Part shown: positions 1 to 64,000 of the stretch, in pieces
Layout: each line of letters begins with the position of its first letter
Position numbering within the stretch: position 1 is the first letter of the stretch
Source: Octopus sinensis
Lineage: Eukaryota
Length of the DNA: 64,000 bases
Assembly (NCBI RefSeq): GCF_006345805.1
Contig: NC_043000.1
Location: forward strand, 32,798,001 to 32,862,000
Direction: 5' to 3'
Made by a program: the position numbers and the translations under genes
The notes under the pieces: generated by a model
The model's database searches: none
What the model was told of the DNA's origin: nothing
Seen by the model: only the letters and a program-made list of their open reading frames with translations

Positions 1-144
1 TTTGCTTATGTCCCTCAGTACATCACTGTTAAAAATGTGTTTCCGTGTGTATATTCTTTTTACTTTTTGGCTCAGTAATTGGACTGCGGCCATACTGGGG
101 CACTGCCTTGAAGGTCATGCTCGTAATACTATTTGTAATACTAT

Positions 145-410
145 TATACCGAAGAGGTAACTTCGGTATAAGTACCGGTGTAAGAAAGTGTTGTTTTTTT
201 TTTATATATATATGGGGAGTTAGGGTTAGGGGTGGGAGAAAAGGGTTTCTATTATCTTCAAAAATGTAAACAAAGCCACTTCCGGTACTTATACCGAAGG
301 ATCGCCCTTGAAGTGTTTAGTCGAATAAATCGCCGGCGGAGGTAAAGAATACGCATACCACCCGTTTTCGGCATAACCCTAACCCTAAAACAAACCCTAG
401 ACCCTAAACG
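145..410. mobile_element. Palindromic MITE-like element containing TTAGGG-type repeats
   Basis: Perfect 18-bp inverted repeat CTTCGGTATAAGTACCGG at 161-178 and 282-299. Hairpin TATACCGAAG/CTTCGGTATA at 145-170. GTTAGGGTTAGGG near 220 and TAACCCTAACCCTAA near 375 lie in opposite orientation. Confidence 0.5.
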
Positions 411-1065
411 CCAGGTGTGCGTATTCCTTACCTTCGCCAAATATCCTCTCCTACTTCTTTTATAAGTTTAATACTTAGTCTATCGGTCTTTTTGCCGAAT
501 CGCTAAGTTACAGGGACGTAAGTAAACCAACACCAGGTGTCAAGCGGGGGAGGAGACAAACACAAAGACACGCACCCGCACGCACACACATACACACGTT
601 AAGTATATATAATCATTGTAAGTTTTCGTGCCTCATGCAACATAGATTACTGTTGCATCATAAATCTAAGCCAAATAAAAGATAAAGTTCACCATTTAAT
701 ACAACGTATTAAACTGTTTTGTAAATAGTATTACGAGCATGACCTTAGTTGCAATAACTAATGCAAACAAAAGGTCAAGCACCCAAACAGAGAAATTATA
801 TTATTTCAACATTTAAATTCAATCTTTTGTTGAAATGTTATTTTTTTTAAACTCGTGATTCAGGTTCTATAACTAAAATTCCGGGCACCCAGACTGAAAG
901 GGCCCAAAGTTATTAGTTCACCGGTCGTTTATTCAAAGGCCACTGTTTTTGTGTGTACACCGGTCTTTTCCGTCAGTTAAATATGTGAGCGTCGCCCTTA
1001 AGTGGAGCGAAGTTTGTTTTTTCTTTTATTTCTCGCCATTCAGCTATTTATTTTATTTATTTATC

Positions 1066-3075
1066 ATGAATATTATACCATTATTGTGCGGTCTTGTGAC
1101 TGTTATTATTATCATAATAGCATTCATTTATGATTTAACCGAACCAGGCACTTCTTCGACCCCTACCGAAGTCTATTACAGTGTCACCAAAGAGAACGGC
1201 AAAGCTTTAAAACAAGATGAGGATAACACTGTTTTGAACGGAGAACACGACAAACTATTCTGGTTTATTCAGGTAACTGATATGCATTTTAGTATATTCC
1301 GTGACTTAAAAAGAGGACCGGATTTAATACAATTTTGTCAATCCCAGATAAGTATCATTCGTCCAAAGTTTGTTATCGTTTCGGGTGACATTGTAGATGC
1401 GAAAACTGAAAATATGCTTGGTTCACAACAATATTTAGCTGAATGGAAAATTTACCAGCAAGTGACGGATGAATGTGCTCGAGTGGTGCAAGGACAATGG
1501 TTCGATATTCGAGGAAACCACGATGTTTTCGACGTGCCCCATGTTAATAGTTCAAATAACTATTTTAAACGCTACACAAGTCAAAAGAAGTTCAGCAACC
1601 AAACATCATACATGTTTGATTTCAATACCGGTTACGGTCGTTATACATTCATTGGTATAGATGCTTGCTTAGCACCCGGTCCGAGAAGGCCGTTTAATTT
1701 CTTTGGGCGGCTGAGAGAGCAGGATGTGAACCAACTGTTGGAATATACGCACAAAAGTCGCAATAGTAACCTAACGATATGGTTTAGTCATTATCCAACT
1801 TCTTTCATCATCTCCCCAGACTTACGTTCGGTAATGAAAAGAGGTATCGCTCACTTATCTGGACATCTACACACGCTAGGTGGACATGTTCCTAATATGT
1901 ACACACGCCAAAAGACCGGAATGCTGGAATTAGAATTAGGGGACTGGAAAGACAACCGAATGTTTCGCCTTCTCGCTATCGATCACGACCTTTTATCATT
2001 CACTGATGAAGTAATTAACACCTGGCCACTTGTTCTCATCACTAATCCGAAACATGCTCTGTTTTTGGCACCCAGGCACGAACCTTTATACAGGATTGCC
2101 ACGTCAACGCACATACGGATACTAGCATTTAGCCCCAGTCTCATCAAATATGTGAATGTCTCTATTGATAATATATTTCTTGGATCAGCAGAACCTGTAA
2201 AAGATGGTCTTTTTGTGTTACCCTGGCAACCGGCTTCTTATGCAAAAGGTTTACACAAAATATCGGTCTCAGTCGCAGACTCTCAGGGACATCAAAAGAC
2301 TGTCGAACAACCATTCTCTATTGACAACAGTCAGCCGAACTTCAGTTTTGTACCTAAGCTGTTGTTAATGATGAATCATTTTGTGGTCGGTAGAGTATTA
2401 TTTTGGAGCATTTTCTTACTTTGGCTGACTATATTAATTTTACTTCGAAACTGTTATAGAATCAGAAACTATCTTTTCATTTCGGACGTCCGTATTATTG
2501 ACTCGGTTTGCGGCTGGTGTAACTTTTGGATTATGTTGCTCTGGAAATTAACGCAAGTGGATAAATTATTTTATATTATTATCTTCATATGCATCTATAC
2601 TGGTATTGGGCCATGGTTTATTGGAGAATTCCTCGAAAATGAAATCGGTGCCATGTTTGTATGGGGCATCGTTGTTATGAAGTCTTATATACCCGGTAGT
2701 TTTACATACTTTTTCGGTATATTTCAGTTTATTACTTTCAACATACCACTAACATTTTATGTGAGTTATTACTTCGATAGAGTTAATTACAAATTCCAGT
2801 GTTGGAATCGTTCATGTCACAACCGACAGAATAACAGATTTTGGCTTCCTACATGGTGGTTAGCAATGATGGAGATTCCATTTATCTGTTTGTTTTTATT
2901 TCAATTCTACCTCGCCTTAACCGGTTTCCCCAAAGCCTATGGCATCATGGCATTTTACACATGTCCTGTACGAACATGGAGTGCGATATTTCTGGTTGGT
3001 ATAAATATTTATACATACCAATTAGCTTGCAGGGACCCTCCGGTGATGCGACGTTCACCAAGCCAAGATAGATAA
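1066..3075 (+). CDS. TMEM62: Transmembrane protein 62-like (calcineurin-like metallophosphoesterase domain plus C-terminal TM helices), single coding exon, 669 aa
   Basis: Uninterrupted ORF whose first ATG is at 1066, followed by a hydrophobic N-terminal anchor. Metallophosphoesterase motifs occur in order: TDMH, SGDIVD, RGNHD, FSHYP, SGHLH. TMEM62-type motifs include GPRRPFNFFG and LELELGDWKDNRMFRLLAIDHDLLSF. The C-terminal third has several hydrophobic segments. Confidence 0.92.
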   Translation: MNIIPLLCGLVTVIIIIIAFIYDLTEPGTSSTPTEVYYSVTKENGKALKQDEDNTVLNGEHDKLFWFIQVTDMHFSIFRDLKRGPDLIQFCQSQISIIRPKFVIVSGDIVDAKTENMLGSQQYLAEWKIYQQVTDECARVVQGQWFDIRGNHDVFDVPHVNSSNNYFKRYTSQKKFSNQTSYMFDFNTGYGRYTFIGIDACLAPGPRRPFNFFGRLREQDVNQLLEYTHKSRNSNLTIWFSHYPTSFIISPDLRSVMKRGIAHLSGHLHTLGGHVPNMYTRQKTGMLELELGDWKDNRMFRLLAIDHDLLSFTDEVINTWPLVLITNPKHALFLAPRHEPLYRIATSTHIRILAFSPSLIKYVNVSIDNIFLGSAEPVKDGLFVLPWQPASYAKGLHKISVSVADSQGHQKTVEQPFSIDNSQPNFSFVPKLLLMMNHFVVGRVLFWSIFLLWLTILILLRNCYRIRNYLFISDVRIIDSVCGWCNFWIMLLWKLTQVDKLFYIIIFICIYTGIGPWFIGEFLENEIGAMFVWGIVVMKSYIPGSFTYFFGIFQFITFNIPLTFYVSYYFDRVNYKFQCWNRSCHNRQNNRFWLPTWWLAMMEIPFICLFLFQFYLALTGFPKAYGIMAFYTCPVRTWSAIFLVGINIYTYQLACRDPPVMRRSPSQDR

Positions 3076-4423
3076 AAAAAAAAATGTTTTCGTATATGGT
3101 ATTATTTTAATTGTTATTATTATAAAGCTGTGTTCGTTTATTGATACGTTGCTATCAAAAGTTTTTAAGCTACTGCTTTGAAACTTGGTGCACTGGTTTC
3201 CACATCACTTCACAAAGGGTGTTTTGGCAATACGAGTGGTCTGAAAGAAAGAAATAAGGAAGTTTAGTCTCTTTCCTTCCTTGGCAATTCTACAGATGTT
3301 ACTAACATTGGCTCACGCTATTTGTACTGTATGTTTTTATTTTACTGTCTCAGTTCATCCAGTTTGTGTAAATTTGTCAATATTTCTTTCTGTAATTGGA
3401 GTTATTCACTCCAAGCTGCGACTCATCACCAAAATGGTAACGAATTTTATAGAATTTAAGTCTAATAAATGAAGGATGTTTAATATAGCCACAATGTAAG
3501 CCAGCAAAGTTACAAAGAGAAAATAATTGTAAAAAGAAAGACTGAATAGTGGCATGGGGATCTTGGAACCAGTTTGGGGACGTTCTATGTTGGTGTGAGG
3601 GAAGACATGTATCAGTGTGCGTATATATATATGTGTGTGTGTTTACAAACAAAGGGAGTAAGTACTCAATACACAAGTTGTGTGTTAATATTTGACATTA
3701 CTCTCTGTTACTAGAGTTTCTCTAGTATCACTGATCACAATACGGATTTCCAGTGATTAAGACCGGATATTTATAATATGGTGGACAGTCATTGAAATAA
3801 AGTATGCAACCCCCCTCCCCAGAAAAAAAAACCAAGAAAAGTATATATTATATATAAAATTAATGAATATAAATTAAAATATTCAAGTAAATTTTATTTT
3901 TAGATTTTTCTTTTGTATTCTGCAATACTGTGTATGTTGTGTTTATATGAAAGGGTGTGCAGGGCACTGGCATAATTTTCAACTGTTGTAGATCTTTGCT
4001 GGGAAAAGAAAATGAATTGAGTACATTCATACAGCCACACATAAGCACACATATCTTCTTCCTACTTTTCTCTTGGTTTGATCACCTTTCCCCCTTTCTT
4101 CTGAACTGCTTGTGAGTGCACCAATGATGCACAGACTGCTGAAACAGTCTGTTTACAGATATAAGTTGTTAAGTATTAAATAATTAACAATACATCATCA
4201 AACAGCAAACCACATTCCATTTTATTATCTCCCTTACACAAAACAAAGCAAACGAGCCGATCACAACTTTTTATGTTAATGTATACAAAAATACAACAAA
4301 AAGGGTGTGTTCCTCCTCTGGCAATCTTGTTCATAAATATGAAAGACGTCCAATTTTAAATTGATTTATTACATTCTTACAACACGACCAGCAAAGTGAA
4401 TGTTTGTTAAACCTTATCAGAGA

Positions 4424-4704
4424 AGTAAAGATTGCTTGCCAACATAACATAGCAGTCCTGGTTTAGGATGAATGTTGCTGTAATTTAGCCCCAGGAGACA
4501 TTGTCTCCAGCTGGCTGTACGACACGATCAGTGGGTGTCCTTATATTTTCAAACAAGGGAATCTAGCACCCCCACTCAGCTCAAAACAGTATCTCTGTAT
4601 CGAGATTTCTGGGTTATTTATATAAGGACACAGATCGTGTCGCACAGCCACAACATTTGTCCTAATCCAGGACTGCCATTTTATGTTGGCAAACAATCTT
4701 TACT
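4424..4704. mobile_element. MITE with about 55-bp terminal inverted repeats
   Basis: AGTAAAGATTGCTTGCCAACATAACATAGCAGTCCTGGTTTAGG at the left end matches the reverse complement of the right end with a few mismatches. Confidence 0.65.
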
Positions 4705-5544
4705 ACAAAATACTGTTGTTGAATATCTCACTTTGTGATATTTAAAAATGGTAATTTTCTCATCAGAGAAGTTATACATACATACACATGTGTGTATGTA
4801 CATAGCCAAGCTTATATTGAAATACATACATGTCAACAGCACACAAACTCATGCTCTTACACAAGACAACATTGATTATTATTTGTTGTTGTGTAGTCTG
4901 TAATTCACATAAGTCTTTGCCAATGTATAATACATTTGTCTTACCTGTATTATTTTTTATGGGTGTATATTACATTCACATGCATCTATCTATCTATCAA
5001 TGTGTGTTTGTATTTATATATGGTGCTGATATAATGTAAAAAGCACACAGCCCACTCTGTAATATGGAAGGGCATCCAACTCTAAAAACCACATCTAAAA
5101 GAGACAGTGGGGCTTGGTGCAGTCCTCTGGCTTGTCAGCTCTTGTCAAACTGTCCAACCCATGTCTGCATGGAAGGTGGACGCTAAATGATGATGATGAT
5201 ATATGTATGTATTTTGTTTTACACTAAGAAATTTCGATTCGAGTCAAATATAGCAAACTCTTACAGATTGTTAGAATATCCACATAAATGGAATTAAGAC
5301 TGGATAGTTCTTGAGTCATATTAGTTGTAATAAGGAAGTCAAACCAAATATTTTGAGATGGTTTAAAATATAGATTTCAGGCCTGCATAATATAGAATAG
5401 GAAACAAATCCATTATGTGAGACCTTCCTCAGTTAAAAAAAATATTTCAAAATATTTTGAAATATCTTACACGGACCTGAAACACATGTATTAAATGATT
5501 TCAAAAGATCTCTATTTTTGGTTTGACTCTATGATTATAATTTA

Positions 5545-5911
5545 CTAGCACTATTGCCCGGCAATGCTGGGTTAAACTGCTAGTGCATGCATATACAGCT
5601 GCGTGCGTGCACACATACACGTGAGTACTGTCCAAATCTCCGACCAATCACGTACAGCTAGCTGGTATTCAATTGGCGTATCAAGTTTCGGGCATTTTGA
5701 TTGGTTTTGGATAGAAAATTCACAAAAAAAGTCACTTCTATTGATTTTTTTAATGGCTTTGTGGGGTGACCGGGGAAATGTAAAGATGTGCACGACCACC
5801 CTTGGACGGTTTTGAATGACCATAGAAAGTGCGAGCCCTCTAACTGAAAAATTGTGGATTTGTATAAAGGACACACACAGACAGACATTTTGCCGTTTAT
5901 ATATATAGAGA
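5545..5911 (-). mobile_element. Non-autonomous Helitron-type element, copy 1
   Basis: On - it begins 5'-TC and ends CTAG-3' with a subterminal GC-rich hairpin, inserted between A and T. A highly similar copy lies at 60671-61033 in the opposite orientation. Confidence 0.75.
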
Positions 5912-6289
5912 TAACTTAATTGCGTGTGTGTGTGTTCAATTGAAGTCTGTTTTTCATGCTGGTGGGGTTTGGATGGTGAGCCAGGAAGCCAGAGGACTGC
6001 ACCTGACTTCTTCAGTGTCTACTTTGGCACACTCCTAATGCCAACCATCCAACAGATTGTCCTGGGTCCTTTTTATGTGGCACCAGCACCAGTGAAGTCA
6101 CCAAGTAACTTGCAAGACAAGAACCTCCTCAACAGAATGGTTGGCTTTATGCCAGGTGATAAGAGGGGTTCAGGCATGATAAAGCAACTAATTCGGTCGT
6201 CTTATATCAATGCCTGTTTTTACGTCAAGTTATTTTATAAAATCATTTCAATGTTAAACTGAAGGCTTCGTTATTTTTTTAGTTGAGAA

Positions 6290-6481
6290 CATTTTGTTTG
6301 TTTCAGTCATTTGACTGTGGCCATGCTGGAACACCACCTTTAGTTGAACAGATCAGCCTCAGGGCTTATTCTTTGTAAGCCTAGTACTTATTCTATCGAA
6401 CCACTAAGTTATGGGGACGTAAACACACCAGCATCAGTTGTCAAGCGATGGTGGGGGGACAAACAGACACACAAATATATA

Positions 6482-6517
<36 letters not shown>

Positions 6518-6712
6518 CATACATACATATATACATACATATATATATATATATATGATGGGCTTATTTCAGTTTCTGTCTACCAAATCCACTCACAAGG
6601 CTTTGGTCAGTCCAAGGCTATAGTAGAAGTTACTTGCCCAAGGTGCCATGCAGTGGGACTGAACCCAGAACCATGTGGTTGGTAAGCAAGCTACTTACCA
6701 CACAGTGACTTT
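6290..6712 (-). mobile_element. tRNA-derived SINE (family A, internal CA/TA microsatellite)
   Basis: Reverse complement of the 8904-9329 element, with the same head, central microsatellite and 3' GCTCCAGCATGGCC-like tail. Confidence 0.8.
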
Positions 6713-7549
6713 GAAGCCTTTAGCTTGCTCAGCACTGTCTCTCTCTTTCTCTCATTGTGTGTGTCTACTCCTCCCTGCTCGTATGGGCTGATGAATACAT
6801 TGGGGCAGAGTCTTCTTTTGGCTGGGTTCCCTACTACTTGCCAACATCCCTTTGTTTCCAAATGCGATAATCATTGAACATGTATGTGTCATGATTTAAA
6901 TGTTCATATTCCATTGCTGGCATGGGTTGGATGCGTTAAGCAAATTTTGTTGACCTCACAGGACTGCATTGAGCTTCAAATATCTGCTTTAGCCTGGTGT
7001 CTATGGCTTGATGCCCTCTCTAATGCCAACCACTTTGTAGTGCATGGTTTTCTTGTGGCATTAGTGCTAATGAGGTCACCAAATAGTTTGTAAGACAAGA
7101 CCACTTGACCAAGTAAGAGTGCAGTATTGAGAGAGGTAAGTTTGTCCCAGGTGTTGAGCAGCTACAGTATGATAGAGGGACAGGAGCAGGGGTCTTACTG
7201 TAGAGGAGATACACACCATACTCCCTGCTTGTGAAAAAGAAAAGATGGTGGAAATGAAGTGTGAAGGTATTCCTTTCCAGGGCAAAACACAATATATGTA
7301 ATAAGGAAAATACATTCCTCTACCCAATATCTTCCACTCTCCTTTCACACCCTCTCGAACTTACCTGCACACAATGTGTCCCCATGGAATCTTTTCCCTA
7401 CAACATACTCTTAATAGTCCCCTCTTTGTGTCCACTTACTGTATCCCCTCCCACCCATCCTATCTAATCCACTTTTATGTACCCTCTGCCGGTTACTTGA
7501 GTGTACAATCACCCCCACCCATCATATTTTCTCCCTCCCCGCATGCATA

Positions 7550-7888
7550 TGGTGTGTTATGAGAATTTATGGAAAAATATCCCAAAGAAACTCAACAAAC
7601 CTGTTAAAAATGGAGAAGAGAAGATGTTAAAATTATAACAGAAGACTTAATAATAACTAGTGCTGTATACTTCTTGCACTAAAGAGAACAGTGATATGTA
7701 ATTAATTTAAATTAATCTAATTAATTTTAATTATTCTACCATGTTATTTACATGTTAATATCACTGTTCGAAATGAGCATGTGCATGTATTAAAATTCTT
7801 TCAAATTTTAACATCTTCTCTTCTCCATTTTTAACTTATTTGTTGAGTTTCTTTGGGATACCTGTCCATAAATTCTCATAACACACCA
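7550..7888. mobile_element. Tc1/mariner-type MITE
   Basis: About 90-bp imperfect TIRs (TGGTGTGTTATGAGAATTTATGG...) flanked by TA on both sides. Confidence 0.75.
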
Positions 7889-8165
7889 TATACATATATA
7901 AAATTAAATGAGGGTAGAAATTGATATTAATCAATTAAAGCCTAGCATATTTAAAAAAAATCCGAAGATTAAAAATTTTTTTACATAAAAAATTTAGAGG
8001 ATTGACCACTAAAAGTGGACAACTTGTATGCTAGATATAGACGTCAAAATTGCCATTTTCCATGGATATACATATATTTATATATAAACAAATATAAGAG
8101 AGTGGTCTTAAATTAGTATCCAATTCTATCACCCTTATTAATTAATTATATTTATATATATATAT

Positions 8166-8456
8166 GGAGGCGCAATGGCCCAGTGGTTAGGGCAGCGGAC
8201 TCACTGTCATAGGATTGCAGTTTTGACCGGGCGTTGTGAGTGTTTATTGAGCGTAAACACCTAAAGCTCCACGAGGATCTGGCAGGGGGTAGTGGCAATC
8301 CCTGCTGTACTCTTCAGCCCACAACTTTCTCTTTCTTCTGTAGGCCTGCTTGCTTAGCCAGCGGGGTGGCGTCACTTGATGGCTAAAACAATGCGAAGCG
8401 CATTGTGACCAGCGATGTGTAGCAACATCTGATAGCCTGGTCGGTCACGGTGATCA
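8166..8456 (+). mobile_element. tRNA-derived SINE (family B head, alternative tail)
   Basis: A-box TGGCCCAGTGG at 8176-8186. Head and body are shared with the SINEs at 48496-48869 and 59140-59518, but the 3' half differs. Confidence 0.75.
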
Positions 8457-8903
8457 TGGTGATATAAATATATATAATGTTGAAAATGAAATAAGAAGTG
8501 GATAATACAAAGCGAATTGTATTTAGTGAAATGAGTGATGGAATTGAAGGTGTTTTGTAATAAATTTGATGACCTGAATTCTGTAAGATATTGATATAAA
8601 ATGGATTTTATAAAACACTTTGCTTGCTGTGTTTGGTGAAAGGCTTTTAGCCTGTCTGGTGCCAGAAGAAATGTCTGAAAAAGTACTGGGCTTTATGTTG
8701 ACATTTTCCCATCTTTTGCTACTGTAGAGATTAAGGGTTCAGGCCGTTGCTTGATTCTTGATATCGAAGTGACATTTTCAGTTCACCTTTAATTAACCTC
8801 AGTGTATTTTTATTGAAATATTTGTGACACTTTTGTGAATTTTGGGGAAAACTTATTTAATAAAACTAAGAAATTTGTGTGTGTGTAAATAATTGTCAAC
8901 ATA

Positions 8904-9067
8904 GGCGCAGGAGTGGCTGTGTGGTAAGTAGCTTGTTAACCAACCACATGGTTCGGGTTCAGTCCCACTGCGTGGCATCTTGGGCAAGTGTCTTCTGCTA
9001 TAGCCCCGGGCCGACCAATGCCTTGTGAGTGGATTTGGTAGACGGAAACTGAAAGAAGCCTGTCGTA

Positions 9068-9120
<53 letters not shown>

Positions 9121-9329
9121 GTGTGTGTCTGTGTTTGTCCCCCTAGCATTGCTTGACAACCGATGCTGGTGTGTTTACGTCCCCGTCACTTAGCGGTTCG
9201 GCAAAAGAGACCGATAGAATAAGTACTGGGCTTACAAAAAGAATAAGTCCCGGGGTCGAGTTGCTCAATTAAAGGTGGTGCTCCAGCATGGCCACAGTCA
9301 AATGACTGAAACAAGTAAAAAAAAAAAAA
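8904..9329 (+). mobile_element. tRNA-derived SINE (family A), full length
   Basis: Pol III A/B-box-like head (TGGCTGTGTGG...GGTTCAGTCCC), internal (TA)n/(TG)n and an A-rich tail. Related copies lie at about 6290, 16200-17010, 41170-41330 and 56790-57360. Confidence 0.85.
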
Positions 9330-10424
9330 TATTGATTTTTTTTTTTCATGCTTGCACTGGTCATTCGGTTTATTGAAGCAGATTTTCTACGGTTGGATGC
9401 TCATTTTGTTGCTAGCCTTCGCCTGTTTCTAAGGAAAGTAAATTTCCCCATGGACAGGCATTCTATTTATATCTATCATGTGAGAGTTGTAAATGATACT
9501 AATTTGTGACTATCACATGACATCTAGTTAAGGAGACACACACACACAGTGCCTACACGGTCATTAACTATTTCTGAAATGTTTCCCTGTCAAGAATAGT
9601 GTTGTTTGAATTACATCAAAGTTTAGAAACATTTTAAAGTTTTTGATTATTAAAAACATGTCAATTTGTGCAAGGTAGACTTAGCCAAAGGATGAGAAAA
9701 CTGATTTAAATCTGCCGCAGGGATTCACCACATCACTCCATATGAGCCACAAGTTGTTAATATTTACCACAATGATGGATCCTTTTAAAATAATCCTTTA
9801 GAATAACACACTTTCAGTATGATCCTTTAGAATATTACACGAGAGAACGTGAGTGACAAAGTGTCACTTTGTTACTTATCTCATTATTTCTAGACAAACC
9901 AAAAGATTAAAGAGTTAGCACTGAAAGTCATATAATGTGTGTGAGAGAGACTACATCTCTTCTTTTCCTTCAGCCACCCATATTTCTTCCATCTCTCCTT
10001 TATTGATATTTACTATCAACCACACTTCCACCCTTGTTTCATTTATTACATTCACCTCTACCCTCTCGCCATCTCTAATCACCTGTTATTCTCGTCTCAC
10101 ACTCTAATGAACTTACCCACCCACCCACCCCTTCTGATTCTCCATGTGCATTCTCTCTTACATTCATCTTCTTTTATCCTGAAAGTTCTCTCTGACACAT
10201 CATCATCATCATCATCACCATTATTGTCTTCTTTCCAGCTTTAGCCGTACACCTATTTACATAATGTGGGGTAGCCATGTATCTCCTCTGTAGCATCACA
10301 CCTGTACCTGCCCCCATTCCCATCCACGCCTGACACAAAGCCACCGTCCTTCACAGCTGACCAATTGAGAAGTCTTTTCCTTGGTCTTGTGAGTTACTTG
10401 GTGGCTTCACTAGTACAAATATAT

Positions 10425-10695
10425 GGGAAACTACTACCTGTATCATCTCTTGTGAAAGGTAGAAGAGTCCAGTTTGCTGGACATTGTTGTAGAGCTGAAA
10501 ACGAGGTAATTTCTACTCTTCTCTGGAAGCCATCTGCTCGCGATACCAGAGGGCGCACACTCTCCTACCCTGATATAATCGCCAGGGATACAGGCATCTA
10601 GCAACAGGACCTTCGTAATGCTATGATGGACCATGAAGTGTGGCGTAACATAGTAAATTCCATTGTCTCAACCACGGTCGAACAGTGATGATGAA
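10425..10695 (+). mobile_element. RTE-clade LINE 3' fragment (second RTE family)
   Basis: Translates as ...LLWKPSARDTRGRTLSYPDIIARDTG...AMMDHEVWRNIVN, followed by a (TGA)n tail. Similar copies lie at 29945-30112 (+) and 43150-43278 (-). Confidence 0.7.
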
Positions 10696-11059
10696 TGCCA
10701 CTGTCATGAAAAAACTGCACCCAGTCCACTCTGCAAAGTGGATGGCACTAGTAAGGGCAGCCAGCCATAGAAGCCATACTAAAGTAGGCATTGGTGCTTG
10801 ATGCAGTCCTCTCGCTTATAAAGTCAAAAGCAGAAAACTTACAAGGTATTTGGGTGTTTTGGGAGGAAAATTTGGTAATCCTTCCCAGCAATGGATTAAA
10901 GGATTAGACAATCATTTGTCTAAATGATTAGACAATCTGCCTGTGACCTGACTATCTAGCTTGCAATTTTGACAACCACCCCACTGGGAGAGCAAGCATG
11001 TCAGACAGTGTGGACACTTTTTGATTGTTTTTTGAACAAGCTTTTTTTTATTTTAATAC

Positions 11060-11440
11060 TGTTTCAGTCCATTGCTTTGTTGTGCTGGTGGCATGTAAAA
11101 GCACCAACCGATCGTGACCATTGCCAGCCTGCCCTGGCACCTGTGCCGGTGGCACTTAAAAAGCACCATCCGTATGTGGCCAATGCCAGCGCCGCCTTGA
11201 CTGGCTTCCGTGCTGGTGGCATGTAAAAAGCACCAACCGATCGTGGCCGTTGCCAGCCTCACCTGGCACGTAAAAAGCACCCACTACACTCACAGAGTGG
11301 TTGGCGTTAGGAAGGGCATCCAGCTGTAGAAACACTGCCAGATCAGACTGGAGCCTGGTGCAGCCATCTGGTTCGCCAGTCCTCAGTCAAAATCGTCCAA
11401 CCCATGCTAGCATGGAAAACGGACGTTAAACGATGATGAT
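11060..11440 (+). mobile_element. 5'-truncated RTE LINE 3' UTR copy
   Basis: About 60-bp repeat units followed by the conserved GGAAGGGCATCCAGCTGTAGAAA...GGACGTTAAACGATGATGAT tail, which recurs many times in the window. Confidence 0.8.
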
Positions 11441-12403
11441 TTCCATGGGAGAAATGTAATATGATAGAAAACATATTATTGATAGAGATCAATATAGTGA
11501 TACATTGATCTGTTAGGTCATATGTAACATCTGATGGCCTTGTTCCCCGTGTTATCCATCAAGTTTTCTTGATACATTATGGCTGTATTGGTGTTCCATA
11601 TATTCCTCTGAAGTTCAACTTCTCCCACCGTGGAAGTTGACTTGGTACCTATTAACAGCAAGGTGAACTGAGCCATATGAGAATTAAGTGTTTTAACCAC
11701 TGTTACAACACATTGGTCATAACGGATTGGGAATCAGCGATCTTCTGCCTACCTGGCTATCTGCTATCTCAGCCCTAACCCCAATCACATTATGTGAATA
11801 GATTTACTTGTTCACAAAAAAGGAACCTGTCTATGGTTGAGGAAATTGACTTCAACCCCCCCACCCTCGAATTGCTGGTGCCAAAATTTGGACCAATTAT
11901 TACAGGTGGTGGGTTGGCAGAATTGTCTGACTGTCAGATGAACTGCCTTGCTGTGTGTTTAGTAATGACTGTTTACATTCCAGGTTCAATTCCCCGTAAG
12001 ACTAACTTTACCTTTCATACTCTGGGGTTGATAAAATACTGTTCCTGTCATGTGGATGGGTTGGGGGAAGGAATGGTAATTTAATCAGTTGACATTGGGG
12101 TCTCCAGAGTTCTTCAGGCAACAGACCATGACTGAAGATCCTGAAAGAATATTCTAAAAAGGCAGTAAACTAGCAGAACCATTAATGCATTGGACAGAGG
12201 GCCCAGTGGCATTTCTTCCAACTTGTTATGTTCTAGGTTCAAATTTTGCAAAAGCCAACTTTGTCTTTTATCCTTTTGGGGTCTATACCGATAAAGAACC
12301 AGTGAAGTTGTCAGGTTGATGGTATCAACTAAACCCATCCCCACAAATTGCAGGCCTTATGCCAAAATTTGAAATCATCATTATTATTATTATTATTATT
12401 ATT

Positions 12404-12706
12404 CCGAGCGTGGCCGTCTGCCAGCCTCGTCTGGCACCTGTGTCGGTGGCACATAAAAACACCATCCGAGCGTGGCCGTCTGCCAGCCTCGTCTGGCACC
12501 TGTGTCGGTGGCACATAAAAACACCATCCGAGCGTGGCCGTCTGCCAGCCTCGTCTGGCACCTGTGTCGGTGGCACATAAAAACACCATCCGAGCGTGGC
12601 CGTTCGCCAGCCTCGTCTGGCACCTGTGTCGGTGGCACATAAAAACACCATCCGAGCGTGGCCGTTCGCCAGCCTCGTCTGGCACCTGTGTCGGTGGCAC
12701 ATAAAA
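12404..12706 (+). repeat. 62-bp minisatellite (5 units) within an RTE 3' UTR copy extending to about 12870
   Basis: Units start at 12404, 12466, 12528, 12590 and 12652, are near-identical and have no spacers. Confidence 0.95.
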
Positions 12707-13439
12707 TCACCCACTACACTCTCGGAGTGGTTGGCGTTAGGAAGGGCATCCAGCTGTAGAAACACTGCCAGATCTGACTGGCCTGGTGCAGCCTTCGGGC
12801 TCCCCAGACCCCAGTTGAACCGTCCAACCCATGCTAGCATGGAAAGCGGACGTTAAACGACGATGATGATTATTATTATTGTGATTGTTATTATTATTAT
12901 TGAGTGAGAGAGAAGGGCATGCCATCAAAGTGACATTGGGGTAAAGTATATGAAGCCCAGTATACCCATCGTGACTACCCGTCTAATTAAGGTACACCAA
13001 GCACATGCATCACGACCATATGTGTGTGATATGATGAACTCATATCAAGATTAACAGCACATGACTTTGCAGGTGGAGCCCAGTGAGAATTTTCTTCAGT
13101 TTGAGTAGCCCATCTCACTCAAAAGGTCCCTGAATAAGGGTTGTTTAAGGACGATGAACAAAACACCCATGTTTCCAGAGGTGAATTATTCAAAGCCCAA
13201 AGAATCCCTCTCAACACATGGCTATGATGCTCCCCTACTACTTCTGCTCATGTTCAGAGATGCACATATCATCAGCCACAAAAGGACACGCTCAACCAGT
13301 TACGGTCATGATTAATGTATGTCATGTCATGATTCATATACTGTTCACTTTCCTGACATTTATACATAAGTTTGTGTACTGTACATGCACTTCTAATTAG
13401 TTGTGGTGCACCTGAGTACTATACACAAGAATTTCATTA

Positions 13440-13860
13440 TTATTATTATTATTATTATTATTGTTTTATGTTTGACTTTTGCTTTGCATTTGTACAAGTT
13501 GGCTCTAAGTCACACCCAGAGACCTCAAGAGACAAGTTGGAAGTTCATGTTGCTGTTATGCGTAGGGTGCCATATATTTGGTTTTATACACAGTATTGTT
13601 TTAGAGGATGTTTGAGAAACCATAAAAAAATTATGTGTTTATTTTTAAACTTGAGATTACATAGATAGTATTTTACGTAGGATATGGGCAGTTCCCATGA
13701 GCACTATCTTTTGAATTTCTGCCATTTTGGGGTTTCCTGGTATCTGAGCTAAGTAGCAATCAGCCTCTTTTGCTATAATTCCTAGAGCACCTATGACAAC
13801 AGGTATTGTTTTAGTCTCATTATTATGGTAATATGTCATTTAGTGCTTGAGGTAAGTTCC
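13440..13860 (-). mobile_element. Dong/R4-clade LINE 3' fragment
   Basis: Translates as ETKTIPVVIGALG...AEIQKIVLMGTAHILRKILSM (end of the restriction-like endonuclease domain). It abuts (TAA)n. A close copy lies at 53110-53530. Confidence 0.8.
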
Positions 13861-14384
13861 TGATAAGACAGCGTTAATTGAAACTGCCAAATGAGGTTGT
13901 TTCCATTCTTCCTGAAATCCACCGCCACCACTCCTCCTCACCCTGCTTATCCACCTTTCATTGTTACCTTTCTTTATTTCAATGTCTTCTTTCTGTTTCC
14001 TTTTTAACCTTTTTTTAACGAGTTGTTTTTTACCTGAGTGCTGTTTACATTAATATAGTTTTTCTAATTTTTTTGCTTTTGGTAGTTTCATGCAGGTTTC
14101 TATTGCTTTGAACGATGAACAGTAAAACTGATCACCACACGACTTCCAGAGCAGAAATGTTAAGGCTGCATTCCTCAGTGAAGGGGATTGGCCTGCAGGA
14201 GTCCTCTGTTGGTGCCATGTTAGAAGCATCCAACACACAATCTTGGAGTGGTTGGTGTTACGAAGCTCAATCAGACTGGAATTTGGTGCAGCTCTCTGGC
14301 TTGTCAGATCTGGTTAAACTGTCCGACCCATGCCAGCTTGGAAAACGGACGTTAAAGGATGATGAGGATGATGATATCTTATAT

Positions 14385-15810
14385 ATCACAGTATCAACCA
14401 GACCATCAGAGTTTGTTATACATCACTGATCACAATGCGCTTCCAATTTTGTCTTGATTGCATCAGTCTTTTCTATCTTCACCCAAATTACTTAATCAAA
14501 TTATCTTCTCTCCATTGTCGTGGAGGCCTTCTCTAATCCACTTATCGACTGCATGGGTCCACCTGTTGTCTGTGAAACTTGAGACATTCCAGCCCAGCAG
14601 AAATTGTGCTTTTGGTATTCTACAATCACTTTATTCACTCTGTTCCATTCTTGAATTACAGCTTTGTTAGCATGGTCGGCAGCTGGTCTGTGTTTTCAGC
14701 GAAGAGTTCAATGTCATCTGCAACTCAGACGTGTGTTAGTTGCTTGCCTTTTATGCTAACGTCAACAGTCCAATCAGTGTTCATCATCATCATCGTTTAA
14801 CGTCCGTTTTCCATGCTAGCGTGGGTTGGACGGTTCAACCGGGGTCTGGGAAGCCAGGAGGCTGCATCAGGCTCCAGTCTGATCTGGCAGTGTTTCTACA
14901 ACTGGATGCCTTTCCTAACGCCAACCACTCCGTGAGAGTAGTGGGTGCGTTTTACGTGCCACTGGCACAGGGGCCAGACGAGGCTGGCAAACGGCCATGA
15001 TCGGTTGGTGCTTTTATGTGCCACCGGCACGGAAGCCAGTCAAGGTGGCGCTGGCATTGACCACATATGGAAGGTGCTTTTTATGTGCCAGTGGAGGCTG
15101 GGAATGGCCATGATCGGTTGGTGGTTTTTATGTGCCACCGACACGTAAGCCAGTCATGGCAGTGCTGGCATCGGCTATGTATGAATGGTTGGTGCTTTTT
15201 ACATGCCACCAGACTATTTGTAGACATGTGGTAAAGAGCTTTGGAGAGATGGTATCTCCTTCCTTGACATCTTTCCCATTTTGGGATCCTTACTGGTGGT
15301 TATAGCAGAGGTATATCTCTTGTGCATACAGAGTTTGGATCTTTGATGTGTTGTGCCTTGACACCTTGCCTTTCCAGAGATGTCAACACTGCATTCATCT
15401 TGACACTGTCAAAAGCCTTTCTGTAATCAACAAATGCGATACCCAGAGGAAGATTGTATTTATCTGCTTGTTCTATGAGCCGTTTTCGAGTGAATATGTG
15501 ATCTATCTTAATAGGGTTCTTATGGAAACCTGTTTACTCTCTTGGCCATTTGTCATTAAAATGCTTTGATAGTCTGGTGGCTGTGACCTTTGTAAACAGC
15601 TTATAGAAACAAGACAAGAGACATGGATGGGAGGTGGGTGGGCATAGTTTTTGTTAAAATCTTCTATATAACTCTTGTAATGAAGCAGGGTGGTATTTGA
15701 CTCTTTCCACAGTGGGGCTATTTTATTTTCCTTCAGATGGTGATTAATGCATAGAACGAGGATTTTTGCAGCTCTTCTCCTCCACTTCTTAACATCTTTG
15801 TTGTGATGCC
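14385..15810 (-). mobile_element. Decayed RTE-1/BovB-like reverse transcriptase split by an RTE 3' UTR insertion (about 14775-15210)
   Basis: Minus-strand remnants AFDSVKMNAVLTSLERQGV (about 15400) and LTHV*VADDIELFAEN...DNRWTHAV (about 14550-14740) occur in RT order. Confidence 0.6.
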
Positions 15811-16375
15811 ATATTTCTCAGGAGCTTTGTGTGCTTTCGTCAGTTTGAGGGCATTTTCAATTTCACTGATCATTGTCCAGAAACCAAGCCAAATCAGATT
15901 GGAGCCTGGTGCAGCCTCCTGGCTTGCCAGTCCTCAGTCAAATTGTCCAACCCATGCCAGCATGGAAAGTGGATGCTAAAAGATGAAGATGATGATGATG
16001 ATACTATAATATACTATATATGAATTACTTATAAGCATACAATGGACCCTAGGCACATCAACACACTGGAGATCAGAAATGGCTAGGTACAATAACATAG
16101 ACTTGACAGTGAGATATACAACAATGAGGGCATCGAATGCTGATAGAATATTGAGGATATGGAAGTACCAAATCCAATTTAAACCATAGATCTAACTCTG
16201 GGGTTGGTTGCAGGTGTGCGTGTGTATAGTAAGAAGATTGCTTTCCACTCACGCTGTCGTGGGTTCAGTCTCACTGTGTGGTGTGTTGGGCTAGTTTCTT
16301 CTGCTATAGCCTCAGACCAACCAAAGCCATGTGAGTGAATTTAATAAATAGAAAATGAAAGAAGCCCATCATGTA

Positions 16376-16425
<50 letters not shown>

Positions 16426-17394
16426 TGTGTGTGTGTGTGTGTGTCAGACTGTCGTCATTGTATGTAGTGCTGCACATTACAACGGCTGCTTGCCTGAAGT
16501 AGGGAGAGACAACGATGAAAGAACAGGGAACAAAGACAGTTGCTGCTTTCCTGGAAGATGCCTCACCCACCTCTTCCATTCTTCTCACTGCTGCACTCTC
16601 TTTCTACTGCTGTTATTGATGGGTGTTTGCTCTGTGAGTCCTGGCCAATGACATGTAAAAGGCACCTGTGCCAGTGGAACATACAAGGCACTCGCTACAT
16701 TCTTGGAATGGTTTGCATTAGGAAGGGTATCCAGCTGCAAAAATAAAGCCAAACCAGACTGGATCCTGGTACAGCTCTCCGGCTTACCAATTCCAGTCAA
16801 ACTGTCTAACCCACACCAGCGTGGAAAATGGACATTAAATGATGATGATGTGTGTGTGTTTGTCCCCCATTACCTCTTGTTAACCAGAGTTGGTTTATTT
16901 ATGTCTATGTAACTTAGTGGTTTGACAAAATAGACCAATAAAAAAGGTATTGGGATTGATTTGTTTAACTAGATCCTTCAAAATCGTGCACCAGCATGGC
17001 CACAGTCCAATGACTAGTTGCCACCATCTTTTCTCTCTGACTGGGGCAGCCATGTGTCTCTTCTACAGCGAGCCACCTGTTTCTGCCCTGATAGCATAGT
17101 TTCACCTCTTATCTCCTGGAACAAAAGCCACCTCCCTCAATACCATTCCTCCTCTCATGTGAGAGGCCTTTGACTCTTGCAAGTTACCTGGTGACCTCAC
17201 TGGTGCTGGTGCCACATAAAAAGCACCCTGTCCACACTCTGCAAATGGTTGAATTAGGAAGGGCATCTAGCCATAAAAAAAAACAAAAACCATGCCACAG
17301 CAAACAGCAGAGCTTGGTGCAAAGCTCTGACTTGCCAGCTTCTGTCAAACCATCTGACTTGTGCCAGAATAGAACTTAAATGATGTAGAATTTC

Positions 17395-17860
17395 CTTGGA
17401 TTCTGCTAGTTTTGGTAATAAAAATGTAGCTTCCATCTCGATGAAAATATTGTCTTTGAGAAATCTAGGTACAATATTACAAACAATAACTTTGAGCACC
17501 TTTTCAAACTCCACCTGTCTAACACCCGTGGACATGTTTACAAAGTCAGAAAACAGCACAGCTCCCATGACTTTCGGAAACATTTTTTCACACTATGAGT
17601 TGCTGAAGCATGGAACAGACTGCCTGCATCAGTTGTTAGTTGTCGGAGCACTGCATCCTTCAAAACTTCCATGCTTTCTGAGATTCGCCAACACTACACC
17701 TGATTTCCTCGCCTCCATACGCACACAAGCATGTATCTGGCTCATTCACTGTTCGCTTTCCAGGCATTTGTACATTACTGCATATGCTTTATACGCACTT
17801 TTGACAAGTTGTGGTGCACCTGAGCACTGTATGCAATAAGTTCATTATTATTATTATTAT
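17395..17860 (+). mobile_element. CR1-clade LINE 3' fragment
   Basis: Translates as EHLFKLHLSNTRGHVYKVRKQHSSHDFRKHFFTL*VAEAWNRLPASVV, a typical CR1 RT C-terminus, followed by a (TTA)n tail. Confidence 0.75.
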
Positions 17861-19614
17861 TTTATATGCCAGAAAAAGGGAAAACGATGGATAAGTAAGT
17901 TACTATTGGAATGTCAGTGATCACGTGCATGCTTGTTCAGAGCTGACCTGGGTTAAAAAGCAACAGCTAAATTTCTTTTCATTTCATTAATTCATTTTAA
18001 AGTATTGTAGGAGTTATTCCCCTTCCAATAAAACCCGAACCCTAACAACCCCTATTTCATTCCCTTTTCCTCATGGCACACATGAGGGAGCATCTGATAT
18101 GGCCTTCAGATAGCTAGTGAATCTCAAATCACACACTAGTATCTTACAAAAGGAAGGACACACTGGACACTGATATTACTGATATACTGAAAGGTAGTGA
18201 CAGTCATGTTTGGATAGTCTTCACTGGATGGCTCTGTCCAGTCAGGGCTGACTTGGCACTAAATAACAATACCACAAAATTTAGAACCTTGCTAAATGAT
18301 AAACAATTTATCACAATATTTACCATGATTTACAAGGGATTGAACTCTGGTAGACCAGCTTCACTCTTACCGGTATTGTTATTATGCCAGGCGCCACCTG
18401 TGTTAGCACTTACCTATTATTGAAGACTGGGTCTTGGAATTCCCTTGTGCTGTATTCTGTGTCATTTAATGTCAATTAATTACCTCTTTAGATGTTCCTT
18501 TAACAGCAATTGGGTCTCATAGTGGACAAAGAATCTGGTATTTCTGCTAGAAGAAGATATTGTAAGTGAATGATGCCAACAGATTTCTATGTGAGTTCTA
18601 CAAATTCTTCATCTCGAGATGCTACCAAAACTATATTAATATCACTCAAACCTATCTCAGCCTCTCACCTGCCAGGTAGATTGTTGTTATCTCTCTTCTG
18701 TTGTTGTCTCTCTCTTATCATCATCATCATCATCATCGTTTAATGTTATTCTTTAATGCTACTACAGTGGCCTTGTTTCCTCAGAGCTGGCTGGTTTCAT
18801 GTCCCATCGACCACTTTCATCTCACTCATCTCTCCTCCTCTCATCACCCATCTTGTGTTCACCTCCCCAACATATCCCGCACTAACTCCTGTAACCATTT
18901 CTTCTTCCCCAGACCTTCCTTCTGGAGCCCCTTCTCATGTCTTTCCACCTTCATCATCATACATCCATTTTTCCATGCTGGCATGGGTTGGACAGTTTGA
19001 AAACTGGTCAGCTGGGGAGCTGCACCAGGTTTCAGTCTGGTTTGGCATGGTCTCTACAGCGAGATGCCCTTCGTAACACTAACCACTCCAAGAGTGTAAT
19101 GGGGTGCCTTTTTTACATGCCACTGGCACAGGTGCCAGTTATGTAATACTGGCATCAGCCATGACTACAGTTTTACTTGGCTTCATGAGTCTTCTCAAGC
19201 ACAACATATCGCCAAAGGTCCCAGTCACTTGTTACTGCCTCTATGAGGCCCAACGTTTAAAGGGTGCTTTCTATGTGCCACTGGCACAGGTGCCAGTTTC
19301 ATGACACTGGCATCGGGCATGACTATGATTTCACTTGGCCTGACAAGTCTTCTCATGTACGGCATATCACCAAAGGTCTCGAAAGGTTGCAAATTATTAT
19401 TATTATTATTATTATTTGGTGAGCTGACAGAATCAGTAGAGTGTTAGTATAAAATACTTTGAAGCATTTGCTTCAGCTCTTTTTACACATTCCAAATTCA
19501 AATCTTATCAAAGTCAACTTGACGTTTCCTCTTTCTGCAGTCAGTGCTATCAACTAACGTCTTTCCTCCAAAATTGCTGGCCTTGTGCCAAATCATTATA
19601 ATCCTCTTTATTAT

Positions 19615-20405
19615 TATTATAGATGTCGCACAGTACATAATATCATTAGGTTGTTGATTAAAGATATTGTGTCTAACGGGGATTTGTGCTGTTTGTCAAG
19701 TCACAACAAGCACCTCAGACAGACAGTACTTTACGTAATATGCGTACAGTTCCAAGTAATGCTGACTTTTGCAATACATCTAGATTGTAGGGTATTTCTA
19801 AGGTTTTCAGAAGTTTGTTTCTTTTTTCAGATTGGGTCATATTGAACTCAATGCTCCGATGATAATAGGGATAACCTCTATGCTTGACTCTCATAGCTGC
19901 CACATCTTGGTAATCTCAATTCTCAGGTCTCCATATTTATCAACTTTTTCTCTTTCTTTCATGATGATGTGTTGATCTCCTGGCACTGCTATGTCGATTA
20001 TTAGGCACTCTTGCTTGTCCCTCCTAAAGGTTACTATATCCGGCATTCGATGCTCTAACATTGTCTGTCTGGGAGTCAAAATCCCAAAGGATTTTTGCCT
20101 TCCCCTTTTCATCCATTGTTGTTGTTATTATAATAATAATAATAATAATAATAATTATTATTATTATTATAGACGTTGCACAGTATACAATATCATGAGG
20201 TTGTTGCTTGAAGATATTGTGTCTACCGGAGGTTTGTACTATTTGTCAAGTAATGACTAGGACCTCAGACAGACAGTACTTTATGCAATATGCGTCCTGT
20301 ACCAAGTAATGCCGACTTTTGCAAAACGCCTAGATTGTAGGGTATTTCTAAGGTTTTCAGATGCTCTTTTCAGATTGGGTTGTATTGAACCCAATGCTCC
20401 AACAA
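19615..20405 (-). mobile_element. Two tandem Dong/R4 3' fragments
   Basis: Translates as HRMPDIVTF...LIIDIAVP...KVDKYGDLRIEI and LQKSALLGTVRILRKVL. The pieces are separated by (TAA)n. A similar copy lies at 50660-51105. Confidence 0.8.
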
Positions 20406-20638
20406 TAATTATTATTATTATTACTAAGGTGGAAAACTGGTGGAATCGTTAACATGCCAGGCAAAATGCTTAGCATCATTTCATCCATCTTCATGTTCTG
20501 AGTTCAAATGTCACCAAGGTGGACTTAGCCTTTCATCCTTTCAGGGCAAATAAAATAAGTACCAGTTGAGCACTGGGGTCAATGTAATTTACTACCTCTC
20601 TCCCTCAAATTTCTGGCTTTGTGCTTATAATAGAAAGG

Positions 20639-20673
<35 letters not shown>

Positions 20674-21179
20674 GCATGACAGAATGTAAGCGTCCTGAGA
20701 GAAAAGTTGGGCAAAAGAGGCATCAGATGTGGTGTGCAAGGGAGACGACAGCGCTGGTATGGTCATGTGATACGTACGGATGAGGACAGCTGTGTGAAGA
20801 AGTGTTGCATTCTAATGGTGGAGGGAAACTAGAAGAGGTAGACTCAGGAAGACATGGGATGAAGTGGTGAAGCACGAACTTTCAACTTTGAGCCTCACGG
20901 AGCCAATGACAGGTGAATGAGACCTTTAGTGATGTGCCATGCTTGAGAGGAATTGTCAAGTCAAGTGAAATTGTAGTCATGGCTGATGCCAGTGCTGTCT
21001 GACCGGCACCCATGCCAGTGGCACACGAAAAGCACCATTTGAGCATTGGGCCTCATAGTGGCAGTGACAGGTAACCGAGACCTTTGGTGATTTACCATGT
21101 TTGTGTGGACCTCTGTCAAACCAAGTGAGACCGCCACCACTACTACATCCCACCATATATGACTACTACTACTACTCAA

Positions 21180-21720
21180 CTTATTGTAGCCTTCAGTGAT
21201 TCTCTGACACTGGAACTGCTAGTTGGATTCCATCCTCAATGACTCCTCAGCTCAGGGGACCTAAATCAGGAGAGACAGGAGGCCATGTAAATTTGGGATC
21301 ATGTGATCACATGGTGCACCTCTATCTTACTGCTCTTCCTTCATCATGTAGGACTTGTATCTAGCAACCACATGTAATACCATTGAATAATTGACTCTGC
21401 CACCTTGAGTTACACAACATTGGCCCTAACTACACACATCTGATCATGGACTGTGCCACCTTGAGGTCCTCAATGATGTCCCTCACTGACCTGCTTGAAT
21501 TCTCTTTTATCATGTTTTAGATCTTCTGGACAGACTTAGCCATCCTGATGAGGTCTGACCACTGAGAATGTCTCTTTGTGTTGGCTGCAGATAACACCTC
21601 ATCATCAGAGGCCTCCTGAGGACCTGGCTGTGTTCAAGAAACTGGTGATCAATCATTCTATGAGGTTGACAGCGAAAACCACAGACAGGAATCTCTCATG
21701 CTGGTAGGGTTGATACGAGT
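21180..21720 (-). mobile_element. Decayed Tc1/mariner-superfamily transposase fragment
   Basis: Broken-frame remnants including ARYKSYMMKEEQ. Related to the + strand 3' fragment at 30235-30600. Confidence 0.4.
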
Positions 21721-23029
21721 GGAAAAGAACTGAGAAAAATTTGAAATGATGGCACATGACCCACAACTTTACTTTAGCTTCCATTTATTAAATCACAAAT
21801 AATAGCTGCTTTTTTATTGACCCTGAAAGGAAAGACAAAGTTGACCTCAGCAGGATTTGAACTCAGAATGTAGAGGGCTGGAAGAAACATCACTTTGACA
21901 TTTCTTGTGGTATGTTCTAATGATTCTGCCATTTGCTACTCAAATAGTTATTCTTTCTGTTCTTGGCACAAGGCCAGCAATTTTGAGTAGAGGGGTTTTG
22001 TCAATTACATTGACCCCAGTAGTCAGCTGGTACTTTATGTTATCAACCCTGAAGGGATGAAATGCACAGTTGACCTTGGTGGGATTTGAACCTAGAGAGC
22101 CAGAAGAAATGTCTTTTAGCATTTTGACTCACACAAACTATTTCATTAACTTTACAGCCTTACTAATACTTTCTACTAAAGGTAGAAAGACTTGAAATTT
22201 TGCAAGGGAGGGACTGGTTGATCACATCGACCCCAGTGTACAACTGGTACTTATTTCCTCAACCATGAAAGGCAAAATTGACTTTGGCAGAATTTGAGCT
22301 CTGAATGTAAAAATGGATGAAATGCCGCCAACCATTCTGCCAGCGTCTTGTTTTAATTATAATAATAATAATAATAATAATCCTTTCTTCTCTAGGCACA
22401 AGGTAATAAAATTTGGGAGTAGGTGATAAGTCGATTCCATTGATCCCAGTGTTCAACTGATGCTTAATTTATTGACCCCGAAAGGATGAAAGGCAAAGTT
22501 GACCTCAGCAAAATTTGAACTCAGAACATAGCGATGGGTGAAATACCACTAAACTTTTCATCCAGTGTGCTAACAATTCTGCCAGTTTGTTGCCTTAATA
22601 ATAATAATAATAATGATGATGATGATGATGTTTTCAAAGTTGACTAAGGGTGAATTTGAATTCAGAACACAGAGCTGGAAGAAACATTAATCATTTTTTT
22701 CTGATACTCTAACATTTCTGCCAGCTTGCTGCAACCACCACCACCACAGCAACAACAACAATCTTATCTAGTAAAGGCACAAGGCTTGAAATTTTGGGGG
22801 AGGTGGGTTCTAGTCAATTACATCAACCCCAGTACTTGACTGGTACAAAGTTGATGTGCACAGCGTTTGAACTCAGAATGTAAGGACAGACAAAATACTG
22901 CTAAGTATTTCATCTGGCATTACCCTTTAGTTTCTAACAGCTTGATGCCTTGACAACTACAGCAATAATATTAATAATGTGTATTATTTACATTTGACGG
23001 ATATTTGTCCTCATTTTGTTTGTTGTTAA

Positions 23030-23455
23030 CGCAGCATTTCAGCTGATATACCCTCCATCCTTCATCAGGTGTCTTGGGGGAAATTTCGAACCTGGGTTCT
23101 TATTCCTAAGGTATTTTTCGATGTTGTTGTTGTTATTATTAATATTATCATTCAGTAGTTCTATTTTTATAGCGTGCATTCACTTCACTACCAAGCGCAG
23201 CTCTGTGTGCCTTGGGTATGTGCTGTGATTTGTTGTGATGCTCTGATGGTTACTGTATTGAAAGTGTTCTGCGTAGGATGTGTGCAGTGCCCAGTAGTGC
23301 AATTTTCTGTATGTTATATGTGTTTGTAAGTCCTGGTGTTTTTGTTATGTGTTTGTCTGAATATTTTTTTATCATACCTAATGCGCCTACTATGATAGGA
23401 ATTGTTTCTGGTTTTAGATTCCACATTCGAGTTACCTCTATTTCCAGGTCTTTTT
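23030..23455 (-). mobile_element. Dong/R4 3' fragment
   Basis: Minus strand gives DLEIEVTRMWNLKPETIPIIVGALG...QKIALLGTAHILRR. It abuts (TAA)n. Confidence 0.75.
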
Positions 23456-23614
23456 ATTATTATTATTATTATTCAGGTCACTGCCTGGAATTGAACTTGG
23501 AATCTTGGGGTTAGTAGCCCATGCTCTTAAACACAATAATGTGGTTTTGTGGCTTAGAATATTCTGCAATGACCTAAAATGATGACAAAAATAGTTTTAA
23601 GAAAACTAATTTTT

Positions 23615-23620
23615 TTTATT
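23615..23620 (-). promoter_or_regulatory. Candidate polyadenylation signal of the serine protease gene
   Basis: AATAAA on - about 54 nt downstream of the TGA stop. Confidence 0.45.
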
Positions 23621-23673
23621 TCTTTAAAAAAAAGTAACAAAACTGGGACAAAGAGTAAAAGACTGGAAGATCT

Positions 23674-23829
23674 TCAGTTAATGGTTTTTTGTATCCAGTT
23701 TAAATAATATCGTACATCTGTGTAGACACCAGGGGAATGAGGTCTGGAACATCCCATTCCATAAGAGACAATACCAGTCAGTACCCAACGATTGTTTGAT
23801 GGGCATATCAAGGGTCCTCCAGAATCTCC
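23674..23829 (-). CDS. S1A serine protease, coding exon 7 (last; catalytic Ser195)
   Basis: Acceptor TTTTTTTCAG, phase 0. Encodes [51 protein letters not shown] (156 nt). Confidence 0.95.
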
Positions 23830-24019
23830 CTGAAAAAAATATCCATTAAAAGGTTAAAGTCAACAGAAGCCATACAACATAAGGTTGTATCAGAAATAAA
23901 TCTCAGAATGATAACATTTTAACTCAGAATATAAAACGGTGCAACTAAATGCTGCAAGCTGTTTTGCCCACATCTCCTCTTTTCTGCCATTTCACTGTCC
24001 AGGGAAGCACTCGTAGTCA

Positions 24020-25115
24020 TATTAGGTTGTTGTGAAATTAATGGCTGATTTCAAAAAACATAATTTTATTCTGGAAAAATTAACAATAGAAATGTTTTGA
24101 TTAGTCAAAGTATGAGCTGTGAACATCTAATGCATCTCTGCCATCGATCAAGGAGACTATTTATGCCTCTTTGATAAAAACTTATTGGCTTTGATGCTAA
24201 GAAATCTTTGAAAGCTGATCCCATCTCTGGTTTGGACCTGAAAGTTTTATCACTTAAAAACGTGTTTAAATGCTTAAAAAAAGGTGAGGAGGATATGGAG
24301 GATGTGATGAAGTCTCATATCCCAAGTCTGTGAGTTTCTGTAGTGTCATTCTTGCAACATGTGGCTTTGCATTATCATGGAGCAGAATTGAGCCACGCTG
24401 ATTCACCAATGCATGTCTCATTGTTTTTGCAAGTGGTCCTGCATTCAGTGATCCTCTACTGTAATGCACTGAATGGCTTCCAGAAAGCTGTAATGGACAA
24501 AACCAATGGCAGATCACCAGACAGTCCCCATAATCTTTTGCTGATGCAACTTTGGTTTTGGGAAATGTTTGGGGGACTCATCTCGATCAAGCCATTGATC
24601 TGATTGTATACAGTTATCATAAAGGATAACCTTTAGATTTCCATTGAGCTCATGCGGCACCCATTCATCAAGCTTTTTCACTTGATCAATCTCCTGTAGA
24701 TTGCGTGAGACTGTTGCAATACTGGCACCAAGTGCCTGAGACATTTCTCTGGCACTTTGACGTGGATTTTGTTCAACAGTTGCTTTCAATTGTTCATTGT
24801 CAAGACTGCATGACCATTCTCTACCTTCTTCATCTTCAAAGCTCTCATCACCACTACAGAATTTCTGAAACCACCTTTGTACTGTGCGATCATTTGTGGA
24901 CCCCTCTCCCCATGCTCTGTTGATATTGGCAGCAGTTTGGGAGGCATTGTGCCCCTAAGCTTGAACTCATGTAAGAAAAATAAGTGAAGGTCCTTTTTTG
25001 TCATGTTTATAATTAAGGGCGCCTCTGCTTCAAGAATGTTTTCTGTGTGAAATAAGCAGAAAATTATTAAAGAGCATATATCAATTATTAAGTATGTCAA
25101 AATTTACCTAAAATA
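24020..25115 (-). mobile_element. Mariner (DD34D-type) transposon, frameshifted pseudogene
   Basis: Broken ORFs encode LHEFKLRG...RSGRP-like HTH, KKLDEWVPHEL and LLHDNAKPHVARMTLQKLTDLGYETSSHPPY. TATTAGGTTG mariner-type terminus at 24020. Confidence 0.85.
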
Positions 25116-25934
25116 TAATTAAAATAGTGAGAATTTACAAAAAAACAAAAGATGAAGACAGGTGTGTAAACAACAAACAGATGTATTAGTTTAACGGTCG
25201 GGAAGTGAGAAAGTCTTTTACGTTTCGAGCCTACGCTCTTCGACAGAAAGGAACACAGAAAGAAACAGGGAGAGAAAATGGAAAAAAAGGTTTAGTGGCT
25301 AGTAATCTATCATGGTGAATTAAAATAATTAAAATACTATAATGAAATTGCATTGCAAAACACAACACTTAGAGCGGCCATTATTTTTGGAACAATCTAA
25401 CAGTAGTAATAGTAGTAGTAGCAGCAGTGGTAATGCTGTTTATCTTAACACGATATCACCATGTCGTGCACACATGGTTGCAATGCGTGTGTCTGGTGCA
25501 CCCTTATCAGACGAGTAGTCATGATGGGTGTATTGGGCTTTGTATATTTGTACCCCAGTGTCACTTTGATGGCATGTGCTGCTCTCTCACTCAGTAGTAA
25601 TTACGATTTCAAATTCTGGTGCCAGGCCAGCAGTTTTGGGGGGAGGGGATAGGTTGATTAGATTGACCCCCATGCTTGACCAGTATGTATTTTATTGACC
25701 CCAAAAGGATGAAAGGCAAAGTTGACCTCGGTAGAATTTAAATCTACAGGGACGAAATGCTACAATGCATTTTGGCCAGCATACCATCTTAATATTAATA
25801 ATGGTTTCAAATTCTGGTGAAATTTCTGGGGAGGGGGATGAATCGATTCCTTTGGCCCCAGTGTTCAACTGGTATTTATTTTGCCAAGTGCACCTGTGCT
25901 GGTGGCATGTAAAAAGCAAATCAACCTTTGAACG

Positions 25935-26165
25935 TTGGGCCTCATGGAGGTAAAATGGCTGAGTACCTTTTGCGCATTGGGCCTGACAGAAACAAAGTGA
26001 CCGAGTTCCTTTTGAGCATTGGACCTCATCGAGGAAAAGTGGCTGTGTTCCTTTTGAGTGTTGGGCCTCACAGAGGCGAGGTGGCTGAGTTCCTCTTGAA
26101 CATTGTGCCTCATGGAGGCAAAGTGGCCTAGCTCCTTTCAAGTGTTGGGCCTCACGGAGGCAATG
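25935..26165 (+). repeat. 42-bp minisatellite (5 units plus a partial sixth) derived from the RTE ORF 3' end
   Basis: TTGGGCCTCA-like unit starts at 25935, 25977, 26019, 26061, 26103 and 26145. Confidence 0.85.
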
Positions 26166-28198
26166 ACCAAAACCTTTGGCATTTTGTCATACTTGAGAAG
26201 AAGACCCATCAAGCCAAGTAAAATCGCAGTCATGACAGATACTGTTGTCATGCAATTGGCAGCCCATGTCGGTGACACATAAAAGCACTCGTTACACTCT
26301 CAGAGTGGTTGGCATTAGGAAGGGCATCCAGCCATAGAAAACCATGCCAAATCAGACTGGAGTTTGGTGCAGCCTTCCAGCTTGCCAGCCCAGGTCAAAC
26401 CACCCAACCTATGCCAGCAAGGACAGTGGACGTTAAATGATGTTGATGACCATGGAAAGTTAAAAGGCAAAGTCAACCATGATGGGTTTTGCCTTCCAAA
26501 CATGATGAATTGAGAGAAATACTGCAAAGTATTTTGTCTGATGTTTGAACTATTCTGCCAGTGTCTTGTCTTTATAATGATAATAATAATAATCATTCTT
26601 TCTACTATAGGCACAAGGCTTGGAATTTGAGGGGAGGGGGATAGTCAATCACATCGACCCCAGTGCGTAACTGGTACTTAATTTACCTACCCTGAAAGGA
26701 TGAAAGGCAAAGTCAACCTTGGCAGAATTTGAACTCAGAACATAGTGACGGATGAAATACTGCTAAGCATTTCGTCCAGTGTTCTAATGATTCTGCCAGC
26801 ACACCACTATAATAAGAATAATGCTACTGAAACCAATTTTTAAAATAATGTAAGATATTGTATTCTCAGAAGGGTCAAAGCTCCACCAAATAATTCCAAC
26901 AATGTTAGACATTCTGGTTAAAACTGACCCTAGGTTAAAGGGTCAAATTTTAGTACGGACACAAGGTCATTAAATGCAGGGGAGGGAGTAAGTGGATTAC
27001 ATCAATGCCAGAGGAATTTGAAATCTGAACATAAAAATAGATGAAATGCTTAGCAGAATTTCGTCAAGCTTGCTAACAATTCTGCCTTTTGAATTCGCCT
27101 TTCATTCTTGTGGGGGTCGATAAATTAAGTACCTGTCAAGTACTGGGGTCAATGTGATCGTCTATCCCCCTCCCCACCAATTCCAGGTCTTGTGTCTATA
27201 GTAAAATGTATTATTATTATTGATTGATACAAGTGTGAAGATAGAACACCCAAGAGAAATCAGCATTGCTTGGAACTGCAAGAATTCTTGGCAGGGTTCT
27301 TGAAGCATGACCAGTAAAACAAGTGTCACCTCAGTTTGCTTGCTGTGGACAGCTGACACTTTCCATCATAACCAACAAAATAAGCTGAGATTACAATATC
27401 TTACATTATTTTAAAAATTGGTTTCAATAGCATGATTCTTATAGCGGCCAGCTGGCAGAATCGTTAGCAGTATTTCATCTATTTTTATGTTCTGATTTCA
27501 TATTCTTCTGGCATTGATGTAATCCATTTACTCCCTTCCCTACATTTATTGGTCTTGTGTCTGTACCAAAATTTGAAACTTATTATTTTATTGTAGAAAG
27601 AATTTTTAAGACTGACAAGGGAAATAACTCTGAATTCTTAGCTGAACAAATTTGCACTTTTATTTTGATTAAACTACCAGCGTTTTCAGAGCACAGCCTT
27701 TGAACGCTGTTCATCTGCTTTAGCATCTGTGACCGACACCCACTCCCACTCTGTTTGTTGTTTTACTCTTCTTTCTCCTAGAATGACCGATGAGACACGC
27801 ATTGTATTTCATTATAGGTAAGATATAATCTGTATGTCGTTGGGAAAGCAGAAAATATGGACACAAAACTCATCTCCCCTCAACCCATGCTTAATTTCAA
27901 TTGAGTTCTTTATTTTGAATATTTGCTATTTTGAGTTATGTCACTTGCTGTGATTAAACTTAAGCAAGGGAAGAGATGGAGTCCCTATGTGACATAATTA
28001 TGTGTGGGAAAACACTGACATCCAGAAAAGGTCTCAATAAAAAGAATCAAGTTAGAAATCCGTTTTGTTTTCTGAATGGAAGTTTCTTCCACTCAAAAGC
28101 TGAGTAGAAATATTTGAGTGAAAGATTCTTATCTCAACATTCATCCTTGACAAACATTAAATGTAACGAGATCCTAACGAATGCATGAAATTACTTAC

Positions 28199-28338
28199 AC
28201 CACAAGAGTCTTTGCCACCATTAATGTAGCCACCACACAACATGCCGGCACTGAATCCAAAAGCATATTTTTCACACATTGTATTGTTCCATATTGGAAT
28301 TCTGACTTTATGGAGGTATCTCTGGACATTACCAGCTT
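28199..28338 (-). CDS. S1A serine protease, coding exon 6
   Basis: CTCTCTCAG acceptor (phase 1) and GTAAGT donor (phase 0). Encodes (E)AGNVQRYLHKVRIP...MLCGGYINGGKDSCG. Confidence 0.95.
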
Positions 28339-29390
28339 CTGAGAGAGAAAAATAAAAATTCATTGTGTAATTTTATTTTATTTAGCAATAATGATTGATA
28401 TAAACAAATATAAATTCTAACCAAAGCTGGCAGTTCTCTGAGTGGTCAATGAACATGGTTTCAGGGTCAGCAGCTAATGAAGTTTAATGATGCAGTAACA
28501 CGTGTCATATGGCTTATGATATGATGATGTGCTTTTCACATTATCCAGAAGGAGAATTCCTCTCACAAAATAGTTTGGAATCAATGTACACACCTGTATT
28601 TTAATCAATCCCGGCTTTGTGTGCCCTTAATTCTATCTTAACACTTTCACAAACCAGCAAATTATTTGCTACTTAAAGAGCCAGCCTGGTGGGGAGGGAG
28701 GGCTGTTGGGGTCCCCAGCAGGACAGAAACAACAATGGCCAAAAGAACTGGCAACACCAGCACCTGTCTCACAATAACGTGTGCACTGAGAAATTCTAGG
28801 TTAGTCTCTGGCATTCTGTATGAGTGCTGATGGTAGTAAGACGTTCTTTAGCTTCTGTTAAAGGATGCCATCTCTGAAAGAAAGCGTTACTGCGTTCTTA
28901 GCTACACTGGTGTTTGTACTGGATGGCTTGCCTGGGTTTGGCAATCAAACAGGAAGAAGGGTATCTTCAAGTATAAACTTTCATTATCTGAGAGTTATGT
29001 ATGTAGAGGGAGTTAACCCCATCAGTAAACTGGGTTAGAAGAGACCTCTGGGCCCATTGAGTCTCTTCATCCTGAACAGAGGCTCAAGATGCAAGGAAGG
29101 GGTGCTGTTTGAGGTCCTTGACTTTCAACTGCAACAATGAGAAGAATCATTCATTTACTGTTGTTTCCAGCATTGAGACTTTCCACCTTGAGGTGCCTAC
29201 TTGGAACTAGTTGAACTCAGAATAGAGGGTGTTGGTCATATTACAGTGCAGCTGACAATATCTGATCTTCCAGTTCCTTAGCTCCTTGTCTGGTATTCTT
29301 TGAGCTCATCCATCCATAGATCCCATCAACATAAACAACAACAACCATCATCATCATCATCAACAGGCAAGTAAATATAATGTAGCTCAC

Positions 29391-29528
29391 CTGCATCTTT
29401 TCCCCATCCAGTAACGAAACAGTTTTCAGTGTTTGAGAGGGGAAATTCCATGACAGGGAGACACACTGGATTGATGCATGTCGACAGCAAGATTTTTTCC
29501 GACAGAGTTAGAACTGCAATGTCACTGA
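29391..29528 (-). CDS. S1A serine protease, coding exon 5 (catalytic Asp102)
   Basis: TTTCAG acceptor and GTGAG donor, phase 1-1. Encodes (V)SDIAVLTLSEKILLSTCINPVCLP...CFVTGWGKDA. Confidence 0.93.
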
Positions 29529-30234
29529 CTGAAACCAAAAGAAATTGAGACATTCGTGGTCAACAGAGAGACAGAGAGAAAGGCCAAGGACGCAGACAGA
29601 CTGAAAGGTTCATGACAGACTGGCAGATAGAAAGGTTCATGACAGACTACTTTCTCAGATGAACGACACACACAAAGCACATTCAGTTCTGACATACCAC
29701 CTCCACAGATGTGCCCTGTTTCTATTACTAGCAACTCGTAGCAGTTGTCAACAATTACATGTAGTGAAGAATATTGTATACCAAAGGCAAATGAAAGTAC
29801 AGTAAATAAATCATTTTAACTATGAATCGATGTCATTTATTTGTTTACTTCAAAGGCAATCACATACCTGTCGCATTTGTTCACCTTAACACATACTGAT
29901 ACACACTTAACTACATTGATGCGAGCAGATGGCTTCCAGAGGAGAAGAGTAGCCATCTGCTCGTGATACCAGAGGGTGCACACTCTCCTACCCTGATGTA
30001 ATCTCCAGGGATACAGGCATTCAGCAACAGGACCTCCGTAATGCTATGATGGACCATGAAGTCTGGTATAATTCCATTGTCTCAACCACGGTCGAACAAT
30101 GAAGATGATGACAGTGATGCTGTCTGAGATACATTTAGTCATTCCAGAACTATTTTACCAAAGTGATTGAGTTTAGCTGGTTTAGAACTTATGTATATTA
30201 TATATTGTGCCTACACACACACAGGAACAAAAAG

Positions 30235-30600
30235 TTCTTGGCAATATATAGTGGAGCATATTAGTAATTATTTTATGAAACATCTTAACGAACATTTTGA
30301 TAACACCTCATTATGTCAAACATTGTACTGCCACCTTATCACCTCCTGGTTCACTAGACCTCAAGCCATTGGACAATTACGTACAGGATGTAGTTAAGAG
30401 GGAGGTCAATCAACCTCCCCGCCCACCTCATAACATCATACAACTGCTCAAGTCCAGTGTAACCATCACTATGTCCAAAATTGATAAAGATATCATTGTG
30501 TGTCAGCACTTGCAACACTATTGAAACAGCTGTTGGTGCTAACAGTGGATTCATTGAAAAGGTGTGATAAAAGGATTCTTAAAATAGGTACAAATAACTT
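30235..30600 (+). mobile_element. Tc1/mariner transposase 3' fragment
   Basis: Translates as PPGSLDLKPLDNYVQDVVKREVNQPP.HN, resembling the WPPxSPDLNPLDYxVW motif. Confidence 0.6.
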
Positions 30601-30880
30601 GCTTTTAAATACAGTTTTCTTTGATGGACTATACATTATTTTCTAAATTCACACAATGTTGCATTCTCTGTCTGTCTCTCTCTACATACACACACATATA
30701 TAATTCCAATAATGAGCCAATAATTCAGGAGTGAATATTTGTGAAGATATTATTAACTCTGTTATTATCTAGGGTAATATAAATAAATTGATTATAACAG
30801 AATTAATAATATAGGCGATTGCAAGCCCAAAAAGCATTAAATAGTTGAAGGATTAAAATTTATATCAATCAAAGAACATA

Positions 30881-31146
30881 CTGAGTATGTTTACCTGCTG
30901 GAAATAACAGTCAAAACTCATATTTAAACTGCTGAAAAAATAACACTGATAATAACTACAGAAATCAACCATTCGCTTTATATTTTCTAGAAAATATATT
31001 AGCTGGATGCTATACAGGTATGTTGAATGATTTTCTTGACCCGTTTGTCTTTGGACAGTTGATTTCTGTAGTTATTATCAGTGTTATTTTTTCAGCAGTT
31101 TGAATAAGAGTTTTGACTGTTATTTCCAGCATGTACATATACTCAG
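30881..31146. mobile_element. Tc1/mariner-type MITE with about 90-bp TIRs
   Basis: CTGAGTATGT...AATAACAGTCAAAACTC arms are inverted and flanked by TA. Confidence 0.75.
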
Positions 31147-31284
31147 TATGCCCTTTGATTAATACACACACACACATACGTATAATTGTGCTGTAACATA
31201 ATGAACAGGTGTTTTAAACTTGCCATGAAATGTTTTAAAGTGTAGTCTGTTATGTTACTGTGCAATTTATGAGTGTGCATGTCA

Positions 31285-31832
31285 TCATCATCGTTTAACG
31301 TCCACTTTCCATGCTGGCATGGGTTGGACGGATTGATTGAGGACTGGCAAGCCAGGAAACTGCACCAGGCTCCAATCTGATCTGGCAAAGTTTCTACAGC
31401 TGGATGCCCTTCCTAATGCCAACCACTCAGAGAGTGTAGTGGTTGCTTTTTATGTGCCACTGGCATGGGGATTAGTCAGGCTGCACTGGCATCAACCACG
31501 CTCGACTGGTGCTTTTTACGTGCATATATATATAAAGAAATCGAAATCGATAAAAAATCAATGGAAATTGCAGTTGTGATACTAGTGCCGGTGGCACATA
31601 AAAAGCACCAACCGATTGTGGCTGTTGCCAGCCTCGCCTGGCACCTGTGCTGGAGGCACGTAAAAAGCACCCACTACACTCATGGAGTGGTTGGCGTTAG
31701 GAAGGGCATCCAGCTGTAGAAACACTGCCAGATCAGACTGGGCCTGGTGCAGCCTCCTGGCTTCCCAGACCCCAGTCGAACCGTCCAACCCATGCCAGCA
31801 TGGAAAGCAGACATTAAACGATGATGATGATA
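31285..31832. mobile_element. Inverted (head-to-head) pair of RTE 3' UTR copies
   Basis: A minus copy at about 31285-31520 and a plus copy at about 31570-31832. Confidence 0.8.
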
Positions 31833-32104
31833 TATATATATATATATATATATGGCAGGTTTGTTTTTTTCAGTTTCCATCTACAAGGCTTTGGTATAAC
31901 TGGAGCAATAGAAGACACTTTCCCAGGGTGTTTTGCAGTATGGCTAGACCCTAAACTGTGTGACTGAGGAGCAAACTTTGTTACCACACACCCATATTTG
32001 CACTTTACATTTAATAACACTATAGCCAAGTATTTACACTTCTAGAACCTTCTGAGACACAAGGGTAGAGATTATAAAAAGAGAACTGTAACAAAATAAC
32101 TTAC

Positions 32105-32229
32105 CTATATGATACTGGCGGTCCTTATAGGAGGGGTTGATTTTCACTGCTGATACATAGACCCTTCTTATAAACTCTTTGTCGTTTGTTCCCAGTGACA
32201 CAAATATTTCACCTGGTTGTCTGTTCTCT
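32105..32229 (-). CDS. S1A serine protease, coding exon 4
   Basis: GTCTCAG acceptor (phase 2) and GTAAGT donor (phase 1). Encodes (V)ENRQPGEIFVSLGTNDKEFIRRVYVSAVKINPSYKDRQYHI and bridges the His57 and Asp102 exons in frame. Confidence 0.88.
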
Positions 32230-34439
32230 CTGAGACATAATGGCAAATAAGTTTACTAATAATATTTTATTATTAAAATTTTATTAAAATATTTTTATAT
32301 ATTCTGTGAAGTGGCAGAACCATTGGTATGCTGGACAAAATATTTAGTGCCATTCTTTTGGTCTCTATGTTCTGAGTTCAAATTCTATGAAGGCTGACTC
32401 CACCTTTCTTCTCAAGGTCAATAAAATAAGTACCAGTTGAGCACTGGGACCAGTTTAATTGGATAGCCTCCTCCCTCAACATTTCTGGCCTCGTGCCTTT
32501 AGTCAAAATACATTATTATTATTATTATTATTATTATGAAGAATTTGTCAAACTGACAGAATCCCTTCCACAGCAGACAAAATTCTTAGCAGCATTTATT
32601 TGGATTTTTTTCTTTTCTAACTTAGGTTCAACATTGACGATTATGAAGGAAGGGATTTAATTTATACCATTGACCCCAACACTTGATTGGAACTTTATTT
32701 TATGAACCTTTAAAAGGAGGAAAGGTGAAGTTGACCATGGCAGGATTTGAACTCGGATTGTAAAGATTCAGAACAAGTAGTATAGACCATTTTGTTTGGC
32801 ATTCTAATGATTCAGTTGCTCCACCAATTATTTCTCATATTTGATAATGAATGTTTTCCCGTTTATTAATAATGTTTGTTTCTAGTACAGGCACAAATCT
32901 GAAATTTGGTGGGAGACCCCGAGTTGATGAAATCAACCCTAGTACTTTATTCTATTGGTACTTGACTGTTATTGTACTTTATTTTACTAACCATGAAGAA
33001 ATGAAAGGCAAAAAATAATTTGGATGGAGTGTGTACTCGGCTATTTGTTTTTGTCAAAGCCATCTTGTAGAAGAGGAAAACTATTTGATCATCTTTTCTG
33101 AAGAAAAAGTTGGTGGGTGGAGTCAGCAGGCTTCACGCCCACAGGTAATAACAACTGTTAAAACTATTACCTGTAATAACAGCTGTACAACCCAAATCTA
33201 TAAACTAGCAATTCATGAGCTGGTGAAGAACCTATGTAGTCATTCAACTTGCTAGAAATAACAGCTTTCTGTCATCTAAAAATAAAGGAACCACAGAGTT
33301 GGTGATATAGTCCCAGAAAATAATACTGAATGGTCATAGTAGGAAGGTCTTTGGTCATAGATCTACTTAATCAGCTGTGATTTACAAGTATTGGATGGAA
33401 GCTTGGAAGTCATTTTATTAATCATCACATCTCAGGTACATCTTCATCAATTGCACTGCTAAGTCCTTCAAAATGATTTCAAACTGGTTGCTAAGGTGTT
33501 TTAGAAAATATCCGTCAGACTAGCATGTAGGTTTTACATTAAAAGAAAAAAAAAAAAAGAAAAACATGTTCTTTAAAGCTATCATCATCATCGTTTAGCG
33601 TCCGTTTTCCATGCTAGCATGGGTTGGACGGTTCAACTGGGGTCTGTGAAGCCGGAAGGCTTCATCAGGCCTAGTCAGATCTGGCAGTGTTTCTACGGCT
33701 GGATACCCTTCCTAACGCCAACCACTCCGTGAGTGTAGTGGGTGCTTTTTACGTGCCACCCGCACAGGTGCCAGACAGAGCTGGCAAACGGCCACGAACG
33801 GATGGTGCTTTTTATGTGCCACCGGCACGGGGGCGAGGCGAGACTGGCAACGGACACGAACGGATGGTGCTTTTTACGTGCCACCGGCACGAGCCCAGTC
33901 GGGGCGGTGCTGGCAACGGTCACGAACGGATGGTTCTCTTACATGCCACCGGCACAGGTAAGACTTCAAAATATATTCCTTTTGAATTCCTCAACCTATA
34001 TCTTTAAAATCAAGAGAAGACAGTTGAAGAAATGAAGACAGTGGGAAACATTCAAGAATTTCGACTTAGACAATTGTCAAAGAAAACTGAATGCAGTGCA
34101 GTTTTCTTTCTCAATTGCATACACACACACAATTGATGCATAAATACCAAAGAATAAATCCATGGTAATCAAGTACTCAACAACAGGACATTAAACTCCA
34201 GCATGTTTAATCCTTTAGCATTTAATCCGGCCATATCTGGCCAAAATATTCTACTTATTTTATGAGAAAACTGACCAGATCCAACATCTCCCACCTACCC
34301 TACAATGGCATTCTAAAAATATACAAATACACACTTGAAATCTTGGAGCTACAAGATAATGCATGATTAGTTCTAAACAATGGGAATAAATAACTGGGAA
34401 GATAGTTTTTGTATGTGGCAAATGCACAGGGGCAATAAA

Positions 34440-35270
34440 CACTGAAAATGTGCAGAAAACAGCTTCTAGAGAGAAAAACTAGAAGTAGTTGATAGCTTCC
34501 GTTACCTAGGTGACCAAGTCAGTGGTGGGGGTTGACACTCTGAGAGTGTAGCTGCTAGAATAAGAATAGCCTGGGCAAAGTTCAGAGAGCTCCTACATCT
34601 GCTGGTGACAAAGAGCCTCTCGCTCAGAGTAAAAGGTAGACTGTATGATGCATGTGTGTGAACAGCCATGCTACATGGCAGTGAAACATGGGCTGTGACT
34701 GCTGAGGACATGCGTAATCTCACAAGGAATGAAGCCAGTATGCTGCACTGGGTGTGTAATGTCAGTGTGCATAAAAGACAGACTGTAAGTGCCCTGAGAG
34801 AAAAGTTGGACTTAAGAGGCATCAGATGTGGTGTGCAAGAGAGATGACAATACTGGTATGGTCAGGTGTTGTGTTTGGATGAAGACAGCTGTGTGAAAAA
34901 GTGTCACACCCTAACAGTGGAGGGAACCTGTGGAAGAAGTAGACCCAAGAAAACCTGGGGTGAAGTGGTGAAACATGACTTTTGAACATTGGGCCTCACC
35001 AAGACGATGACAAGTGACCGAGACCTTTGGAGATATGCTGTGCTTGAAAAGACCCGACAAGCCAAGTGAGACTGTAACCGTGTCCTGTGCCAGTGAGCAT
35101 AACCAGCCCATTTAAGAGTACCCTTCAATCATTGGGTAATAAACTGCGCTTGTGAAGACCTGTTGAAACAAGTGAAATCATTGTCATGGCTGATGACTAC
35201 CGCTTGATTGGCACCCATACCAGTGGCACATAAAAAGCACCATTTGAGCATGGTCAATGCCAGTTTTGTC
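34440..35270 (+). mobile_element. RTE-clade LINE ORF C-terminus and 3' UTR
   Basis: Translates as FRYLGDQV...RIRIAWAKFRELL...AMLHGSETWAV...GRSRPKKTW. Similar copies lie at 20690-21130 and 39655-40582. Confidence 0.85.
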
Positions 35271-37640
35271 GGTATGTACAGAGAAGTCCCATAGAATCGA
35301 CACATTTTCTCCCTCAGTCACAGCTTCAGGATGGTGTTTATACCATTTGTCAGCGGTTTTGATTTTATAATGCCAACATATTGTCCAGTGTAAATACTGG
35401 CCGACTCTGTCATGTCTTGCTTTATATTCTACAGGTGCTAAGACTCTACACCCTGAGATTAGGTGGTCAATAGTTTCAATCTCATTGTTACAGAATCGGC
35501 ATTTTGGGTCAGCTCCATTTTTCATCACATTGGCTTGGTAGTTCCGGGTTAATAAGCTTCACTTTCCGCTTTTAGCCCTGAGCTTTGTAACCATTGGTGC
35601 GTGTGTTTCTGGTCGACATCTGCTTGTTTGCTACGGGCCACATATTTGCCATGCAGAGGTTTCTGTTCCATCTGCTAGCTAATTTTTCATGTGCTTTTGT
35701 CTTTGCAATTACTTTTATTTTCTTTGCAGCAGCAGTTGGCGCATTTCCTTCAACCTGATCAATCTGGTAGGTATCTAAGAGATCAGTAGCAAAATTTTTG
35801 CTTTCTTTGAGAATAGAGTGAAGTTTTTTTGGTCTTTCATGTTTTTCAACAAGTTTTAGCATCCAATCGTTGGTTGCTTCAAGGTATTTGGCCAGTCTGT
35901 TTGTGGTGGTTTTGTATGTAAGTTCAAGCTGGATCAAACCTCGATCTCCCTGAGCTCTGGGAAGGTAAAGACGATCCACATCTGCCTTTGGATGGTGCAT
36001 CTTATTACAAGTCACTAGCTTGCGGATTTTTCTGTCAATTTTCATTATTTCACTTGTTAAGCACATAAAGAACAACTGGGACTGCTAAGGAATTTATGGC
36101 TAACACCTTATTATATGCATTCAGCTCAGACTTCAGGACTGCTCGAACTCTTCTATAACATTCCTTCCTAACCTTCTCTTTCATGCTTGCATGCTGGATA
36201 CCAAAGCTTTCATTTATTCTTAGGTATTTATAGGTTTGTTCCTGCTCAAGTTCCTTTATTACTGTTTCAACATCTAATTTGATTGAACTTGACTTTACCA
36301 ATTTCCCTTTCTTAAAAGTGGCTTTGGCACACTTTTCAAGGCCAAACTCCATCCTGATATCATCACTGAATCCTTTCACAGTATGTAGTAGTTCTTTAAG
36401 CTCTTCATCATTTTTGCCATATAGCTTTAAATCATCCATATAAAATAGATGGCTTATTTTACTGTTGTCAATTTTGTAGCCATACCCTGTTCTATTCAGT
36501 TCACTTGAGAGTGGTATTAGTGCTATGCAGAAAATTAGTGGTGAAAATGCCACAGTTTATGCTAATATTGTTTGAGCGCAATACTCCATTAGAATGATAT
36601 AATTGGAGCTTTGTGTTCCATAGTGACATATTATACTTTAAAAAATCTGATATCACAGGAGAAATTTTGAAAATATCCAACGATTTCAGAATCCACAAAT
36701 ACGGTATGCTGTCAAAGGCTTTTTTTATAATCAATCCATGAAGAGCTGAGATTTCTGCGCTTGTCATGGCAGTTCTCAAGGATCATGCAATGAATTAGGA
36801 GCTGATCTTTGCATCCGTATGAGCCTCATCTGCATCCTTTTTGTTTAGTGGGAAAGAGGTTATTCTCTTCCATAAACGTATGTTTTCTCCACTAGAATAG
36901 ATGTCAAGATCTTATAGGTAGTAGATAAACATGTTATAGGCCGATAGTTTTTTGGGTCTTTCGTTTTGTTATTTTTGGGGAGGAGGTAAGTAATACCATT
37001 TGCCATCCAATGTTGTGTTTTTTTCGGGTCTTTCATAATACTATTAAATAGTATTACTAACATTTTGTGTGCGGACGAGAGTGATGAGAGCCAGAAATTT
37101 GGTACTCTATCAATACCAGGGGATTTCCACTTATGAGCCTTCGTTAGTGCCCTCCTTAGGTTGGCGATTGAGATGTCTTCCCATACCTGTCCTTGTAGAT
37201 TTTTTGTAGGCATCTTGGGTGCGTTTGATCAACTCTGCATTTTCATTGTATGTTTTCTCATCACTCCAGATCTCTTTCCAAAAGTTTTCAACTTCTTCCA
37301 TTACGGCTGGATTCTCAATGGTTATTTTTTTCTTTCCCTATTTCCCTGTAAAATGATTTGGCATTGGATTTGAACATCTTATTTTGCTTGTAGCATTTGA
37401 TTCTTTTCTCAAACCTGCGTATTCTGTGAGCTTTTGCTTGAACTTTTTGTTTAAGTGTTTCTTTCACTGACATTAGTTCTTCTCTTGTTGAGCGTCCATA
37501 TTTTCTTATAATCTTCCTGCCTTTTCTTGATCTTACATCATTTCCAGAGATTAGCTCAGTTAATATTGATATCTCCCTTCGCAATGATTCAATTTCAGTT
37601 TCAATTCTACTCCTCCAGTTTGATTTTTTTTTTGAATTTG
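35270..37640 (-). mobile_element. Dong/R4-clade LINE, long frameshifted remnant (RT plus Zn knuckle)
   Basis: Broken ORFs include KNYRPITCLSTTYKILTSI, KAFDSIP, ISHLFYMDDLKLY and CRFCNNEIETIDHLISGC...RHDRV. Confidence 0.9.
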
Positions 37641-38461
37641 GTACTTTTATTATTATTATTATATTATTATTATTATAATCATCATCATTGTTATTATTCA
37701 TGTACACAAACAAATTCATATCCTACGAAACAGTGGTTCCCAACCTGTGGTCCATGAACCCCTGGTGGTCTGCAAAGGTAGTACTGAGGGTCCATGAGCA
37801 TGTTAAGCTGACAGACCTTTCAATATCCTGGGGTCCGTGGGAAAACTCATTTAAATAAAAGGGATCCTTGGTAGTGAAAAGGTTGGGACCTACAGTTCTA
37901 GAGCTTAAGTTATTTATTTTCTAAATGAAGTTAATCTATTTTAATTATTTTGGGAAGTGACTGCTCAATCAGCTTTTAGGGTTCATTCAATGGGTTGGTA
38001 ATCATGAATACTTATAAGGCAATGAGCTGGCAGAATCGTTAGCACACTGGGTAAAATGCTTAGCAGTATTTCGTCTCCTGTTACATTCTGAGTTCAAATT
38101 CCACCGAGGTCAACTTTGCCTTTCATCTTTTCAGGGTCAATAAATTAAGTACCAGTCAAGTACTGGGGTTGATCTAATTGACTGCCCCCTCCACCAAAAT
38201 TTCGGGCCTTGTGCCTAGAGTAGAAAAGCCTCCTGAATACTTATAAACTACTGCATTGTTCTAAATGCTCAAAACTGTCGGCTGGTGGATTCTGTGAAAC
38301 TCTGAGTAACATTTTTTGCAAAGTCTTTCCAGCTTCAAGAGTATTATTGTTTTACACAGGTGTGCTCACACGTGTGTGTGTGTGCATAGGTATGGTGATG
38401 TAAACCGAAAAGTAGAATTCAAAACAAGAGCATATGTATTTATTATTATTATTATTATTGT

Positions 38462-38614
38462 TGTTGTATTAAGGAATGGTCATTTTGCCAGTTTAGCCAA
38501 TAAAAACACATGCACTATATATTTGGTGTTACTTTGCTTCAGCGTTATTTATTTTTTACATTAATCTTATTTTTATTGGCTAAACTGGCAAAATGACCAT
38601 TCCTAAATACAACA
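38462..38614. mobile_element. Short palindromic MITE
   Basis: About 45-bp TIRs (TGTTGTATTAAGGAATGGTCATTTTGCCAGTTTAGCCAATAAAAA) with 1 mismatch. Confidence 0.75.
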
Positions 38615-38688
38615 TCTGTTTTGACATACAATTTCAAATCAAAAATCTTGCCAAACAAATATATAAGCGTAAATTATTATTAATAATA

Positions 38689-38811
38689 ATCAGTAGAAGT
38701 TACAGAGTGGCTCAAGAACCAATAGTTTTGTGCATTGGCATTTACCATTTTGCTAAGTGCCAATGCACAAAACTCTTGGCTCTTGGGTGCCACTCTGTAA
38801 CTTCTGCTGAT
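38689..38811. mobile_element. 123-bp hairpin MITE
   Basis: Near-complete palindrome (ATCAGTAGAAGTTACAGAGTGGC ... GCCACTCTGTAACTTCTGCTGAT) flanked by TA. Confidence 0.7.
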
Positions 38812-38874
38812 TATTAATAAAAAACATATGCACACACACACAAACACACACATAAAGTAATTTAATTTACTTAC

Positions 38875-39058
38875 ACACAATGGGCAGCTGTAATTATATG
38901 CCGGTTATCAATTAAAGATCCTCCACATATTTGATTCCTACTTTTGATAAAAGCCATCCATGGAAATTCACAGTCTTTTGCTTCTCTTCCTCCAATTATG
39001 TACGCCATAATGTTGGATGAGAAATTTGGACTTTCTCTTCTGATCCCACATATTTTGT
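38875..39058 (-). CDS. S1A serine protease, coding exon 3 (activation site and catalytic His57)
   Basis: TTCTTCAACAG acceptor (phase 1) and GTAAGT donor (phase 2). Encodes (Y)KICGIRRESPNFSSNIMAYIIGGREAKDCEFPWMAFIKSRNQICGGSLIDNRHIITAAHC. Confidence 0.95.
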
Positions 39059-39654
39059 CTGTTGAAGAATAAAGATGGCGAATAAGTTGTCTTTGTTAGA
39101 TTCAAGGGGATCTAAATCTATGGAACTGATGTTGTTTATCTCAAAGTCAACAGAGAAAAAAAGGAAGAGAACAGAAGATTGGCTAAAGATGATTTCTTGT
39201 AACTCTCAAAGAAGAACAGAAAACTAAAATATAACATAAATCAATACAGAACATTTCGCATCAGTTCTTCAATATGACAATCAAAGGTTTTTAAGCAACT
39301 TTCAATGAAATATCCCTGTGGAAAGAATGGTTGTTTTATAATCCAAGCCTTTAGCAAAAAGGACCTTTAACTCTTGCAGAAATCAGAAACCAGTGATAGA
39401 TTGGTTTTGGAATACTACCCACAAATCCTATCAACATTAAATTAGTGTTAGTACAAGATATAGACATAGCTTCTTAGGGGAAGGCATGGCTATAGGGACA
39501 CTTTCCTTTCAACAATTGCCTTCCTGCTCCCAACCTCACCATTGGTCATGATATCCTAAACATCGAGAGATAATGTAGAGCAGCGAGGAAACCCTTTTGT
39601 CTTGTAGGGTACAAAGCAACATCAGTACTGCTAGGATAAAATACCACCAGTACA

Positions 39655-40582
39655 TTCTTAAGGAATGAAGCCAGTATAATCCAATTGATGTGTAATGTCA
39701 GTGTGCATGTATGACAGAGTGTAAGTACCTTGAGAGAAAAGTTGGATCTAAGAAGCATCAGATGTGGTGAGCAAGAGAGACAACTGCACTGGTATGGTCA
39801 TGTGGTGGGAATGGATGAGGATAGCTGTGTAAAAAAGTGTCCACACCCTAGCGGTTGAGGGAACCTGTAGAAGAGGTAGACCCCAGGATAACATGGGATG
39901 AGATGGTGAAGCACAACCTTTGAGCATTAGGCCTCACCGAGGTAATGACTAGTGACCGACACCTTTGGAAATATGCTGTGCTTGAGAAGACCCGGCAAGC
40001 CAAATGAGACCATAACCTGTGGCCTATGCCAGGGGTGTAACCAGCCCACTTATGCACACCTTTCCTTCCTTGGACACTAAACTCTGCTTGCGAAGACCTG
40101 TTGAGGCAAGTGAAATCGAAATCAAATTTGATGACTGGCATCCATGCTAGTGGAGCACTAAGAGCACCATCTGAGCGTGACCATTGCCAGAGCAGCTGAC
40201 TAGCATCTGTGCCAGCGGCATGTAAAAAGCACCATTCGAGTGTGATTGTTACCAGCGTTGCCTCACTGGCACTTGTGCTGGTGGCATGTGAAACAAACAT
40301 TCGAGCAAGGTTGTTGCCAGTGCCACTGGACTGGCTCCTGTGCAGGTGGCATGTAGAAAACACCATTTGAGCATGGCCATTGCCAGTACCGCCTGACTGG
40401 CCCTCGTGCTGGTGGCACGTAAAAGCACCCACTACACTCTCAGAGTGGTTGGCATCCAGCTGTAGAAACTCTGCCAGAACAGATTGGAGCCTGGTGCAGC
40501 CATCTGGTTTGCCAGTCCTCAGTCAAATCGTCCAACCCATGCTAGCATGGAAAGCGGATGTTAAACGATGATGATGATGATG
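39655..40582 (+). mobile_element. RTE LINE 3' end joining the ORF terminus, repeat-containing 3' UTR and (GAT)n tail
   Basis: Shows that the abundant short 'GGACGTTAAACGATGAT' elements in the window are 5'-truncated copies of this LINE. Confidence 0.85.
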
Positions 40583-40919
40583 AATGGCAAAGGAGTAGAA
40601 ATATCCTGAGGTTGAGAAGACTTTAATTTTGATAAACCTTTCAAATCTTGTTGCCCACGAAAGAAGCATGCAACAGACTCTGTGTAGTGGATGATGTTGG
40701 GAAGGGCATCCAGCCATAGAAACCATGTGAAAATAAGACATACATGTGAGGCATGGTTTGTTGGTGCAACTGGGTGGGGTGGGGGGCACTAACTCTGAAT
40801 AACAACTGACCTGGTCTGGGACAAGCCACCTAACCCATACCCGCATGGGAAGTGGAAGTGAAAATTATAATGGTGATGATATATAAACGATGACTTACTT
40901 ATTGGGTTGCCACACTTAC

Positions 40920-41054
40920 ATGCATAACTAATGGCATTGAAGGAGTTGTAGAAGCATAAATAATAGAACTGGTGTTCAGTTTGGTAAATTCTGTAAAAGT
41001 GTTCAGTCAATTGTTTCACAACTGGACAACTTATGGAATCAAAGGCACAGCAAT
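40920..41054 (-). CDS. S1A serine protease, putative coding exon 2 (N-terminal Cys module)
   Basis: Strong pyrimidine tract with TTTTTCAG acceptor and GTAAGT donor, phase 1-1, open frame. Encodes (Y)CCAFDSISCPVVKQLTEHFYRIYQTEHQFYYLCFYNSFNAISYA. It is non-repetitive sequence in a TE-filled intron. Confidence 0.78.
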
Positions 41055-41571
41055 CTGAAAAAGAAGGGAAAAAAATTCTTGTAAACACAAATAATGCATC
41101 ATTTTGCTGTCTGTCGGTCTGCCTGTCTCTCTCTCTATCTCTCTCACTTTTTCTTCTTTGTGAGTGTGTGGTTGAGAAGCTTTGTAAGCATATGGTTCCA
41201 GGTTCTGTCCCACTCCATGGCACCTTGGATAAGAACCTTCTGCTATAGTCCTGGGCCAACTAAAGCCTTGTGAGTGGATTTAGTGGATAGAAATTGAAAG
41301 AAGCCCATCATGTATGTATACACATACATACATTCACATATATATATAGGGAGAGTTTACAAAAAAAAAAACAAAAGACGAAGACAGGTGGTGTACAAAA
41401 CAAACGGATGTATTAGTATAACGCTCAGGAATAGAAAAAGTCTTTTATGTTTTGAACCTACGCTCTTCTACAGAAAGGGACACAGAAAAAAAAACAAGAA
41501 GAGAAACAAGGAGAGAAAAATGTGTGTAGTGGCTACCGATCTATCATGCCGACTGATATATATATATATAT

Positions 41572-41610
<39 letters not shown>

Positions 41611-43279
41611 CATGATGTCTATATCATATTTAAATGTATGTGTAACGGGAACTCGTTGCTTCTTACACTTTTGGGGTGCAACTCAGGTGCAACACAATTT
41701 CCGTTCTTTAATTTCCAGAATCCACCAGTCAAGGAACACGAACGCAACCTTAAAAATATATATATTCTTTATTTTCTTATCCACAGAAAGAAGTAAGGTG
41801 GTATATTGGTATCCACTTGGTTCTGGTGTGGCAAGGCTGAACTTTAACACTTGTAAGAATCTTACAACAAGTTCAGCAGCAAAACAGAGCAGGTCAAATC
41901 TTAGCGTCCAGAGACAGCGGAGAAAATAGGTCTGCTACAATCTCGTATGAAGGCGTTCTCCTACTATCCGTGTCTCTCTGTGTCCTTGTTAAGGGAACGC
42001 TGTCCCTCGCCTATCAGCTAATGCCACATCAGCAATTCCTTCTTCAGTCTTCGCGCATGTCTGAGAGGGCACTTCCCTTCTGCCTTTCCAGAAGGCTCCA
42101 ACCCCGCACACGCACACTGAAGAAGGACGTTCCGCACCCGCACACTGAAAATGACGTTGCGCGCGCGCACTGTTGTATAACGTCACTACATATGCAACGT
42201 ATGAGCGAGCTTGAACCTTGCCATCATGGGATGGTTGTGAATGAACATCATCATTGTTTCTTTCCCATCCATGAAAAACATGTCTGACCATTGGGAAATA
42301 TTACTTTGTTTGGAAACAGGCGATGGTTGGCAGCAGGAAGGGAGTGGGAAAAATCTGCCTCTACGAATTTCATCTGACCTCTGCAAGCATGGAAAAATGG
42401 GCATTAAATGATGATGATGATGATGATGAAGGAGCATAGTCTGAAATGTTGAACTCCATTCTTTTCTCTCTCCTTTCAACGTAATAAAGTACATTGAAAG
42501 GAGGAAGAAAACCTTCACATGTACATATATGAACATACATACATGCATACATACACACACACACAGACATACACTGCTATTCATGTTTGCACACATACAT
42601 ACATATATACTTACATGCATTTATCGGTTATTGCCGTTGTTTACCCTTCCCTTTCAGTGTAGTTTGTTTTACTTCGCCCCCCCCCACCCACCATCACGCC
42701 ATTTTTATATGTACAAAGTTCGAATGATCGCCCGTCCTTCTTTAAACAATAAATCCATCTGCACTAAACAGTGAACAGTAGACAGCCGACAGTCAGGTCA
42801 GGTTTAATTATGTAAGAAACCATTGTTAAGCAGAAAGTAAATAGGATTTATGGCTCGACATAGATCTAGCCTGAAGCTGTCTGCTTCCCTATAATTAGGG
42901 GCCGACACAATGGGTAATAACAATAGTTGGGAGGAGGAAAAGTCATTTTAGATCTTATAGAACGTTTTTTTTTTTTATTGTTCATTGTAATGAATAACAT
43001 CTCTTGCGATATTTTCTTCCTCCACGAAAACATAACGATGTGTTTACACAAATGAGATGGAGGTGTTTACATTCAAGGCAAGGCAAGGCAAAGTCGACCT
43101 CGGCGGAATTTGAACTCAGAACGTAGCGACGGACGAAATACCGCTAAGCATTTCACCCATCATCATTCATCATTGTTCGACCGTGGTCGAGACAATGGAA
43201 TTTACCATGCTACGCCAGACTTCACGGTCCATCATGGCATTACGGAGGTCCTGTTGCTGGATGCCTGTATCCCTGGAGA

Positions 43280-44470
43280 TTACATCAGGGTAGGAGAGTA
43301 AAGACGAATGGGTTCTGTTACCAGCATATAACATAGGCAAATCCAGGGACGATGTGCTGACATTCTATTGTTTTCAGTTTGGCTGTTATTGCAACAATCT
43401 GTATTTGTCTGTAGGAATACAGAAATGGAGAATGTTGTGAAGACAGCAGAAGAACTCTGTTCAACGATACGCGAAATGTTGGAGAAAAAAGAAAAATTTA
43501 ACACCAGTTTGGACAGCAATCTTCGTTGTGGCTAAAGTATGGATGTGATTAAAGATTCATAGCCTCAAATCTATAATCAATTGATTCTGAAACGGTGCGC
43601 TACTGGCTGTAGCGAAGAGCGGTGTGAATATTTAGAAAATGTTATCAAAGCTTTAAAGAAATTTATACAAGCAACAGAGTATCTTGGAATAGAATGTTAT
43701 TCTGTAAGTTAGTTAAGCACAAATGGAAATTGTTGTATGATGCTCGGAAACTAAATAGATGATCACTAGGGGGAAAGGAAGAGGTTTAAGGTGGTGGGAG
43801 AGAAGGAGAGATAGAGAGAGAGAGAGAAAGAGAGATAGTGTATTTACGTATGAGAGAGAGAGGGAAAAGTGGATATTTAAAACTGTTTCCATGACACCAA
43901 AACTTATTGGAAGTGAGAACTAAAAACCAATACTAGGCAAGAGGGAAACCGGTTTCACCTCACTACTGGAGAAACGGAAGGTTTCTTACCAGTGAATTCC
44001 CAACAATATTTTTCTAAGCAGAATTGATAGATATAGCGAAAAAGAAAGAAGTTAAAAGAGGTTTTGCTCAACTTCATTTTTTCGCCTTCTTAACAGAAAT
44101 CTTACCAGGATGTCATTCTCCTCTTTTATTTTAGGTTTTCTCTGTAAGACAACGTAAATCTGAAAAGCTATGGCGAGATTCATACTCAAAAGATAAAAAA
44201 ACCCGAAACTAAAAACCAATGCTTTATCCATTCTACGCTCCACTTTCTTCAGAATTCTCTCCATCCTTCTATCAACTTTTTTGCCATTTTCTCCAGGGCC
44301 TCACCAATCTTGCCATCAACAACGCTTTCATATAATAAACCAGATTGGATTTCGATACAAATGTTGAAGAGAGGATAATCAATCCTCTTTTGTATGAGAA
44401 CCTCACATTGCACACTGCACTTGACAAATAAGTAAAAACACTGCAACAGAGTGTACATGGATTGAATGGA
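43280..44470. mobile_element. Highly decayed L1/Tx1-like ORF2 fragments
   Basis: Plus strand: DDVLTF...EYLGI (RT-like). Minus strand 44050-44460: a C-terminal segment resembling the Tx1 fragment at 54190-54950. Confidence 0.35.
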
Positions 44471-44615
44471 AGAATGGAAGTGAGATTCGGCTCAGAAAAG
44501 TGCAAGGTAGACTTGAAGAGAGGAAAACTAAGAACACTAATATTGTGTGAGATTAAGAAACAAATAGGGAAGCTAACACAGACCTATAAAGTGTTTAGCA
44601 AGACACAGTGTGGTC

Positions 44616-44770
44616 CCGGGCGTCTTAATAGTATTATGGGCCCCTGACAATGCAATGCACTGGGCCTTATAGTATTTATTTATTGACAGTAAGCTACATA
44701 GAACTGGGGCCCCTAAACCAGAGAGGCCCCCACGCAACTGCCAAGTGTGCCCATGCTTTAAGACGATGCT
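44616..44770. mobile_element. Small MITE-like element
   Basis: GGGCGTCTTAA ... TTAAGACG inverted termini with internal GGGCCC motifs. Confidence 0.45.
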
Positions 44771-45684
44771 AGTTTAGTCACTAAATAATGCGTAATACAC
44801 ATATATAAAAAGTTAAAAACGAATCTTACAATCACATTTGATTAATGTTTGAAACAAAGAAGGTAACAGACAAAAAGTAAACCTGTCTCAGTGGAGAAAG
44901 AGGGAGGGAGAAGGTTGTGTTTAACACGAACACAGAGTAGTAGGATGAGGCTAGAAAGCTATTATAAAATATTAATGCATGACTACAAAATTATCTGGTA
45001 AAAAATAACGGACAATTAATATAAATAGCTACAAAATACGAACTTTAAAAAAAAGAAGCTATTTTCTATCTTCAGTAAAACAACGCACATTGTGAAAATA
45101 TAAAGTCTAAGTTTAAAACGAGGCTACAAAGCGATGGTGAGAAAAGCTCTTCCATGACCATCACCTGGAAAAACTGAAGAGGGTAACAATAGGTGTTGGA
45201 AAAGTGCAGTGATGGTTTGAAAAATAAAATATTCAGAGGTGAGACTAGAAGATTCTTGGTTGCAGGACAGGATGAAAGCCTTCACACTCGAAATACCAAA
45301 GATATTTTACTGAGCAGAATATAGGCAATAAGTATATAATATCTAATCGTCCGGTCTTAGCCAAGAAAGAATACGTCTGGAGGAATGGCAGTGTTCGGAC
45401 TTAAACTACTATTCATAACTCTAAAGTCACATGATTTTTAAGTTACTTAGAAATTTAGTTCTGCATTTAAGCATGATATAGTGTAAATGGGTATTTTGTG
45501 AATACTTTGAAATATAAACCTTGTATCTTTATTATCACATTACAACATATGATTTTCCAATTTTCAGTCGCATATCAACACTTCAAAACTATAAAGCCAC
45601 CGACACATTTCCATTTCTTTTCAGATTGTTTCGGAAAATATTCGACTCAATCGTATTCACCGGGATCCAGATTACGTTCCCAGT

Positions 45685-46712
45685 ATGCCTAAAGCTACAA
45701 AGCTTTCCGAAACTGAACAAGGGAAGGTTCTTGCACTGAAAGCGGAAGGAATAAGTAACTGGAAGATTGCCAAGAAGACTCGGCGAAGCAGAACGTCAAT
45801 GGGCAATTTTCTGAAAGATCCTGACGGTTGCATCAAAAAGGGATGAAAGGGCCATTGTCAAAGCTGTGAAGAAGACACGCTGCTTTTCTGTTTTCAAAAT
45901 CAAGACATCAGTAGGAGGAGGAACCTCGACATCCCCCGTAAGAAGAGTGATTTTGATCCATGGTTACAAGGGCTGGTCCTAGGAATTTTTCGAAGGGAGG
46001 GCACAAGGTCAGAAGGGAATACAATCCTAGGAGAAAAGGGCGTGATCCTCAGCTCCCCCTCCCTCTTAGGTCCGTCCCTGGTTACCATCCGAAGAAGCGG
46101 CTATGGCGTCCGCTATCGTCTTCTTCTCACAAAGCTGTTAGATTGGAGTTTGCTCAGCAGCATCAGACGTCGGATGGCGAATGGACCAGGGCTTTGTTTT
46201 CTGATGAGGAAAAATGGAACTCGGATGGCTCCAACGATTATAAGTATTACTGGACAGATAAATGTATACAAAATTCTACTTATTCCAAGTGGGAGAACAG
46301 CAGAGGAGGTCTTATGGTGTGGGGTGCAATATCTGCCAATGGGAAGCTACCACTTGTCATCATGGATGACCGTTTCAATGCTACACAATACATCGACATA
46401 TTCCAATAGGACAATGCTCCAATTCATAAAACAAGGGCAACTTTGGATTTCCTCCATGCAATTGGGGTTGAAGTCACGCCATGGCCAGCAAGAAGTCCCG
46501 ATCTTAATCCTTCAGAAAATTCCTGAGGATATCTCCCGAATGTTGTGTATAGCGAAGGCAAGCAGCATTCACCTGTTGATGAACATCAAACGGCAATAAA
46601 GAAGGCCTGGGAAGCGCTTCCACCCGATCTGCTGCTGAGATTGATTGGGAGTACGAAATCACGTGTCTTTGAAGCAATTCAGAAAGGTGGTGGTCAGACA
46701 CACTATTGTTGA
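45685..46712 (+). pseudogene. Tc3-like (DD34E) transposase pseudogene with a nested 112-bp insertion
   Basis: Translates as MPKATKLSETEQGKVLAL..., LFSDEEKWN, LMVWGAIS, Q*DNAPIH and WPARSPDLNPSEN, with in-frame stops. Confidence 0.85.
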
Positions 46713-48495
46713 TGTATTGCACGAGAATATCATTGAAATATCTCATAACTTCCCTGTTTTGCATCATCTTTCCAACATTATTCAACCTGGTGTTATAGTT
46801 TTGAACAGGGGCTTTCTGGCTGTGTATGTTTTTTCCACTTATCTAATTTATTTTGGATTTCAATAAATTTGAATATTGCAATGCCTTCTTTTATTCCATT
46901 TCCTGTCTAAAGGTGAGTTTCATGAATCTGGGTAGTATAGTTCGCTAGAAGAAAAAAAAAGAAAGAAAAAAAGAAACAGACAGTGCTCTGGCTTTATAGT
47001 TTTGAAGAGCGGTTTACATACATTGGTAGATATAGCAGCAGCAGCATAAATAAAGCTAAGATTTTTCGTGGTGATAATGATGATGATGATAATAATAATA
47101 ATAACCTCCTTATAACAATATAACACAAGAGAATTAATTTAGCAAAGCATGGAAAGTTGGAAGGTTGAGTTAACGTCATGTGGTAAAGCGCTTAGAGAGG
47201 TCAGAATCAAGAAGTGATAAACCAGACGGACCGGGAAACGAGGAAGAAGATGACAATTTATGGAGCTTTACAACCTAAAAGTGACGTGCATAGGATACAC
47301 CTATCACGAGAAGATGGAGGAAGAGCCGTGAGAGGCTGCGAAGATTGCATAAGAAGCGAAGAAAAGTCATGGTTGGTGTATTCGGAACAGTACAGACCCA
47401 TTACTCATGGGAATTAAATTGGCTGGGATCATAGACACAGAGTCTTGCACCAATAAAGAGGAGTTGAAAAGAAGACTACAAGGTTGATAGACAAAGCGAT
47501 GCATGGGAAATTCCTAAGACATATGGATAAAGACACTAATTTTGGAAAGATATACAAACATGAGACATGGGCCTGGATGATGGAAGGAGATTTGAAAAAA
47601 TGAACGGGGCTCTTATTTGTGCTGCTCAAGAGAAAGCATTAAGAACTAACTACATAAAATTCCACATTGATAAAACGATCGAAATCGCCATTGTGCAGAA
47701 TGTTTGGTAATTTTGAAGAAACTCCAAACCACGTTGTATGTGAATGAAGCTCTTTGGCACAGCAGGAATACAAGAGATGGCATGACAATGTTGATGGAAT
47801 TGCACATTGGTGGTTTTTATGTGGGAAATTCAACTTGAATGAGCTGACAAGGCCGCTGGCTGTAATGAAAACTGATGTGGTGAAACTGCAACGGGATTTC
47901 AATGTGCAATGCAACGATGTGATTGAAGCAGGAAGACCTGGTTTGACCCAGATTGAGAAAGAAGAAAGACATTGTTGGATTATTGACGTCGCTCTCACAG
48001 GAGATACCCACGTGGTAGAGAAGGAGAATGGCAAAATGGATAGGCACCAAGATTTAAAGTATGAGTTAGTACGTTTTTGGGAACTGAGGAATATGGAGGT
48101 TATACCTATTGTGAGAGGGGAACTTGGAAGCATGACAAACCAATTTCAGAAGTGGTTTGTCAAACTTGGACTTACTATCAAGACTGAGATGCTGCAGAAA
48201 ACAGAACGACTTAGAAGAGCCAGGATTGTGAGAAGAGTTGAGAGGACCCATGGTCATTACTTATGATGCACACCTGATAAAGAGATATCGAAGTGTGGTA
48301 TAATGCACCTGAAAAGAGGCAAGGTACAGTCGTCCCTAGCAGGGATAGAATTAATTACCTAATAGAGAACTGATTAAACAAGTTGAAAAGGAAGGCTATA
48401 TATGCCTTGGCATACTAGGGTTCAACGAAATCAGGAAGAAGGAAATGAAAGAACAACTGAGGATGGAATCTTTCCGAAGACTGAGGTTGGTGTTG

Positions 48496-48869
48496 AGCTG
48501 TTGAGCGAACTTCTTCGTTCCAGAGCTCGCAAGATGGGAGAAGTCCGAAATGTGGTCCTTTGCTATTCGTAAGACCCGCAGAAGAAAAAGCAGGACAACC
48601 CCCGACACCGAGAGCATCGACGGATGGATGAATGCGCATCCAGGCTCAGCGGTTGCGTAGGAAGTCAGAGACAAGAAACAGGAAGAAAGAGTGAGGGAGA
48701 AAGTTGGGGCAAAAGAGTACAACCGGGGCCGCCACCACACCCTGCCGGAGCCTCGTGGAACTTTTAGGTGTTTTCGCTCAATAAACACACACAACGCCCG
48801 GTCTGGGAATCGAAACCACGATCCTCCGACTGCGAGTCCGCTGCCCTAACCACTGGGCCATTGCACCTT
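48496..48869 (-). mobile_element. tRNA-derived SINE (family B) with 14-bp TSD
   Basis: TGAGGTTGGTGTTG repeated at 48482-48495 and 48870-48883. It interrupts R4 coding sequence (RRLRLVL|RSKL). Confidence 0.9.
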
Positions 48870-49048
48870 TGAGGTTGGTGTTGCGCTCGAAATTGACCGG
48901 ATCAGTTGCCAGGATTGTATCGAAACAGGGAAACAGCTTAGGGTCGTATGTAAAAATACCGTTCAACCATTGTTGAAACGTGTGAAGAAGTCCGGTGTCA
49001 TTAAAGCTGATAACTATATAAAGAAAGAAAAACTGAATGAGGAAAAGA

Positions 49049-49153
<105 letters not shown>

Positions 49154-51959
49154 TAGTATGGAAAGAGAAAAGAATGTAAGGTCAGTTTGCAAGCACCCGT
49201 ACGCCAAGACAAATACAGAAGACCGGTGGATATGGACGAGAAGGAGTGACCTGAAGATAGAGACAGAAGCATTCATATGTGCAGCACAAAAATAAGCATT
49301 AAGGACTAACTATGCGAAGTGCAGAATCGACAACACTACTGACAGCGACAAATGCAGAATGTGCGGTGAGAGAAGTGAAACGGTATGGTACATCGTTAGT
49401 GAATGCCCGAAATTGGCACAACGCGAATACAAAAGATGCCATGACAATGTGGCAAGAATGATCCATTAGGAGTTCTGTAGAATTACGGCTTACAAAGAGC
49501 AAACCCGAGAAAGTCACCGAAAATGAAAACTGCAAAATCTTGAGGGATGCAATGATTCAGTGAGACCATCTGATCAGACATAAGAAACCGGACATTGTTG
49601 TGGTGAATGAAAAAGAAAGAACCTCTGTTATTTGTTATGGCCTTGGTCCAACTTTCTGTAGTCCTACGTAAAATCAACGTGCATTATGAACTGAGAAAGA
49701 ATGAACCTTGTCTCAACCATCTCCTCTTCATGGATGATTTAAAACTGTTCACAAAAACAGAGCCTGAAATGGAGAGGCTGGTTGAGACTGTGCAAATGTG
49801 CAAATGTGCAGCAAGGATATAGGGATGGAATTCGGTATCTCAAAGTGTGCGGTGCTTACTTTGAAGCGGGGGGGGGAGTAAATTGTAGGGGCATAGAATT
49901 GCCAAATGGAGAGAGAGTGGAAGACTCGGATGATTATGGGTACAAGTACCTTGAGATCCTGGAGCCGGACAATATCTGGCACAGAGAAATGAAAGACAAT
50001 GTGACCACTATTTATTTCAAGCGACTTAAACTTCTCTTGAAATCGAAGCTCAACTCAAGGAACCTATAGTCCGCTATAGTGCACTCATCCTGAGATGGAT
50101 ACAAGCGGAGATTGACCGACTCAATCACACTACCCGAAAGACGATGACAATGAATGGTGCCCTCCACTCTAAGGTAAATGTACATAGGCTGTACATGAAA
50201 AGATGTAAAGGTGGACGTGGGATGATTAGCGTACTGGAGTGCATCAACAGTGAAAAAAGAAACGTGGCAGAATATTTGGTAAACAGCAAAGAAGACCTGC
50301 TACAGTATGCTGCTAGTGCAGAAGGAGTTAACAAAAATGGACTTGAGAGTGGTCATGAATTCCGAACAAGAACGAAAGAGAAAAAACGCTATTCCGTATG
50401 GAATTGCATCCATGATCAGTTCCACCGTAAAACCGATAAATTAAAAGACCAGAAAGCATCATGGAGGTGGCTCAACAAGGGTGACCTAAAAAAGAATATT
50501 GAAAGCTTAATCGTCGCTGCTCAGGACCAGGCATTGAATACCAATTCAGTCAAAAAGAATATATATCACATAAGTGCGTCGGACCTCTGCAGAATGTGTG
50601 GGAAGAAGGTCGAAAGAAGGGAAAGCAAAAATCCTCTGGGACTTTGATTTTCATACTGGCTAAGTGTTAGAGCACCAAAGGCCGGATATAGTAACCTTTA
50701 GGAGGGACAAACAAGAATGCCTATCAATCGACATAACAGTGCCAGGAGATCAACATATCATCATGAAAGAAAGAGAAAAAGTTGATAAATATGGAGACCT
50801 GAGAATTGGGATGGCTAAGATGTGGCAGCTACGAGAGTTGAACATAAAGGTTATCCCTATTTTCATCGGAGCATTGGGTTCAATACCACCCCTAAATCTG
50901 AAAAAAAAAGCATCTGAAAACCTTAGAAATACCCTACATTCTAGACGTACTGCAAAAGTCGGCCTTACTTGGAACTGGACGTATATTGCGTAATGTACTG
51001 TTTGTCTGAGGTCCTTGTTGAGACTTGACAAATAGCACAAACCCCCGGTAGACACAATAGCTTCAATCAACAACCTCACGATATTATGTACTGTGTGACA
51101 TCTATAATAATAATAAGCATGGAAGGAAAAATGTACGGTTAGTTTGCATGAGATATGAATCCCAAGACAGATACAGAGGATCGGTGGTTATGGATGAGGA
51201 GGAGTGACCTGAAGATAGAGACAGAAACACTCATATGCGCAGCTCAGGAACAAGCGTTAAAGACCAATTATATGAAGTGCAGAATTGACAACACTACCGA
51301 TAGCTACAAATGCAGAATGTGTGGTGAGAAGGATGAAACAGTATGGCACATCGTTAGCGAATGCCCGAATTGGCATCAAGCGAATACTAGAGACGACACG
51401 ACGATGTAGCAAGAATGATCGTTTCGTGTACCCGTGGAAATTACGGCCTACAAGGAGCAAATACGTGGTATGAGTAAATCCCAGAAGGAGTCACCGAAAA
51501 TGAGAATTGCAAAATCCTGTGGGATGTAATGATCTTGTGTGATCATCCGACCAGACATCGGAAACCGGACATTGTTGTGGTGAATAAAAAAGAAAGAACA
51601 TGCACGATAATCAGCATAGCATGCCCCAGTAACAGCAGGATCAATGTGAAAAAAAAAGAATAAATAAACATTTATGACGATTTGAAGCGGGAAATACGAA
51701 GGTTGTGGTCAGTGAAGAGAGTAGACGTGATACCAATAGTAATTGGTGCACTTGGAAATATCAGCACTCAACTATCAACATGGCTGAAAAAGATTGGTGC
51801 AAGTGTGAAGGTAGAATACCTACAAAAATCAGCACTGCTTGGAACCGCAAGAATTCTTCGCAGGGTTCTTGAAGCATGACCAATAAACAAGTGTCACCTT
51901 AGTCTACTGGCTATGGACAGCGGACACTTTCCATCATAACCAGCAAAATAAGCTGTGAG

Positions 51960-51961
<2 letters not shown>

Positions 51962-52018
<57 letters not shown>

Positions 52019-52030
52019 TAATAATAATAA
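51962..52030. repeat. (TAA)n microsatellite
   Basis: Direct reading. It follows an R4 3' end. Confidence 0.95.
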
Positions 52031-54097
52031 ATCTCTGAACGAGGTATAAACTAACTGCACGACAATGTGAAGTATATTTGCCATCTAAATGTGGCTAACC
52101 ACTAAGGGTGGATGTTACTGTAGCTTGTAGCCCCAGGAGAACATCTTCTCCAGCTGGCTATTGACTCACTTTCTGTGCCCTATCGGTATGTGCAAAGGGA
52201 AGCCGTCCTTCCCATCGTCGACCTGACGTGATAAGCACGAACCGGGTTTCTGGATATTTACCCGTCATTAGCGCACGACAATCACCCGTCTTCGATGCGA
52301 AGGGGTCCCAATACAAATACATATATCCTTTTTCCAGTGACTTTTCGTCACTGATCTCGAAAAAGTGTAAACAAGCAATAATAAATCTCTGAAAGAGGTA
52401 TAAACAGTAACTGGAGCCAACTTGTACAAATGTAAAGCAAAAGTCAAACATAAAATAATAATAATAATAATCGTAAATAGACTGTATATGGAAAGAAAGA
52501 ATGATGGCAGAGGACTAATTAGTATAGACCATTGTATAAGGAGTGAAAGGAGAACGCTTGCCGAGTATTTGATAAATAGTGATGAAGACCTGCTGCAATA
52601 TGCCACGAAAGATATGGGTGTAAATGCAGATGAAAAGATGGGCAAGGAAGAATCAAACCAAAGAGCTGAGGGGAAGAGAAAAGAAGGCCTTCTTGAAATG
52701 AGAATGCACGGACATTTTGAAAGGAGTACACAAGACGTTAAGGATAATACAGCATCGTGGGCATAGCTTGAACGAGGTGATTTGAAGCGTACCACCGAAA
52801 GCCTGGTCATTGCTGCACAAGACCAGGCTCTCGCTACAGATTCAGTGAAGTGTAACATCTATAAAACTTCTGACACCCAGAAAGCCGACCCCGTGGAAAG
52901 AGTGTGGAAAATGTGACCCGCTTGGTGGGCCCCACCTGCAAGGTCATGTGCTGTTTATCTTGATATGAGATCACCATGTCGCGCACATATGGCTGTGATG
53001 CATGTGCCTAGTGTACCTTTATCAGACGGGTAGTCATGATGGGTATACTGGGCTTTGTATATTTTACCCCAGTGTCACTTTGATGGTATGGACTGCTCTC
53101 TCGCTCAATAATAATAATGAGCAAGTATAAAGATCTTGAAATAGAAATTAGCAAAATGTGGAACCTGAAGACTAAAACAATACCTATTGTCATAGGTGCC
53201 CTGGGAATGATAACAAAAGGGGCTGATTGCTACCTAGCTCAGATACCAGGAAGCCCCAAAATGGCAGAAATTCAAAAGATAGTGCTCGTGGGAACTGCCC
53301 ATATCCTACGTAAAATACTTTCTATGTAATCTCAAGTTTAAAAATAAACACATAATTTTCTTATGGTTTCTTGAACATTCCCTAGAACAACACTATGTAC
53401 AAAACCAAATATATGGCACCCTAGGCATAACACCAACATGAACTTCCAACTTGTTGTCTTTTAAGGTCTCTGGGTGAGACTTGGAGCCAACTTGTACAAA
53501 TGTAAAACATAAGTCAAACATAGAATAATAATAATAATAATGATGATGATGATGATAATAATCTTTTCTACTCTAGAGATATGGCCTGAAGTTTCAGGAG
53601 AGTGTTAACTAACATTGATCCTTTTTGCTTAACTGGTATTTATTTTATCGATCCCGTAAGGATGAAAAGCAAAGTCGATCTCGGTGTGCTAACGATTTTG
53701 TCATCTCACTGCCTTAATAATAAGGATGATGACGATGATGATGATGGTAATGGTGGTGGTCGTGATGATGATGATGATGATAGACGACGATGGTGATGGT
53801 GGTGGTGATGATGATGATGATCTCTTATTTTAATAATGATAATAATAACATCTAGCGGGGTGAAGTGGGGGCATTATAAGAGCCATTTACAATTTAAGAG
53901 GAATTGGAGAAATGAAAGTAGAAGAGGGAATGAAATGAGACAATAGACATGGAAGCTGTAGACCGATTGATTCAGGAATACTCTGACCACTAACAGCATA
54001 AGTTCTCGGCCAGATTTTCTTCACCAATTTACAAGCGAACTATTTTTCTTCGCCTCAACCGTTTTTTCCACAGTCACCCACCTTTTGATTGATTCAC

Positions 54098-54101
<4 letters not shown>

Positions 54102-54161
<60 letters not shown>

Positions 54162-54182
54162 GGAGAGAGAGAGGGAGAGAGA
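54102..54182. repeat. (GA)n microsatellite
   Basis: Direct reading. Confidence 0.95.
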
Positions 54183-54189
54183 GCACTTC

Positions 54190-54950
54190 CCTCTCCACTC
54201 TCGTTTTCTTTTCCGAGTAGGACTTGAAAAAGTCGACGGAGGCTTGACCGGGGGTTCGTATCAGCCCGCAATCCTTTCAGCTTCGCCTATGGCACAACTT
54301 CTTTTGGCACATCCACGCGAAAGAGGAGCACTTCATGCTCTGCCTTTTTTGCCTTTTTTAAAGGCAGATGCTTGAGTGATCCTCACGATGGACTCGTCCA
54401 GCAGTCGGGTTCGTCCAAAACGTAATGACAGTTATTTGACATAAGCCACAACTCAGCAAAGTTCGAGTACTGCACAAGCGCATCATGCACGGTTTCATTG
54501 ATCTGCGAGCACCTCAGATAGTCTCGGTTGGCAGCACTTCCATGGCCATTGAGTTAATCTCGAATTACAGAAGCTCTGCCAGGCCAAGGATTTCTGGAAG
54601 CAATCCCCAGCCCGAAAGTTCTCCAAAACAGATTATCTAATTTGACTTCGTCGTTGTGTAAAGTTTCCTGGAGAACTTAGTCGTTTTTTTTTACTTACCA
54701 TGGTATCTCTATGTGGTTAAACTAGAATTTCTACTGACAGCGTTGGCCGACTGGTAAAGGGGAGAGGGGGAGCCCCTGACGATATTCCAAGTGCCAAATG
54801 ACTAACCCTGGTCTTTTCTTAATCCAAGTCTGCAGTTCTCTCAAAGAGATGAGCTGCGGAAAAACGCATCTAACAAACCGAGACCACATCTGTTCACTAT
54901 CCAGGAAAATCTATGAAAAGATATAAAATGTGACCACTCCGTCTGTTTTT
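54190..54950 (-). mobile_element. L1/Tx1-clade ORF2 C-terminal fragment
   Basis: Minus-strand remnants EQMWSRFVR, RCSQINETVHDALVQYSNFAELW (degenerate CCHC knuckle), GRTRLLDESIVRI and KEVV.*AKLKGLR. Confidence 0.6.
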
Positions 54951-55541
54951 TTTTTTAGAAAAAGCCTTTCAACCGTGCCCATCCTGTCTTTTCAAAAACG
55001 TTCCGTGACCAGCATGCGTTTCAAACGGCAGCACCCATTTTTACTATTAAGTCTTTATGCAGTGGCATTCCGGGCTGCATCGATTATATAATGAGATCGA
55101 GTGAATCACCAATACCCCTATCACACATCAAACAGGCAAACTTATAATCAATAATGATTGATAACGGTGTCTTTGACTGGCACAAGGGCATCGAAGGAGG
55201 AAGACTACTCAGACGCAAAGCCAAAACGTTTTAATGTGTGTGGAGATTGGGGTGGGGGAAAGAATGCAAAAAAAAAAAAAACATAACAGGATTATAAATA
55301 TAACAAGTAAAATAATAAATAATTAAAATATAAAATGCATAATAATATTGTAAAAGGGGACAGTAAAATAGGACAAAAAAAGAGGCCCGCGCAAACCCAA
55401 CGTTTACACCTCAACACAGACAATAGGGGGGCCACGTGTACGGTAGATCTAGAGCAATAGACTTATGGGTCTAAGACAATAATTTATTGGACTGATGGAA
55501 TCGGTGGAGCATTGGAGAAAATGACTTGTGGTATTTAGTTA

Positions 55542-55771
55542 GGCGGTGAGCTGGCAGAAACGTTAGCACGCCGGGCGAAATGCTTAGCGGTATTCCGTCT
55601 GCGTTACGTTGTGAGTTCAAATTTCGCCGAGGTCGACATTGCCTTTCATCCTTTCGGGGTCGATAAATTAAGTACCAGTTACGCACTGGGGTCGATATAA
55701 TCGACTTAATACCTATGTCTGTCCTTGTTTGTCCCCTCTGTGTTTAGCCCCTTGTGGGTAATAAAGAAATA
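55542..55771 (+). mobile_element. tRNA-derived SINE (family C), full length with TSD
   Basis: GGTATTTAGTTAGG at 55530-55543 and 55772-55785. Head GGCGGTGAGCTGGCAGAA...GAGTTCAAAT. Many older copies occur at about 20425-22900, 26450-27200, 32300-32960 and 38020-38230. Confidence 0.9.
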
Positions 55772-56073
55772 GGTATTTAGTTAGGATTACGATCTGAGAT
55801 CGAATTCCGCGGGACCGGGAAACTCCAATAGCAATAATTTATTGCGATAAAGTATCGTAGAAATGAATGGAATTATAGCAGAAGATTAAGAAGAATGCAG
55901 AGATAATCCGTGTATAAACGATATATGAGAGCTGAGACGTACATCTTCGCTAATCACACCACTTCCACCCGTCTTTGATAAAAATTAAACGAACTGAAGA
56001 CTAAGATAAATAAATTAATTAATTAATAAATAGATAGACAGATAGATAAATAAATAAATCAAAGGAGACTTAC

Positions 56074-56233
56074 ATCTCGAAGAAATTGCGTTGACAAACG
56101 TTGATGAATTCCGACAGATAGTATTGCTGTTTAAGTAGAAACTATTGAGGACGTTTTGAAAATCCACCCCGCCCGCACATTCTGGACTTACTTCAACAAC
56201 TAACAAAGCCAGTGAAAATATCAACATTAACAT
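56074..56233 (-). CDS. S1A serine protease, putative first coding exon (signal peptide)
   Basis: ATG followed by hydrophobic MLMLIFSLALLVVEVSP, open to a phase-1 GTAAGT donor that is compatible with exon 2 or exon 3. Confidence 0.75.
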
Positions 56234-56359
56234 CGTTCGTATATCACAGCAGACGTCAAGCAGACGGTCTTCACCTGTAAATCTATACTCTTTCCTCTTT
56301 CTTTTCTACACTACCCCTCTAATATCCTTTTAGCTCCTGCTTTTCCTCCACATATTAGT

Positions 56360-56460
56360 TGCTCTCTCTCTCTCTCTCTCTCTCTCAACCTTCTCCCTCT
56401 TTTCTATATTATTTACTTCCTCACAACATATCTATCTATCTATCTATCCATCCATCCATC

Positions 56461-56543
<83 letters not shown>

Positions 56544-56605
56544 GTGTCTTTCGCTCTGTCTTTCTGTGTGTGTGTCTGTCTGTTTTCTCTGTCTGTCTGT
56601 CTGTA

Positions 56606-56682
<77 letters not shown>

Positions 56683-56705
56683 GTCTCTGTCTGTCTGTCT
56701 TTCTG

Positions 56706-56760
<55 letters not shown>

Positions 56761-56765
56761 CTATG
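56360..56765. repeat. Compound microsatellite (CT)n/(TATC)n/(TCTG)n
   Basis: Direct reading. About 20 uninterrupted TATC units at 56461-56542. Confidence 0.95.
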
Positions 56766-57155
56766 CATCCCCACCTACCACACAAATATCTTTTAGTTTT
56801 TCACTTGTTTCAGTCTTTAGACCGCTGCCATGCTGGAGCACTGCTTTGAAGTGCTTTAGTCGAACAAATGGACCCATGTGCCGGTTTTTTGAAGCCTTGT
56901 TCTCATTGTATCGGTATCTTTTGCCGAACTGCTATGATACGGAAAAGTAAACAGACCAAACACAAAGAAACATACATACATACGCATATATACATACATG
57001 TGTACGCGTGCATGTATATATATATATGTGTGTGTGTGTGTGTATATATATATATGTATTGACAGGGAAAGAGAGAGAGAGAGAGAGAGAGATGTATGCG
57101 TATTTAAATGTGTGTATATCTATCTGTAAATGTAACTTATATATGTGTAAATATA

Positions 57156-57192
<37 letters not shown>

Positions 57193-57479
57193 GTGTGTGT
57201 ATGCATGTATTTAGGTGTGGCGGTGTGGTTAAGAAGCTTGCTTCCCCACCACATAGTTTCATTTCAGTCCCACTGCGTGGTACCTTGAGCAAGTGTCTTC
57301 CACTCTCGTCTGTGAGTGGATTTGGTAGACGGAAACTGAAAGGAACTCCGTCACACACAGATACACACACACACACACACACACACACGCACGCAACAAT
57401 ACCTTGTATATTTCTCCGGTATTTCCAGCATTTTAGAATTAACATGTGCACAAAATGCACTTGTCTTGCGGCATGATTA

Positions 57480-58700
57480 TTTTGGCATTTATTGTGAGTG
57501 GAGAGAATTGCGAATCCAGTTTAGGATTTTATTCGCGTTCTCTGTAAACGACAGATGAGTGAAGCTCTGACAAACTTTAGCAACTCTAATAACCCGTTCA
57601 TATGATATGAGGCTTCCATAAAGTGATGGTATGTTGTCAACGTAATGACGGTCCCATGAAAGGGAAGAATACTACTACTATTTAGCCCTAGGAAACATCG
57701 TTTCCAATTGGCCATGACACATTTTCTGTGTCCTTGTTTTCAAAGGGGAGATAAGCACCTCCACCCAGCAAAGTCAGCATCCAGAGACTAGTTTCAGAGT
57801 CATTGCTCATCATCAGTCTGGAGTAGCATGGCTTGCTAGCTGTCCATGCTTATTCGCCTTTGAAAACATATAGATATGTTGTAGCATTCTTCCCTTTCCT
57901 GGGACTGCCACATTAAGCTGACAGCATACCTTCACTTTATCGTGCTGCTACTATATAGATCTCTCTGAAAGATTTAGAAATGTAACAATTCTATGAGGCT
58001 GAACACCAAGAAAGTCAATATACTGAAAATATTAATGTTACAAATAGACTCAGAAAGAGTGGATGCCATTGAAAGAATGAACACTGTGTTCTACAAGTTT
58101 GTTGTGTGTGTGTGGTGTCCTTTGACGCAGGTCCTGCAGACTGTAGTGGTATGCTTGGTGTTCTCAGCTCGATGTTTCCGCCCTCTGCGGTGCTCCTTGT
58201 CAAGCTCTTCTGACGCTAAAAGAAATGGAATTTGTAAGTCCTTTTCTGGCGAGTATACAGAATGTAATTCTGCCGGTCAGGAATCTTACAGTACCTCCTC
58301 GCAATGCGTCATAGGAAACCGAGTTCCTTGGAGTCCCAAGCTAAACTGTGAAAGATCTCGGTGCGTGCATGACCTACCAGTTGGTGGACAGGCTCTTCTA
58401 CTTACTAATTCACCCTCTACTGCCTCGGAGGGTGTGTCTACATAGGCTAAGGCTAGAAGAGAACTCTAAATACAAATTCACCTGTTCCCAAGTAGGTTAT
58501 GCTTATTTAAGTCTAAATATCCCCGAAAGAAAATCAGGAGTGGCAACCTCTCTGGTAGTAAGATGGATATGTCTCATTCAGACAGCTCTTGCATCCAGCA
58601 GTACCTCTCAGTTGTCTTGATTCCGATTTTCCATTTGATACCAGGAGAGCAGGAAGAGAGGGTGTGGTAGCTGCTGCATGATTCTACCTCAGCTTAAAAA
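57480..58700 (-). mobile_element. Decayed Penelope-like reverse transcriptase
   Basis: Minus-strand remnants HRIVTF.NLSE.LYSS, QRRISMDS and WDRHYVDNIPSLY resemble Penelope RT motifs. Confidence 0.45.
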
Positions 58701-60560
58701 CCTTGTGCAAGTCAGCGCAACTTTACAAATTTGGAAATCCTGTGGTGATGGAAGGATGTCGATAACAGCAAATCTGCAAAGCTGGAAGCTGTCGATCACA
58801 AACTAACACACACACAAGTCGGCTCCGGTTATAAGGTCGTTGTTTGGTAAAAGAAGGAATCCTGAGCTCCGACAGACCCTTGAGGGTGTTAGCAGCCCTA
58901 TTCAGGAACTCACGGCTCACCTCTCTCAATACGAGCAAGATATCCCCAAAAGTTGTTGCTTCATTTCTTCCTGGTCAGCTGACCACGGCTAATGGTATCC
59001 CAAAACCGCATTCAAAATATCAGGACGCAACGTATACCACTGAAGTTGGGTGCATGGAATGCAAGCGTTATGACAGACCTGCAAGAAGGTTGCTCTTGTT
59101 AGGAAAGAATTTTCAAGGGACAGTATTGACGTAGCTGCTATTGCTGTTGCTGTTGAGCGAAGCGGTCTTCGTCCCAGTGGGAGAAGTCCGAAACGTAGTC
59201 CTTTGCTATTCGTAAGACCCGCAGAAGAGAAAGCAGGTCAACCCTCGACACCGAGAGCATCGACGGATGGATGAATGCGCATCCAGGCTCAGCGGTTGCG
59301 TAGGAAATCGGGGACAAGAAACAGGAAGAAAGAGTGAGAGAAAGTTGGAGCGAAAGAGTACAACAGGGGTCGCCCCTCCCCCCCTGCCGGAACATCGTGG
59401 AGCTTTGGGTGTTTTCGCTCAATAAACACACACAACATCCGGTCTGGGAATCGAAACTACGATCCTCCGACCGCGAGTCCGCTGCCCTAACTACTGGGCT
59501 ATTGCGCCTCCACTTGATGTAGCTGCTTAAGGAAAACAGGTCTGGCTACACATTCTACGGCTCAGGGAAGGATAAGGATGACAAGCATGAAACTAGTGTA
59601 GCATCTGCAGCGAAGAACAGCCGAGAAAAAAACCTCACCATCATCCCGGGAGTTATAAATGATTGGCTTATAATTCCGAGACTATCAACAAAAGGGAACA
59701 ATTTTCTCAACCTTCTAAGCCGCTGTTTCCACGATGGCCAATGATCAAACATCCAAAACGAAGTTCTACAAAGATGCGTCGTCCTTAATTACAGCCATTC
59801 CCACCAAAGAAGAACTCATATTGTTGGGTAACTTCAATGCCAGAGTCAGAACCGATGAAGGAACATGGTAGGGTAAGTTAGGAACTAATAGAGTTAGCAG
59901 CTTCAATTTCAAACATGAACTTCTGTTGCTAACAGTCGACAATCATCCGCTCCAAGGTGTAAAGAAACTCGTCAAACTTGGAAGTGCACCGTCAAGATGT
60001 GTTTCCATTGATGATGAAATGAACGCAAAGGTTGCAAGATCCAGCTTTGCATTTGGACTTTTCCTTGACAAGGTTTGAGAAAGACTTGATTTGACTATAA
60101 TGACAAAACTCGATGTATACAAAGCTGTTGTGGTGACCACATTACTTTATGGACGTGAAAGATGGACAGTTTACCAAAGATACGCAAAATATCTCTACCA
60201 CTTTCACCTAACATATCTGCGAAAAATTCTCAACATCAAGCGGCAAACCCTAATACGGTTGTGCTCAAGAAAGCTGGTAAGTCAAGTATATATGCTTTCC
60301 TAATTAAATTCCAGCTGCTGTAGAATGGTCATGTAGCCCGACTCCAGACTCTCTAAATAGATTTTCTTTGATGAACAAGCGATTGGCTCTCGGTCACGTG
60401 GAGATACAAAGGCACCGAAGACAACATTCAAAAAGTGTCACTTAGAACAATCTACGTGGGAACGTCTTATTCAAGATCACACATTGTCGTGTAGTGATGT
60501 GTACCCTGAAGTACAACATACAGAAAAACGAAGCGTGATAATACAGTTGACATAAACCGC
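58700..60560 (+). mobile_element. RTE-BovB-like LINE remnant (APE start to ORF end, internally deleted), interrupted by a SINE
   Basis: Translates as LKLGAWN, DVAAL, LILLGNFNARV and TKLDVYKAVVVTTLLYGRERW. Confidence 0.8.
59140..59518 (-). mobile_element. tRNA-derived SINE (family B) with 9-bp TSD
   Basis: GTAGCTGCT at 59131-59139 and 59519-59527. Confidence 0.9.
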
Positions 60561-60670
60561 GTTTATCCATAGAAACATTTTAACCAATCAAACTTTCTAA
60601 TAGATAATTCGCTTATAATCAGATGTCACTATATGATCAGACCATGTCGCCAAAGTTAGTTACTGTAATA

Positions 60671-61033
60671 TCTCTCTATATATAAATGGCAAAATGTCTG
60701 TGTGTGTGTGTATCCTTTATACAAATCTACAATTTTTCATTTAGAGGGTTCGCACTTTCTATGGTCATTCAAAACCGTCCAAGGGTGGTCGTGCACATCT
60801 TTAAATTTCCCCAGTAACCCCGCAAAGCCATTAAAAAATCAATAGAAATGACTGTGAATTTTCTATCCAAAAGCCAATCAAAATGCCCGAAACTTGATAC
60901 GCCAAATGAATGCCAGCTAGCTGTATGTGATTAGTCGGAGATTTGGACAGTACTCGCGTGTATGTGCGCACGCACGCAGCTGTATATGTATTCACTAGCA
61001 CTATGACTCAGTGTTGCCGGGTCATAGAGCTAG
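60671..61033 (+). mobile_element. Non-autonomous Helitron-type element, copy 2
   Basis: A|TC...hairpin...CTAG|T. Highly similar to 5545-5911. Confidence 0.75.
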
Positions 61034-61739
61034 TACTTTATATATAGTTTTTTTTTTGTATTTTTCATTGCTGTGATGACCGATGTATTTGAATCACCAC
61101 ACTTCTATGACTGTATTGTTCGATGACTGCGTCTGTTAGTTTGAAAGTTCATTTTCAATTTCTTGAAATTATCTCCTTTTTGTCGACAGTCTCTAATGTT
61201 TGCCGGTAGGAGAAAGATTTCAATTGAAAATATTGAGCATAATATTCAATAGATCATCACCTATCCAAATGCATGCCATTGGTGCAATCGAGTTATTTCC
61301 CTTAACACAGCATGCATATATATATATATATATATATTGATAAAACGGTAAGATATATATATATATATATATATTTTATAGAAGGATAGCAATGGTTTCA
61401 TGCAAAGAAAAATCTCTCAACAATTATATCAACCATCCCACATCGGAACGTTGTTACTGGTCTCCATTTTAGATGATAATACATGAAGCTAAACAAGACT
61501 ATACGAGATTTTGGGATAAATAAATATACTGATCATGAGAAGTAACTTAGAAGCAAATAATAATATATACTCACGTATATGTGCATGCACATCTGTGAAA
61601 GACATATGTATATATACACATATATATATACACATACATACACACCTGCATTATGCGTTTTATTCGTGTATGAGTGTGTGCATATAATTCAGGAGTTTTA
61701 CAGATTTTGATGCCAAACATGGGCCATGCGGTTGTGTGT

Positions 61740-63480
61740 GTATTTTTTCTGTGAATCATTTGGTGTCATGAGTATGTGCAATCTGGATTCCCCTATTACA
61801 CATATCTGTGTAATGGGGGAATCTAGCATAAGTTCATGACAGAATGCTTGAAATTTCGGAGAATGAATTGTTACTTGCACATGCTGGGAAGAAGGTTTCC
61901 TCCTTAACATTTAAAAGTTTACTGTTGATGTTATATTATATAGTTTTTCAGCGCTGCAGGGCTTACATTTACTACTCGGTTTCTTGTATTTGCTCGCTTT
62001 AGTTATAATACCCCAGCTTATATTGGGGTTGCTGACTACTCTATCTTTAAGTGCCCATACCATATTGCATAAAGATGTATTTATTTTGCTTTTGTCTCTG
62101 AACGAACCCAAATGCTGTGTATATTTTTCTTTGAAGGTGTTTCCCGTCATTCCAATATAAGATTTTGTTGTTCCATTCAAATCCGTAATGCTGGTCTTGT
62201 ACACAAATACTTTTTCCAGGCAACTGTTGTTCAGGGGACAGCTGTCCGGGGATAAAAAATTACAGGATATTTGGGGAATGCTCCTACTGTTGTTATTTTT
62301 ATTGTGGTTGAAAATAATCGAACCAGTATTGAGGAGGCAATTATAGCTAACTTTGACGGTATTGCTATTGAAGATTTTGTGGTATTTCTGTGAGTGGGGT
62401 AGGGGTTATCTATAAATTTCAGGAATTTTCTAGCTATGTTAGTAGTCATATTCATACTACATAGTGGAATGTACCATAAAGTTTTCCTCTGTCTCCGTCT
62501 TCTTGGTGTATCTACATTTGGCTCAATATATATTCTTAAAGTTTGACTTTTCTAGTGCGGTGTTGTAGTATGGGGCAGCCTTTTTGAAAGTAGCTTTAGC
62601 GGCGGGTAGGTTGGAAACATGCCTACTAATACTATTAACTAATTGTTTGATAATTGACGGTGAATAGCTAGAGCCTATGTCAGTATAGAAGGTATCCTCA
62701 TTTGGTTTAGGGTAGGTTTATATTTGCCTGTACTAAGGTTCATGTTAATGTCTAGGAAATTAACTTCTTTAAGGTTAATGTTGTTGTTCTTAGGTTCAGT
62801 TGGCGTAACTTTTTCCTTATCCATTTTTGTTATGTACCATCCCAAGAACTTCATTCCTATATAGCCCTATGTCACCTTTTATCTCCTTTTAAGGACATCT
62901 AAGAAGTAAAATCTAAGGACATCTAAGAAGTAAAAGACAACCAGATCCTCGCTCCTTGCACCATCATAGCGATTTCAAATAGCTCATCCCCATTCTTTTT
63001 CACCCAATAGGAATTAACATGAAAAAGTAATGATTTCTTTGCATTCATTATTACCTATGTTTTACTAAACTGAAGTTCCTCTTAAAGCAGGCTTTTCAAG
63101 AGTGTGGTGTAAAACTCCACAATATCGAGCTGGATGAATATGCATTCGGGTTTATTTTAAATGTTCTTGAACCATTCAATAGTTGCACTGCTACATATCC
63201 AGCGAGTAAGGTTTATGAAGGTTCGTATGAGTCGTATAACGACGTCTAGTATAGATTTGTTGACAATACCTAATTCGCTTTCCGTGGCATTTATCAGTCT
63301 ACTGCTAGGGTTTTGTGCAAAATTGTCTTTGTGGTCTTTCAGGATTACAAAAAGTTTAGGTGGGGTATGTCGTTCTGCTCTGTCTTCGATTTCAAGTTTC
63401 ACACCTAACTGCTATGCGTGCAGTGATCAACCTCATAAACGTCTTTTGGTTTGTCTACTTTTATGAATGTATTTGAATAC
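61740..63480 (-). mobile_element. Penelope-like element remnant (RT plus GIY-YIG endonuclease)
   Basis: Translates as KLFVILKDHKDNF...SRLIN, INFLDIN, WYIPL..MTTNIARKFL and YKTSI...SYIGMTGNTFKEKYTQHLGSF. Confidence 0.85.
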
Positions 63481-64000
63481 TTTTTAAAAGGTTCAAGAAA
63501 TGTTTATAGTTTGTGATGGAAGCTGTTAGATCTGTGGTTGAATTTGACATTTTAAAACTAGTTTTAGGGGGTCAGCTTCGAATCTATCTAAGTCTTTAAT
63601 ATGTAGTGCTTTTTTTTTTTTGTAAAATCAAAAACCGTAACGATCCTCTGAACGAAGACTGAACGTAGCTTTACTGAAGAAAATATGCCTTCTATTTAAC
63701 TCCTCGGGGCGTTTTCTGTTTTATCGATCAGATTCTTGATGGTAGTAAAGGAATATTCTTCAGGGATGTTTTCCCTTCGTGTTTATCTATGATTTGTTTT
63801 GAGTCTGCGTTCGTGCTTAGTGCTCATCCGGTGTTTAAGAACGCCGGAAGAGTTTTTACGCTAATGTTGAATAGCGAGAATGAGTGCTCAATGCCATATT
63901 GGTGGATAAATATTCTATATTTGTAGGTTAACAACGCCACCGACGGTTTCATATAGAGAGAAATCTCTCAATAATTATTAAACCTCCCATGTGGGAATGT

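What the first reader, a model, noticed from the sequence alone, without database searches (positions are those of the whole stretch)
38875..56233. Hidden 7-exon secreted protease with an unassigned six-cysteine N-terminal module
Seen: joining exons 56233-56074, 41054-40920, 39058-38875, 32229-32105, 29528-29391, 28338-28199 and 23829-23674 gives a 345-aa ORF with canonical, phase-matched splice sites. The roughly 80 residues between the signal peptide and the linker Cys102 carry C19-x20-C40-x14-C55C56-x6-C63-x23-C87. Established: common S1A accessory domains (clip with its terminal CC, kringle, LDLa, CUB, SRCR, apple, EGF) have different Cys spacing. Inference: this may be a lineage-specific disulfide-bonded pro-domain or binding module on a secreted digestive, salivary or venom-type protease. 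S1 peptidases are known cephalopod salivary-gland products, but tissue cannot be read from DNA.
Basis: partly seen in the sequence, partly recalled or inferred. Interest (0 to 1): 0.75.

Follow-up and report, generated by a model that had tools for sequence, protein, structure and literature searches.

The report
Annotated octopus protease with orphan eight-cysteine module
The seven-exon gene is real but already annotated (Octopus sinensis "venom protease"): an ordinary secreted trypsin-family enzyme whose roughly 88-residue N-terminal part has eight cysteines, not six, and matched no known domain in any search run here.

Summary
One junction is wrong. Exon 2 ends 21 nt further on, at 40899 rather than 40920. 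The corrected 352-aa product is 100% identical to RefSeq XP_029635916.1 (Octopus sinensis). O. bimaculoides and Argonauta hians share the same seven-exon layout, with a 156-nt exon 2.

The extra seven residues add a conserved Cys-x-Cys. The module therefore has eight cysteines (19, 40, 55, 56, 63, 87, 99, 101) plus linker Cys109.

The C-terminal part is a standard S1A protease:
- It has an intact catalytic triad.
- Asp at chymotrypsin position 189 predicts trypsin-like specificity.
- The activation site is Tyr125|Ile126, so the enzyme probably cannot activate itself.

The module has no Pfam, PDB or fold match. An exhaustive phmmer search of 1.84 billion cluster representatives found only its own octopod cluster. 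It is under purifying selection (dN/dS 0.23). AlphaFold2 predicts helices at low confidence, so the fold is unknown.

Verdict: this is a known gene and an ordinary mosaic protease carrying an octopod-restricted orphan module. "Hidden" and "six-cysteine" are wrong. "Unassigned module" holds. A venom or digestive role was not tested.

The parts
56074..56233 (-). Exon 1 (160 nt). It holds the start codon, a hydrophobic signal-like N-terminus (residues 1-17, MLMLIFSLALLVVEVSP) and module residues 18-53, including Cys19, Cys40 and the sequon N42-S-S.
   Evidence: The sequence is identical to the start of XP_029635916.1. Argonauta has an equivalent signal-like start, and its exon 1 lies only 1.4 kb from exon 2.
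40899..41054 (-). It encodes module residues 54-105 with Cys55, 56, 63, 87, 99 and 101.
   Evidence: The 156-nt length and the A|GTAAGTC donor are conserved in O. bimaculoides and A. hians.
40899..40919 (-).
   Evidence: The Cys-x-Cys is conserved in Argonauta as CDC.
38875..39058 (-). Exon 3 (184 nt). It holds linker Cys109 (KICG), the activation site Tyr125|Ile126-Ile-Gly-Gly, Cys135, Cys150, and catalytic His165 with Cys166 (TAAHC).
32105..32229 (-). Exon 4 (125 nt), protease residues about 167-208.
29391..29528 (-). Exon 5 (138 nt). It holds catalytic Asp211 (DIAVL), Cys226, Cys231 (the equivalent of chymotrypsinogen Cys122) and Cys245.
28199..28338 (-). Exon 6 (140 nt). It holds Cys276, Cys289, Asp298 (the equivalent of Asp189 in the S1 pocket) and Cys300.
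23674..23829 (-). Exon 7 (156 nt including the stop codon). It holds Asp303-Ser304 (GDSGGP, the catalytic serine), Cys310 and Cys328.

Best explanation
The interval holds the first three exons of an already annotated single-copy octopod gene (O. sinensis XP_029635916.1, 352 aa, seven exons, 23674-56233 on the minus strand). It encodes a secreted mosaic S1A serine-protease zymogen.

Shown by the sequence and tool results:
- The N-terminus is signal-like.
- An 88-residue module rich in aromatic residues and Asn/Ser follows. It has eight conserved cysteines and one conserved N-glycosylation sequon.
- Next come a linker cysteine (Cys109), an IIGG activation N-terminus preceded by Tyr, and a complete catalytic domain.
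- The catalytic domain has His165/Asp211/Ser304, and Asp298 at the base of the S1 pocket.

Inferred:
- The eight module cysteines form four internal disulfides in a mainly helical fold.
- Cys109 bonds to Cys231, as Cys1-Cys122 does in chymotrypsinogen. The module would then stay tethered to the active enzyme after cleavage.
- Cys135-Cys226 is an extra intradomain bond found here only in mollusc sequences.
- The enzyme cleaves after Arg/Lys but is activated after Tyr125. It would therefore need a different, chymotrypsin-like upstream protease, which means it works as one step in an extracellular proteolytic relay.
- The tethered module most likely targets or regulates the enzyme by binding a substrate, cofactor or matrix. 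In that respect it would be analogous to clip, Gla-EGF or kringle modules, but it is not homologous to them.
For: - Gene identity and structure.
- S1A membership: Pfam Trypsin E = 3.2e-56. The closest solved relatives are plasma kallikrein, TMPRSS13, enteropeptidase and plasmin, at E about 1e-45 to 1e-43, and all match residues 119/126-350 only. The invariant columns H165, D211, D298, D303, S304 and the canonical cysteines appear in a 20-sequence alignment.
- The module is real and constrained. All nine N-terminal cysteines and 51 of 108 positions are invariant between Octopus and Argonauta. dN/dS between O. sinensis and O. bimaculoides is 0.23 for the module and 0.43 for the protease.
- The eight-cysteine count: Cys135 and Cys226 are present together in 14 of 14 sequences that have either, all of them mollusc. 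Seven of those are gastropod sequences with no Cys-x-Cys within 30 residues upstream. These two cysteines therefore pair with each other and not with Cys99/Cys101.
- The module is an orphan.
- A helical prediction came from two independent AlphaFold2 runs.
- A P1 Tyr also occurs in several other lophotrochozoan homologues.
Against: - The module's fold is not established. AlphaFold2 confidence is poor: pLDDT 42-63 in the full model and a mean of 54 with pTM 0.43 for the module alone.
- Disulfide connectivity is inferred from counting and co-occurrence, not from coordinates.
- No expression, secretion or activity data could be reached. The octopod protein clusters contain genome-derived entries only.
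- The orphan status rests on annotated proteins. Cephalopod genomes without gene models were not searchable.
- The dN/dS values rest on only 7 amino-acid differences in 88 codons.
Confidence: 0.6

Rival explanations
1. The N-terminal 88 residues are a disposable pro-region, acting as a folding chaperone or zymogen inhibitor that is released or degraded after activation, rather than a tethered recognition module.
For: No binding-domain homology was found. The linker between Cys109 and the cleavage site evolves fast, with 20% identity between Octopus and Argonauta. Structure confidence is low.
Against: The C-G linker cysteine is invariant across all 20 aligned S1A proteins, as is its partner Cys231. 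That is the arrangement which keeps N-terminal chains attached in chymotrypsin-type zymogens. Eight conserved cysteines and a dN/dS of 0.23 are more constraint than a throw-away peptide usually shows.
Confidence: 0.2
2. It is a salivary-gland (venom) or digestive protease, as the reader suggested and as the public name 'venom protease' implies.
For: Serine proteases dominate posterior-salivary-gland expression in non-TTX octopods (PMC7656900, read). The protein is secreted-type and has trypsin-like specificity.
Against: - Per that paper, the salivary-gland proteases belong to a cephalopod-specific clade with gene-family expansions. This gene has no paralogue in the 64-kb window.
- One gene per species carries the module.
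- Its nearest non-orthologous relatives by percent identity among the 120 listed hits are gastropod proteins that share the extra Cys135-Cys226 pair, not other cephalopod proteases.
- No transcript-derived copy sits in its protein cluster.
- The need for an upstream activator suggests a regulated cascade more than bulk digestion.
Confidence: 0.15
3. The module is not a lineage-specific invention. It is a highly diverged elaboration of the short four-cysteine segment found N-terminal to the related gastropod proteases, or of some other known helical disulfide-rich fold.
For: Gastropod relatives from Physella, Biomphalaria and Patella share the Cys135-Cys226 pair. They also have a four-cysteine N-terminal segment followed by a Ser/Thr-rich linker and C-G. 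A short motif is shared: CAGGVDF / CENGVDF against CQGAYDF / CQNGLNF.
Against: Profile-profile comparison gives 1% probability over 7 columns. There was no Pfam, PDB or Foldseek support.
Confidence: 0.25
4. The model is a chimaera, with exons 1-2 belonging to another transcript and joined to a plain trypsin gene by chance.
For: Intron 1 is 15 kb long and full of transposon remnants. Alternative annotated starts exist.
Against: The same seven exons, with the same lengths for exons 2 and 4-7, occur in three species from two octopod superfamilies. In Argonauta, exon 1 is only 1.4 kb from exon 2. The 352-aa O. sinensis and O. vulgaris gene models in the public records both join these exons. The cysteine count is even only for the whole joined protein.
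Confidence: 0.02

Closest known systems
XP_029635916.1 'venom protease' (Octopus sinensis), with orthologues XP_014770024.2 (O. bimaculoides), CAI9721871.1 (O. vulgaris) and GAB1606624.1 (Argonauta hians)
   Same: The corrected window product is 100% identical to XP_029635916.1. The O. bimaculoides orthologue is 352 aa with the same exon lengths. Argonauta is 58-59% identical, and all 20 O. sinensis cysteines are invariant in the alignment with it.
   Different: Nothing differs at protein level for the O. sinensis entry. None of the database entries assigns a domain to residues 18-105; the only precomputed Pfam domain is PF00089.
Chymotrypsin-type two-chain S1A zymogens with N-terminal modules tethered by the Cys1-Cys122 bond (plasma kallikrein, plasmin, enteropeptidase, TMPRSS family)
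   Same: The catalytic domain matches at E about 1e-45 to 1e-43. The C-G linker cysteine and its partner are invariant. The activation N-terminus is I-I-G-G, and Asp189, Gly216 and Gly226 indicate trypsin-like specificity.
   Different: The N-terminal part matches none of their apple, kringle, SEA, LDLa, CUB or SRCR modules. There is no transmembrane anchor. P1 of the activation site is Tyr, not Arg/Lys. It also has an extra Cys135-Cys226 pair.
Gastropod S1A proteases P0042/P0044 (Bulinus), P0048 (Physella), P0067 (Biomphalaria) and P0045/P0057/P0095 (Patella)
   Same: These are among the most identical non-orthologous hits to the catalytic domain, at 36-44% identity. They are the only other sequences with both Cys135 and Cys226. 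Several have a cysteine-containing N-terminal segment before the C-G linker.
   Different: Where seen in full (P0045, P0048, P0057, P0067), their N-terminal segment has about four cysteines. It is followed by a long Ser/Thr-rich linker and shows no significant similarity to the octopod module. Their P1 residue is Lys or Arg.
Arthropod clip-domain serine proteases
   Same: The logic is the same: a secreted zymogen with a disulfide-rich N-terminal module tethered to the catalytic chain, activated by an upstream protease in a cascade.
   Different: There is no CLIP (PF12032) match. The octopod module has eight cysteines in a different spacing and is predicted to be all-helical.

Membership tests
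Peptidase family S1A (chymotrypsin/trypsin fold, Pfam PF00089) | Match to the Trypsin profile above the curated threshold, across the whole domain | tested here: met
   191.1 bits against a cut-off of 20.6, E = 3.2e-56, profile positions 1-220 of 220.
Peptidase family S1A (chymotrypsin/trypsin fold, Pfam PF00089) | Catalytic triad His57/Asp102/Ser195 in the TAAHC, DIxL and GDSGGP contexts | tested here: met
   H165 (TAAHC), D211 (DIAVL) and S304 (GDSGGP) are all invariant columns in a 20-sequence alignment.
Peptidase family S1A (chymotrypsin/trypsin fold, Pfam PF00089) | Zymogen activation N-terminus (I/V-I/V-G-G) and Asp194 for the salt bridge | tested here: met
   I126-I-G-G and D303 are present. 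The P1 residue is Tyr125, which is also Tyr in O. bimaculoides and Argonauta.
Peptidase family S1A (chymotrypsin/trypsin fold, Pfam PF00089) | Proteolytic activity | not testable with these tools
   This needs expression and an enzyme assay.
Type II transmembrane serine proteases (the O. vulgaris record is named 'Transmembrane protease serine 6') | N-terminal cytoplasmic tail with a signal-anchor helix, and a stem of SEA, LDLa, CUB or SRCR domains | tested here: not met
   The 352-aa product starts directly with a roughly 12-residue hydrophobic run and has no cytoplasmic segment. No stem-domain Pfam hits appear at E <= 10.
Clip-domain serine proteases | A CLIP domain (PF12032; by my own recollection, six cysteines forming three disulfides) N-terminal to the protease | tested here: not met
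   There is no hit at E <= 10 for three orthologues. The module has eight cysteines in a different spacing.
Cephalopod posterior-salivary-gland (venom) S1 protease clade | Membership of the cephalopod-specific expanded clade, with multiple paralogues | tested here: inconclusive
   There is no paralogue in the window and one module-bearing gene per species. The most identical non-orthologous hits listed are gastropod. No tree including the published salivary-gland sequences could be built.
Cephalopod posterior-salivary-gland (venom) S1 protease clade | Expression in the posterior salivary gland, or presence in saliva | not testable with these tools
   No read or expression data were available. 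Literature searches by accession found nothing.
Known disulfide-rich accessory domains in Pfam (kringle, apple/PAN, EGF, LDLa, CUB, SRCR, frizzled, saposin, PLA2, insect OBP, plant 8-Cys motif) | Profile match of residues 18-125 | tested here: not met
   Zero Pfam families at E <= 10 for the O. sinensis, O. bimaculoides and Argonauta sequences. The PDB profile search gave a best E of 0.78. Foldseek gave a best E of 6 on a low-confidence model.

The most novel reading that the evidence does not exclude
Residues 18-105 are a new disulfide-stabilised helical fold restricted to octopods. It would serve as the recognition module of a protease that sits inside an extracellular activation cascade, being cleaved after Tyr by a chymotrypsin-like upstream enzyme and itself cleaving after Arg/Lys. 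That would make it an independently evolved molluscan counterpart of arthropod clip-domain or vertebrate coagulation-type proteases.
Probability: 0.25. Interest if true: 0.45.

Novelty: new variant of a known kind. Interest (0 to 1): 0.25.

Why it matters
The practical value is a correction. The gene is not hidden, and the exon 2 boundary and the cysteine count in the first-stage note are both wrong.

What remains is a well-defined, conserved, single-copy octopod protein domain with no detectable relatives and no confident predicted fold, attached to a standard protease. If the module proves to be a new fold that directs a protease cascade, it would add to the short list of independently evolved targeting modules of S1A proteases. 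It would also give an entry point into molluscan extracellular proteolytic signalling, which is poorly known. If it is only a diverged pro-region, the locus is ordinary.

Tried and rejected
1. Cys99/Cys101 bond to the two extra protease cysteines, which would leave a six-cysteine module. Rejected. Cys135 and Cys226 occur together in all 14 sequences that have either. Seven of these are gastropod proteins with only one cysteine within 30 residues upstream of the activation site. Insect proteins with C-x-C-x-C-G lack both cysteines.

2. The module is an internal duplication, suggested by C-x20-C-x14-CC against C-x23-C-x11-CxC and by FVNAIS against FNAIS. Rejected as unsupported. The local alignment score between the two halves is reached by 49-84% of 5000 shuffles in all three species.

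3. The module is homologous to the gastropod four-cysteine N-terminal segment. Not supported: hhalign gives 1% probability over 7 columns.

4. Word-index homologue searches with the module, as a single sequence and as a 3-sequence profile, found nothing. These are weak negatives, because the single-sequence search did not even recover the module's own cluster. The exhaustive phmmer search is the one to rely on.

5. Two AlphaFold2 runs gave low-confidence helices for the module. Foldseek of the module model against PDB gave only E = 6 hits.

6. Literature searches by accession numbers and by topic found no paper on this gene.

7. A tblastn search for paralogues in the window found none.
Full report
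**Observation**

Every intron starts with GT and ends with AG, and the phases are consistent. tblastn of the product against the window finds exactly these seven pieces and no second copy. Residues 119-340 match Pfam Trypsin (PF00089) end to end at E = 3.2e-56. This is a real gene, not a chance ORF.

**Identity of the gene**

A homology search returned an O. vulgaris protein (96% identity over 98% of the query by BLASTP) and an Argonauta hians protein (58% identity over 97% of the query) as the top hits. The 90% cluster of the first also holds XP_029635916.1 'venom protease' from O. sinensis, XP_014770024.2 'serine protease 33' from O. bimaculoides, and three O. vulgaris isoforms.

In the window, exon 2 is followed by two GTAAGT sites 21 nt apart.

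With the second donor (exon 2 = 41054-40899) the product is 352 aa and letter-for-letter identical to XP_029635916.1. The window is therefore O. sinensis or something indistinguishable from it at this protein, and the gene is already in RefSeq.

I fetched the O. bimaculoides and A. hians loci and rebuilt their exon structures:
- O. sinensis (corrected): 160/156/184/125/138/140/156 nt.
- O. bimaculoides: identical to O. sinensis.
- A. hians: 184/156/187/125/138/140/156 nt.

The downstream A|GTAAGTC is conserved in all three. Minor use of the upstream donor in O. sinensis cannot be excluded without reads.

**Anatomy of the protein (corrected numbering)**

- Residues 1-17 are a short hydrophobic, signal-like N-terminus (MLMLIFSLALLVVEVSP). 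Argonauta has an equivalent one.
- Residues 18-105 are the module. It has 88 residues, 18% of them Phe or Tyr, with 9 Asn and 10 Ser and a pI near 6.9. Cysteines sit at 19, 40, 55, 56, 63, 87, 99 and 101. The sequon N42-S-S is conserved as N-S-T and N-T-T.
- Cys109 lies in K-I-C-G. Both this C-G and Cys231 are invariant columns in a 20-sequence alignment of diverse S1A proteins. By established knowledge of chymotrypsinogen, this corresponds to the Cys1-Cys122 bond that keeps the N-terminal chain attached after activation.
- The activation site is Tyr125|Ile126-Ile-Gly-Gly, and the Tyr is conserved in all three species.
- The catalytic residues are His165, Asp211 and Ser304, with Asp303. Asp298 sits six residues before the serine at chymotrypsin position 189 and predicts Arg/Lys specificity.
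- The closest solved structures by sequence are plasma kallikrein, TMPRSS13, enteropeptidase, plasmin and TMPRSS6. All align only from residue 119/126 onwards.

**How many cysteines belong to the module**

The protease domain has three cysteines beyond the four canonical pairs: 135, 226 and 231. I mapped positions 135, 226 and 231 in all protease domains among 125 retrieved proteins, including both domains of two-domain proteins.

- Cys135 and Cys226 are either both present (14 sequences) or both absent, and never occur singly.
- The 14 are the seven octopod entries plus seven gastropod proteins from Patella, Physella, Biomphalaria and Bulinus.
- Those gastropod proteins have only one cysteine in the 30 residues upstream of the activation site.
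- Insect homologues with a C-x-C-x-C-G linker have neither cysteine.

Cys135-Cys226 is therefore an intradomain pair seen here only in molluscs. Cys99 and Cys101 belong to the module, which has eight cysteines, presumably forming four disulfides. That connectivity is an inference from counting, not from coordinates.

**Is the module a known domain?**

- Pfam gave no family at E <= 10 for the O. sinensis, O. bimaculoides or Argonauta module.
- PDB sequence search found nothing, and the profile search had a best E of 0.78.
- An exhaustive phmmer search of 1.84 billion 50%-identity representatives found one hit, the module's own cluster.
- The word-index searches found nothing. They are weak evidence, because the first did not even recover the module's own cluster.
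- AlphaFold2 predicted four or five helices in both runs, but with poor confidence: pLDDT 42-63 within the full-length model, and a mean of 54 with pTM 0.43 for the module alone with a three-sequence alignment.
- Foldseek of the module model against PDB gave nothing better than E = 6.

The module is unassigned. Its fold is unknown and probably helical.

**Is the module functional?**

- All nine N-terminal cysteines and 51 of 108 positions are invariant between Octopus and Argonauta.
- Between O. sinensis and O. bimaculoides, dN/dS is 0.23 for the module and 0.43 for the protease domain. The counts are small, with 7 replacements in 88 codons.
- The stretch between Cys109 and the cleavage site is only 20% identical between Octopus and Argonauta, which is typical of a linker.

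**Mechanism (inference)**

This is a secreted zymogen whose module stays disulfide-tethered after cleavage at Tyr125|Ile126. The enzyme's own pocket is trypsin-like, so it should not cleave after Tyr. Activation therefore needs another protease with chymotrypsin-like specificity, which suggests a relay rather than bulk digestion.

The module most plausibly targets or regulates the enzyme. The rival readings are a disposable pro-region, a venom or digestive enzyme, and a diverged version of the gastropod N-terminal segment. They are listed with their tests in the Rival explanations section.

**Venom question**

The literature describes the salivary-gland proteases as a cephalopod-specific clade with gene-family expansions (PMC7656900). 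Several points argue against this gene being a typical member of that expansion:
- It has no paralogue in the window.
- One gene per species carries the module.
- Among the 120 hits listed, the non-orthologous ones with the highest identity are gastropod proteins.
- Its cluster has no transcript-derived members.

These are weak arguments, and tissue expression remains untested.

**Ideas that failed**

- An internal duplication of the module is not significant.
- Homology to the gastropod four-cysteine segment is not supported.
- No paper mentions the accessions.

**Verdict**

This is an already annotated, ordinary mosaic S1A protease gene. The first-stage model is nearly right, but it is off by 21 nt at one donor, and that error changes the cysteine count from six to eight. 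The one point of interest is a conserved, octopod-restricted orphan module of unknown fold.

Noticed in passing
window 949-3075 (+): A single uninterrupted 708-codon ORF matches Metallophos, the TMEM62 Ig-like domain and the TMEM62 C-terminal domain (E 1e-7 to 5e-11). It is a TMEM62-like gene lying about 20 kb beyond the 3' end of the protease gene, on the opposite strand, so the two genes converge. It appears to be intronless here.
   Followed up: partly
window 56200-56201 (-), inside exon 1: An internal acceptor (..ctttgttAG|TTGTTGAAG) explains O. vulgaris isoform CAI9721870.1. In that isoform an alternative first coding exon, 18,061 bp upstream of the main ATG and so outside this window, replaces the signal peptide with MSRINSGGGGGKVVEML. 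The product would not be secreted, and it may be an annotation artefact.
   Followed up: partly
window 29391 (-), exon 5 donor: O. vulgaris isoform CAI9721872.1 (275 aa) reads through this donor (..KDAG ELHYIY..), which is intron retention. The product lacks the catalytic serine and would be inactive.
   Followed up: no
window 61968-62261 (-): A stretch 5.7 kb upstream of exon 1 is 78% identical at protein level to the N-terminal extension of the superseded O. bimaculoides model XP_014770024.1 (494 aa). It has no Pfam match. It may be a conserved upstream exon or a transposon remnant.
   Followed up: partly
window 35572-37719 (-), 45960-46599 (+), 47754-48266 (+), 50144-50647 (+): Introns 1 and 3 contain decayed mobile-element ORFs. 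One is a reverse-transcriptase fragment (RVT_1, E = 6e-9, at 36050-36553). Another is a weak Tc1/mariner-like transposase remnant (E about 0.005, at 45960-46409).
   Followed up: partly
window 11082-11269, 12403-12711, 33741-33955, 40163-40429: Arrays of a 62-67-bp tandem unit whose consensus sequences look alike by eye (..GGTGGCATGTAAAAAGCACC..) occur on both strands. One array has 5 copies at 98% identity. Another lies in intron 2, directly beside exon 2. They were not aligned to each other, but they are probably a dispersed satellite-like or SINE-derived repeat.
   Followed up: no
window 56429-56764: A (TATC)n microsatellite of about 84 units starts roughly 200 bp upstream of the start codon, in the presumed promoter region. 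A (GA)n run lies between it and the ATG.
   Followed up: no
proteins P0045, P0048, P0057, P0067, P0042, P0044, P0095 (gastropods) and the window protein: An extra cysteine pair, at roughly chymotrypsin positions 25 and 117, co-occurs strictly (14 of 14). Among the 125 proteins retrieved it appears only in mollusc S1A proteases. It may mark a molluscan subfamily.
   Followed up: partly
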